Program-made: the position numbers and the translations under genes | In this document: positions 1 through 32,000 of the stretch, piece by piece | How positions within the stretch are numbered: the stretch's first letter is position 1 | Layout: every line of letters begins with the position of its first letter | The notes under the pieces: model-generated | What the model saw: only the letters and a program-made list of their open reading frames with translations | Told to the model about the DNA's origin: nothing | Database searches by the model: none | NCBI RefSeq assembly: GCF_000008625.1 | Contig: NC_000918.1 | Span: 1,080,001-1,112,000, forward strand | From: Aquifex aeolicus VF5 | Lineage (GTDB): Bacteria > Aquificota > Aquificia > Aquificales > Aquificaceae | Length of the DNA stretch: 32,000 nucleotides | Direction of reading: 5' to 3'

Positions 1-1922
1 AGGAAGTTAAGAATAAGGGCTTTAAGAAGAAGATATTAATTACCGACCTCACGCCAAGAGACGGACAGCAGTGCAAACTCGCTACCCGTGTGAGAACCGA
101 GGACCTCCTCCCCTTATGCGAAGCCTTAGACAAGTGCGGATTTTACGCGGTAGAAGTCTGGGGAGGAGCTACGTACGACGTTTGCCTGAGATACCTCAAA
201 GAGGACCCATGGGAAAGGCTAAGGAGAATAAAGGAAGTAATGCCCAACACCAAACTCCAGATGCTCTTCAGGGGACAGAACATAGTCGGTTACAAACCCA
301 GAAGCGACTATGTAGTTAAGAAGTTCGTTGAAAAGGCTATAGAAAATGGAATAACCGTTTTCAGAGTGTTTGACTCTCTCAACGACAACAGGAATATAGA
401 AACCGCTGTTAAAGCTATAAAGGAATTCGGCGGAGAAGTTCACGCTGAAATCTCCTACACCAGAAGTCCCATACACACTTACGAGCTCTGGATGAGGTAT
501 GCTCAGGAACTGGCGGAAATGGAACCCGACTGGATATCCTTTAAGGATGCAACGGGGATAATGCAACCCTTTGAATGTTACCAGATAATCAAGGGAATAA
601 AGGAAGTAACGGGAGGAAAGATACCAGTTCTCCTTCACAACCACGACATGAGCGGAATGGCGACCATGAACCACATAATGGCTGTTCTCGCAGGCGTCGA
701 TATGCTGGACACAGTACTTTCACCCTTAGCGTTCGGTTCATCTCACCCTGCAACCGAGACCATAATCGCAGCGCTTGAAGGAACACCTTACGACACGGGA
801 CTTGACCTTCAAAAGGTTTCGGAAGCTGCGGAAATAGCTAAGAAGATTAAGAAGAAGTACAAGAAGTATGAAACGGAATACGCGGGAGTTAACGCAAAAG
901 TTCTCATACACAAGATACCCGGTGGAATGATATCCAACATGGTTGCACAACTGATGGAGGCAAACGCACTCGACAAGATAGAAGAAGCACTAGAAGAAGT
1001 TCCGAGAGTAGAAAAAGACCTTGGATACCCACCGTTGCTAACACCTTCTTCACAAATAGTCGGTGTTCAGGCGGTTCTGAACGTAATCACGGGAGAAAGG
1101 TACAAAGTAATCACAAAAGAAGTGAGAGATTACGTAGAAGGAAAGTATGGAAGACCGCCCGGACCAATATCCAAGGAACTCGTTGAAAAGATACTCGGTC
1201 CCGGAAAAGAACCGGACTTCTCCAAGAGGGCTGCCGACTACGCCGATCCCCACGAATGGGACAAGGCTAAGAAGGAACTCGAAGAGCTCTTCAAAAGAGA
1301 ACCCACAGACGAAGAAGTACTCCTCTACATACTCTTCCCCATGCAGGCAAAAGAGTTCTTTGAACTCAGGGAAAAGGGAGAACTCCATCCAGAACCCGTG
1401 GAAGCGGAACTCCCGGAAGTTGCAGAAACGAAGCCCGGAGAAGTTCCCGGCGCTGCACCCGTAGAGTTTGAACTCACATACCACGGTGAGAAGTTCAAGG
1501 TAAGGATAGAAGGCGTTTCCGTGGACGCAGAAAGCGGAAAACCCAGGAAGTACTACGTAAGGATAAACAACAGACTTGAAGAAATACAGTTAAAGCCTTT
1601 TAAGGAAGCGATACCCCAGGGTGGCGGTGCCCAAACAGTTCAGAGTGCGGAAGAAGAAGAGGGAATTCCCAAGGCTACGGAACCCGGAGACGTTACACCG
1701 CCCATGCCCGGTAAGGTTGTGAAGATACTCGTAAAAGAAGGAGAACCTGTTCAGCAGGGACAAACCGTTGCAACCGTTGAAGCAATGAAGATGGAAAACG
1801 AAGTCCATGCACCCATAGACGGAATAGTTAAGAAGATATTCGCAAAACCCGGAGACCAAGTTAACCCAGATCAAGCGATAATGAGAATAGTCCCCCACAA
1901 AGAAGATAAGAGCTATCAATAA
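1..1922 (+). CDS. Carboxyltransferase + biotin-carrier subunit of a two-subunit biotin carboxylase (pyruvate carboxylase subunit B / oxaloacetate decarboxylase alpha / 2-oxoglutarate carboxylase large-subunit family). The 5' end lies at or beyond the window edge.
   Basis: The frame of ORF 90..1922 stays open to nt 3. Translation from nt 3 reads EVKNKGFKKKILITDLTPRDGQQ, the canonical N-terminus of the HMGL-like carboxyltransferase barrel, so the ATG at 90 is internal. A Pro/Glu-rich linker (PEPVEAELPEVAETKPGEVPGAAP) follows. The C-terminal biotinyl domain carries EAMKMENE, with the Lys codon at 1788-1790. Confidence 0.9.
   Translation, partial: EVKNKGFKKKILITDLTPRDGQQCKLATRVRTEDLLPLCEALDKCGFYAVEVWGGATYDVCLRYLKEDPWERLRRIKEVMPNTKLQMLFRGQNIVGYKPRSDYVVKKFVEKAIENGITVFRVFDSLNDNRNIETAVKAIKEFGGEVHAEISYTRSPIHTYELWMRYAQELAEMEPDWISFKDATGIMQPFECYQIIKGIKEVTGGKIPVLLHNHDMSGMATMNHIMAVLAGVDMLDTVLSPLAFGSSHPATETIIAALEGTPYDTGLDLQKVSEAAEIAKKIKKKYKKYETEYAGVNAKVLIHKIPGGMISNMVAQLMEANALDKIEEALEEVPRVEKDLGYPPLLTPSSQIVGVQAVLNVITGERYKVITKEVRDYVEGKYGRPPGPISKELVEKILGPGKEPDFSKRAADYADPHEWDKAKKELEELFKREPTDEEVLLYILFPMQAKEFFELREKGELHPEPVEAELPEVAETKPGEVPGAAPVEFELTYHGEKFKVRIEGVSVDAESGKPRKYYVRINNRLEEIQLKPFKEAIPQGGGAQTVQSAEEEEGIPKATEPGDVTPPMPGKVVKILVKEGEPVQQGQTVATVEAMKMENEVHAPIDGIVKKIFAKPGDQVNPDQAIMRIVPHKEDKSYQ
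1782..1793 (+). other. Biotin attachment motif A-M-K-M (biotinyl-lysine codon 1788-1790)
   Basis: The codons gca atg aag atg sit inside a lipoyl/biotinyl-type domain (VKEGEPVQQGQTVATVEAMKMENEVHAPIDGIV). Confidence 0.85.
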
Positions 1923-1962
1923 GCTTTCCTTTTTCCCTTCTTTTTCTTTTAAAATTTTTAAA

Positions 1963-2547
1963 ATGGAGTATTGCAGAGATTTATCTGAAAAACTCAGGGA
2001 AGTTATTAGAAAGGAAACTGTAAAGCTTCCTATACAACCTATCCAAATAATAAGCATAGAAAGGCACGAGTTTAAGGTTCTCTTAAACAAAAAAGGAATT
2101 AAAATTGTAAACCCGCCAAACCTAACCAAAAACCTCGGAGTTTACCTAATACTCTCTTTCAGACTTAAAGAAAAGATACGGGAAATTCTCGGCGAGAAAT
2201 TTGAGCATTTAATAAAAGTTTTAGGGGATATAATTTCCGATAATACACTTGAAACACCTTTAATAACACTCGGTGAAGGTAAAAACCTCAAGAAAAAGTT
2301 TAACGAGGAATTCATAGAAACCCTTGAGAATGCTTCCTATTCAAACGAGGAGGCCGGAAAATTAAGGGAATTTTTAAAGACACTTTACGCTTTGGCACTC
2401 TGTAATAGTAGGGAAGAAATCACTCTGGACCTTTGTGTAATATTACTCCACTCCGAACAGCACGCAACTTTAGAAAAACAACTCCTTTCTCTCGTACAAC
2501 CGCTACTAAAAATTGATAAAAAACCGAAGAAAGAACTGAACCTATAG
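1963..2547 (+). CDS. Hypothetical protein, 194 aa, no recognisable motif
   Basis: Long ORF in an otherwise non-coding gap, with ATG at 1963. The helical Lys/Glu/Leu-rich composition matches the rest of the window. GC is about 30-33% in the lines counted, against about 50% in the neighbouring carboxylase gene. Confidence 0.55.
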   Translation: MEYCRDLSEKLREVIRKETVKLPIQPIQIISIERHEFKVLLNKKGIKIVNPPNLTKNLGVYLILSFRLKEKIREILGEKFEHLIKVLGDIISDNTLETPLITLGEGKNLKKKFNEEFIETLENASYSNEEAGKLREFLKTLYALALCNSREEITLDLCVILLHSEQHATLEKQLLSLVQPLLKIDKKPKKELNL

Positions 2548-2597
2548 TCCGCGAAGTTGCAAAGGTTATAAACGAAACCTGTTTAAATTAAATTTGT

Positions 2598-3515
2598 ATG
2601 GAAAAAGTTTTTTTGGAAAAACTCCAGAAAACCTTGCACATACCCGGAGGACTCCTTTTTTACGGCAAAGAAGGAAGCGGAAAGACGAAAACAGCTTTTG
2701 AATTTGCAAAAGGTATTTTATGTAAGGAAAACGTACCGTGGGGATGCGGAAGTTGTCCCTCCTGCAAACACGTAAACGAGCTGGAGGAAGCCTTCTTTAA
2801 AGGAGAAATAGAAGACTTTAAAGTTTATAAAGACAAGGACGGTAAAAAGCACTTCGTTTACCTTATGGGCGAACATCCCGACTTTGTGGTAATAATCCCG
2901 AGCGGACATTACATAAAGATAGAACAGATAAGGGAAGTTAAGAACTTTGCCTATGTGAAGCCCGCACTAAGCAGGAGAAAAGTAATTATAATAGACGACG
3001 CCCACGCGATGACCTCTCAGGCGGCAAACGCTCTTTTAAAGGTATTGGAAGAGCCACCTGCGGACACCACCTTTATCTTGACCACGAACAGGCGTTCTGC
3101 AATCCTGCCGACTATCCTCTCCAGAACTTTTCAAGTGGAGTTCAAGGGCTTTTCAGTAAAAGAGGTTATGGAAATAGCGAAAGTAGACGAGGAAATAGCG
3201 AAACTCTCTGGAGGCAGTCTAAAAAGGGCTATCTTACTAAAGGAAAACAAAGATATCCTAAACAAAGTAAAGGAATTCTTGGAAAACGAGCCGTTAAAAG
3301 TTTACAAGCTTGCAAGTGAATTCGAAAAGTGGGAACCTGAAAAGCAAAAACTCTTCCTTGAAATTATGGAAGAATTGGTATCTCAAAAATTGACCGAAGA
3401 GAAAAAAGACAATTACACCTACCTTCTTGATACGATCAGACTCTTTAAAGACGGACTCGCAAGGGGTGTAAACGAACCTCTGTGGCTGTTTACGTTAGCC
3501 GTTCAGGCGGATTAA
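2598..3515 (+). CDS. holB: DNA polymerase III delta-prime subunit (clamp-loader AAA+)
   Basis: P-loop GKEGSGKTKTA, zinc module CGSCPSCKHV, IIIDDAHAM (Walker B), ALLKVLEEPPADTTFILTT (sensor 1) and ILSRT. Confidence 0.9.
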   Translation: MEKVFLEKLQKTLHIPGGLLFYGKEGSGKTKTAFEFAKGILCKENVPWGCGSCPSCKHVNELEEAFFKGEIEDFKVYKDKDGKKHFVYLMGEHPDFVVIIPSGHYIKIEQIREVKNFAYVKPALSRRKVIIIDDAHAMTSQAANALLKVLEEPPADTTFILTTNRRSAILPTILSRTFQVEFKGFSVKEVMEIAKVDEEIAKLSGGSLKRAILLKENKDILNKVKEFLENEPLKVYKLASEFEKWEPEKQKLFLEIMEELVSQKLTEEKKDNYTYLLDTIRLFKDGLARGVNEPLWLFTLAVQAD

Positions 3516-3585
3516 TAAACCGTTATTGATTCCGTAACATTTAAACCTTAATCTAAATTATGAGAGCCTTTGAAGGAGGTCTGGT

Positions 3586-4476
3586 ATGGAAAATTTGAAG
3601 ATTAGATATATAGATACGAGGAAGATAGGAACCGTGAGCGGTGTAAAAGTTCCGGTAAAAAAGGGCTACAAAATAGTCGTGGAAGACGAGGAAAAGGGGG
3701 AGGACATAGTTGAGGTTCTGGGCTATTCAAGGGAAGAATCCAAGAACGGAATTCAGCCGAGGTTTGTTAGGGTTGCAAACAAAAGAGATCTGGAGATCTT
3801 CAAGAAGAACATGAGGGAAAGCGAGAGGGCTTTTGAGATATGTAAAGAGAAGATAAAAGAACACGGACTGGATATGCACCTGCTTAAGGCCTACATACCT
3901 CTAAATAGAAAAAAAGTCTTCTTCTACTATCTGGCGGAAGAGAGGGTGGACTTTAGAAATCTCGTGAGAGACCTTGCGAAGATATTCAAGAGAAGGATTG
4001 AGATGAGACAGATAGGGGTGAGGGACGCTGTTCAGATGAAAGGGTGGATAGGCAGGTGTATGAGGGAAACCTGTTGTTCCCAGTTTATGGAAAACTTTCA
4101 GTCCATATCGCTCAGGGATATAACCGAGCAAAACTTGCCCCTCTCTCCTTCCAAGTTCACGGGTCCATGCGGAAGGCTCGTATGCTGTATGGCTTTCGAG
4201 CGGGAAAATTACCTCCTCAAAATCCTTTTCCCAGAACCCGGAACAAAGCTCTGCTACAACAAACAGGAGGTTACCCTTCTTGAAGTTGATCCTCTCAGGG
4301 AGACGGTTGTACTTCAGTACGATGAGCTCGGAAAGAAGGTAGAGCTGGGAGTAAGAGACATGCTACCTAAGGGGTACGAGAAAGCTTTAGAGCACTGCCG
4401 TTCCTGTCAATTTTGTTGCAGAAGGGTGTACGAAGAGGCTACGGAACATGAGATTGTCAAAAGTTCTGCGGAGTGA
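3586..4476 (+). CDS. ricT: PSP1 C-terminal domain protein (RicT/YaaT-like) with an extra C-terminal Cys cluster
   Basis: Strong SD GAAGGAGGT 7 nt before the ATG. Collinear with Bacillus YaaT motifs: FYYLAEERVDFRNLVRDLAKIFKRRIEMRQIGVRDAVQMKG, CMRETCCSQF and GPCGRLVCCMAFE. It lies immediately downstream of holB, as in Firmicutes. Confidence 0.85.
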   Translation: MENLKIRYIDTRKIGTVSGVKVPVKKGYKIVVEDEEKGEDIVEVLGYSREESKNGIQPRFVRVANKRDLEIFKKNMRESERAFEICKEKIKEHGLDMHLLKAYIPLNRKKVFFYYLAEERVDFRNLVRDLAKIFKRRIEMRQIGVRDAVQMKGWIGRCMRETCCSQFMENFQSISLRDITEQNLPLSPSKFTGPCGRLVCCMAFERENYLLKILFPEPGTKLCYNKQEVTLLEVDPLRETVVLQYDELGKKVELGVRDMLPKGYEKALEHCRSCQFCCRRVYEEATEHEIVKSSAE

Positions 4477-5260
4477 TCTAAATACGCTCTTCTTATTTGA
4501 GCTGGAAGACGGCTATACCGTGGAGTCCGTATTCTACAGGGGGGACACTCTCTGTGTTTCTACGCAGGTCGGGTGTCCCGTTCGGTGTACTTTCTGTGCT
4601 TCCGGAAAGAACGGGCTCTTTAGAAACCTGAGTGCGGAGGAGATATACAACCAGTACGAATTACTCAAGGATAGGTATCCGATAAAGAGGATTGCGGTAG
4701 CGGGTATAGGTGAACCCCTTTCCAACTGGAGGAACGTAAAGGAAGCCTTTGAAAAGTTTAAAAAAGAAGGTCTTAAAGTATCTTTCTACACTACGGGTTT
4801 TCCTACAAAGCACTTGAGAGAACTTCTACATTTGCCCCATTCCGGAGTTACGATTTCCCTTCACTCTCTGAACGATGAAACGAGGAAGTACCTAATGCCT
4901 CATGCGGGAAAGCTGGAAGAGGTTATAAAGGTTCTTGAAGAAGAACTCCCTAAACTTTCCTCCAAAAAGAGGAAGAAGGTAAGTCTTGCCTACATCTTAC
5001 TGAAGGATGTTAACGACTCGCAGGAAGAACTCGAAAAATTAGCGGAGCTCGCCAAAAGGTTGGGCGTCAGCATCACTCTCCTTTACTACAACAAAACTTT
5101 TGAATTTGAGCCCGTAAGCGAAAAGGAATACGAGGAAGCCTTCCTCTTCCTGCGTTCAAAAGGGGTAAGGGTTACACTTTCTACACGTTTCAGAAAGGAC
5201 AAACTCGGAGGGTGCGGAACGCTCGTTGTAAACAGAAATAAAGAACTAACGAAAGTATGA
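4448..5260 (+). CDS. Radical SAM enzyme of the RlmN/Cfr methyl-synthase family, short form (270 aa) lacking the N-terminal accessory domain
   Basis: DTLCVSTQVGCPVRCTFCASG contains the CxxxCxxC cluster plus the upstream conserved Cys. Also present are GIGEPLSN, ISLHSLNDETR, ILLKDVNDS and the C-terminal GGCGTL. All are collinear with E. coli RlmN motifs. The gene overlaps the ricT-like gene by 29 nt. Confidence 0.8.
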   Translation: MRLSKVLRSDLNTLFLFELEDGYTVESVFYRGDTLCVSTQVGCPVRCTFCASGKNGLFRNLSAEEIYNQYELLKDRYPIKRIAVAGIGEPLSNWRNVKEAFEKFKKEGLKVSFYTTGFPTKHLRELLHLPHSGVTISLHSLNDETRKYLMPHAGKLEEVIKVLEEELPKLSSKKRKKVSLAYILLKDVNDSQEELEKLAELAKRLGVSITLLYYNKTFEFEPVSEKEYEEAFLFLRSKGVRVTLSTRFRKDKLGGCGTLVVNRNKELTKV

Positions 5261-6279
5261 TAAAGGTAGAAGGAAAAGTCTTAAAGGTGGAGGGAGAACT
5301 CACCGCGGAAAATATAAAAAGTTTAAAAATCCCCAAAAATATTGAAAAGATAGACCTTTCAGACTTGAAAAAACTCGACACTTTCGGAGCTACTTTTTTA
5401 GCTCTCCTGATAAAGGAAAATAATATCCCTCTGGAAAGAGTTGAAGGCGGTGAAAAGCATGTGGAATTGATAAAACTTGTGCTTGATAACTTAAAATTAC
5501 CCAAAGAAATTCCTGAAAAGAAAGTGTCCTTCTCACTAAAAAATCTCTTTTCCTTTCCGGAATTCCTGGGACTTTTCTTAATTCACTCTTTCAAATACAT
5601 AAAACAGTTCGAATTTTCGGCTTTTTTTAAGGAACTGCAAACCTCCGGACTCGGGAGTGTCCTGATACTTGTTTCCCTTTCCTTTTTAATAGGGGTTGTT
5701 ATCGCTTACCAGAGTGCGGTTCAGCTGAGAGCTTTCGGAGCTGGGATCTTTATAGTGGATCTTGTAGGCATTTCAACCTTCAGAGAACTTGCCCCGCTTC
5801 TTACGGGCATAATCCTCGCGGGAAGGGTGAGCAGCGGTTACACCGCAAACGTGGGACTGAGGAAGATAAACGAGGAAATTGACGCCCTGAGGGTTATGGG
5901 ACTTTCACCCGTGGTTCTTTTAGTCCTTCCGAGGGTTCTCGCTTCCTTGATTTACACTCCATTACTCACCTCACTTTCCGCTGTCGCTATGCTCCTCGGT
6001 GGGGCTATAATAGCTCAAGTATTTCTTGGTATAGGAGTTGAAGAGTTCTTTAAGAAACTGCCCGAAGCCGTTGCGAAAGAAGATCTGTTTGCGGGGTACG
6101 TCAAGACGCCCTTCTTCGGTGTTGCCATTGCTTTGAACGGCGTGTATTACGGATTTCTCACCGATCCCAAACCTGAAAGCCTTGGTTATTCAGTAATGAG
6201 AAGCGTCGTTACAGGAATATCCGTTATAATCTTGCTCGACGCCGTATTCTCAATAATCTTCCTGAGACTGGGGATATGA
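5257..6279 (+). CDS. mlaE: MlaE-type ABC permease with an N-terminal STAS (MlaB-like) domain fused
   Basis: TFRELAPLLTGIILAGRVSSGYTANVGLRKINEEIDALRVMGLSP is the MlaE signature region, with multiple TM segments. The first ~90 aa (KVLKVEGELTAENIKSL...LDTFGATFLALLIKE) look STAS-like. ATGA overlap with the upstream gene. Confidence 0.85.
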   Translation: MIKVEGKVLKVEGELTAENIKSLKIPKNIEKIDLSDLKKLDTFGATFLALLIKENNIPLERVEGGEKHVELIKLVLDNLKLPKEIPEKKVSFSLKNLFSFPEFLGLFLIHSFKYIKQFEFSAFFKELQTSGLGSVLILVSLSFLIGVVIAYQSAVQLRAFGAGIFIVDLVGISTFRELAPLLTGIILAGRVSSGYTANVGLRKINEEIDALRVMGLSPVVLLVLPRVLASLIYTPLLTSLSAVAMLLGGAIIAQVFLGIGVEEFFKKLPEAVAKEDLFAGYVKTPFFGVAIALNGVYYGFLTDPKPESLGYSVMRSVVTGISVIILLDAVFSIIFLRLGI

Positions 6280-7019
6280 TAGTAGAGTTTGAAGAAGTTT
6301 ACTCGGGATACGGGAACACAGTAGTTCACAAGGGGATAAGTTTTAAGGTGGAATCCTCGCAAATAGTCGCAATAGTGGGTGGAAGCGGTGCGGGAAAGAC
6401 GACACTTCTGAGACTTATCCTAGGACTTCTGAAGCCTTTAAAGGGTGAAGTAAGGCTATTTGGGAAGTCCATAAAAAACTTAAGTGAAGAGGAACTCCAG
6501 AAGTTGAGGGATAGAATGGGAGTAGTATTCCAGTTTTCCGCACTCTTCGGCTCAATGACAGTCCTTGAAAACGTTATGTACCCGGTTATCAAAAAAAGGA
6601 AACTGGATCGTTCAATAGTAGAGATGAACGCCTGCTTTAAGCTTTCCGTGTGCGGACTCAAACCCGAAGACTTTTACAAGTATCCCCAGGAACTCTCGGG
6701 TGGAATGAAGAAAAAGACAGCCCTTGCTCGGGCTCTCTCCTTAGACCCAGAACTCCTGATACTGGACGAACCCACCTCGGGTCTTGATCCGATAAGTGCT
6801 GAAGAGTTTGATAACTTGATAAAAACCGTGAGGGACACTTTCGGAACTACGGTAATTATGGTTACCCACGACTTGCCTTCTTTGAGGATATGTGATAAAG
6901 TCCTTGCCCTAAGGGAAGGAAAAATAGTATTCGACGGAAAGCCTCAGGAACTTTTTGAAAGTGAAGACCCTTGGATTAAGGAACTTGTAAAGACCTCAAG
7001 GGGGAAGTGCATACTGTGA
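6276..7019 (+). CDS. mlaF: MlaF-type ABC transporter ATP-binding protein
   Basis: Walker A GGSGAGKTT, signature LSGGMKKKTALARAL, Walker B LLILDEPTSGLDP and H-loop VTHD. ATGA overlap with mlaE. Confidence 0.9.
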   Translation: MIVEFEEVYSGYGNTVVHKGISFKVESSQIVAIVGGSGAGKTTLLRLILGLLKPLKGEVRLFGKSIKNLSEEELQKLRDRMGVVFQFSALFGSMTVLENVMYPVIKKRKLDRSIVEMNACFKLSVCGLKPEDFYKYPQELSGGMKKKTALARALSLDPELLILDEPTSGLDPISAEEFDNLIKTVRDTFGTTVIMVTHDLPSLRICDKVLALREGKIVFDGKPQELFESEDPWIKELVKTSRGKCIL

Positions 7020-7909
7020 TAGAAGGAAGGGTGAATTACATTCTTGTAGGCTTGTTTATACTGCTCGGTTTGGGAGTTACACTCTTCGTACTTTTTTTGA
7101 TGACGGACATTATGGAAAGGGAAAAGTTCAGACCTTACCTCATTTACACAACCCAGTCGGTAGAGGGTTTAAACACCGGAGCAGCTGTTTACTACAAGGG
7201 TGTACAGGTGGGAAAGGTCAAGGAAATTAAAATTGCAAAAAATCAGGAGCTTATAAAGATAAAAGTATTGATAGATAAAGACTTTAAAGTTAGGGATGGA
7301 TTGGTTGCGACCCTCGGCGTTCAGGGTATTACGGGACTTGCTTACATAAACCTAGAGTACAAAGAAGGCTACAAACTCGGAAGAGACCCCGAGGAAAACC
7401 TTCCCGTCATACCTATGGAACCTTCCGAACTTCAAAAGTTAACTCAATCCCTTCCCGAACTTTTGAGCAAAACAGATGAACTCCTCACAAACTTAGGAAA
7501 GTTTTTCTCCGAGGAAAACGCAGAGGAAATCTCTAAAGTGCTGAAGAATACCAACAAAACCCTCAAATCTTTTGAAGAATTATCTGGAAAACTTGAGAAT
7601 ATCTCCCTAAGAGTTGAAAAACTGGTCGCTAATGCGGACAAGAAACTCGGAGAGCTGGAAGTAAAGAAATTAAACGAGGTTCTGGAAGAGTATAAAAACT
7701 TGGCGGTTGAGGTGGAAAAGTTTGTGAAAAACCTATCAAACCTCTCTGAAAAGGTGGACAGGGAAACCTTAAGAAAGTTTGAAGAATTGATAAATTCTTT
7801 GGAAAAAACCTCTGAAGAAGTTCAAAAACTCGTAAGAAAGCTTAAGAATAACCCTTCACAAATGCTTGAAATAAAGACGATAAAACCTCACGAGGTGGAG
7901 GAATGGTAA
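7007..7909 (+). CDS. mlaD: MCE-domain protein (MlaD-like) with an N-terminal TM anchor and a ~170-aa C-terminal coiled coil
   Basis: TM helix YILVGLFILLGLGVTLFVLFL and MCE core YYKGVQVGKVKEIKI...LATLGVQGITGLAYINLE, followed by long heptad-like Leu/Lys/Glu sequence to the end. The track start is GTG 7007. GTG 7016 (GTGA overlap with the mlaF stop, GGGGGAAG SD upstream) is an equally good or better start. Confidence 0.85.
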   Translation: MHTVIEGRVNYILVGLFILLGLGVTLFVLFLMTDIMEREKFRPYLIYTTQSVEGLNTGAAVYYKGVQVGKVKEIKIAKNQELIKIKVLIDKDFKVRDGLVATLGVQGITGLAYINLEYKEGYKLGRDPEENLPVIPMEPSELQKLTQSLPELLSKTDELLTNLGKFFSEENAEEISKVLKNTNKTLKSFEELSGKLENISLRVEKLVANADKKLGELEVKKLNEVLEEYKNLAVEVEKFVKNLSNLSEKVDRETLRKFEELINSLEKTSEEVQKLVRKLKNNPSQMLEIKTIKPHEVEEW

Positions 7910-8415
7910 GGCTCTTATTGATTTTTGTACTCATACTCTCCTGCGTCCCTAAGCAGGAACACCCTTTAATGCACAACTTGGAACCGAGCGGAGAGGCTGA
8001 TTTTAAGGTGATTGAACTCCGTGTTCCCGAGTATCTGGATACGGAAAGGATAATGTATAAAACTGACAAAGGATTTTACTACTTTGCAAAGAATGTATGG
8101 GTTTGTGAACTCTCCTGTGTTCTTGAAAACTACTTCAAAAAAGCCCAAGGTGGAGAAGAAAAGGTTTACCTTGAGGTTCTGGACTTTTACCCTGTGTTTA
8201 CGGGAAAGAAAGAAGGGTACGTTTACCTGAGGGCTAGAGTTGACCGAAAAAAAGAGTACGTCTACAAAATTCCCTTTAAAGTAAGGAGTTTTGAAGAAAT
8301 TATTTTAAAGATGAACGAGGCTGTGAACAGACTTCTGGAGGATGTAAACAAATACGTTCAGATAACCACGAGTTCTAAATCTATTTCGGATAGCGGCTTA
8401 CCAACTCCTCCCTGA
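7903..8415 (+). CDS. Lipoprotein, probable ABC-transport auxiliary component (DUF330 / PqiC-YmbA-like)
   Basis: Signal peptide plus lipobox MVRLLLIFVLILS-C (Cys codon 7942-7944). The size and position directly after an MCE gene are typical of the auxiliary lipoprotein family. It overlaps mlaD by 7 nt, and its last 58 nt overlap the convergent peptidase gene. Confidence 0.6.
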   Translation: MVRLLLIFVLILSCVPKQEHPLMHNLEPSGEADFKVIELRVPEYLDTERIMYKTDKGFYYFAKNVWVCELSCVLENYFKKAQGGEEKVYLEVLDFYPVFTGKKEGYVYLRARVDRKKEYVYKIPFKVRSFEEIILKMNEAVNRLLEDVNKYVQITTSSKSISDSGLPTPP

Positions 8416-9422
8416 ACAGCAACTATATTTTCCAACCTCACCCCAAACTTACCGGGAAGGTATATCCCCGGCTCTATCGTAAAGACCATTCCCTCCTCTA
8501 TGGGCGTTTTTGCGTCGTCTCCCTTGTAGTAAACTCTCGGAAACTCGTGTATCTCCACACCTACACCGTGACCCGTAGAGTGGGTAAAGAACTGCCCGTA
8601 TCCCTTCTTCTCTATATACTCCCTTGCGGCCCTGTCAACGTCTCCAACAGTATTCCCAACTTTTGCCTTCTCAAGAGCTCTCAGGTGTGCTTCCTTCACT
8701 ATTTCGTAAACCTTTCTGAACTCTTCGGAAGGCTTTCCTATGTGAAAAGTTCTAGTGAAGTCCGTGCAATACCCCTCCCAGAGAAGACCCATGTCTATCA
8801 AGAGTGGAGCGTTCTCCTTTATTTTTTCCCTTGAGCTTTCCCAGTGGGGAACCGCTGAGTGTTCACCGCTTGCGACTATCGCCGGGAAGCTTTCACCTTC
8901 TCCGTTTTTCTCAAAAATCTTACTAACTATAAATCCCCTGACCTGGAGTTCCGTCATTCCCGGCTTTACGAAATTTAAAAGTTCCCTGTAAATCTTATCG
9001 CTTTTCCTTACACCCTCCTTCATTATGCTTATCTCTTCTTTAGTTTTCAAAACCCTTACGTTCTTCAGGAAGTTTGAGAAACCCACCCACCTTATGTGCT
9101 TGGATTTCAGGTGTTTCTTGAAAGTGCAGCTTACCCTGTCCTCTTCGTAGCCCACGTATTTTAGTCCCTTCTCCCTTAGAAAATTCTTTACGGACTTAAA
9201 GAGGTTTCCCTTTATGAGTACAACTTCCCAGTCTTTTAATTGATTTTTCGCCCTTTCGTAGTACCTTGCGTCAGTGAGGAGGTACTTCTCCTGCGGGGTA
9301 ATTACAGCGTACGCGTTTGTGGAGCGAAAACGTGAAAGGTAGAAAACGTTGGGTTGAGAGGAGAACATGAAGGCGTCGAGATTTTTTTCCTTTATGAGTT
9401 CTTGGACCTCCTTTACCTTCAT
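8358..9422 (-). CDS. M24B metallopeptidase (Xaa-Pro aminopeptidase/dipeptidase)
   Basis: Creatinase-like N-domain plus pita-bread fold motifs: LLIDMGLLWEGYCTDFTRTF, HSTGHGVGVEIHEFP, VFTIEPGIY and RLENIV. Confidence 0.85.
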   Translation of the reverse strand: MKVKEVQELIKEKNLDAFMFSSQPNVFYLSRFRSTNAYAVITPQEKYLLTDARYYERAKNQLKDWEVVLIKGNLFKSVKNFLREKGLKYVGYEEDRVSCTFKKHLKSKHIRWVGFSNFLKNVRVLKTKEEISIMKEGVRKSDKIYRELLNFVKPGMTELQVRGFIVSKIFEKNGEGESFPAIVASGEHSAVPHWESSREKIKENAPLLIDMGLLWEGYCTDFTRTFHIGKPSEEFRKVYEIVKEAHLRALEKAKVGNTVGDVDRAAREYIEKKGYGQFFTHSTGHGVGVEIHEFPRVYYKGDDAKTPIEEGMVFTIEPGIYLPGKFGVRLENIVAVQGGVGKPLSEIDLELVVI

Positions 9423-9423
9423 T

Positions 9424-10719
9424 TTAGAACTCCACTACTTTTAAGATATCCTCCCAGAACTCGGGGTAAGACACGGTAACGCATTCGGGGTGGTCTATTA
9501 TAACTTCCTCTTCAACGACCAATCCGAGCACTGCAAAAGCCATCGCTATCCTGTGATCTTTGAAGGTTTCTATCACTCCTCCCTTTATCTCTTTAGTCCC
9601 GTGAATTGCAAAGCCGTCCTCAAATTCCTCAACCTGTACTCCGAGCTTCCTTAGGTTTGTGACTATAGCCTTTATCCTGTCACTTTCCTTGTACCTGAGT
9701 TCCTTCGCTCCCTTTACCTCCGATACTCCGTCTGCAAAAGCCATAAGAACCGCAAGGATGGGAATCTCGTCTATTAAAGTAGGTACTTCTTCAGGAGAAA
9801 CCTTTACGGGTTTTAAGTTATCAACGGGTCTTACTACAAGATCAGCCATAGGTTCGTTGGAAAGTTCCCTGTAGTTTTCAAAGGAAATATCCCCTCCCAT
9901 TTCTATGAGTTTTCTGTAAAATCCGTCACGGGTAGGATTCAGGAGAACTTCTTTTAGTCTTATCTCCCCTTCAGGAGCGAGCGTAGCGAGTGCCGCAAAG
10001 TACGCCGCAGAGGAGGGATCCGCAGGACAGTAAACTTCCGTTCCCTGAAGTTCCTGTCCTCCTTTTATTTTTACTATGTGTCCCCTTTCTTCAGGAATAG
10101 TTATCACTTCTGCTCCGAAGAGCTTTAACATTCTCTCTGTGTGATCACGAGAAAGGTAAGGTTCTACAACTTCGGTCATACCTTCGGCTCTCAGCCCCGC
10201 AAGCAGGAGGGCACTCTTTACTTGAGCTGAGGACTTTTTATTGAAGTAGGAAATTCCCTTTAAGTTTCCTCCCCTTATGGCTATCGGTAATTTATTCCCC
10301 TCCTCCCTTCCATCTATCTTAGCCCCCATCTCTCTCAAGGGCTCCACCACTCTCAGCATCGGTCTGTTTTTCAGGCTTTCGTCCCCCGTAAGGACGCTGA
10401 AGAAGGGCTGTGTAGAAAGTACACCGCTCATAATCCTCGCCGTAGTCCCAGAGTTTTTAGCGTCGAGTACGTCATGAGGTTCTAAAAAGGTGTAATTCCT
10501 TCCCTCAATTAAGACTTCTTCTTTTCCTTCCCTTACTTTTGTTCTGATGGCTTTCAGGATTTCTAAAGTGGCCAGTGTGTCTCCAGAGATTAGAGGTTTC
10601 CTTACTAGAGTTTCACCGCTTGCGAGTGCCCCCAGTATAAAAGCCCTGTGGGTTATGGACTTGTCGGAGGGAACTCTGAGTTCTCCTTTAACTCTCTTTA
10701 TTTTCTCGATTTTTTTCAT
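9424..10719 (-). CDS. aroA: 3-phosphoshikimate 1-carboxyvinyltransferase (EPSP synthase)
   Basis: VPSDKSITHRAFILGALA, NSGTTARIMSGVL, SSAQVKSALLLAGL, KESDRI and DHRIAMAFAVLGL. The stop lies 1 nt before the ATG of the peptidase gene. Confidence 0.95.
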   Translation of the reverse strand: MKKIEKIKRVKGELRVPSDKSITHRAFILGALASGETLVRKPLISGDTLATLEILKAIRTKVREGKEEVLIEGRNYTFLEPHDVLDAKNSGTTARIMSGVLSTQPFFSVLTGDESLKNRPMLRVVEPLREMGAKIDGREEGNKLPIAIRGGNLKGISYFNKKSSAQVKSALLLAGLRAEGMTEVVEPYLSRDHTERMLKLFGAEVITIPEERGHIVKIKGGQELQGTEVYCPADPSSAAYFAALATLAPEGEIRLKEVLLNPTRDGFYRKLIEMGGDISFENYRELSNEPMADLVVRPVDNLKPVKVSPEEVPTLIDEIPILAVLMAFADGVSEVKGAKELRYKESDRIKAIVTNLRKLGVQVEEFEDGFAIHGTKEIKGGVIETFKDHRIAMAFAVLGLVVEEEVIIDHPECVTVSYPEFWEDILKVVEF

Positions 10720-10756
10720 AGAAAAGATTTTACTCTTTCTCCGACTTCGAGTAATT

Positions 10757-11095
10757 TCACCTCTGTTCCTTTACCACCTCTTTTATCTTTACGCCTATCT
10801 TCCCGTCTATTATCACGAGTTCGCCCTTCGCTATCAACTTTCCGTTTACCTTTATGTCCACCAAGTCCTTTGGTTCCCTATCTATCTCTATCACAGAACC
10901 TATGCCCATGGCGAGGAGTTCCCCCAGGGTCTTGTTTGCCCTTCCCACTACAACTTCAACTTCAACGGGAATGTCTGAAAAGTGCTGGATTAACTCTATA
11001 ACGCTTACTTTTTTTTCCTCTTTCTTCTCTTCCCTTACTTCTTCCTGAGGCGTTTCCTTTTTCTCTTCCTGTATTTCTTTAGTTTGTTCCTCCAT
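10757..11095 (-). CDS. fliN: Flagellar motor switch protein FliN (SpoA domain) with a Glu/Lys-rich N-terminal tail
   Basis: [66 protein letters not shown] is a typical FliN/SpoA C-terminal domain. It overlaps the ispG 3' end by 17 nt. Confidence 0.85.
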
Positions 11096-12152
11096 CCTTT
11101 TCCATATTTTGTATTTCCTTTAATAGTTCGTCAACCATTTCGGACTCGTCAACCTTCTTTATTGGTTTCCCGTGTTTAAAGAGCCAAGCAAACCCCCTTC
11201 CGCAGGCAAGCCCTATATCCGCTTCCCTCGCTTCCCCTATTGCGTTCACCACACAACCCATAACCGCAACCTTCAAAGGAGTTTTAACGCCGGACAATTT
11301 TTCCTGAACTTCTTTCACCACTTTGGGAAGGTCAACCTCAATCCTTCCGCACGTAGGACAAGCGACTATTTCTACCCCCCTCCTTCTTAAACCCAGAGAT
11401 TTCAGTATCTCGTAAGCGGTTTCCACCTCCACCACTGGGTCGTCCGTTAAGGAAACCCTGACCGTATCACCTATACCCATGTAAAGGAGTATGCCTATGC
11501 CAACGGAAGATTTTATTATCCCCTTTGTTCCCATTCCTGCTTCTGTTATACCAATGTGGAGGGGAACGTCCGTTCTTTCCGCAAATATCAGGTTAGCCCT
11601 TACGTTTTGAAGGACGTCAGAACCCTTTATGGAAACCTTGTAATTCGTAAAGCCCCACTTCTCAAACTTTTCGGACCACCTGAGAGCACTTTCCGCAAGC
11701 GCTTCCGCAGAAGGGTAGCCATACTTTTCAAGCAAATCCTTCTCAAGAGAACCCGAGTTCACACCTATCCTTACAGCCACTCCTCTCCTCTTTGCCTCTT
11801 CCACTATTTCCCTGACTATTTCTTCCTTGCCTATATTTCCGGGATTTATCCTTATTCCGTGAACACCTTTTTCCATGGAAAGGAAAGCGTAGGAGGGAGC
11901 AAAGTGTATATCCGCAATAACGGGCATGGGACTCTTTTTCACAATTTCTTCAAGGGCTTCCACGTCTTCCTTGTGAGGCACAGCTACCCTCACAATTTCG
12001 CAACCAGCCTCGTAAAGTCTCTTTATTTGATTGAGTGTTGCCTCAACGTCGTGGGTTTTCGTAGAAGTCATGGATTGGACAACTATTGGAGCGTCTCCGC
12101 CTATCTTTACGTTTCCTACCCTTATCTGCCTCGTTTTGCGTTTTTGTATCAT
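11079..12152 (-). CDS. ispG: 4-hydroxy-3-methylbut-2-enyl diphosphate synthase (GcpE)
   Basis: [42 protein letters not shown] and the [4Fe-4S] ligand region ACPTCGR...[10 protein letters not shown]. The start is placed at ATG 12152 ([10 protein letters not shown]). The track extension to 12218 would run into the divergent gene and adds 22 non-conserved residues. Confidence 0.95.
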
Positions 12153-12188
12153 AAGTTTTAATATTATTTGAACCTGGAAAGGGGAAAC

Positions 12189-12740
12189 ATGCTTGAACTC
12201 AGGAGAAAGCTCTTTCACTTTTTGTCTATACTCCTCCTTATTATTCCCGTAAAGTTCTTCCCTTTCTGGCTAAACGTTTTTCTATTTTTATCAGCCATAC
12301 TTTTAAACCTTCTGATAATTTTCAGAGTATCTCCCTTTTACAATATCTTTGAAGTTTTTATAAAACTTTTTGAAAGGGAGAAAAATCTGGAAACTCCAGG
12401 AATTCAGTCCCTGTGGGCAATTCTCGGAGTATTTATTTCTTACTTACTTTTTGGAGAAAATGCGGTTGTAGGAATTGTGGTTCTCGCCCTGGGAGACGGT
12501 TTTTCTGGACTTGTTGGATATTACTTTGGCAGAAGAAAGCTCTTTTACAACCCAAAAAAGAGTTTAGAGGGAACCTTAGCCTTTTTCACGGCGTCCTTTT
12601 TGGGACTTTTGCTTTTTACCGACTTTTGTGAAGCCTTTGTTATTTCTCTTATATGTGCAGTTCTTGAAAGTCTCCCTCTCAAACTCGACGACAACTTTTA
12701 CATTCCCGTCTTGGCGAGCTTTCTCGGAGAGGTGTTATGA
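12189..12740 (+). CDS. Small integral membrane protein of the CTP-dependent polyprenol kinase / CdsA superfamily (dolichol/phytol-kinase-like)
   Basis: N-terminal RRKLFH, five or six hydrophobic segments, and LALGDGFSGLVGYYFGRRKLFYNPKKSLEGTLAFF (a GD..A..VG..FG...KS.EG-type motif). ATG 12189 is preceded by GGAAAGGGGA. The track start at 12168 is a TTG. Confidence 0.6.
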   Translation: MLELRRKLFHFLSILLLIIPVKFFPFWLNVFLFLSAILLNLLIIFRVSPFYNIFEVFIKLFEREKNLETPGIQSLWAILGVFISYLLFGENAVVGIVVLALGDGFSGLVGYYFGRRKLFYNPKKSLEGTLAFFTASFLGLLLFTDFCEAFVISLICAVLESLPLKLDDNFYIPVLASFLGEVL

Positions 12741-13675
12741 AGAAGGCGTTAATAGTGAGGCTTTCCTCCTTAGGAGACGTAGTTTTAACGTCTGTGGTAT
12801 TTGACCCTTTGTTAAAGGCAGGTTATAAACCCTACCTTCTTACATTTAAGCCCTACGATGAAGTATTTCAGGATGACGACAGAGTAGAGGTAATACCCGT
12901 AAGTAAAGAAAACTTTTTTAAAGAAATTGAAAAAATCCCGAAGGACTTTGACCTGAAGGTGGATCTCCACGGAAACTTAAAGACCTTCTTCCTCAGACTC
13001 TTCCTCGGAGGAAAGTGGAGGAAGTATAAAAAAGAAAGCATAAGGAGGAGACTTTCCGTTTACTTTAAACACTTCAGAAAACCCTTTTTCGTCCCCGAGG
13101 CTTACGTGAAGAGCTTACAAGGGATAATTGAGGTAAAAAATCCGAGACCCTTTATAAAAGTTTCCGAAGAAAGGATAAGAGAATTTAAGGATTTATACGG
13201 AAAATACGTGGTTATAGCCCCGGGAGCGAGGTACAAAAAGAAACGTTATCCTTACTTCAAAGAACTTTCTGAACTCTTCATAAAAGAAGGGATAAACGTA
13301 GTTATAGTGGGAGACGAAAAGGATCGGGAAATCAGCAAGGATTTTCCGGGCGTAAACCTGTGCGGAAAGCTTTCTTTGATAGATGTTCTTGGAGTAATTG
13401 GAGGAGCGGAACTCTTTGTGGGAAACGACAGCGGACTCCTTCACTGTGCTAGGGCGGTAAAGACAAAGGCTATTCAGATTTACGGAGGGACTCACCCTAC
13501 TCTGGGCTTTTCCCTTTACCCCGATGAGGGGAAGGTTGTCTGCAAGTGTCTTGATTGCCAGCCGTGTGATGTGCACGGTAAAGGAGTGTGTAAAATAGGG
13601 AATTACGAATGTCTTAATATTCCTCCTATAAAAATTTTTGAGTATGCTATAAACATTTTGAATACCAAGCCGTAA
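12737..13675 (+). CDS. Glycosyltransferase family 9 (LPS heptosyltransferase-like)
   Basis: KALIVRLSSLGDVVLTSVV N-terminus, VVIAPGARYKKKRYP, LFVGNDSGLLHCARAV and a C-terminal Cys cluster. ATGA overlap with the upstream gene. Confidence 0.85.
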   Translation: MKKALIVRLSSLGDVVLTSVVFDPLLKAGYKPYLLTFKPYDEVFQDDDRVEVIPVSKENFFKEIEKIPKDFDLKVDLHGNLKTFFLRLFLGGKWRKYKKESIRRRLSVYFKHFRKPFFVPEAYVKSLQGIIEVKNPRPFIKVSEERIREFKDLYGKYVVIAPGARYKKKRYPYFKELSELFIKEGINVVIVGDEKDREISKDFPGVNLCGKLSLIDVLGVIGGAELFVGNDSGLLHCARAVKTKAIQIYGGTHPTLGFSLYPDEGKVVCKCLDCQPCDVHGKGVCKIGNYECLNIPPIKIFEYAINILNTKP

Positions 13676-13714
13676 AATTAGGAAGAAATTTATAAATAAA
13701 AGGAGGTGGGAGAC

Positions 13715-15139
13715 ATGGGAATTCTGGAAACACTTGTTTTAAAAGAAAAAATAAACGGAACGGAGAAGGCGGTAATCTTCAGGGAGCTCATAAAGAAAGA
13801 AATGGAGCTTTTAAACGATTACTGCGCTAAAAATCACCTGTTCCCCAAGGATTACAGGATTGAGTTCTGTCACCTGCACAACATAAAAAAGGTAAACATA
13901 GCGAGGCTCCTCACTATTTTAAAGTACTACGACCCGAGGTTTATAGAAATACTAATGTCAACGGACCCGAAAGTCAGAACCTTCATTCAGTACTTTATGG
14001 AATTCCTAGAAAAACACCCATACTTTGAGGATGTCCTTGAGCCCCAGAACCTCTTTGGAAACTGGGACTACATAAGGTATAAGTTAAAGATACTCTTCCC
14101 GCAACTTACCTTTGAGGAAATAGACAGGTTTAAGTTCAAAAGGAAAGAGTTTATAAACTACGTTAAGGAAAAACTGGGAGAACCTGAGGAATTAATAGAG
14201 GATAAACTGAACCTGGCAACCTGGTACGAAAGTGTACCTTACCTGGAGCTTGAAAGTGAAATGACTCCCGGTGTGCATCCCGACCCCGTAATGACTCCTG
14301 AGGAGTGGAGCTTTATCAAGAGACACATAAAGGGAAGGAAAAACATAATAATAAGGGACCCCGACACGGGCAAAGAAAAGCTCGTTTACGTAGAAGTGGA
14401 TATACCCGACGAAGAGCTAGACAAGTACTACAAAAACAGGGAAGGTTTGAAGAAACTTCTCATGGAAAGGTACAACATAGACGAGTCCGGAGCGGAGCAG
14501 ATACTAAGAAAAGCTGGTTGGGAAGCTACTGGATGGCACATAGTTCCACCCGTCCACACTGACGTTGAAGTAGTTTACCCAGAAGAAGAAAAGAAAGAAG
14601 AGAAAAAGGTTGAAGTAAAAAGAGAACCCTTTGACATAATGGAGCTTGCTAAACACATAAGGTACCTCGGCGGAAGGGAACTAGAAATGCTCAACTACTA
14701 CGAACTCGTTCACGACAAGGTTCCCGAAATTCACGAGAAACTCCACATGTTCATGAGGACAAAGAGAAGACTTCTCGGAAAGCTGTTCGGAATATACTAC
14801 ACGGTGGACCCCGTAATGGCGGAAGCCATACTCATAAACGACCCCGAAAACATAGAACTGCTAAAAAGCCTTACTATTTCAACCGGTCTCAGGGACAAGA
14901 AGTTCTCAATCTACGACAGCAGTAAGGTCTGGAACGAAATAAAGAGAAGGGTAAGATTCATATTCCCAGAGGTAAGCGAAGAAGAAATAGAGAAGTTCAA
15001 AGGAAAGAGAAGCGAGTTCGTGACTTACCTCGCCCAAAAACTCGGAAAACCCGAGGAGTACATAGACGAAAGACTCGAAAGAGCAGGTTGGCTAAGGAGT
15101 GAAGAAATTCCCGCCTTCATCAGACACGTGGGACCTTAA
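13715..15139 (+). CDS. Hypothetical protein with an internal duplication and three YjbJ/CsbD-like repeats
   Basis: AGGAGGTG lies 6 nt before ATG 13715 (the track start 13706 is a GTG inside the SD). Repeats are at nt 14063-14224, 14306-14521 and 14930-15091. See the findings. Confidence 0.7.
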
Positions 15140-16104
15140 GAGAGTTCAGCTTTTAGTATGTCGTGCATGTGCAATATGCCTATGGGCTCGTTCTCTTCGT
15201 TTACAACTATTAAAACGGTTATGTTGTGATCTTCCATCTTCCTCAGTGCTTTTAACGCCAGTTCATCCGGCTTTATCGTTTTTGGGTTTTTTGTCATAAC
15301 GTCTTTTGCCCTTGTGTTTTCAAAACTCCCTCCCCTGTTTACAAACCTTCTTAAATCCCCATCCGTTATTATCCCGACGAGTTTTCCCTCTTCATTCACA
15401 ACCGCAGTAGCTCCGAACCCTTTTGCTGTCATCTCTATTATCGCTTCCTTCATGGATGTGTCTTCCTTTACTATTGGAACCTCTTCACCTGTGTGATATA
15501 AATCCTTCACAAGTCTGAGCTTCCTTCCGAGAGCGCCCGCCGGGTGTCTCTTTGCAAAGTCCTCCTGAGAGAAACCCTTTAACTTCATAAGGGTCATCGC
15601 AATGGCGTCTCCGAGTGCAAGGGTGACAGTGGAACTCACAGTAGGTGCGAGGTTAAAAGGGCACGCTTCCCTGTCAACGGGAATTTTCAAAACTACGTCG
15701 CTGTATTTTGCCAGTGAAGATTTCTCATTTCCCGTGATACCGATAACCGGGATGTTTAACGCCTTTGCGTACTGGAGAACGTAAAGTACCTCTGTACTTT
15801 CCCCGCTGTTTGATATTGCTATAAGGGCGTCCTTTGAGTCTAGGAGTCCCATGTCGCCGTGGAGGGCTTCCGCGGGGTGGAGGAAAACAGAAGGTGTTCC
15901 CGTACTTGAAAGCGTAGAGGATATCTTTCTCGCTATATGACCGGACTTTCCTATTCCCGTAAGAATAACTTTACCTTCACAATTCCTTAAAATCTCTACA
16001 GCTTTTGAAAAATTTTCGTCAAGGGAAGAGAGGAGCCTTTCAAGTCCCTTTATCTCTTCCCTTATAACTTCCCTTGCAAACTCCAATAAGTCTTTTTCTT
16101 CCAT
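15136..16104 (-). CDS. kdsD: Arabinose-5-phosphate isomerase (KdsD/GutQ/KpsF: SIS domain + two CBS domains)
   Basis: [48 protein letters not shown], and a CBS pair at the C-terminus ([35 protein letters not shown]). Confidence 0.9.
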
Positions 16105-16641
16105 TTACCCCTCTTTATTTTTCTTGTAATTTTCAATCCCTTTCTTTATCTCCTCTATGGCATCCTGAAGTCCTTTCCAGTTTTCCACTTTTACCCACTT
16201 TCCGGGTTCGAGTTCCTTGTAGTGTTCAAAGAAGTGTTTTATCTTCTCTCTGACTATTTCGGGGAGGTTATCCACTGTCTTAATGTTTGAGTAGGAGGGA
16301 TCCAGTTTTTCGTGAGGAACCGCTATTACCTTCGTGTCTATACCCGCCTCGTCCCTCATCTCGAGCATACCTATGGGTCTACACCTCATAACTGCTCCGG
16401 GAACTACGGGTTCTCTTGATATGACAAGAACGTCAACGGGGTCTCCGTCGTCGGCAAGCGTCTGGGGAACGAAACCGTAATTAAAGGGATAGTACATCGC
16501 CGTAAACAGGAAACGATCAACGAAAATAACTCCCGTATCTTTGTCAAGTTCGTACTTAACCGCACTTCCCTGAGGAATTTCAATTACGACGTAAATGTCT
16601 TCGGGCGGATTTTTCCCCGGCGGCAGCTGGTCGTAGCCCAT
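16105..16641 (-). CDS. ppa: Inorganic pyrophosphatase (family I)
   Basis: [39 protein letters not shown] and DTKVIAV. ATG 16641 is preceded by AAGGAGGTGAAAGG. The track start at 16659 is a TTG inside that SD region. Confidence 0.95.
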
Positions 16642-16681
16642 CCTTTCACCTCCTTGCAACAGTTAAAAATTTTACAATCAA

Positions 16682-16690
16682 ACTATACCA
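16682..16690 (-). promoter_or_regulatory. Candidate extended -10 element (TGgTATAgT) for ppa-kdsD
   Basis: The minus strand reads TGGTATAGT about 41 nt upstream of the ppa ATG, inside a 188-bp spacer. No convincing -35 was found. Confidence 0.3.
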
Positions 16691-16847
16691 AATAAAGTGT
16701 ATAAACTTGCGAATTTCTCTTTTGAAAGAGACAGCAGGTAGTAAATCCTGTTCCATTTTCGGGACTCTCTGCAGAAACTGTATCACCTTTGCCTACTTTT
16801 GCTTGCTTCTGATGCAGCCTTGTGAGTCTGCTTATTTAAAGATATTC

Positions 16848-17636
16848 TCATTCTCTTAATCCTTCCTTGAGTTCCTTCACCAAGTTTCCTAAATCCTCTA
16901 TTTTCTTTTGTCCTGCTAATTTTACGAGAGCACTTCCCACGACCACTCCGTCAGCAAAGGAACCTATTTCTCTGGCATGTTCTTTTTTAGAAACTCCAAA
17001 GCCCACCACCACAGGCTTATCGCACAACTCCCTGTACTCCTCTACCTTTTTCTTTATCCTTTCGTATGGGAGTTTTTCCCTTGCCCCTGTGGTTCCAGTA
17101 ACGGAAACAAAGTAGGTCATCTCATCCGCAGCTTCGCATATTAGCTTTATACGCTTTCGGGTACTCGTGGGAGCACCCAAGGGAACGAAGGAGAGTACGT
17201 ACTTCTTCATCACCGCTTTTAGTTCTTCCGCTTCTTCTGGCGGTAGATCGGGAACAATAAAACCGTCTATTCCCTTTTCCCTTGAAAGCCTGCAGAACTT
17301 TTCAAGCCCTATCCTGAATATAGGGTTGTAGTAAGTCATCAATAGAAAGGGAATGTCCGGAAATTCTTTTCTCAGTGTTTCGGAGAGTTCCAGAACGTCT
17401 TCAAATCGTATCCCGTTTTTGAGGGCAACCTCATGGGCTACCTGAATTGTAGGGCCGTCCGCCACAGGATCCGAAAAGGGAAATCCTATTTCCAGTATGT
17501 CCGTTCCGTTTTTTAAAACTTCTTTGAAGGCCTTAAGAGAAGTTTCGTAGTCTGGATAACCCACCATGAGGTAAGAAACAAGGGCTTTTTCTCTTTTTTC
17601 CTTTAATTCTGTAAACTTATCGCTTATTCTTCCCAT
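16848..17636 (-). CDS. trpA: Tryptophan synthase alpha chain
   Basis: ALVSYLMVGYPD, EIGFPFSDPVADGPTIQ, YYNPIF, VPDLPPEE, YFVSVTGTTG and VGFGVS. ATG 17636 is preceded by GGGAAGTGA. The track start at 17648 is a TTG. It overlaps the osmC-like 3' end. Confidence 0.95.
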   Translation of the reverse strand: MGRISDKFTELKEKREKALVSYLMVGYPDYETSLKAFKEVLKNGTDILEIGFPFSDPVADGPTIQVAHEVALKNGIRFEDVLELSETLRKEFPDIPFLLMTYYNPIFRIGLEKFCRLSREKGIDGFIVPDLPPEEAEELKAVMKKYVLSFVPLGAPTSTRKRIKLICEAADEMTYFVSVTGTTGAREKLPYERIKKKVEEYRELCDKPVVVGFGVSKKEHAREIGSFADGVVVGSALVKLAGQKKIEDLGNLVKELKEGLRE

Positions 17637-18022
17637 TTCACTTCCCAAGAAATTTTTAAGTTTGTAGAAGGTTTTACCATGGCAAGGACGCTGCAGTACT
17701 TTTCCGTTGAAAGTTTTACCGCTTGCTCAAGGGCTTTTTCTTCAACTTTTCCGACTGCTACGTACTTTATTTCAATTTCTTCATAGATTTTTGGATGTTT
17801 TTCTCTTCTTTTTCCTTTTAAAAATATCTTTATGTCTTTTACTTCCTGCCTTTTTTTCTTTAAAATGTGGTAAACGTCAACACCGGAACAACTGCCGATG
17901 GAAACGAGGAGGAGTTCCATAGGGTTTAAACCTTTTTCTCCTGCGGTTATTTCCCCTATTGAGGTTTTTGAAAGGAATGTAGCTTCGCTGGAAAGTTCAA
18001 GTTCTACTTCTTTTACTTCCAT
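17624..18022 (-). CDS. OsmC/Ohr-family protein (putative peroxiredoxin/redox protein)
   Basis: NPMELLLVSIGSCSGVDV and EKYCSV give the two conserved Cys contexts of the OsmC fold, and the 132-aa size fits. Confidence 0.8.
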   Translation of the reverse strand: MEVKEVELELSSEATFLSKTSIGEITAGEKGLNPMELLLVSIGSCSGVDVYHILKKKRQEVKDIKIFLKGKRREKHPKIYEEIEIKYVAVGKVEEKALEQAVKLSTEKYCSVLAMVKPSTNLKISWEVKWEE

Positions 18023-18029
18023 AAAGAGG

Positions 18030-18035
18030 ATTATA
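18030..18035 (-). promoter_or_regulatory. Perfect TATAAT box 7 nt upstream of the osmC-like ATG (candidate leaderless promoter)
   Basis: The minus strand reads GGGCGGG-TATAAT-CCTCTTT-ATG. There is no SD between the box and the ATG at 18022. Confidence 0.4.
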
Positions 18036-18052
18036 CCCGCCCGAAGGCGGGT
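18035..18052 (-). terminator. GC-rich hairpin with a UUCG tetraloop downstream of the cytochrome c gene
   Basis: The minus-strand RNA is ACCCGCC-UUCG-GGCGGGU (7 bp, 6 G:C), starting 9 nt after the cytochrome c stop. The trailing sequence AUAAUCCUCUUU is only moderately U-rich. Confidence 0.55.
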
Positions 18053-18060
18053 GAAAGGAA

Positions 18061-18375
18061 TTATTTGTGAGAAAGGATAAAATCAGCTAGAGCCTTGAGT
18101 TCTGCGTCGGAGAGACCCTTTAACATGGTGAGCTGGGGCTTCATTATGGCTTCTTTTGCAGGGTCAACTATAGCGGGAGCTTCACCTTTTAAGAACTTGA
18201 TGAGTTGATCTTCTTTTCCAGCGTAAGCTTGAGCTATCTTCTTGAGAGAGGGCCCTACGGTATCAACGTTTGCTTGGTGGCAGGAACCACATCCCTTTTG
18301 CTGGAAGATTGCTTTTCCGTCAGCTGCGAAGGTAAGTCCTGCTACCGCAAGTCCTGCGAGAAGGAGCTTCTTCAT
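18061..18375 (-). CDS. Small monohaem c-type cytochrome (c552/c555 type) with a signal peptide
   Basis: Signal peptide MKKLLLAGLAVAGLTFA. Haem motif CGSCH (nt 18277-18291) and distal Met region IMKPQLTM. SD AAGGAGGTG upstream. Confidence 0.9.
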   Translation of the reverse strand: MKKLLLAGLAVAGLTFAADGKAIFQQKGCGSCHQANVDTVGPSLKKIAQAYAGKEDQLIKFLKGEAPAIVDPAKEAIMKPQLTMLKGLSDAELKALADFILSHK

Positions 18376-18412
18376 GATACCACCTCCTTAACAAACTTTC
18401 TTATAAAAGAAT

Positions 18413-18418
18413 ATTATA
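18413..18418 (-). promoter_or_regulatory. Candidate -10 (TATAAT) for the cytochrome c gene
   Basis: The minus strand reads AAAATTATAATATTC in the 48-bp fabI-cytochrome c spacer, about 38 nt upstream of the ATG. The -35 is poor. Confidence 0.3.
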
Positions 18419-18423
18419 ATTTT

Positions 18424-19236
18424 TCAATCTCCGTAAACTTCCTTTTTGATCTCCTCTTCTCTTCCAAAAACGCCCATTATGTGGTATCCGTTGTCCACGT
18501 GAACGACTTCTCCCGTTATAGCCCTTGCCCAATCACTACACAGGAAAACCGCCGTATCTCCCACGTCTTCAATAGTTATAGGTTTTCCGAAGGGATTTAC
18601 CTTAGTGGTGTGTTCCATTAGGAGGTGAAAACCCGTAATACTGTAAGCGGCAAGTGTTTTCACAGGTCCCGCGGATATTGCGTTTATCCTGTGACCGTGC
18701 TTTGCTATGTCATAGGCGAGGTACCTCACGGTGCTTTCAAGGGCGGCTTTTGCTATTCCCATAACGTTGTAGTGGGGAACTACCTTTTCAGCCCCGTAGT
18801 AAGAGAGTGTAACTATAGCTCCGTTCCTACCTTCCATAAGGGGAAGGAGTTCCCTCGTGAGGGCAATCAGAGAGTAAACCGAGATGTCCATCGCTATCTT
18901 GAAACCTTCCCTTGAGGTGTCTATCACTCCTCCTTTGAATTCTTCTTTAGGGGCGTAAGCTATAGAGTGCACTATTATGTCTAAACTTCCCCAGTTTTCC
19001 TCCAAGAACTTTTTCAGATTTTTAATGTCTTCGTCGAGTGAAACGTCACACTTTACTACTAAATCGCTTCCGAATCCTTTAGCTATTTCCCTTACCCTCT
19101 TTTCGAGCTTTGGGGTAGCGTAAGTAAAGGCGAGCTGTGCTCCTTCCCTGTGAAAGGATTTCGCTATACCGTAGGCTATGCTTCTTTCGTTCGCAACCCC
19201 GGTTATTAAAGCCCTTTTTCCTTCAAGCAGTCCCAT
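18424..19236 (-). CDS. fabI: Enoyl-[acyl-carrier-protein] reductase (NADH), FabI
   Basis: GKRALITGVANERSIAYGIAK, IVHSIAYAP, YNVMGIAKAALES (Tyr/Lys catalytic pair) and NAISAGPVKTLA. ATG 19236 (MGLLEGKRAL) is preceded by GGGGAGGTG. The track extension to 19281 is unlikely. Confidence 0.95.
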   Translation of the reverse strand: MGLLEGKRALITGVANERSIAYGIAKSFHREGAQLAFTYATPKLEKRVREIAKGFGSDLVVKCDVSLDEDIKNLKKFLEENWGSLDIIVHSIAYAPKEEFKGGVIDTSREGFKIAMDISVYSLIALTRELLPLMEGRNGAIVTLSYYGAEKVVPHYNVMGIAKAALESTVRYLAYDIAKHGHRINAISAGPVKTLAAYSITGFHLLMEHTTKVNPFGKPITIEDVGDTAVFLCSDWARAITGEVVHVDNGYHIMGVFGREEEIKKEVYGD

Positions 19237-19249
19237 AAACACCTCCCCT

Positions 19250-20044
19250 TTATTTGAGAATTTCGAAAGCTTCCTCAACACTTTTTCCTTCGTGGACGAT
19301 AAGGGACATAGCCCTTACCATCTTTGCAGGGTCTTTTGCCTGGAATATGTTCCTTCCTATGGAGAGACCTGCGGCTCCTGCCTGCATAGCCCCCTGCACC
19401 ATCTCAAGGACTTCCCTTTCGGACTTCATCTTCGGTCCGCCTGCGATTACCACGGGAATGGGAGAGCCTTCAATTGCGAGCTTAAAGGTTTCAGGGTCTC
19501 CCGTGTATGGAACCTTTACTATATCAGCTCCGAGCTCGGCTCCGACCCTTGCACAGTGTGCTACGACCTTTGGATCGTACTGGTTTTCTATCTTCGGACC
19601 CCTGCCGTACACCATGGCAAGTAATGGCATCTGCCACTCTTCACAAACCTTAGAAACGTAACCGAAGTCTTTTAACATTTCCCTTTCGCCTTCAGCCCCT
19701 ATGTTCACGTGTATGGAAACGGCATCCGCTCCAAGTCTGATAGCCTCTTCTACGGTACAAACAAGGACCTTATCGTTCTTTCTGGGCGACAGATCTGTGG
19801 ATGCGGAGAGGTGAACTATTAAACCTATATCCCTGCCCCTGCCTCTGTGTCCCGCTCTGACCATACCCTTGTGGAGGACTACCGCGTTTGCACCGCCTTC
19901 AGCTACCTTTTCAACGGCTTCCCTTATGTTTACTATTCCCTCTATGGGACCCGAACTGACACCGTGATCCATGGGAACTATGATCGTTTTTCTCGTTTCC
20001 CTGTTCATTATCCTTTCGAGTCTTATCTCTTTTCCTATTCCCAT
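19250..20044 (-). CDS. DhnA-type (archaeal-type) class I aldolase: fructose-bisphosphate aldolase or ADH synthase family
   Basis: [32 protein letters not shown] and [12 protein letters not shown] (Schiff-base Lys context), AGGPK and [20 protein letters not shown]. Confidence 0.85.
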
Positions 20045-20106
20045 TTTCTACCTCCGAGACCTTTAAAATAGTATCATACCGCCCTTTGTCGTTAAAATCA
20101 TGTTTA

Positions 20107-21069
20107 ATGTGGGTTTTGGGTGAACACGACGAGCCTTACAGAAAAGCGCGTGAAACAATACTAAAACTCGTAGGAAACACACCCCTCGTAAGAGTAAAAA
20201 AGTGTCTTCCAGAAGATATACCCGAGGACGTAGAAATCTGGGCAAAGTTAGAGAGTTTCAATCCCGGCGGTTCGGTAAAGGACAGACCTGCTCTCAGTAT
20301 GTTTCTGGACGCCTTAAAAAGGGGGCTTATTAAAGAGGGAAAAGTTGTAATAGACGCAACTTCCGGAAATACGGGAATAGCCCTCGCCATGGTTGGTGCA
20401 GCTCTCGGCGTTCCCGTGGAACTTGCCATGCCAGCAAACGTAAGTGAAGAGAGGAAGAAGATAATAAAAGCCTTCGGAGCGAAACTTTACCTTACCGATC
20501 CCCTTGAGGGTACCGATGGAGCTATCCTCTTTGTAAGGGAACTTGTTCAGAAGTACCCTGAAAAGTACGTGTACCTCGACCAATACAACAATCCAGCAAA
20601 CTGGAAAGCTCACTTTTACTCTACCGGTATAGAGATATGGAATCAAACTAAGGGGAGGATAACTCACTTCGTCGCAGGGATAGGAACAGGCGGAACGATA
20701 ATGGGAACGGGAAGGAGACTAAAGATTTACAACCCGAATATTCAAGTAATAGGAGTCCAGCCTGCGTATCCTTTTCACGGAATAGAAGGTTTAAAACACA
20801 TAGAGAGTTCAATAAAGCCGGGAATATTTGACGAGACCTTTCTGGACAGGACTATCTTCGTAGAGACGGAAGACGCCTACTACTGGGCAAGGGAGCTTGC
20901 AAAAAAGGACGCTATATTCGTAGGACAGTCATCGGGAGCGGCTCTCTGGGCATGCATTCAACTCGCAAGGGAACTTGCGAAAAAAGGTGAAAAGGGCGTA
21001 ATAGTTACCGTTTTTCCGGACGGAGGGGAGAAGTACCTCACCACGGCTCTTTTCTCTGACAAGGATTAA
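20107..21069 (+). CDS. cysM: Cysteine synthase (PLP-dependent, CysK/CysM family)
   Basis: LVGNTPLVRV, NPGGSVKDRPA (PLP Lys), TSGNTGIALA, GIGTGGTIMG and GQSSGAAL. The first ATG is 20107. The track start 20086 is a TTG, and there is no clear SD for either. Confidence 0.9.
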   Translation: MWVLGEHDEPYRKARETILKLVGNTPLVRVKKCLPEDIPEDVEIWAKLESFNPGGSVKDRPALSMFLDALKRGLIKEGKVVIDATSGNTGIALAMVGAALGVPVELAMPANVSEERKKIIKAFGAKLYLTDPLEGTDGAILFVRELVQKYPEKYVYLDQYNNPANWKAHFYSTGIEIWNQTKGRITHFVAGIGTGGTIMGTGRRLKIYNPNIQVIGVQPAYPFHGIEGLKHIESSIKPGIFDETFLDRTIFVETEDAYYWARELAKKDAIFVGQSSGAALWACIQLARELAKKGEKGVIVTVFPDGGEKYLTTALFSDKD

Positions 21070-21086
21070 TAAGTTTTTATTAGAAT
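21056..21086 (+). promoter_or_regulatory. Candidate promoter for the lapAB-like operon: -35-like CTGACA (21056-21061) and -10-like TAGAAT (21081-21086)
   Basis: The spacer is 19 nt. The -10 ends 10 nt before ATG 21097 and there is no SD, implying a very short or absent leader. Confidence 0.3.
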
Positions 21087-21096
21087 ATCCTACATT

Positions 21097-22194
21097 ATGG
21101 GGATAATAAAACTTCTCTTCGGATTCCTGTTCCTGATCTTCGCGGTAGCCTTCACTTACTACAACCTTCACATGACGGAAGTAAAGTTCTACAATTTCTC
21201 CCTCAAACTTCCCATGTTTATATTCTTTTTCCTAAGTGTTGGCATAGGGTTCTCCATACCTACAGCTTACTTTTTACTCCGTGAAAAGGCTCTGAAGAAG
21301 AGAGAAGAAAAGATTCTCCAGCTCCTTAATTTCTTCTGGAGGGATTACTTAGGGAAAGCCTTTGACCTATTGAGGAAGTTTCTCCTTATTGAAGAATTCA
21401 TGCCCTTTTACATAAGGACGAAAAAGGAATTCGGTGAAAGTCTGGACGTTCAACTCGACCTCTACAACAAGGGTATAGCGGAGACCGCTCTCGCGGAACT
21501 CACCTTCAGGAAGGATCTGGACGAGGCGAGAATTTTACTCGAAAACGCCCTCGGTAAGAACCAGAAAAACCAGAGGGCAAGGAAAATGCTGAGAAGCATC
21601 TACATGGTTCTGGAGGACTACGACAAGGCGGAGGAACTCCAGAGACAGATCCTGAAGGAAATCGAAAAAGAAAGAAAAGTTGAGGAACAAAGGGTTCTCG
21701 CTTCTATATTGGCTGAAAAGTACTCCAGAGAAAATGAAGAAGTTATTCTGAAAGAACTCTGGAGCCTCCCCGTATCCAAGACTTCGGGAGCTCTACTTTC
21801 AAGCATGGTAAACGGCGGTGAGGTTTTTGAAGCTGCCTTTAACCTTGGAATACTTCCCGAAGTTATAAAGATCATGGAGGAGAGAAATCTTCTCCAGCCC
21901 GAGCTCCTTAACTTAATTGAAAACAACTACAGGAGTGCCGTTCCCGACTACGTTCTTTATTACGTTTACTTAAAACTCAACATGAAGGAGAAACTAAAGG
22001 AATTGAACGTAACGCTTCCAGAGCTCAAACTCGTTAAAGACAAGTCTCCCGAACTTCTTGAACTTGTTGATATCTGGGAGTGTGAAGAGTGCGGAAAAGA
22101 GTACAATAAATACACGAGCGTTTGCAGGAATTGTTTGGGGGTGAATACCTTAAAAATTAAGAGGGTGGAGGAATATGATAATAGACCACTTTAA
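21097..22194 (+). CDS. LapA-like (two-TM) domain fused to a LapB/YciM-like TPR protein with a C-terminal rubredoxin-type zinc finger
   Basis: N-terminus IIKLLFGFLFLIFAVAFTYYNL...LPMFIFFFLSVGIGFSIPTAYFLL (LapA_dom-like). A helical TPR-like middle follows. The C-terminus is WECEECGKEYNKYTSVCRNCLG (CxxC...CxxC), as in LapB. Confidence 0.7.
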   Translation: MGIIKLLFGFLFLIFAVAFTYYNLHMTEVKFYNFSLKLPMFIFFFLSVGIGFSIPTAYFLLREKALKKREEKILQLLNFFWRDYLGKAFDLLRKFLLIEEFMPFYIRTKKEFGESLDVQLDLYNKGIAETALAELTFRKDLDEARILLENALGKNQKNQRARKMLRSIYMVLEDYDKAEELQRQILKEIEKERKVEEQRVLASILAEKYSRENEEVILKELWSLPVSKTSGALLSSMVNGGEVFEAAFNLGILPEVIKIMEERNLLQPELLNLIENNYRSAVPDYVLYYVYLKLNMKEKLKELNVTLPELKLVKDKSPELLELVDIWECEECGKEYNKYTSVCRNCLGVNTLKIKRVEEYDNRPL

Positions 22195-22747
22195 AAAGAC
22201 CGTTAAGTTCAAGATCGTTTACCACGGGCCCGCCCTCGCGGGCAAAACCACAAACGTCTCCCAGATAGCCAAGCTAAAGGGGGAGGACATCCTATCTTTT
22301 AACACGAAAGAGGAGAGAACCCTTGTTTTCGACATGACAAAGGAAGAGAGGAATGTCGGAGATTTTAAAGCTTCCTTCCTCATATACACAGTTCCCGGAC
22401 AGCACATCTACTCGGACATAAGGAAGATGGTAATGAGGGGCGTCGACGGTGTAGTTTTCGTAGTGGACTCTTCTGAAGGAAGACTGAAAGAAAATAAAGA
22501 GTTCATAGAAGTTTTGAGCGAAGATCTGAAACTCTACGGAAAGGAAATTGAAAGTACCCCAATTTTGCTCCAGTACAACAAGAGGGATCTTCCCCAAGCT
22601 CTGCCCGTTGAAGTTCTTCAGAAGGAGTTAAATCCTTTTAATTTTCCTTATACCGAAGCTGTAGCCTTGGAAGGCAAGGGCGTACAGGAGACCCTTGAAG
22701 AGATTATAAACCTAGTACTGGAGAACTTCGGGAGATTAATCAAATGA
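22175..22747 (+). CDS. mglA: MglA-family Ras-like small GTPase
   Basis: KIVYHGPALAGKTTN (P-loop), EERTLVFD (switch I), YTVPGQHIY (TVPGQ instead of DxxGQ, an MglA hallmark), GVDGVVFVVDS and QYNKRDLP (NKxD). SD GGTGGAGG. It overlaps the upstream gene by 20 nt. Confidence 0.85.
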   Translation: MIIDHFKKTVKFKIVYHGPALAGKTTNVSQIAKLKGEDILSFNTKEERTLVFDMTKEERNVGDFKASFLIYTVPGQHIYSDIRKMVMRGVDGVVFVVDSSEGRLKENKEFIEVLSEDLKLYGKEIESTPILLQYNKRDLPQALPVEVLQKELNPFNFPYTEAVALEGKGVQETLEEIINLVLENFGRLIK

Positions 22748-24126
22748 TAAGCGGGGATTTAAAAGGTCCGGGAGACTTGCTAGAAATACTGTCCGGTTTC
22801 CCCGCATCCAAAAGCGGTTACCTGAACCTGATAAGCAGGAACCTTTTTCTCTCTCTAAAACTCGAAAAAAGTAAGGTTAAGGGATTTTTCACAAATTACG
22901 AGGTTAAGAGTACAAAGAATCCTTTAAACGCATTAACCTTCGTACTTTCCGAAATGCTCTCCGACACGGAAGGTTACTTCTCCTTCGAGGAAAACACGGC
23001 GATAAGCGAATTCATTCCCGTGGACGAAGAACTCGAATCTCTGGTAATAAAAGCGACTATCGTAAGGAAGGAAATAGAGGAAATACTCCCCCTGATAATA
23101 ACTAGCAGTGCGGTTTTCACTTCGAAAAACGCGGAGTACAAAGATAGATCCCTCTTTGAAATCCTTTCAAACGCAGAAGATCCAATAGAAAAACTAAGGG
23201 AATTAAAGAATCTTCTTGAAAACGGAGAAGTAGAGGTAAAGGAACTTAAGGAAACGAGCAGTCTGGAAGAGCTGGGACTGGATTACATCCTTGAGTCCGT
23301 AGAGTACAAAAAGGTAAACCTCTTAAAGATACTGGAAGCTCTCAGAAACATGAAATTTACTGGATTTCTTGAAATAGAGGGTGACAGGAAAACGCTGTAC
23401 ACCTTCTTCAAGAAGGGAGAGATATTCGGTATTCATCCCGTGTCCGTGGAGATATTCGACTACCTCATGGAGTACTACAGTGAGTTTAAAGCGAGTATAG
23501 TTAAGTTAAAAGAGGAATTTGTAGAGACCTTTGCACAGGCTTTCATAGGAAAGCCCGTAATAGCCTCCGAGAGCAAGTACATATCCCTTGGAAAGTTGTT
23601 TTTAACTTTTTTGAGCTTGAGGGAAGAAGGCGTTTTAAAGATAATAAAAAATGGAGAAAGTTACATATTTATTTTCAGGAACGGAAAGCTCTTTTCCGCC
23701 AGAAAGACAAAGAGGTGGGAGGAAAACTGGAAGGTATTACTTCCCGACAGCCAATATACCTTTTTATACAGGGAAATATACTCTACTAACGTAAATTACC
23801 TCTTCTACGTATTTCTCTGGAATAAAATACTAAATGTAATAAAGAAACATTCCCTGAGGGATTCGGAAAACTTAGTGGTGAGAAAAACCGCCGAAATACC
23901 CTTTATTTACATGAAGAACGGCAGGATAGAAGTTTTAAAGAACTTGAACAAAAAAGAAGAAGGAGAAATTCTCAAATTCCTTCTGTTTATTACGGAAAAG
24001 GTTGTGAGCGAGATAGGAAGGGAAAAGTTTGAAAAGGAAATTGAAGAAGAACTCAAACCTTACACCGAAATCCTCAGAGTCCTGAACCTATCAACCGAGA
24101 TAAGTGCGGTAGAAGAAGCCCTATGA
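22744..24126 (+). CDS. Hypothetical 460-aa protein with three PATAN/DUF4388-like modules
   Basis: Modules lie at nt 22750-22992 (GDLKGPGDLLEILSGFPASKSGYLNL...GYFSFEE), 23311-23508 (VNLLKILEALRNMKFTGFLEIEGDRKTLYTFFKKGEIFGIH) and 23578-23703 (ISLGKLFLTFLSLREEGVLKIIKNGESYIFIFRNGKLFSA). ATGA overlaps occur at both ends. Confidence 0.6.
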   Translation: MISGDLKGPGDLLEILSGFPASKSGYLNLISRNLFLSLKLEKSKVKGFFTNYEVKSTKNPLNALTFVLSEMLSDTEGYFSFEENTAISEFIPVDEELESLVIKATIVRKEIEEILPLIITSSAVFTSKNAEYKDRSLFEILSNAEDPIEKLRELKNLLENGEVEVKELKETSSLEELGLDYILESVEYKKVNLLKILEALRNMKFTGFLEIEGDRKTLYTFFKKGEIFGIHPVSVEIFDYLMEYYSEFKASIVKLKEEFVETFAQAFIGKPVIASESKYISLGKLFLTFLSLREEGVLKIIKNGESYIFIFRNGKLFSARKTKRWEENWKVLLPDSQYTFLYREIYSTNVNYLFYVFLWNKILNVIKKHSLRDSENLVVRKTAEIPFIYMKNGRIEVLKNLNKKEEGEILKFLLFITEKVVSEIGREKFEKEIEEELKPYTEILRVLNLSTEISAVEEAL

Positions 24127-25787
24127 ATAATTACAGATGGCTCTATAACCTATCTAAACCTTACATTCTCTTATTCTTACTCTCGCTCCTCGGATCCCTT
24201 ATTCAGTCCTCTGGAGCCACGGCTTTAGCCCTGCTGGTCAAGCAGGTTGTGGATAACGTATTAATCCTCAAAAATCAGGAAGAGCTTTTAAAGTACGTTC
24301 TCCTCTTGTTCTCAAGTGCCCTAATAATACAGGTGGGCTTCTTTATCTCCTCCTTTACGCTATCTTACATATCCGAAAAGGTAATATACTCCCTCAGAAA
24401 CGAGATTTACGAAAAGCTCCTGTACGCACCCATAAACTACGTTCTCTACACGCCTTCGGGGGAGCTCATAAGCAGGATAGTGAGTGACTTAGAACAGTTA
24501 AGGCAGGTTTTTGCAGATTACATACCGAAGCTACTGAGAGAACCTTTAGTAGTTCTCGCGCTCTTCGGTGTCCTCCTCTACAGGGACCTATTCCTCACCC
24601 TTTTAATCCTCCTCTTATTTCCCGTAATGGCTCTATTTACTAAGTACTTTTCTGAGAAAAAGAAGAAACACCTCTCAAGACAGAGGGAAAAGGTTGCACT
24701 CCTGACAAGTATACTCTCGGAAACCTTGAGAGGATTTGAGAACATAAAACTCTTCCTTGCGGAAAATAGATTTATAAAGGACTTCAAAGAACTGTCTTTC
24801 AGGATTTTCAGATCCTCTGTGAAGATAAACCTTTATGTGGTGGGAAATACGGTCATTAATTACACCTTTGGTTACGCCGTAGTTTCCTTGATCCTCTTTG
24901 CTGGCGGTTACAGAATAGTAAAGGGAGACATAACCACTGGAGACTTTATTTCCTTCCTGACAGCACTCTTTATGATTCAAAAACCCTTAATGGAAACTCA
25001 GAAGGCGATAATGAACCTGAGGGGCTCAGCACCTATTTTTGAAAGGATAAGGAATCTCTTGAACGTTCCAGAAGAAAAGGACGGAAGTGAAGAGTTTGAA
25101 GGTTTGAAGGAAAGGATTGAGTTCAGAGACGTGAGCGTAAAGATTAACAGAAAGGAAATTCTCAAAAACGTAAATCTTTCAGTTTACAGAGGTTCAAAAG
25201 TCGGGATTAAAGGGCACACGGGGAGCGGAAAAAGTACTTTCGTTAAATTAATTCCAAGACTCCTTGAGTACGAAGGGGAGATTTTTGTGGACCACACGGA
25301 GCTGAGGGAGTTTAAACTCAAGAGTTTGAGGGAAAAAATAGGATTTTTGAGTCAGGAAGTTATGGTATTTCGCGGAAGCGTCAGGGAGAACCTGCTCATA
25401 GCGAAACCAGACGCTACGGAAGAAGAAATGTTAAAGGCTCTAGAGCTTGCAAAGTGTGACTTTGTTCTCAATTCACCTGAAGGGCTTGACAAGTTCTTAG
25501 AAGAGGGTGGGAAGAACCTTTCTGGCGGGGAAAAACAGAGGCTTGCCCTTGCGAGGATATTCCTCAAAAACCCGGAGATAGTTATCTTGGACGAGGCTAC
25601 ATCCGCATTGGACCCGAAAACGGAAGAAGAAGTTATATACAACCTTTATAAATTTTTAAAAGAGAAAACAATTTTCGCGGTTGCACACAGGCCCTTTATT
25701 TTTAACTTCTGCGACGTGATACTTGAGTTTGAAGGGGGGAGACTTAAAGAGTTTTCCACTTCTAAAGAAAATTCTATTAAATTATAA
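24123..25787 (+). CDS. msbA: ABC exporter half-transporter (TMD-NBD), MsbA/lipid-A-flippase-like
   Basis: Six predicted TM helices are followed by GHTGSGKST (Walker A), LSGGEKQRLALARIFL and IVILDEATSALD. The 554-aa size and TMD-NBD order are typical of type IV exporters. Substrate assignment is by family resemblance only. Confidence 0.75.
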   Translation: MNNYRWLYNLSKPYILLFLLSLLGSLIQSSGATALALLVKQVVDNVLILKNQEELLKYVLLLFSSALIIQVGFFISSFTLSYISEKVIYSLRNEIYEKLLYAPINYVLYTPSGELISRIVSDLEQLRQVFADYIPKLLREPLVVLALFGVLLYRDLFLTLLILLLFPVMALFTKYFSEKKKKHLSRQREKVALLTSILSETLRGFENIKLFLAENRFIKDFKELSFRIFRSSVKINLYVVGNTVINYTFGYAVVSLILFAGGYRIVKGDITTGDFISFLTALFMIQKPLMETQKAIMNLRGSAPIFERIRNLLNVPEEKDGSEEFEGLKERIEFRDVSVKINRKEILKNVNLSVYRGSKVGIKGHTGSGKSTFVKLIPRLLEYEGEIFVDHTELREFKLKSLREKIGFLSQEVMVFRGSVRENLLIAKPDATEEEMLKALELAKCDFVLNSPEGLDKFLEEGGKNLSGGEKQRLALARIFLKNPEIVILDEATSALDPKTEEEVIYNLYKFLKEKTIFAVAHRPFIFNFCDVILEFEGGRLKEFSTSKENSIKL

Positions 25788-25817
25788 ATACTCTCAAAAC
25801 TCTTAAGGGGTGGCAGA

Positions 25818-28800
25818 ATGTGGCAGGAATACGATAGCTGCGGTGTAGGGTTCGTTTGTGATATATACGGAAGGAAGAGCCACGATATCTTAAAAAAAGG
25901 TATCCAGGCGGTTAAGAACTTAACTCACAGGGGTGCTATCGGAGGGGATGGAAAAACCGGAGACGGAGCGGGAATACTCACTGAAATCCCGGTAAAGTTC
26001 TTTATGAAAGAGTTTAAAAAGCTAGGGTACGAAGTTTCTTCTCCCGAAAACCTCGCGGTGGGAATGTTCTTCTTATACGAGCCAGTTGAAGACAAGGTAG
26101 AGGAAGCCTTCATAAGTGAAGGAATAAAGGTAATAGGCTGGAGGGAAGTTCCCGTAAACACGGACGCGGTCGGAAAGGTAGCCCTCAAGGTAATGCCTCA
26201 AATCAAACAGCTATTTCTCGATATGAAGAACATCCCCGAAGAGGAAAGGGAATTAAGACTCTTCTTCGCAAGGAGGAAAATAGAGAAGAAGTACGAGGAT
26301 AAGGTATACATCCCCTCCCTTTCTACGAGAACTATCGTTTACAAGGGAATGCTCGTAGCTCCCCAGCTTGATAACTTTTACCAGGACCTCTTAGATGAAG
26401 ACTACGAGACTTCCTTTGTTCTCTTTCACCAGAGGTACTCAACAAACACCCTTCCCAACTGGAGACTTGCCCAGCCCCTGAGGTACCTCGCACACAACGG
26501 TGAAATAAACACTATACAGGGCAACAGGAACTGGATGCTCACACTCCAGCACGAGCTTGAACACGAAATTCTAAAGGGAAGAGAAGACTTAATAAAGCCT
26601 TTAGTTTCCCACGAAGAGAGCGACTCCGCCTCTTTAGATAGAGTTTTTGAACTCCTCTGCCTCGTGGGCTACAAACCCGAACATGCCATGTACATGCTAA
26701 TTCCCCCCGCGTGGGAGGCCATTCCCGACCTTCCAGAAGAGGTCAGGGCTTTCCTCGAGTACGAGTCCTTACTTATGAAGCCCTGGGACGGTCCCGCGGC
26801 GATAGCCTTCACGGACGGTAAAGTAATAGGTGCACACCTCGACAGGAACGGTCTCAGACCCGCAAGGTACGTGATAACTGAAGAGGGTTTTATGGTTCTC
26901 GGCTCAGAAGTTGGAATGGTGGACCTCGATGATCAAAGGGTAAAGGAAAAGGGAAGACTCGGCCCTGGAGACACTATTCTCATAGAACTCGGAAAGGGAG
27001 TAATTAAGAAATCCGAAGAGATATTAAAGGAACTCGCAAATTCAAAACCCTACAAGGAGTGGCTTGACAAACATCTCCTCAGATTATCCGAAATAGAAAA
27101 CGATTACAAACTTGAAAAGCCAAAAGAAGATCCTGACAGAATAAGAAAGCTCGTAGCCTTTGGCTGGAGCGAGGAGGAGATAAAGAACCCTATCAAATAC
27201 ATGGCTGAAACCGGAAATGAAATGACCTGGGCTATGGGTGACGACACGCCCCTGCCACCCCTCTCCGAAAAGCCCCAGCTCCTCTACAGGTACTTCAAAC
27301 AGAGGTTTGCACAGGTTACAAACCCCCCCATAGACCCCATAAGAGAAAGGGCGGTAATGTCCCTCCGTATGAACCTCGGCTACAAGAGGAACTTTCTCAA
27401 AGAAACGGAAGAGCACGCAAAGAGGCTTCAGATAGACTCTCCTATACTCCTTGACTACCAGTTAAAAGCAATAGAAAACCAGAAGGAGTTTAAAGTCGTA
27501 AGGATACCCATAGCCTACCCGAAAGAGAGGAGTTACAACATAGTTGAACTTCAGGACATGGCGGGAGAGAGGAGGATATCCGAACTCATAATGGACGCCC
27601 TCTACGAGGAAATTCCCATAAATGACATGAGACTCGGTATAGAAACGCTTCAAAGGAGGGTGGAAGAAGCAGTAAGGGAAGGGGCGGACATAATAATCCT
27701 CTCCGACAGGTATATAAGCAAGTACAGGGTTGCCATTCCCGCACTCCTTGCACTTTCTGCGTGTGTGAAGCACCTCGCAAAACAGGGACTCGCTCATAAG
27801 GTGTCCTTTATAGTTGAGACAGGTGAGGCAAGGGACAGCCACCAGATAGCCTGCCTTATAGGTTACGGAGCGAGTGCGGTTTATCCTTATCTTGCTTACG
27901 AGGTGATTTACGAACTCTGCGAAAAGGGAGAGATAGAACTTCCATATGAAGAAGCGGTATTCAAATACAAGGAAGCACTGGAAAAGGGACTTCTCAAGAT
28001 AATGTCCAAGATGGGAATATCCACCCTCAACTCTTATCAGGGTGCTCAAATATTTGACAGCGTATGCCTCAATAAGGACTTTGTTGAAGAGTTCTTCACC
28101 GGAACTCCTGTAACCTTGGAAGCGGACGGACTGGAGGAGATAGAAGCCTCAACCCTTGCAAGGCACAACGCGGCATACGAAGTGGAAGAGCCAAAGCTTG
28201 ACATCGGCGGACACATGAAGGCGAGAAAGGGCGGAGAGTTCCACGCCTGGTCCCCCGAAGTTGTTCGTGCCCTTCACAAGTTCCTGAAGACTAAGGACTA
28301 TAAGGATTACAAGGAATTTTCCAGACTCGCAAACTCTCAGCACCCCACCTTCATAAGACACCTCCTTACCTACAAGAAAGGAAATCCCATACCCATAGAG
28401 GAAGTTGAACCAGTTGAAAGTATCCTCAGGCGTTTCGTGACTGGCGGTATGTCCCTGGGAGCTCTCTCCCCCGAAGCCCACGAGACTATAGCGGAAGCCT
28501 GCAACAGGCTCGGAATGAAGTCAAATTCCGGAGAGGGAGGGGAGGACCCGGAAAGATACTGGACAATAAAGAATTCAGCAATAAAGCAAGTTGCGAGCGG
28601 AAGGTTCGGAGTAACACCAACCTACCTCGCTTCCGCAAAGGACCTTGAAATCAAGATAGCCCAAGGTGCAAAGCCCGGAGAAGGCGGACAGCTTCCGGGA
28701 CATAAGGTAAACGAGTACATAGCGAAACTCAGACACTCCCAGCCCGGAGTTACCCTGATATCACCACCACCTCACCACGACATATACTCCATAGAGGATT

Positions 28801-30299
28801 TAGCTCAGCTCATTCACGACCTCAAGCAGGCTAACCCCTTTGCTAGAGTGTGCGTGAAACTCGTTGCTGAAAGGGGGGTTGGAACGATAGCCGCGGGAGT
28901 TGCAAAGGCTTACGCGGACGTAGTTCAAATAAGCGGTGCGGAAGGCGGCACGGGAGCCTCTCCTTACTCGTCTATTAAGAACGCGGGTAATTACTGGGAA
29001 ATCGGACTAACTGAAACCCAGAGAGTTTTAATGGAAAACCACCTGAGGGACAAGATAAGGGTAAGGGTGGACGGCGGCTTCAGAACCGGAAAAGACGTCG
29101 TAATAGCAGCACTCATGGGAGCTGAGGAGTTTGGTTTTGGAACAGCGGCTATGATAGCGGAAGGTTGCGTAATGGCAAGGATTTGCCACACGAACAGGTG
29201 TCCCACCGGAGTGGCAACTCAGGACCCCAACTACAGGAAAAAGTTTAAGGGCAAAGTTGAAAACGTTATGGCTTACTTCAAAGCAGTGGCACAGGAAGTG
29301 AGAGAAATCCTAGCGGAAATGGGATACAGAAGCCTTGACGAAATAATCGGAAGAACGGACCTCCTTGAAGTAGTAAGGTATGACGAGTTCCCCGGTTCCA
29401 AGAGGATAAAAGTCGAAGCTCTCCTTGAAAAGTATCCCGAAAACGAACCCAGAAGGTGCATGGTGGAGAAAAACGACAATCCCGCTCCAAACTTCAACGA
29501 CAAGATACTTGAGGATCTTCTCCCTTACATAGAAGAAGGAATTCCCGTGGAAAAGGAGTACACCATAAGGAACGTGGACAGAACGATACCTACGAAGATA
29601 AACTACTTCATCTCCCTCTTCTACGGAGATAGGGGACTACCGGAGGACACTATAAAACTCACCTTCAGGGGAACCGCAGGACAGAGCTTCGGAGCCTTCA
29701 ACCACAGGGGTGTGAGCCTTACGCTTATCGGAGACGCAAACGACTACGTAGGAAAAGGAATGTACGGCGGGAGGATTGTGATAATTCCCGACGGCGTAAA
29801 AGAAACGGATAAAAACGTTATTATGGGCAATACATGCCTTTACGGAGCCACGGGAGGAGAACTATTCGCTGCAGGTGTTGCGGGTGAGAGGTTCGCGGTA
29901 AGAAATAGCGGTGCAACGGCGGTAATAGAGGGTGCGGGTCTTCACTGCTGTGAATACATGACGGGAGGTGTTGTAGTAGTTCTCGGAAAAGTGGGCTTTA
30001 ACCTCGGAGCGGGAATGACCGGCGGACACGCCTACGTCCTTGACGATGAACTCGATAAAAAGCTCAACTACGCCTATGTTTACGCAAGAAGATTGGTGGG
30101 AGAAGAAGAAATTAAGGAGCTCAGAGAGTTAATTGAAAAACACTACGAGTACACAAAGAGCCCGAAGGCTAAGGAAATTCTGGAAAACTGGGAAGAATAC
30201 GTGAAGAAGTTCTGGAAGGTCATTCCCTTGGAGCAGTGTTCCAGAGACCCCTACGGTGATTCCGACGCTTGCGAAGTAGAGTTCCTCGGAAGGAAATAA
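25818..30299 (+). CDS. gltB: Glutamate synthase large subunit (GltB; Ntn amidotransferase + FMN/3Fe-4S + GXGXG domains)
   Basis: The N-terminus MWQEYDS-CGVGF carries the catalytic Cys codon at 25839-25841. Also LFHQRYSTNT, HNGEINT, ISPPPHHDIYSIEDLAQLI, GAEGGTGASP, CHTNRCPTGVATQDP and the C-terminal GXGXG repeats. 1493 aa. Confidence 0.97.
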   Translation: MWQEYDSCGVGFVCDIYGRKSHDILKKGIQAVKNLTHRGAIGGDGKTGDGAGILTEIPVKFFMKEFKKLGYEVSSPENLAVGMFFLYEPVEDKVEEAFISEGIKVIGWREVPVNTDAVGKVALKVMPQIKQLFLDMKNIPEEERELRLFFARRKIEKKYEDKVYIPSLSTRTIVYKGMLVAPQLDNFYQDLLDEDYETSFVLFHQRYSTNTLPNWRLAQPLRYLAHNGEINTIQGNRNWMLTLQHELEHEILKGREDLIKPLVSHEESDSASLDRVFELLCLVGYKPEHAMYMLIPPAWEAIPDLPEEVRAFLEYESLLMKPWDGPAAIAFTDGKVIGAHLDRNGLRPARYVITEEGFMVLGSEVGMVDLDDQRVKEKGRLGPGDTILIELGKGVIKKSEEILKELANSKPYKEWLDKHLLRLSEIENDYKLEKPKEDPDRIRKLVAFGWSEEEIKNPIKYMAETGNEMTWAMGDDTPLPPLSEKPQLLYRYFKQRFAQVTNPPIDPIRERAVMSLRMNLGYKRNFLKETEEHAKRLQIDSPILLDYQLKAIENQKEFKVVRIPIAYPKERSYNIVELQDMAGERRISELIMDALYEEIPINDMRLGIETLQRRVEEAVREGADIIILSDRYISKYRVAIPALLALSACVKHLAKQGLAHKVSFIVETGEARDSHQIACLIGYGASAVYPYLAYEVIYELCEKGEIELPYEEAVFKYKEALEKGLLKIMSKMGISTLNSYQGAQIFDSVCLNKDFVEEFFTGTPVTLEADGLEEIEASTLARHNAAYEVEEPKLDIGGHMKARKGGEFHAWSPEVVRALHKFLKTKDYKDYKEFSRLANSQHPTFIRHLLTYKKGNPIPIEEVEPVESILRRFVTGGMSLGALSPEAHETIAEACNRLGMKSNSGEGGEDPERYWTIKNSAIKQVASGRFGVTPTYLASAKDLEIKIAQGAKPGEGGQLPGHKVNEYIAKLRHSQPGVTLISPPPHHDIYSIEDLAQLIHDLKQANPFARVCVKLVAERGVGTIAAGVAKAYADVVQISGAEGGTGASPYSSIKNAGNYWEIGLTETQRVLMENHLRDKIRVRVDGGFRTGKDVVIAALMGAEEFGFGTAAMIAEGCVMARICHTNRCPTGVATQDPNYRKKFKGKVENVMAYFKAVAQEVREILAEMGYRSLDEIIGRTDLLEVVRYDEFPGSKRIKVEALLEKYPENEPRRCMVEKNDNPAPNFNDKILEDLLPYIEEGIPVEKEYTIRNVDRTIPTKINYFISLFYGDRGLPEDTIKLTFRGTAGQSFGAFNHRGVSLTLIGDANDYVGKGMYGGRIVIIPDGVKETDKNVIMGNTCLYGATGGELFAAGVAGERFAVRNSGATAVIEGAGLHCCEYMTGGVVVVLGKVGFNLGAGMTGGHAYVLDDELDKKLNYAYVYARRLVGEEEIKELRELIEKHYEYTKSPKAKEILENWEEYVKKFWKVIPLEQCSRDPYGDSDACEVEFLGRK

Positions 30300-31405
30300 A
30301 GTCCTTAGCCTTTGCCCTTTACGACACCGGGGAGACCATCCTCGGTGCCCTCGTTGTTTCTACCTTCTTTCCCTTATTTATCACAAAACACATAGACGTT
30401 AAAATCTACAGCCTGAGCTATGGAATTTCCTTACTCGCTTCCTTTGCACTTGCCATATTTTTGGGCAAGCTTGCCGACGAAAATGCACTCAGGAAAAAGT
30501 TCTTTACCCTGTTTTCCCTTCTGACTTCCCTATTTTTGAGCTCCATAGCCCTTTTATACGGAACGCCCTATCTCGCACTCCTTTCCTTCCTACTTATGCT
30601 CATCTCGCACCAGCAGGCGATGGTCTTTTACAACTCCCTTCTTCTGAACTTTGAAAACAAAGGCTTTGCTTCGGGACTCGGAGTATCCTTCGGATACGTA
30701 GGCTCTGCGATAGCCCTTATATTTCTAGCAGACAAACTAAAAGAGCCAGAAGTTTACGCAGTGGTAGGATTGATATTCCTGATTTTGGCTGTGCCTTCGA
30801 TAATTACCTTGGAAAATCCTGAAATCTCTGCAAAGATTTCCCTGAAAGAAATTTTCGGAGACAGAACCTTTCTCCTCTTTTTACTCTCTCTTTTAACTTT
30901 AACGGAGGTTGCAAACACCTTAATCGCTATGATGGGGGTTTATCTCAGGGAAGTTTACTCTTTGGAGAGTGTAGAAATTTACAGAATTATCGGGTTTTCA
31001 GCTCTGGGAGGGGTTTTAGGGGGCATCTTCTGGGGCGTTTTGACAGATAAACTAAATGTAAACAGGGTATTCCCTTTAGGTTTTTTCCTCTGGTCTTTCT
31101 TCTTTATACTTCTGTTTTTTGCAAAGAAAGATTACCTGATTTTCGTTGGGCTTTTGGCGGGTTTTTCACTAGCACACCTCTGGAGCACTTCACGGGTTTA
31201 CATCCTTGAGAACTTTCCAAAAGAGAGCGTTTCTGTGAGGATGTCCTTCCTCTCTTTAACTGAACGTGTAGCTTCAAGCTTCGGGCTCTTTTTGTGGAGT
31301 TTTTTCCTGTTTATTACGCAGGACAACTTCAGACTCTCAGCTCTTCTTATGGGAACTTTGCCTTTAATTGGTTTTTTCATTTACTTAAAAACGAAGTTAG
31401 ATTAA
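30269..31405 (+). CDS. MFS-type transporter (UMF1/Atg22-like family)
   Basis: 10-12 hydrophobic helices and an N-terminal [25 protein letters not shown] motif resembling the UMF1 family start. The only in-frame start upstream of the conserved region is TTG 30269, which overlaps gltB by 31 nt, so the start is uncertain. Confidence 0.7.
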
Positions 31406-31449
31406 AAAAAAATGCAATCACTAAAACTTTTCTCACTAATATTTATAAT

Positions 31450-31680
31450 ATGGGCTACAAGGAACTACTTCTGGAATGCCAGAAACTCCTGAACGAAGGA
31501 GACTTTGAGGGAATGATAAAAAAACTTGAAGAACTCTCAAAGATGGAACCCTCTTCAAAAGAGGAAGCTGAAGAAAGCTTAAAACTTCTGGACTTCCTTA
31601 TAGAAGAAGTGAAGAAGAGACAAGAAGAGATATTCAACAAGATGGTAAATTACCAGAAGTTTAAAAATTACCTGAGGTAA
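31450..31680 (+). CDS. Small (76 aa) helical Glu/Lys-rich hypothetical protein
   Basis: This is the first ATG outside the MFS gene in ORF 31294..31680. There is no SD, and TATAAT abuts the ATG. The stop is followed by GAGG and the next ATG 5 nt later, suggesting coupled translation. The coding call is tentative. Confidence 0.45.
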
Positions 31681-31684
31681 GAGG

Positions 31685-32000
31685 ATGTACTTTTACGATA
31701 TCAACAACGAGAAGAGACTCTGGCTTCACCTTCACGGACTTGCGACAAACGTCCTCGGAAGGAAGATAGAGTTTTTGAGGAATTACTTTAAGGAAAAGAA
31801 GCTTTATTCGTTTTTTGCGAATGATATGGACTACGAAAAGCACACAACTACAAACACCTTGGATTTTTTGGAAGTTCTCGTCAGAGGATTTTCCCAGAAG
31901 TTTGAAGAAATTACCCTTTGCGGGAGTTCCCACGGCGGTTACATAGCGATGAACTATGTAAGGAAAAGGCCTCTCTTTAATGTAAAGAGACTCGTCTTAC
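31685..32000 (+). CDS. Alpha/beta hydrolase, YqiA-like esterase (UPF0227), 3' end beyond the window
   Basis: The frame is open from ATG 31685 to the window end and is not in the ORF track because it has no stop. It reads MYFYDINNEKRLWLHLHGLATN...EEITLCGSSHGGYIAMNYV, with HG oxyanion and GxSxG nucleophile-elbow motifs. Confidence 0.65.
   Translation, partial: MYFYDINNEKRLWLHLHGLATNVLGRKIEFLRNYFKEKKLYSFFANDMDYEKHTTTNTLDFLEVLVRGFSQKFEEITLCGSSHGGYIAMNYVRKRPLFNVKRLVL

Follow-up and report, generated by a model that had tools for sequence, protein, structure and literature searches.

Proteins of the CsbD/YjbJ group are widespread general-stress proteins, typically of the sigma-B or sigma-S regulon, 60-70 aa long, and made of a single domain, and E. 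coli YjbJ is highly abundant in stationary phase. In the literature searched, no biochemical or mechanistic function is assigned to CsbD or to E. coli YjbJ. The YjbJ-type CsbD domain (PF05532/UPF0337; E. coli YjbJ, 1RYK; P. aeruginosa PA4738, 1YWW) is a four-helix unit of about 55 residues bracketed by tryptophans, and there are proteins that carry it in tandem, joined by low-complexity linkers. P0224 has three repeats and P0222, P0227, and P0229 have two; P0219, P0221, P0222, and P0228 combine an N-terminal YflT-like region and a Gly-rich hydrophobic segment with two CsbD repeats.

In this study, we describe aq_1545, a gene within a window of 32,000 nucleotides of Aquifex aeolicus VF5 DNA, the whole stretch that was analysed. 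The modules of its product follow the order A1-R1-L1-R2-L2-A3-R3-tail. Taken as a whole, it seems likely that this is an Aquificaceae-only protein of that order in which the R units are divergent CsbD domains and the A units are orphan modules. Like the YjbJ domain, R is a Trp-bracketed four-helix unit of about 55 residues. However, in contrast to the single domain of 60-70 aa in YjbJ, aq_1545 has three copies in 474 aa, one of them interrupted by a hairpin, together with two fused orphan helical modules, and its family is limited to hyperthermophilic Aquificaceae. The tandem CsbD proteins named above are the closest relatives of R1 and R3 outside the family, but they pass or nearly pass the Pfam CsbD model, which aq_1545 does not, and neither the A module nor a hairpin-bearing R2 nor the conserved motifs of the aq_1545 linkers and tail occur in them. 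Some of them have a probable membrane or Gly-zipper segment that aq_1545 lacks. Since multi-repeat and fused CsbD proteins occur in other lineages, the architecture of aq_1545 is unusual but not unprecedented. Its features, by position in the window, are as follows.

13701..13708, + strand: Shine-Dalgarno AGGAGGTG, 6 nt 5' of the ATG at 13715, read from the sequence
13715..15139, + strand: CDS of aq_1545, 474 aa plus TAA stop; 89 full-length homologs at 43-97% identity
13754..14053, + strand: A1 module, aa ~14-113; orphan, four helices, conserved motif YDPxF..L..TDPRVR
14063..14224, + strand: R1, aa 117-170; divergent YjbJ-type CsbD-like four-helix domain
14225..14305, + strand: linker L1, aa 171-197; conserved, acidic, predicted to be disordered, ending in HP.P.MT
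14306..14521, + strand: R2, aa 198-269; CsbD-like, with a beta-hairpin parting helix 1 from helices 2-4
14333..14398, + strand: beta-hairpin insertion of R2, aa 207-228; starts with an invariant GRKN
14522..14563, + strand: post-R2 motif, aa 270-283; conserved, family consensus ESETYHIIPPIHTD, low pLDDT
14564..14632, + strand: linker L2, aa 284-306; variable, Glu/Lys-rich
14633..14899, + strand: A3 module, aa 307-395; four helices, the orphan module's second copy
14930..15091, + strand: R3, aa 406-459; CsbD-like, the closest to YjbJ of the three
15092..15136, + strand: C-terminal tail, aa 460-474; conserved, consensus LKxEEIPxFLRQIGP

The open reading frame at 13715..15139 (+ strand) is 100% identical to the NCBI A. 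aeolicus hypothetical protein P0001 of 474 aa. The reading in the ORF listing, 13706 (GTG)..15139 (+ strand), would give 477 aa. This alternative GTG falls within the Shine-Dalgarno AGGAGGTG, and the homologs start at the Met equivalent to the ATG at 13715; from these two points, the ATG start and the length of 474 aa are correct, as a preliminary description of this DNA had proposed and as the NCBI protein bears out. A promoter-like site upstream of the gene (13650-13678) was rejected as no better than chance expectation, and Rfam and tRNA scans across the whole window gave no match. The product (56.9 kDa, pI 5.9) has no transmembrane segment, its highest 19-residue Kyte-Doolittle average being 1.16, and it is predicted to be a soluble cytoplasmic protein.

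The coordinates that had been proposed for R1, R2, and R3 were all reproduced exactly from the translation. Self-BLASTP of aq_1545 reported the identity match alone, and the significance of the repeats was assessed instead with Smith-Waterman scores against 1000 shuffles. R1/R3 scored 151 as compared to 26.8 ± 5.3 (z=23.6, 0/1000 shuffles), far above shuffled sequence, the comparison by which the preliminary description had proposed that the repeats could be refuted. R2/R3 gave z=7.4 (0/1000 shuffles) and R1/R2, weak alone, z=2.4 (26/1000). Profile-profile comparison with hhalign, based on a 41-homolog alignment, related R1 to R3 at 99% (E 6e-18), R2 to R3 at 96.9% (E 1.4e-10; aa 219-269 onto aa 410-459), and R2 to R1 at 77.5%. 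By its match to R3, R2 is a true copy with an insertion, and the insertion is the beta-hairpin.

The repetition extends to the halves of the protein, which match each other with z=21.6 and, by hhalign, at 98.9% over 156 collinear columns. It had been claimed that a related module precedes both R1 and R3; the relation between A1 and A3 is collinear but weak (z=3.8, 6/1000 shuffles; hhalign of A1-A3 alone 28%, E 6e-4, 83 collinear columns, rising to 98.9% with R included). The module present twice, as A1 and A3, has four helices and no detectable relatives: none were found outside the aq_1545 family in the 1.84e9-protein scan, Pfam, or PDB sequences. The idea that A is a degenerate R/CsbD unit was ruled out (hhalign <1%). 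At the DNA level, R1 and R3 are ~60% identical and there are no long repeats, a repeat search returning short chance matches only, and even the most divergent homolog has all the repeats. The duplication is therefore ancient. We infer a duplication of an ancestral A-R unit and the gain of a further R, both before the Aquificaceae radiated.

The full-length AF2 model of aq_1545 has pLDDT 80-93 in the modules, disordered linkers, and a pTM of 0.49. Helices are modelled in A1 at 15-37, 45-72, 74-83, and 85-100 (pLDDT 79-93) and in A3 at 308-333, 337-364, 366-374, and 377-390 (pLDDT 77-93). R2 consists of a helix (195-205), the two strands of the hairpin (207-214 and 221-228; pLDDT 71-82), and three further helices (232-238, 242-253, and 257-266); hairpin residues G207, R208, K209, N210, and Y225 are invariant in the 41 homologs. 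The linkers between the domains are predicted from the model to be flexible, with pLDDT <50 over aa 174-191 of L1 and across aa 273-302, from the post-R2 motif into L2. L2 is the least conserved segment of the protein (mean identity 0.59). Judged by alignment columns, however, L1, the post-R2 motif, and the C-terminal tail are conserved as strongly as the domains: L1 has a mean column identity of 0.81, with Y171, E172, P175, and Y176 invariant; in the post-R2 motif H281 and D283 are invariant and H275, I276, P278, P279, and T282 at least 90% conserved; and the tail has a mean column identity of 0.82 with P466, G473, and P474 invariant. The architecture [A-R]-[R]-linker-[A-R] with YjbJ/CsbD-like R units, as first suggested, is supported by independent tests.

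The relationship of the R units to CsbD lies beyond the reach of the Pfam model. The CsbD HMM PF05532, with a gathering score of 40 bits, gave no match at E<=10 on full-length aq_1545 or on isolated R1, R2, and R3, and no match at E<=1 in any of the 41 homologs; the NCBIfam scan of aq_1545 gave nothing. A profile match to PF05532 was the preliminary description's own refuting check, and with Pfam's HMM it formally came out negative. The R units are accordingly divergent relatives and not members by Pfam's criterion. Sub-threshold Pfam matches (ANTAR, PIN_4, and similar) on the protein, its modules, and the 41 homologs were rejected as noise.

The YjbJ/CsbD reading of the R units draws its support from a library scan, HMM scores, hhalign, and a PDB sequence match. 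When the aq_1545 family profile was run against 1.84e9 proteins, it returned only eight out-of-family matches (E 2.4e-10 to 5.2e-4), all falling on R1/R3 positions and best on R3 (profile positions 397-461). The E-values of 2.4e-10, 5.2e-9, and 1.7e-6 are to Pfam-called CsbD proteins, and all eight proteins match PF05532 themselves (E 1e-7 to 2e-23), of which six exceed the gathering score. An HMM of R1+R3 scored a median of 20.2 and a maximum of 27.8 bits on 121 YjbJ orthologs, as compared to maxima of 14.4 bits over 20,570 shuffled decoys and 1.6 over reversed sequences. With the R1 HMM, YjbJ orthologs reached 18.3 bits and decoys no more than 11.9, and the R2 HMM scored 6.5 bits on YjbJ. 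By hhalign, R1+R3 matched the YjbJ alignment at 85.4% (E 5.9e-6, 53 gapless columns), the controls giving 1.2% when reversed and at most 2.0% in 30 column-shuffled profiles; this probability is moderate because the YjbJ template alignment is enterobacterial only. Single repeats gave 50% for R1, 34% for R3, and 5.7% for R2, which is tied to CsbD through R3 only. In the reverse direction, a YjbJ-only HMM matched R1 and R3 only, in register, and did so on R1 in 28 homologs. Among 177,635 PDB sequences, the top match of the family profile was YjbJ itself (1RYK, E 0.042), aligned Trp-to-Trp in register over profile positions 404-458 (R3); phmmer with the single aq_1545 protein against the PDB sequences found nothing.

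The E. coli YjbJ sequence given in the preliminary description is identical to 1RYK chain A. Its near-gapless alignment to R3 proved gapless across 39-53 columns, and R3 does carry W, SEEE, GKR, G, and W in the YjbJ register. R1 has the subtype signature as W, TFEE, FKR, G, and W, and in R2, where the hairpin displaces helix 1, the Arg, the acidic run, and the C-terminal GW are retained. An alignment of R1 and R3 with CsbD repeats needs no gap in about 55 columns, and in it Trp8 and Arg34 are at least 90% conserved across R1, R3, and 15 repeats. The landmarks common to YjbJ and R are W..(K/R)...[WFY][GP].(L/V)(T/S).(D/E)(D/E), G-(K/R)-R, a central Gly, and a C-terminal W, and they differ in that the Gly of the YjbJ 'WGKLT' is an invariant Pro in R ('FPEV/FPEL'). 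The sequence comparisons support the view that R1, R2, and R3 are highly divergent homologs of the YjbJ-subtype CsbD domain.

The structure model is compatible with this relationship and with others. An AF2 model of isolated R3, built without any CsbD sequence in the input alignment, has four helices with pLDDT 88.8 and pTM 0.74. Its superposition on 1RYK covers 52 columns with an rmsd of 2.2 A (TM 0.56/0.57; Foldseek E 4.3, for a small helical domain). In Foldseek, 1RYK ranks 7th of 350,542 chains with the lowest rmsd listed, HAD cap domains and AGOG score alike, and no match to the R3 model has a significant E-value (all at least 1). The whole-chain model found nothing in the PDB at E<=0.001, and its top matches were generic proteins with long helices, which is unsurprising for a multi-domain model of pTM 0.49.

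It could be argued that R is an independent, analogous four-helix motif that resembles YjbJ/CsbD by convergence and by its Lys/Glu-rich composition. The R units escape PF05532, their identity to YjbJ is only 15-23%, a narrow YjbJ HMM gives a family median of just 6.7 bits, and the unrelated HAD cap domains 2go7 and 2mu2 equal YjbJ in Foldseek (TM 0.57-0.59, all E at least 1). However, scores fell far below those of the R units in shuffles that preserve composition, in reversed sequences, and in column-shuffled profiles, and outside the family nothing other than CsbD was matched in 1.84e9 proteins by a profile that reaches Pfam-called CsbD proteins at the E-values given above. Moreover, the match is full-length, gapless, and Trp-to-Trp, and it shares the (T/S)x(D/E)(D/E) and G-K/R-R landmarks. 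We consider convergence unlikely for these reasons and keep to the CsbD homology of R.

A more specific proposal would make R2 an ANTAR-like RNA-binding element and aq_1545 an antiterminator-like RNA-binding regulator. It has in its favor a sub-threshold Pfam match of aa 246-267 on isolated R2 (E 0.0077), which recurs in 27 of the 41 homologs (best E 0.0026), and a local helix-loop-helix resemblance of R2 helices 3-4 to ANTAR (PF03861). The 27 homologs represent one lineage, though, so that the recurrence is not independent evidence, and the matches reach 13-16.4 bits as compared to a gathering score of 27.3 and cover profile positions 17-38 only (22/54). The segment is explained better as helices 3-4 of a CsbD-like repeat (R2-R3 hhalign 96.9%), and no response-regulator or sensor domain accompanies it, no conserved leader or terminator adjoins the gene, and no Rfam element lies nearby. 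An RNA-binding role of this kind is very unlikely.

Slightly less probable still is that aq_1545 binds a nucleotide or cofactor at the GRKN beta-hairpin of R2, a segment locally like DHFR. Family profile positions 190-220 do align to residues 40-70 of E. coli DHFR, and G207, R208, K209, and N210 do not vary among the 41 homologs. Nevertheless, the score is at chance level (E 1.8, 10 bits), the matches all belong to one DHFR sequence cluster, and 31 of the 159 residues of a Rossmann-like fold are covered, the other DHFR elements being absent; the DHFR-like 'GRKNII' segment was rejected on its chance-level score, and we give this reading a very low probability. Finally, a spurious ORF, or repeats created by assembly or annotation, might be suspected from the annotation as hypothetical only and the lack of a Pfam/NCBIfam family, but this is next to impossible and is effectively refuted by the conservation data, with full-length orthologs at 43-97% identity in dozens of independent genomes/MAGs sharing ~80 invariant residues, a strong Shine-Dalgarno 5' of the ATG, confident AF2 domain models, and repeats whose ~60% DNA identity speaks against a recent or assembly duplication.

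The CsbD-related protein is narrowly distributed. Of the 89 homologs found, those with names or titles are all from Aquificaceae, and the 47 species-level genome loci all belong to Aquificaceae/Aquificota save one in a probably mis-binned MAG. In the profile scan of 1.84e9 representative proteins, full-length relatives formed only two 50%-identity clusters. By these searches, the family, of which aq_1545 is the founding member, is single-copy, ~470 aa long, and confined to Aquificaceae. No conserved gene partner was found across the five genera compared: a GT9 heptosyltransferase lies upstream of the gene in Aquifex and Hydrogenivirga only, and MTHFR lies downstream in Hydrogenivirga and Hydrogenobacter only. 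A link to LPS, suggested by GT9, KpsF, and LptD nearby, was rejected as the neighbourhood is not conserved. A literature search found no paper mentioning aq_1545.

The protein is no recognisable kind of enzyme or transporter, and its architecture alone points to no function. It had been hoped that the fusion would give a handle on what CsbD binds; this was not realised from sequence, and A has no known relatives. By analogy with CsbD, we tentatively propose that aq_1545 might be a multivalent protein with a CsbD-type binding or stabilising role, in which three tethered CsbD-like modules and linear motifs would engage a common cellular partner. The candidate linear motifs are Pro/aromatic ones conserved after each repeat (W-x-E-x2-3-[VI]-P). 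Such a protein may help these hyperthermophiles tolerate stress or maintain homeostasis, as the stress-induced CsbD/YjbJ proteins would suggest. More doubtful is that the family serves as a hitherto unrecognised, lineage-specific adaptor or scaffold, with the CsbD-like units as tethered binding modules, A as an entirely new helical domain bringing a second activity, and the Pro/aromatic peptides as docking motifs. As an adaptor, EEIPxFLRQIGP and the other post-repeat peptides would either be bound within the molecule by the CsbD-like domains or bind partners.

The value of these findings is limited by the orphan status of A, by the lack of a conserved neighbourhood, and by the fact that multi-repeat CsbD proteins already occur elsewhere. 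They provide a domain assignment for a 'hypothetical protein' family of Aquificaceae that current Pfam/NCBIfam models leave undetected, and they indicate that CsbD sequence space is wider than the Pfam model, with the signature Gly replaceable by Pro and a hairpin insertion tolerated. The protein offers a thermostable, multi-domain, well-modelling representative usable for pull-downs and structural work. If aq_1545 does act as an adaptor, this thermostable protein would be the first to reveal the type of ligand bound by CsbD/YjbJ.

We conclude that two of the three internal repeats (R1 and R3) of aq_1545, a hypothetical protein of Aquifex aeolicus VF5, are homologs, though divergent ones, of the CsbD domain of YjbJ type. 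The protein is arranged as A1-R1-L1-R2-L2-A3-R3-tail, where A1 and A3 are copies of a helical A module and L1 and L2 are linkers, and the repeat coordinates claimed in the preliminary description reproduced exactly:

14063-14224, + strand: R1, aa 117-170
14306-14521, + strand: R2, aa 198-269
14930-15091, + strand: R3, aa 406-459

That description had also likened the repeats to E. coli YjbJ, whose sequence as given there is identical to 1RYK_A, and the likeness is supported, with caveats, by HMM searches, hhalign, a library-wide search and PDB sequence ranking, while Pfam misses it. The match to the Pfam CsbD model (PF05532) that it had proposed to seek was not found, either with full aq_1545 or isolated repeats (E<=10) or in any of 41 homologs (E<=1), and searches with aq_1545 of NCBIfam and, as a single sequence, of PDB sequences were empty. 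BLASTP matched R3 to YjbJ over 39 residues without gaps. An R1+R3 HMM, built from the R columns of the family alignment, scored 121 YjbJ orthologs at a median of 20.2 bits (maximum 27.8), against decoy maxima of 14.4 bits for 20,570 shuffled sequences and 1.6 bits for reversed ones, and hhalign aligned R1+R3 to YjbJ gaplessly over 53 columns at 85.4% probability (controls: reversed, 1.2%; 30 column-shuffled, <=2.0%). The reciprocal YjbJ-only HMM was weak on the aq_1545 family (median 6.7, maximum 13.7 bits; 4,100 decoys <=5.8), and all its matches above 5 bits were in register, 28 homologs being hit on R1 and 12 on R3, with none elsewhere. The decisive test is the hmmsearch in which the full-length family profile was run exhaustively against 1.84 billion representative proteins, taken with the Pfam calls on the outsiders it returned. 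Its 22 matches were family members, fragments and eight outsiders (E 2.4e-10 to 5.2e-4) matching R1/R3 profile positions only; Pfam calls all eight CsbD at E 1e-7 to 2e-23, six of them passing the 40-bit gathering score, and its matches mostly cover the residues that the family profile had also matched. YjbJ was also the best match of this profile among 177,635 PDB sequences (E 0.042, profile 404-458 against YjbJ 9-61), every other match having E>1. In an R3-only model (pLDDT 88.8, pTM 0.74), whose alignment was purposely kept free of CsbD sequences, 1RYK ranked 7th of 350,542 chains (TM 0.56/0.57; rmsd 2.2 Å over 52 columns, the lowest listed), at a Foldseek E that is not significant for so small a helical domain and with HAD cap domains scoring alike. 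It is unlikely that the likeness arose by convergence instead of homology. The R units lie outside CsbD by Pfam's own criterion and within the same superfamily by homology.

R2 reached 5.7% in hhalign when compared directly with YjbJ. A Pfam ANTAR match on aa 246-267 (window 14450-14515, R2 helices 3-4) recurs in 27 of 41 homologs, as might be expected of an ANTAR-like RNA-binding element; however, it is partial and sub-threshold (13-16 bits against a 27.3-bit cut-off), the homologs carrying it form a single lineage, and it probably reflects a generic helix-loop-helix likeness, so that an RNA-binding R2 is very unlikely. A DHFR-like nucleotide site at the GRKN motif, which opens the R2 hairpin and is invariant in the family, is extremely unlikely; aa 190-220 (window 14282-14374, R2 start and hairpin) do locally resemble E. 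coli DHFR residues 40-70, but at chance level (E 1.8). We conclude that R2 is a further-diverged repeat copy, tied to CsbD via R3 and not directly.

The repeats resemble one another above shuffled sequence, as had been proposed; Smith-Waterman scores against 1000 shuffles gave z=23.6 for R1/R3, 7.4 for R2/R3 and a weak 2.4 for R1/R2. In profile comparisons with columns from the 41 homologs, R1-R3 reached 99% (E 6e-18), R2-R3 96.9% (E 1.4e-10) and the N-half against the C-half 98.9% over 156 collinear columns. The claimed kinship of A1 and A3 held as to collinearity but is weak on its own (28%, E 6e-4; z=3.8). Profile comparison rejected the A module as a degenerate R unit; the module has no Pfam or PDB match, and the exhaustive search of 1.84 billion proteins gave it no relatives beyond the family. 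R1 and R3 are ~60% identical in DNA, a DNA-level search found no long repeats, and every repeat is kept even in the homolog furthest from aq_1545 (44% identity), which argues that the duplication is ancient and not an artefact.

The full-length AlphaFold2 model (41-sequence alignment; mean pLDDT 76, pTM 0.49) has modules at pLDDT 80-93 and disordered linkers at aa 174-191, 273-302 and 388-395. The A modules are built of four helices apiece, two of them long, one short and one of medium length, and the R repeats of four short ones; in R2 a beta-hairpin (strands aa 207-214 and 221-228) follows helix 1 as an insertion. Conservation in L1, in the post-R2 motif (ESETYHIIPPIHTD, aa 270-283) and in the C-terminal tail (EEIPxFLRQIGP) matches that of the domains, and only the Glu/Lys-rich L2 varies. 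The Pro/aromatic peptides that follow each repeat are strongly conserved, which suggests functional docking elements that would bind either the R domains or a partner. With no transmembrane segment predicted in its 56.9 kDa (pI 5.9), aq_1545 is a modular, predicted soluble protein of three tethered CsbD-like domains and two orphan helical domains, with conserved linear motifs in flexible segments.

The 474-aa reading frame put forward at 13715-15139 was borne out. The ORF listing gave a single long ORF from GTG 13706 to 15139 (+ strand), the start of which is overlapped by the following element:

13701-13708, + strand: Shine-Dalgarno sequence AGGAGGTG, 6 nt upstream of ATG 13715, with GTG 13706 inside it

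This placement and the start at the same Met in aligned homologs therefore identify 13715-15139 as the correct gene; its product is 100% identical to the A. aeolicus hypothetical protein aq_1545, and an artefactual ORF is vanishingly unlikely.

Members of the family occur only in Aquificaceae (Aquifex, Hydrogenivirga, Hydrogenobacter, Thermocrinis, Ca. Pampinifervens and MAGs). Of the 47 species-level loci, a single one departs from this, a 12-kb contig labelled 'Acidobacteria bacterium isolate J001' (L025, RFFP01000029.1) that carries a full-length member at 58% identity and is probably a mis-binned Aquificaceae contig. No neighbour is conserved across the genomes compared:

Genes flanking aq_1545 family members
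Aquifex: upstream, GT9 heptosyltransferase; downstream, convergent SIS+CBS (KpsF-like) gene
Hydrogenivirga: upstream, GT9; downstream, MTHFR
Hydrogenobacter: upstream, DnaB; downstream, MTHFR
T. albus: upstream, homoserine dehydrogenase; downstream, Lon
Most divergent member: upstream, hypothetical gene; downstream, GGDEF

No RNA elements were found near aq_1545. The gene (+) and the SIS+CBS KpsF/GutQ-like gene (- strand, 15136..16104) converge with a 4-nt overlap (window 15136-15139), their TAA stops sharing the palindrome TTAA, so that no spacer separates the two; within the 3' end of aq_1545 lies a hairpin (- strand, 15055-15041) that resembles a terminator. Upstream, the GT9 ORF (12737..13675) begins 4 nt before the end of a hydrophobic 190-aa ORF (12168..12740; no Pfam family at E<=1e-5), and this overlap (window 12737-12740) suggests translational coupling. 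Elsewhere in the window lies a very long ORF (25818-30299, +, 1493 aa).

YjbJ-type CsbD proteins are the closest known relatives of aq_1545, and multi-repeat CsbD proteins of other lineages its closest architectures. Among proteins from the family-profile search, P0224 has three CsbD repeats and P0222, P0227 and P0229 two each; therefore the premise that CsbD proteins are normally single-domain stands only as a generalisation. In P0219, P0221, P0222 and P0228 a YflT-like stress-protein N-terminus (sub-threshold in Pfam) leads into a long hydrophobic stretch rich in Gly and Ala, after which come two CsbD repeats of YjbJ type that end in 'Y(S/T/V)F'; the four constitute an architecture of their own, as yet uncharacterised. 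The 98-aa P0220 joins the R2 C-terminal segment and post-R2 motif to an unrelated N-terminus (…IPIIQGGMGVGIS…); as a metagenomic gene call it is probably chimeric or frameshifted. New in aq_1545 are the divergence of its R units from CsbD proteins below Pfam detection, with an invariant Pro replacing the signature Gly, the repeat copy interrupted by a hairpin, the fusion with two copies of an orphan module and the strict Aquificaceae distribution.

No biochemical activity is known for CsbD proteins, for which the literature searched gives stress induction and phenotypes only, such as bile-salt resistance in group B Streptococcus (PMC10294668). It is conceivable, if doubtful, that aq_1545 works as a CsbD-type binding or stabilising protein, made multivalent by its three tethered CsbD-like domains. 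The hope that the fusion might reveal what CsbD binds is not borne out by sequence alone; the architecture yields no functional insight by itself, because CsbD and the orphan A module are without known activities and the genomic context is uninformative, but the domains of a family that had no annotation are now soundly assigned, and aq_1545 may serve as an experimental handle on CsbD.

Follow-up and report, generated by a model that had tools for sequence, protein, structure and literature searches.

Does a small Ras-like GTPase act together with a regulator of lipopolysaccharide (LPS) synthesis in Aquifex aeolicus VF5? The question is raised by a 32,000-nucleotide stretch of its genome (the window), in which a first-pass annotation had described four overlapping genes, with an MglA-type GTPase and a PATAN-like protein encoded between two genes of LPS biogenesis. 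We analysed the layout of this locus, the identity of the encoded proteins and the conservation of the gene neighbourhood.

Layout of the locus

The four genes, here g1 to g4, all lie on the + strand and are chained by overlaps as originally described: g1 and g2 share 20 nt (22175-22194), and the junctions of g2 with g3 and of g3 with g4 are ATGA overlaps at 22744-22747 and 24123-24126. The features used below are as follows.

20086..21069, +: cysM/cysK-like gene with a PALP domain (ORF; PALP is annotated in its A. pyrophilus counterpart)
21056..21096, +: end of cysM and 27-bp spacer, containing the proposed -35/-10 pair
21097..22194, +: g1, predicted divergent, shortened LapA-LapB fusion, 365 aa (ORF, family profile, fold matches)
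21097..21339, +: g1 residues 1-81, membrane hairpin of the LapA_dom type, its two helices separated by a short beta hairpin
21349..21996, +: g1 residues ~85-300, TPR-like helical array of ~6-7 helix pairs (AF2, Foldseek, TPR_19)
22081..22134, +: g1 C-terminal four-cysteine zinc ribbon, CEECGKEYNKYTSVCRNC (C329, C332, C343, C346; invariant cysteines, Pfam in relatives)
22175..22747, +: g2, MglA-family Ras-like GTPase aq_1560, 190 aa (ORF, domain and structure matches)
22226..22252, +: g2 P-loop GPALAGKTT, with Ala where Ras has G12 and Myxococcus MglA has G21
22388..22402, +: g2 G3 motif TVPGQ, with Thr in place of Ras Asp and the catalytic Gln present
22744..24126, +: g3, PATAN/DUF4388 repeat protein with a C-terminal helical domain, 460 aa (ORF, Pfam, hhalign)
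23311..23472, +: g3 residues 190-243, clear DUF4388/PATAN module (Pfam DUF4388/PatA_N, E 5.1e-11, 43.1 bits, cut-off 25)
23581..23700, +: g3 residues 280-319, second, weaker copy of a helix plus three-strand unit (hhalign, Pfam)
24123..25787, +: g4, ABCB-type half-transporter, 554 aa, closest to MsbA (ABC_membrane and ABC_tran)
25818..30299, +: gltB, large subunit of glutamate synthase, 30 bp downstream of g4; Shine-Dalgarno-like site GGGGTGG

The 27-bp spacer ahead of g1 is likewise as annotated when measured from the stop of the cysM-like gene (21069), which is on the same strand. However, the promoter-like pair ascribed to this spacer does not hold up by the criteria of a consensus promoter scan, which listed no site at the cysM-g1 spacer. 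CTGACA (21056-21061) still belongs to the 3' end of cysM, and 19 nt separate it from the best -10-like hexamer, TAGAAT (21081-21086). Between 19900 and 26200, promoter-like sites (6 observed, 6.8 expected from shuffled sequence) and terminator-like sites (9 observed, 7.5 expected) are equal to chance, and the best promoter-like site is upstream of cysM, at 19956-19984. The co-directional run comprises cysM-g1-g2-g3-g4-gltB-MFS, with gaps of 27, -20, -4, -4, 30 and -31 nt, and within this longer run g1 to g4 are not a delimited unit.

Identity of the encoded proteins

The annotation of g2 as an MglA-family GTPase is well founded. Its best solved relatives are MglA proteins (3T12 at E 6e-47, compared with 3e-6 for Arf), the alignment with Thermus thermophilus MglA at E 6e-47 is full-length, and g2 has in common with the group 1 MglA/MglB polarity module of Myxococcus xanthus and T. 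thermophilus the TVPGQ motif, an intrinsic Arg (R48), the catalytic Gln (Q76) and the NKRD motif. According to PMC3000849, Thr in place of the Ras Asp in G3 is a hallmark of MglA. The P-loop differs: the Thermus and Myxococcus proteins have Gly where all 61 of 61 members of the g2 clade have Ala at the Ras G12 position. The Aquificaceae subclade of g2 is monophyletic in 30/30 bootstraps. g2 is a true MglA of group 1, in an Aquificaceae-specific subclade. Wuichet and Sogaard-Andersen (2014) listed aq_1560 as 'MglA Group 1, MglA>PATAN>' (PMC4316618, Table S2), so the pairing with PATAN at this gene is already known and not new.

The same gene order is listed for Hydrogenobacter thermophilus (PMC4316618). 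MglA-PATAN gene pairs, in which a PATAN/DUF4388 gene directly follows mglA as it does here, were described by Makarova et al. 2006, a study that both PMC4316618 and bioRxiv 10.1101/2021.06.11.447907 cite. Other listed pairs (Chloroflexi, Chlorobi, and aq_1844, a second MglA encoded elsewhere in the A. aeolicus genome with PATAN and MglB) include MglB, unlike the locus studied here. The description of g3 as built from PATAN/DUF4388-like modules applies fully to one clear module (43.1 bits), the other repeats being weaker. Residues 280-319 match residues 191-230 with an hhalign probability of 81% (E 1.2e-5), and match Pfam DUF4388 in register at E 0.013; the helix plus three-strand unit is present in up to three copies. 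In contrast to other PATAN proteins, g3 combines up to three such units with a C-terminal helical domain, lacks a receiver domain and matched none of the solved structures.

The LapA plus LapB architecture attributed to g1 is borne out by its family and fold. In E. coli, LapB (YciM) acts with LapA as an adaptor for FtsH-dependent LpxC degradation. Taken alone, g1 has TPR_19 (residues 139-189) as its sole domain match; among 17 family members, Pfam detects LapA_dom in 10 and Zn_ribbon_LapB in two. The hairpin helices span residues 2-22 and 40-81 in the AF2 model, and stand-alone LapA proteins of ~100 aa match positions 1-85 of the g1 profile. The four ribbon cysteines are invariant in A1 and A5, and Zn_ribbon_LapB is also found in distant full-length relatives. 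The profile retrieves full-length proteins of 413-463 aa consisting of LapA_dom, TPRs and Zn_ribbon_LapB, for which LapB is the best or near-best NCBIfam model, aligned over nearly its full length; these intermediates connect g1 to LapB. In a Foldseek search of the PDB, all eight matches with E <= 0.001 are LapB (best 2.4e-5), as is the ninth (1.2e-3), and generic TPR proteins appear from 9e-3.

The resemblance is nevertheless distant. TM-scores against LapB are just 0.39-0.43, and g1 reaches 18.6 bits with the NCBIfam LapB models, a marginal likeness given cut-offs of 363 or more. Between Aquificaceae clades g1 is 26-29% identical, compared with about 50% for g2 and BamD, and motifs of the family are not conserved outside the membrane hairpin and zinc ribbon. 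Both g1 and E. coli LapB/LapA have a membrane anchor, a cytoplasmic TPR array and a C-terminal four-cysteine rubredoxin-like ribbon; LapA and LapB are fused in g1, and E. coli LapB has 9 TPRs compared with the ~6-7 helix pairs of g1. Judged from sequence and modelled fold, g1 is, in Aquificaceae, the orthologue of a LapA-LapB fusion, with a predicted inner-membrane hairpin, cytoplasmic TPR array and rubredoxin-like zinc ribbon.

For g4, the proposed MsbA-like identity holds. It shares the ABC_membrane plus ABC_tran half-transporter architecture of the lipid A-core flippase MsbA, which is also its closest family (TIGR02203, ~80 bits above the next), but its score of 350.6 bits is below the equivalog cut-off of 602, and MsbA, TM288 and Sav1866 score alike among PDB sequences, at about 250 bits.

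A conserved three-gene cassette

We found g1-g2-g3 at all Aquificota loci carrying this MglA, 17 distinct loci in total (L001-L007, L009-L015, L060, L089, L093), among which g2 identity to that of the window falls to 43-46%. Three cut contigs fit this pattern, two with g1, g2 and a truncated g3 (L010, L090) and one with g2-g3 only (L033). In the 12 tabulated loci, gaps are -32 to +1 nt between g1 and g2 and -14 to +9 nt between g2 and g3, an apparent gap of -119 in L014 being due to an over-extended ORF start. No Roadblock/MglB gene is present at any of the triad loci, which sets them apart from the MglA/MglB module. The surroundings fall into four synteny classes.

Aquifex: cysM>g1>g2>g3>msbA>gltB
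Hydrogenivirga-like: lpxI< rng> bamD> rsfS> g1> g2> g3> methyltransferase
Pampinifervens-like: rng> bamD> rsfS> g1> g2> g3> RR> HK
Thermocrinis albus (Thal_1032-): rng> bamD> rsfS> g1> g2> g3> proS

Across these loci the gene downstream of g3 was swapped three times and the gene upstream of g1 once, and the g1-g2-g3 junctions were never opened in the 17 loci with all three genes. Outside Aquifex, rsfS directly precedes the lapB-like gene, also in L092 and L095, and this shared position supports orthology of g1 with the LapB-like genes. Aquifex lost this link, keeps cysM upstream of g1 as no other clade does, and retained g1-g2-g3. Hence g2 and g3 remained in contact with g1, abutting or overlapping it, while the flanks were rearranged at least four times, including the Aquifex translocation, and the evolutionary unit is a three-gene cassette, g1-g2-g3, not a four-gene string.

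It is in the Aquifex clade alone, represented by the window, A. pyrophilus L001 and the metagenome-assembled genome L009, that the msbA-like gene follows g3; elsewhere the next gene is proS or encodes a response regulator or a GCD14-type methyltransferase. The msbA-like gene is therefore an Aquifex-genus neighbour that adds no independent evidence, and the earlier picture of a conserved arrangement with an LPS gene on either side of the GTPase/PATAN pair is not upheld. Confinement of the four-gene order to one genus had been named as an observation that would count against that picture; such confinement is found for the msbA part only. The proposed tie to an LPS-assembly gene is genuinely strengthened by the tight g1-g2-g3 linkage across four flank contexts. 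The lapB-like/mglA/PATAN order recurs in all sampled Aquificaceae with this MglA. It was not found in other phyla, where about 70 MglA loci, a biased sample chosen because the P-loop fits a DNA pattern with 'G[IP]A', all lack a neighbour resembling g1 or g3.

The lapB-like gene also occurs by itself. Hydrogenobaculum has bamD-rsfS-g1-RR, which is the Pampinifervens-like order minus g2 and g3 together, and L094 has g1 without either gene. Since the cassette was kept in Aquifex after the rsfS link broke, and Hydrogenobaculum has g1 with neither g2 nor g3, we conclude that MglA and PATAN form an accessory module appended to a LapB orthologue.

Possible roles of the cassette

On the evidence of gene context, a functional link of MglA/PATAN to LPS control is plausible. 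We tentatively favour, at somewhat under even confidence, the reading that the pair regulates the LapB-type function of g1, and thus lipid A/LPS control, through the cassette. In this scheme g2 would cycle between GDP and GTP, and g2-GTP would dock on the membrane-anchored TPR array of g1, much as MglA-GTP does on SgmX in Myxococcus. The PATAN protein could serve as a co-regulator or adaptor, no MglB being encoded at the locus, and the output would be a modulated LapB-type function, affecting lipid A/LPS synthesis or its place in the envelope. One TPR effector of MglA-GTP is Bd2492 in Bdellovibrio. Another is SgmX of M. xanthus, through which MglA-GTP acts according to PMC7519303 and PMC7668184, and which likewise pairs the small GTPase with a TPR protein as likely binding platform; however, SgmX, which regulates type IV pili, is soluble and polar, in contrast to the integral membrane, LapB-type g1, and the cassette has no linked pilus gene. 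A precedent for GTPase input to the control of lipid A synthesis is E. coli ObgE, which helps regulate LPS synthesis by binding LpxA (PMC11549432), although ObgE belongs to the Obg family, its target is LpxA and it has no gene linkage to lapB.

Several observations count against regulation of LPS synthesis. The characterised outputs of MglA are motility and polarity; A. aeolicus has a further MglA with PATAN and MglB (aq_1844); g1 is very divergent from LapB; and Hydrogenobaculum and L094 have g1 with neither g2 nor g3, so that it works alone there. The g1-g2-g3 link may thus be just a tolerated insertion site in an operon. MglA/PATAN could instead switch the polarity or motility of type IV pili or flagella, as in Myxococcus, Thermus and cyanobacteria, and share the lapB-like transcript with no tie to g1 or LPS. 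This would fit the binding of PATAN domains to PilB1 and PilC and their localisation to the inner membrane, the regular occurrence of MglA/MglB homologues near PATAN genes, the solitary g1 genes, the pilC that follows the lapB-like gene in L092 and the flagellar genes ~4-8 kb upstream of the L006 cassette. We nevertheless consider it rather unlikely. None of the four synteny classes has a pilus or flagellar gene as a consistent neighbour of the cassette; in Aquifex the three genes relocated together, whereas the linkage of rsfS to g1, which is much older, was lost; and the junctions stay at -32 to +9 nt in lineages with replaced flanking genes.

The fast evolution of g1, its failure to reach LapB equivalog scores, its poorly conserved motifs and a modelled TPR array apparently shorter than that of LapB could instead mean that it retains LapB architecture but has come to serve the GTPase as a landmark or anchor in the membrane, in place of RomR- or MglB-type partners, with a switch output unrelated to LPS. 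This seems improbable to us, because LapB is still the best fold match, and g1 orthologues of the same architecture after rsfS in Hydrogenobaculum and L094, as well as more distant lapB-like genes in L092 and L095, immediately after rsfS and also of that architecture, occur without any GTPase, which argues that an ancestral GTPase-independent function was retained. Adjacency could also be a meaningless by-product of how genes pack in the small Aquificaceae genomes with their scrambled operons, for the overlapping run takes in the unrelated cysM, gltB and MFS genes, and the first-pass annotation itself cautioned about mixed Aquifex operons. Yet it is exactly in scrambled genomes that unselected linkages decay, and here the flanks changed, three times downstream and once upstream, around junctions that never opened, so we give this explanation little credence.

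A LapB-like membrane protein as fixed upstream partner is not reported for any MglA, and since our literature search returned no paper mentioning LapB/YciM together with MglA, the LapB-MglA link appears to be undescribed. A Ras-like MglA/PATAN gene order tied to a LapB-like regulator thus hints at an undescribed link to outer-membrane lipid synthesis.

Gene layout and transcription signals

The GTPase gene g2 (aq_1560) is the second in a run of four overlapping genes:

21097-22194, + strand: g1, LapA-LapB-like protein, ORF of 365 aa
22175-22747, + strand: g2, MglA GTPase, ORF of 190 aa
22744-24126, + strand: g3, PATAN/DUF4388 protein, ORF of 460 aa
24123-25787, + strand: g4, MsbA-like half-transporter, ORF of 554 aa

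Genes g1 and g2 share 20 nt (ATGATAATAGACCACTTTAA, 22175-22194), while ATGA overlaps join g2 to g3 (22744-22747) and g3 to g4 (24123-24126). Direct reading of the sequence and the ORF list agree on this arrangement, so the chain of four + strand genes described in the first-pass annotation stands, as does the size of the 27-bp spacer between g1 and the cysM-like gene upstream. The promoter proposed for this spacer does not: its CTGACA is part of cysM, with 19 nt between it and the best -10-like hexamer, and a consensus scan returned no site there. The start/stop overlaps argue for translational coupling of g1-g4. Counts of promoter-like and terminator-like sites in the region equal the expectation from shuffled sequence, and within g1-g4 the consensus scan found no internal promoter or terminator signal above chance by the same comparison. 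The packed co-directional run is actually cysM-g1-g2-g3-g4-gltB-MFS, and cysM and gltB may be on the same predicted transcript as g1-g4. Across the region, the top promoter-like site (CTGACA, 17 nt, TATGAT; 10/12 matches; window 19956-19984) is upstream of cysM, and the g1-g4 transcript may therefore begin there.

A LapB-like protein encoded upstream of the GTPase

Taken by itself, the g1 sequence has TPR_19 as its sole domain match. Among 17 homologues, LapA_dom is found in 10 (best E 2.3e-11) and Zn_ribbon_LapB in two, and the latter Pfam model matches 5/5 distant full-length relatives tested. In the AF2 model of g1 (pLDDT 84.7), a membrane hairpin of two helices is joined by about 6-7 helix pairs and, at the C-terminal end, a small ribbon. 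Helices 2-22 and 40-81 provide an N-terminal inner-membrane anchor of the LapA_dom type, and g1 is therefore a LapA-LapB fusion and not a single-helix LapB. At the C-terminus is a rubredoxin-like zinc ribbon, with C329, C332, C343 and C346 invariant in 14-17 homologues. In a Foldseek comparison of the model with the PDB, all eight matches at E <= 0.001 are LapB (best 2.4e-5), the ninth (1.2e-3) is LapB too, and generic TPR proteins appear only from 9e-3 on. TM-scores are just 0.26-0.43, and the TPR array of g1 is shorter.

Searching 1.84 billion representatives with a g1 profile revealed a small family, with only 26 matches at E <= 1e-10. Positions 1-85 of the profile also match many LapA proteins of about 100 aa that stand alone, and the profile reaches full-length proteins of 413-463 aa that combine LapA_dom, TPRs and Zn_ribbon_LapB. 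For these relatives, LapB is the best or near-best NCBIfam model, aligned over nearly its whole length. Judged by the domains of its homologues, the AF2 and Foldseek results, the profile search and gene position, g1 is a divergent, shortened LapA-LapB fusion. It scores below the NCBIfam LapB equivalog cut-offs (best 18.6 bits, for NF008757, against 363-430 for the matching models). Because these curated scores failed, we call g1 LapB-like and not a verified functional LapB: it is LapB-like in architecture and probably orthologous to LapB, and its function as LapB is putative. A g1 motif limited to lineages with g2 and g3 was also considered, and was rejected because divergence of the cytoplasmic domain is too great for such a motif to be seen.

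As for gene position, three of the four synteny classes described below for Aquificaceae have g1 directly after rsfS. The lapB-like genes of two contigs from other genomes, L092 and L095, likewise directly follow rsfS; the one in L095 encodes a protein of Deltaproteobacteria type that combines LapA_dom, TPRs and Zn_ribbon_LapB. The order of rsfS followed by a lapB-like gene encoding LapA_dom, TPRs and a zinc ribbon is seen at L092 5616-7224, L095 618-2321, L002 6576-7999 and L091 5672-7110. Shared by Aquificaceae and unrelated lineages, a Deltaproteobacteria-type MAG protein cluster among them, this linkage looks broadly conserved, and we know of no description of it.

The GTPase and its neighbours

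The best solved relative of g2 is T. thermophilus MglA (3T12; E 6.4e-47, residues 5-183 aligned), and its best Arf match reaches only E 2.9e-6. The alignment spans the full length, bacterial G1-G2 insertion included, and places g2 nearest to MglA, ahead of Arf, Ras and Rab. The hallmark of MglA is a Thr for the conserved Asp in G3, giving TxxGQ rather than DxxGQ (PMC3000849). The G3 motif of g2 is TVPGQ (residues 72-76, nt 22388-22402), and the Thr is found in 18/18 sequences of the triad clade, that is, MglAs encoded in loci with g1, g2 and g3. The protein also has an NKRD motif, an intrinsic Arg (R48) and a catalytic Gln (Q76), the equivalents of Myxococcus R53 and Q82. From its sequence, then, g2 is a true MglA. 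The arginine-finger position (R48, window 22316-22318) is R in 14, H in two and K in two of the 18 triad-clade MglAs, and R in 71/72 other MglAs sampled.

In a neighbour-joining tree of 90 MglAs, those of the triad form one clade (30/30 bootstraps). The P-loop of g2, GPALAGKTT (window 22226-22252), has Ala at the position of Ras G12 and Myxococcus MglA G21, and the substitution G21V leaves Myxococcus MglA locked in its GTP-bound form. This Ala is fixed in the clade (61/61 Aquificota-type homologues), with Gly in 51/58 other MglA matches. The idea that it is unique to the clade was rejected, as Ala-type MglAs with MglB neighbours occur in other phyla, and we therefore claim no GTP-locked state for g2.

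A gene for MglB, a Roadblock-type GAP, beside mglA is typical of group 1 MglAs, though not obligatory. An MglB-seeded search gave no match in the triad loci among L001-L015 and L060, and no MglB is annotated in L089, L090 and L093; the same search located MglB beside many non-Aquificota MglAs. Table S2 of Wuichet and Sogaard-Andersen 2014 (PMC4316618) lists aq_1560 as "MglA Group 1, MglA>PATAN>, 190 aa", and a second A. aeolicus MglA, aq_1844, in group 5 with PATAN and MglB neighbours.

The DUF4388/PatA_N model (PF14332, 122 positions) scores 43.1 bits on residues 190-243 of g3, where the cut-off is 25, with profile positions 6-58 covered. This identifies g3 as a PATAN/DUF4388 protein. A unit of one helix and three strands occurs three times in its AF2 model (pLDDT 76.7). 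The second copy (280-319) is weak in Pfam (E 0.013) and aligns with 191-230 in hhalign (probability 81%, E 1.2e-5); for the N-terminal module, the support is weak and comes from secondary structure and an hhalign E of 5.7e-3. Foldseek found no resembling solved structure in the PDB for the g3 model, returning only meaningless sliding-clamp matches (probability < 0.2, TM about 0.1). We also considered g3 as a cryptic Roadblock/MglB-like GAP and rejected this, since hhalign gave none of the g3 modules a probability above 1.2% against an MglB profile made from 32 locus matches and the L008 seed.

In architecture, g4 is a half-transporter of the ABCB type. Among NCBIfam models it scores best with MsbA TIGR02203 (350.6 bits, cut-off 602; next families about 270), and NF008381 gives 271.7 bits (cut-off 867); both MsbA scores are below the equivalog cut-offs. 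Among PDB sequences, MsbA, TM288 and Sav1866 score alike. MsbA is the closest model, and g4 a putative MsbA orthologue.

Elsewhere in the window, an overlapping run of mlaE-, mlaF- and mlaD-like genes (5257-7909) corresponds to the outer-membrane lipid asymmetry system. Two more LPS-related genes, at scattered positions, encode a heptosyltransferase-like family 9 glycosyltransferase (12737-13675) and a SIS + CBS protein resembling KdsD/arabinose-5-phosphate isomerase (15136-16104, - strand). No Pfam match at E <= 1e-5 was obtained for ORFs 1963-2547 (194 aa), 7903-8415 (170 aa), 12168-12740 (190 aa, overlapping the start of the heptosyltransferase-like gene) and 13706-15139 (477 aa).

Conservation of the gene order

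We surveyed gene order by contig look-ups for homologues of the GTPase and of g1, one GTDB genome scan, and HMM and BLAST comparison. In all Aquificota loci with this MglA, g1 is directly upstream and g3 directly downstream, wherever the contig reaches. The triad g1-g2-g3 is complete in 17 distinct loci, and three further cut contigs fit the same order. Tabulation of 12 loci gives gaps of -32 to +1 nt at the g1/g2 junction and of -14 to +9 nt at the g2/g3 junction, leaving out one ORF start that is extended too far in L014. The surroundings of the triad fall into four classes.

Gene orders around the triad in Aquificaceae
Class A, Aquifex (the window, A. pyrophilus L001, MAG L009): cysM>g1>g2>g3>msbA>gltB
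Class B, Hydrogenivirga-like (L002, L006, L010-L013, L089, L090): lpxI< rng> bamD> rsfS> g1> g2> g3> GCD14 methyltransferase
Class C, including Candidatus Pampinifervens (L004, L014, L015, L060): rng> bamD> rsfS> g1> g2> g3> response regulator> kinase
Class D, Thermocrinis albus (L093; Thal_1032 is g1): rng> bamD> rsfS> g1> g2> g3> proS

Comparison of these classes indicates that rsfS-g1 is the ancestral context, and that Aquifex lost this link yet retained the g1-g2-g3 linkage. In Hydrogenivirga-like lineages lpxI lies divergently upstream of rng-bamD-rsfS-g1-g2-g3, and the ancestral neighbourhood of the cassette was therefore rich in envelope genes. This gene of lipid A biosynthesis is located at L002 3454-4239, L006 3470-4255, L089 2610-3395 and L090 396-1181. 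Adjacency of msbA is restricted to the Aquifex clade. The design originally proposed, in which the GTPase and PATAN pair sits between two LPS genes, is thus an accident of genus Aquifex, and msbA, downstream of g3 in that clade only, was rejected as a member of a conserved unit.

Hydrogenobaculum (HY04AAS1_1150 cluster, L091 4753-7778) has bamD-rsfS-g1-response regulator, without mglA and the PATAN gene. This order equals class C minus exactly g2 and g3, and L094 is similar. The gene orders show joint gain or loss of g2 and g3, and that g1 can occur alone.

Recurrence in unrelated phyla was not borne out: a g1-like or g3-like neighbour is present in 0 of about 70 non-Aquificota MglA loci, a GTDB sample that is biased, having been picked by a sequence pattern requiring the P-loop Ala, which also skews "clade-specific residues". 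These loci have MglB neighbours or C-terminal extensions in place of g1 and g3. One 1243-bp contig binned as Anaerolineae (L033) carries g2 and g3 that are 98-100% identical to the Hydrogenivirga locus L002, and probably belongs to Aquificota, having been mis-binned into a Chloroflexi MAG. On the comparative evidence, the family Aquificaceae conserves a three-gene cassette, lapAB-like/mglA/PATAN, which has stayed together through repeated rearrangement. Aquificaceae genomes are known for operon scrambling.

Possible role of the cassette

As a whole, the first-pass annotation was largely confirmed. The gene chain holds, and Pfam/NCBIfam, structure and homologue comparisons uphold the domain identities of all four proteins; the spacer promoter and the placement between two LPS genes fell away. 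The corrected reading ties the pair to lapB instead of msbA, and makes this link a family-level Aquificaceae trait and not a widespread design. The claim of novelty survives in part: the MglA-PATAN pairing was already catalogued, as the table of PMC4316618 attests, and the LapB link appears undescribed. The literature searched contained no paper joining LapB/YciM with MglA, and its PATAN and Aquifex papers were without this link. On comparative genomics, we regard the conserved association of the pair with a LapB orthologue as new and as going beyond chance adjacency.

What this coupling does is a matter on which we are more tentative. That g1, g2 and g3 form a physical and functional module is a real possibility, to which we give somewhat less than even weight; that the cassette actually acts in LPS control seems unlikely at present. 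The specific proposal, similarly speculative, is that MglA, with PATAN as an MglB-independent co-regulator, binds the LapA-LapB TPR array directly and so gates or positions LapB-dependent lipid A control in Aquificaceae. In the g1-g2-g3 module as we picture it, MglA-GTP would dock on the membrane-anchored TPR array of g1, g3 would stand in for MglB as adaptor or regulator, and the GTPase switch would modulate the LapB-type function of g1. The known MglA-GTP effectors are TPR proteins, such as SgmX (PMC7519303, PMC7668184), and ObgE-LpxA offers a precedent for a GTPase feeding into lipid A synthesis (PMC11549432). The main rival explanation is that the MglA/PATAN pair controls type IV pili or polarity and merely shares a transcript with lapB, and it draws support from Synechocystis, where PATAN binds PilB1 and PilC.

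MglA is the best-understood bacterial Ras-like switch, and to our knowledge all of its characterised outputs are motility, polarity or predation; LapB is a hub of LPS homeostasis in enterobacteria. If true, the proposed action of the cassette on LapB would give LPS homeostasis its first small-GTPase input and MglA its first output beyond motility and polarity. The cassette proteins are thermostable and suit structural work. A cassette that links the two and survives genome scrambling offers a concrete, testable hypothesis on MglA outputs and LapB-like regulation in deep-branching diderms.

Follow-up and report, generated by a model that had tools for sequence, protein, structure and literature searches.

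In Aquifex aeolicus VF5, the gene for an MglA-family small GTPase overlaps a gene for a 460-aa hypothetical protein, which raises the question of what this protein is and whether it works together with the GTPase. We analyzed the locus within a 32-kb window, that is, the whole stretch of 32,000 nucleotides considered here. A preliminary description had proposed that the protein consists of three segments resembling the PATAN domain (DUF4388). The analysis supports three diverged PATAN modules, and the most likely role of the protein is that of an adaptor or effector arm in the module built around the GTPase, aq_1560.

The 460-aa protein and its PATAN modules

The open reading frame is a real, conserved gene of A. 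aeolicus. Its product is 100% identical to a database entry, "hypothetical protein [Aquifex aeolicus]", which carries a precomputed PF14332 match. Orthologs with 23-88% identity were found in Aquifex and Thermocrinis, most of them with the same precomputed annotation, and an exhaustive search returned full-length relatives from Aquificaceae only. The Pfam model PF14332 (DUF4388/PatA_N) matched the whole protein in two stretches with E = 5.1e-11 and 43.1 bits, where the gathering threshold is 25 bits. The NCBIfam scan of the protein gave a chance match to EvgA and nothing more. We read this cytoplasmic protein, which has no recognizable catalytic domains, as a scaffold. The gene and its parts are as follows.

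22744..24126, + strand: gene of the triple-PATAN protein (ATG start, 460 aa; Aquifex aeolicus hypothetical protein)
22744..23127, + strand, aa 1-128: module 1, a putative diverged but complete PATAN domain (model, hhalign, shuffles)
23128..23277, + strand, aa 129-178: helical linker or sub-domain, with predicted helices 137-142 and 147-159 (AlphaFold2)
23278..23574, + strand, aa 179-277: module 2, the PATAN core best seen by Pfam (PF14332)
23575..23859, + strand, aa 278-372: module 3, a PATAN core followed by a long helix (PF14332, hhalign)
23860..24123, + strand, aa 373-460: C-terminal helical domain with one beta-hairpin (AlphaFold2 secondary structure)

The GC content had been noted as lower here (about 35% in one line of sequence), and this is roughly right; the ORF has 39.6% and the window 44.0%, and the lowest value, 34.4%, falls in aa 278-372. 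The low GC is explained by a composition rich in Lys, Glu, Ile, Phe, and Asn, which was read directly from the sequence. Horizontal transfer was considered as its cause and rejected, given the ordinary GC3 (48%) and the synteny within the MglA triad across Aquificaceae.

The AlphaFold2 model of the 460-aa protein (pLDDT 83, pTM 0.74) contains three units at approximately aa 2-127, 180-276, and 278-368, and a helical tail after the third. The order of elements is common to all three units: strand, helix, three-strand meander, helix, strand, and helix. The PATAN-like segments proposed earlier (aa 3-83, 190-255, and 279-320) are real, with boundaries that were drawn somewhat too narrowly, and their assignment was borne out by Pfam, hhalign, and shuffled controls. 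PF14332 is above its cutoff in the profile scan; module 1 was recognized by profile comparison, not by Pfam.

Module 2 gives the clearest match, with aa 190-243 aligned to HMM positions 6-58 of PF14332; scanned alone, it reaches E = 3.1e-5 and 24.4 bits, and its separate domain model has a pLDDT of 73.7. Module 3 alone gives E = 0.012 against the same model, and the two modules are clearly related to each other in a profile-profile comparison by hhalign (E = 7e-8, probability 94.6%). The long helix of module 3 carries two invariant residues, Asn349 and Asn360. For modules 2 and 3, the Pfam match is confined to approximately positions 6-61 of the 122 in the model, its N-terminal half; module 1 alone of the three aligns along the entire PATAN domain.

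Module 1 has an N-terminal ISGDL motif, a helix plus three-strand core, a short helical insertion, an EGYFSFEE motif, and a long helix. Pfam finds no match in module 1 of A. aeolicus itself. Among the module-1 segments of the orthologs, 3 of 16 match DUF4388 weakly, and it is the sole family that recurs. Within the family, the module-1 profile matches modules 2 and 3 weakly (E = 1.8e-3 and 0.046), and broader PATAN profiles with shuffled controls were needed. Aligned with a profile made from bona fide PatA_N proteins, module 1 gave E = 3.3e-4 over 103 co-linear columns, and the E-values across comparisons with PatA_N profiles ranged from 3.3e-4 to 5.6e-4. The score of 31.0 was reached in none of 150 column shuffles (mean 13.6, maximum 25.7). 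The alignment spans the whole PatA_N protein and pairs EGYFSFEE with EGTFTFEE, at a low HH probability of about 30-38%. Module 1 may thus be taken as a PATAN domain on a weak footing, statistically supported and below every curated threshold. Comparisons of the N-terminal profile with single PatA_N sequences were not significant (E = 0.14 and 0.006); significance came with a family profile.

The similarity extends beyond module 1, since aa 2-163 are co-linear with PatA_N residues 3-208 in hhalign, and the linker matches the C-terminal tail of single-domain PatA_N proteins. This linker is variable except for Arg152, which is invariant across 19 diverse orthologs.

The preliminary description found nothing recognizable besides the three segments, but aa 181-450 form one unit with a family of free-standing proteins of approximately 310 aa, to which they align co-linearly over 262 columns (hhalign probability 98.2%, E = 4.8e-14). 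These proteins likewise possess a pair of PATAN modules with a C-terminal helical domain; the Aquificaceae protein is longer by a further N-terminal PATAN domain plus linker, approximately 180 aa in all. The last 140 or so residues had been described as unmatched. Taken by itself, the C-terminal region (aa 346-460) reaches a score of 23.2 over 29 columns, above all shuffles (mean 11.3, maximum 19.1), in an ambiguous register that differs from that of the full-length alignment. On the contig of one relative (L009), the double-PATAN gene (315 aa) has a PatA_N gene of 199 aa in the same orientation directly next to it. The 460-aa form thus resembles the product of a fusion between a single-PATAN protein (aa 1-178) and a double-PATAN/C-terminal unit (aa 179-460), as judged from these alignments. 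One member of the 310-aa family comes from a Ca. Desulfofervidaceae MAG, and some members match the archaeal family DUF2226 (PF09987).

Searches of the PDB by sequence and by fold revealed no solved PATAN structure, and the family profile matched no PDB sequence below E = 0.1. With the whole model, Foldseek returned from the PDB only beta-clamp matches with TM-scores of about 0.1, which were ascribed to the repeated beta-alpha-beta3 motifs. A single module matched HPr, GyrB, and a viral DUB at E >= 0.15 and TM-scores < 0.5, and no fold was assigned from these. A relationship to the Roadblock fold had also been raised earlier, and none was seen: Pfam finds no Robl_LC7 (PF03259) match in the protein, and the top 50 Foldseek matches of the module-2 model include no Roadblock structure (best E = 0.15, TM-scores < 0.5).

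The MglA GTPase and the conserved gene order

The triple-PATAN gene lies in a row of overlapping genes on the same strand.

21097..22194, + strand: membrane TM-TPR-zinc-ribbon protein with a LapA/LapB-like architecture, 365 aa (Pfam, PDB)
22175..22747, + strand: MglA-family small GTPase aq_1560, Group 1, 190 aa (PDB match 3t12)
24123..25787, + strand: MsbA-like ABC exporter gene (Pfam ABC_membrane and ABC_tran)

Judged by homology and motifs, aq_1560 is a true MglA. Its best PDB match is MglA of T. thermophilus (3t12, E = 6.4e-47), and it possesses the P-loop GPALAGKTT, a switch I with the intrinsic Arg (EERTL), a G3 motif YTVPGQ in which TxxGQ replaces DxxG, and NKRD. It is listed as a Group 1 MglA of 190 aa in an "MglA>PATAN>" neighborhood (PMC4316618, Table S2). 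The coupling to an MglA homolog proposed in the preliminary description was confirmed by this match, by the TVPGQ motif, and by a 4-nt ATGA overlap between the stop of aq_1560 and the start of the triple-PATAN gene. The two genes are neighbors in each of the 12 loci, even where the PATAN protein has an identity of approximately 25%; the proposed genomic link between PATAN and MglA thus holds in every related locus that we examined, in agreement with published surveys.

All 12 PATAN-linked MglAs have Ala at the position of G21 (G12 in Ras), whereas the MglB-linked MglAs have Gly. Bdellovibrio MglA, which has a natural Ser21 and no MglB, is presumed to be GTP-locked and binds a TPR protein, and MglAs with Ala or Ser at position 21 and without MglB are known in other species (PMC3983030). 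The Ala at the Ras-G12 position suggests that aq_1560 probably does not respond to MglB-type GAPs and is bound to GTP most of the time, by analogy with Ras G12 and with MglA G21V and S21.

Upstream, the gene of the TM-TPR-zinc-ribbon protein overlaps the start of mglA by 20 nt. By Pfam, TPR_19 is found in all seven orthologs of this protein, LapA_dom weakly in six, and Zn_ribbon_LapB weakly in three; the cysteines of the CxxC...CxxC motif are invariant. The best PDB match is LapB (E = 4.8e-4) over one TPR stretch, and the NCBIfam LapB models give 17-19 bits where the cutoffs are 363-430. Several sub-threshold matches of this kind suggest that the protein is LapA/LapB-like. In every locus with a complete flank, its gene is directly 5' of mglA, usually overlapping it; in L012, the contig end cuts the gene and a C-terminal fragment with the zinc ribbon remains. 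The order TM-TPR-zinc-ribbon protein, MglA, and triple-PATAN protein is kept across Aquificaceae.

The flanks of this triad change among the loci. The start of the ABC exporter gene overlaps the stop of the triple-PATAN gene (ATGA), and the best NCBIfam model of the exporter is MsbA_lipidA with 350 bits, below the cutoff of 602. The MsbA-like exporter is a neighbor in the Aquifex-type loci (L001-L006) and absent in L008 and L011-L013. In Thermocrinis-type loci, the BamD and RsfS genes precede the gene of the TM-TPR-zinc-ribbon protein.

The overlapping arrangement indicates that the three triad genes are apparently co-transcribed. A scan for promoters and terminators gave nothing above the shuffled expectation; therefore, the operon limits were inferred from overlaps and short gaps alone. 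The A. aeolicus transcription unit of the triad may also include cysM-like and gltB genes. Operons of A. aeolicus often combine unrelated genes.

Role of the triple-PATAN protein

We consider it probable that the TPR, MglA, and triple-PATAN proteins form a membrane-associated module. The TM-TPR-zinc-ribbon protein would be its membrane anchor, MglA-GTP its switch or adaptor, and the triple-PATAN protein its output arm, whose several PATAN surfaces may dock the module onto a membrane machine. The physical interaction, the direction of signaling, and the target are what we infer here. MglA is known to act through TPR proteins, namely SgmX (PMC7519303, PMC7668184) and Bd2492 (PMC3983030), and the PATAN domain of PixE alone binds PilB1 and PilC and suffices to switch phototaxis (bioRxiv 10.1101/2021.06.11.447907). 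The docking target could be the type IV pilus motor (PilB/PilC), from analogy with the biology of PATAN and MglA, or an envelope-assembly machine, from the gene context. The 32-kb window contains no pilus, flagellar, or MglB gene, so the proposal of a pilus target is drawn from analogy alone.

The triple-PATAN protein could instead take the place of MglB/RomRX and regulate aq_1560 as a GAP, a GEF, or a GDI-like factor. MglB, the Roadblock/LC7 GAP, is the usual product encoded beside a Group-1 mglA; the MglB of A. aeolicus is aq_1822. MglAs of the aq_1560 type have no adjacent MglB in 11 of the 12 loci, no Group-1 MglA-MglB pair appears in the A. aeolicus table (PMC4316618, Table S2), and the tight overlap of the mglA and PATAN genes suggests stoichiometric co-production. 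However, the triple-PATAN protein resembles MglB in neither sequence nor fold, as the Roadblock/LC7 signature is missing by both Pfam and structure comparison. An MglB-type GAP role is also made less likely by the partner itself: with Ala at the position of G21 (Ras G12), its GTP hydrolysis should respond less to a GAP. Arg152, invariant in an otherwise variable linker, would be consistent with a regulator, but its counterpart in ordinary PatA_N proteins is a conserved basic residue of the tail, and Arg152 is therefore probably structural. Furthermore, the related double-PATAN proteins elsewhere co-occur with MglB and do not replace it. We regard a regulatory role toward aq_1560 as unlikely.

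The gene context allows a different output. MglA and the PATAN protein, with the LapA/LapB-like protein, might act on outer-membrane or LPS biogenesis, for example through spatial or temporal control of LpxC/FtsH, MsbA, or BAM, and not on motility; we give this only a small chance. The constant 5' position of the LapA/LapB-like gene is consistent with it, as are BamD and RsfS in the Thermocrinis-type loci, the MsbA-like exporter 3' in the Aquifex-type loci, and the additional link of the Bdellovibrio MglA-TPR hub to TamAB secretion (PMC3983030). However, the LapB assignment is sub-threshold (bit scores far under cutoffs of > 360), the MsbA and BamD neighbors are each kept in only part of the family, and the papers that we found tie no PATAN or MglA protein to LPS control. 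Gene order in A. aeolicus is also a poor predictor of function. Stated fully, the triple-PATAN protein and an Ala21 MglA that is probably GTP-locked would be wired in Aquificaceae to the LapA/LapB-like protein and govern the place or time of outer-membrane and LPS assembly, a picture that we consider improbable. If it were true, such control would be a type of output new to both MglA and PATAN domains.

It is very improbable that the adjacency is functionally meaningless and the protein a generic PATAN adaptor independent of the GTPase: most DUF4388 proteins are stand-alone with unknown function (bioRxiv 10.1101/2021.06.11.447907), and the PATAN protein evolves faster than the MglA of the same loci (47-64% against 63-74% identity), but the pair is kept with a start/stop overlap or near-abutment in 12 of 12 loci while the flanks change, and two distant relatives (L009 and L010) lie independently in MglA/MglB clusters.

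The membrane-associated triad with a TPR anchor, an MglA-GTP switch, and a triple-PATAN output arm is the reading that we prefer, and it is compared with known systems below.

Relation to known systems

The Aquifex protein shares the PATAN family with the cyanobacterial PatA-type regulators (PatA, PixG, PixE, and LsiR), as indicated by Pfam and profiles. In these regulators, PATAN is the output domain that binds the membrane machinery, PilB1 and PilC (bioRxiv 10.1101/2021.06.11.447907). The Aquifex protein differs in that it lacks a receiver domain and carries three PATAN modules per chain; modules 2 and 3, unlike the PatA-type PATAN, keep the N-terminal half of the Pfam model alone. Its presumed partner is a small GTPase, whereas that of the PatA-type regulators is a chemotaxis-type kinase. 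The preliminary description considered PATAN domains to be usually fused to receiver or other signaling domains, but stand-alone PATAN proteins are not unusual; a survey found that most DUF4388 proteins have no other domain or a receiver domain only (bioRxiv 10.1101/2021.06.11.447907).

Among MglA systems, the closest likeness is to the polar hub of Bdellovibrio, MglA(S21)-Bd2492, and to Myxococcus MglA-SgmX, in which MglA acts via a TPR protein (PMC3983030, PMC7519303, PMC7668184). Bdellovibrio MglA has no MglB and, like aq_1560, a residue other than Gly at position 21 (PMC3983030). The Aquifex TPR protein differs from these hub proteins in its membrane anchor, its LapA-like N-terminus, and its LapB-like zinc ribbon, and a PATAN protein has not been reported as a component of either hub. 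In M. xanthus, the PATAN proteins MXAN_3211 and MXAN_4965 are named in the literature as candidates.

The approximately 310-aa relatives provide a further comparison. The two whose contigs were examined (L009 and L010) lie in clusters with MglA-like GTPases, Roadblock/MglB, and other PatA_N genes. They adjoin MglB/Roadblock and MglAs of the G21 type, whereas the Aquifex protein adjoins an MglA of the A21 type without MglB.

PATAN is widespread, with more than 8000 DUF4388 proteins counted in a survey, and the one established activity that we found is binding to the pilus motor in cyanobacteria; no biochemical explanation has been given for the recurrent linkage of PATAN and MglA. The triad of Aquifex, composed of a membrane TPR-zinc-ribbon protein, an MglA with a natural Ala, and a nearly all-PATAN protein, is compact and thermostable and is a good system for such a study. 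Proteins of A. aeolicus often crystallize well. A structure of the complex could reveal the binding partner of PATAN and whether PATAN reads the nucleotide state of MglA.

The neighborhood itself is on record. MglA>PATAN> neighborhoods were catalogued by Makarova et al. in 2006 and by Wuichet and Sogaard-Andersen in 2014, including the Aquifex locus as aq_1560 (PMC4316618). These surveys report the adjacency only, without the three-module parse, the fusion origin, the TPR-zinc-ribbon partner, or the Ala21 signature. Since the pairing of aq_1560 with PATAN was already catalogued in 2014, the finding is well supported and only moderately new, and the range of known kinds of system is unchanged. 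HTH_1432 of Hydrogenobacter is listed in the same way as aq_1560 (PMC4316618, Table S2).

Module architecture of the triple-PATAN protein

The open reading frame at 22744-24126 (+) encodes a protein of 460 residues, identical (100%) to a database entry named 'hypothetical protein [Aquifex aeolicus]' from a 1.55-Mb contig. Databases already assign it to PATAN; a verified three-module parse is added here, together with a fusion origin and a shared C-terminal unit. The whole protein passes the threshold of Pfam PF14332 (DUF4388, renamed PatA_N; 43.1 bits, E = 5.1e-11, best stretch residues 190-243). The Pfam scan of single segments, proposed in a preliminary description of this DNA, was positive for module 2 (residues 180-275, E = 3.1e-5) and module 3 (residues 270-370, E = 0.012), and the isolated segments 1-120 and 320-460 had no match. 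Modules 2 and 3 also matched each other in a profile-profile comparison (E = 7e-8, probability 94.6%). The AlphaFold2 model, which was built from 20 orthologues, is confident (pLDDT 83.2, pTM 0.74) and contains three units that all run strand, helix, three-strand meander, helix, strand, helix:

Residues ~2-127, 180-276 and 278-368: predicted PATAN units
Residues 128-179: predicted helical linker
Residues 373-460: predicted helical C-terminal domain with one hairpin

Module 1 is the weak point of this parse. DUF4388 was the only family that recurred among 16 orthologous module-1 segments, with weak matches in three of them (best E = 0.014). The module-1 profile matched that of the pooled PATAN modules (E = 5.6e-4, 41 columns in register) and that of Pfam-positive single-domain PatA_N proteins (E = 3.3e-4, 103 co-linear columns); 161 columns were aligned with the latter when the linker was included. 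Corresponding motifs are ISGDL and EGYFSFEE in module 1 and IKGDL and EGTFTFEE in the single-domain proteins. Neither observed score was reached by any of 150 column shuffles (31.0 against a mean of 13.6 and a maximum of 25.7 for the match to single-domain PatA_N proteins, and 24.5 against 10.6 and 15.8 for the other). The strand-turn glycine of the x-x-G-x-h pattern is kept in the module-1 orthologues and is a serine in A. aeolicus. Because of these tests on module 1 (Pfam in orthologues, profile matches and shuffles) and the matches of modules 2 and 3, the three-module reading stands. The three PATAN/DUF4388-like modules of the preliminary description were thus all retained, with the limit that modules 2 and 3 cover the N-terminal half of the PF14332 model only; module 1 is the sole module that aligns over the entire domain.

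Structure searches of the PDB gave no significant match for the full model (best E = 1.2e-3, TM-scores ~0.1) or for module 2 modelled separately (pLDDT 73.7; best E = 0.15, TM-scores < 0.5). The proposed comparison with Roadblock folds was negative, with no Roadblock/LC7 structure among the listed PDB matches of either model. A sequence search of the PDB with the protein family found nothing. Because these searches came up empty, PATAN is without a solved relative detectable by the sequence and structure searches of the PDB used here.

The shared C-terminal unit and a possible fusion

When 1.84 billion cluster representatives were searched exhaustively with an HMM, only ~15 full-length relatives were retrieved, and all of the named ones belong to Aquifex, Thermocrinis or unclassified Aquificota. 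Weaker matches were proteins of ~310 residues, one of them from a Ca. Desulfofervidaceae MAG. In a profile-profile comparison, residues 181-450 align with this family as a single unit (probability 98.2%, E = 4.8e-14, 262 columns), composed of PATAN, PATAN and a helical C-terminal domain; the last ~140 residues, in which the preliminary description recognised nothing, therefore probably have relatives. The C-terminal region alone (residues 346-460) scored 23.2 against a maximum of 19.1 in 60 shuffles. The two tails are probably homologous in sequence, and their alignment is uncertain because the register of this region alone differs. Some members of the ~310-residue family match the archaeal family DUF2226. 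Since the matches of four bacterial double-PATAN proteins (P0061, P0062, P0053 and P0056) span the first ~119 positions of DUF2226 (PF09987), sequence comparison suggests that this family is PATAN-related.

Two distant double-PATAN relatives, at metagenomic loci L009 and L010, sit in MglA/MglB clusters. At L009, a 199-residue PatA_N gene directly abuts a 315-residue double-PATAN gene; therefore, the Aquificaceae protein resembles a fusion of two such genes. The clusters (L009 3800-7924; L010 1241-4224 and 5476-8025) encode Roadblock/MglB, MglA-like GTPase, single-domain PatA_N, double-PATAN, HAMP and periplasmic-binding proteins. A further series of genes at L010 encodes PilM_2, Roadblock and PatA_N proteins plus a truncated GPN/ATP_bind_1-like GTPase.

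A conserved gene triad with MglA

The triple-PATAN gene belongs to a series of overlapping genes:

21097-22194 (+): LapA/LapB-like TM-TPR-Zn-ribbon gene, 20-nt overlap with mglA downstream
22175-22747 (+): mglA (aq_1560), P-loop codons near 22226-22249
24123-25787: ABC exporter gene, best model MsbA_lipidA at 350 bits (cut-off of 602 not reached)

ATGA overlaps join the GTPase stop to the triple-PATAN start and the triple-PATAN stop to the exporter start. Judged by its sequence, the 190-residue upstream protein is a genuine MglA: it matches T. thermophilus MglA at E = 6.4e-47 and carries TVPGQ, NKRD and the Arg of switch I. The gene overlap fits the suggested translational coupling to an MglA homologue. 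No promoter- or terminator-like site around the triple-PATAN gene exceeded shuffled expectation. From this and the overlaps, at least the genes from 21097 to 25787 look co-transcribed. The reduced GC content noticed previously was also found: the gene has 39.6% and the window 44.0%, and the lowest value, 34.4%, falls at residues 278-372; GC3 is an ordinary 48%.

The MglA>PATAN adjacency of aq_1560, a Group 1 MglA, has been published, as has that of HTH_1432; the same table lists a second A. aeolicus MglA, aq_1844 (Group 5, PATAN and MglB neighbors), and an orphan MglB, aq_1822 (Table S2, Wuichet and Sogaard-Andersen 2014, PMC4316618). The conserved LapA/LapB-like partner and an alanine at position 21 (Ras G12) of MglA are added here. 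This alanine is universal among the 12 PATAN-linked loci (the window, L001-L008 and L011-L013), with the P-loops GPALAGKT, GPALSGKT, GPAMSGKT, GIAMSGKT and GIAQSGKT; glycine is found in the MglB-linked MglAs of L009, L010, T. thermophilus and M. xanthus. Bdellovibrio MglA, which acts via a TPR protein, likewise has a non-glycine residue: its natural S21 was argued to lock the GTP form, the loss of MglB was attributed to this lock, and other A/S21 MglAs without MglB were noted (Milner et al. 2014, PMC3983030). The aq_1560-type MglA thus carries a P-loop variant linked elsewhere with MglB-independence.

The product of 21097-22194 has two N-terminal membrane helices (weak LapA_dom match in six of seven orthologues), TPR repeats in its second part and an invariant CxxC...CxxC rubredoxin-type ribbon (weak Zn_ribbon_LapB match in three of seven), and its best PDB match is LapB (E = 4.8e-4). 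It looks like a LapA-LapB fusion, with all individual matches under curated thresholds. Because the NCBIfam LapB models scored far under their cut-offs, we call it LapA/LapB-like by sequence architecture only.

The triad is conserved as well as overlapping. Its order is kept in L001-L008, L011 and L013, down to ~25% identity of the triple-PATAN protein and with differing flanks, and the TPR-Zn-ribbon gene lies directly 5' of mglA in every related locus with a complete flank. Aquifex-type loci have a cysM-like gene on the upstream side, and downstream come an MsbA-like exporter and gltB; Thermocrinis-type loci are flanked by BamD and RsfS upstream and unrelated genes downstream. The exporter adjacency is confined to the Aquifex type. 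At L012, the contig end leaves only the Zn-ribbon C-terminus of the upstream gene. The only MglB-like gene near any triple-PATAN family member, a weak Roadblock/LC7 gene, also lies at L012 (4278-4646 (-)), ~2 kb downstream on the opposite strand.

Possible mechanism and output target

MglA is known to act through TPR proteins (SgmX, PMC7519303 and PMC7668184; Bd2492, PMC3983030). The TPR-Zn-ribbon protein may anchor the module in the membrane, MglA, probably mostly GTP-bound, would bridge or switch it, and the triple-PATAN protein, which consists almost entirely of PATAN modules, would be a multivalent output arm. By analogy, the target could be a type IV pilus motor; from gene context, it could be the envelope-assembly machinery. 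Genes for pili, flagella or MglB are absent from the 32-kb window. A role of the triple-PATAN protein as an MglB-like GAP is less likely because its partner carries Ala21, it has no Roadblock signature, and both related double-PATAN proteins examined (L009 and L010) co-occur with MglB instead of replacing it.

Orthologues of 23-63% identity share few invariant residues, and three of these are candidate interface residues from their conservation:

23197-23199 (+): Arg152, in the otherwise variable linker helix
23788-23790 (+): Asn349, in the long helix that follows module 3
23821-23823 (+): Asn360, in the same helix

The Aquifex triad will not surprise specialists, and it offers a compact, thermostable system for learning the role of PATAN with MglA.

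Other envelope genes lie dispersed over the window (5257-7909, 12737-13675 and 15136-16104): an operon for MlaE/MlaF/MlaD, a heptosyltransferase of family 9 and a KdsD-like SIS+CBS protein. Four window ORFs of 170-477 residues (1963-2547, 7903-8415, 12168-12740 and 13706-15139) have no Pfam match at E <= 1e-5, and the one of 477 residues comes after the heptosyltransferase gene.
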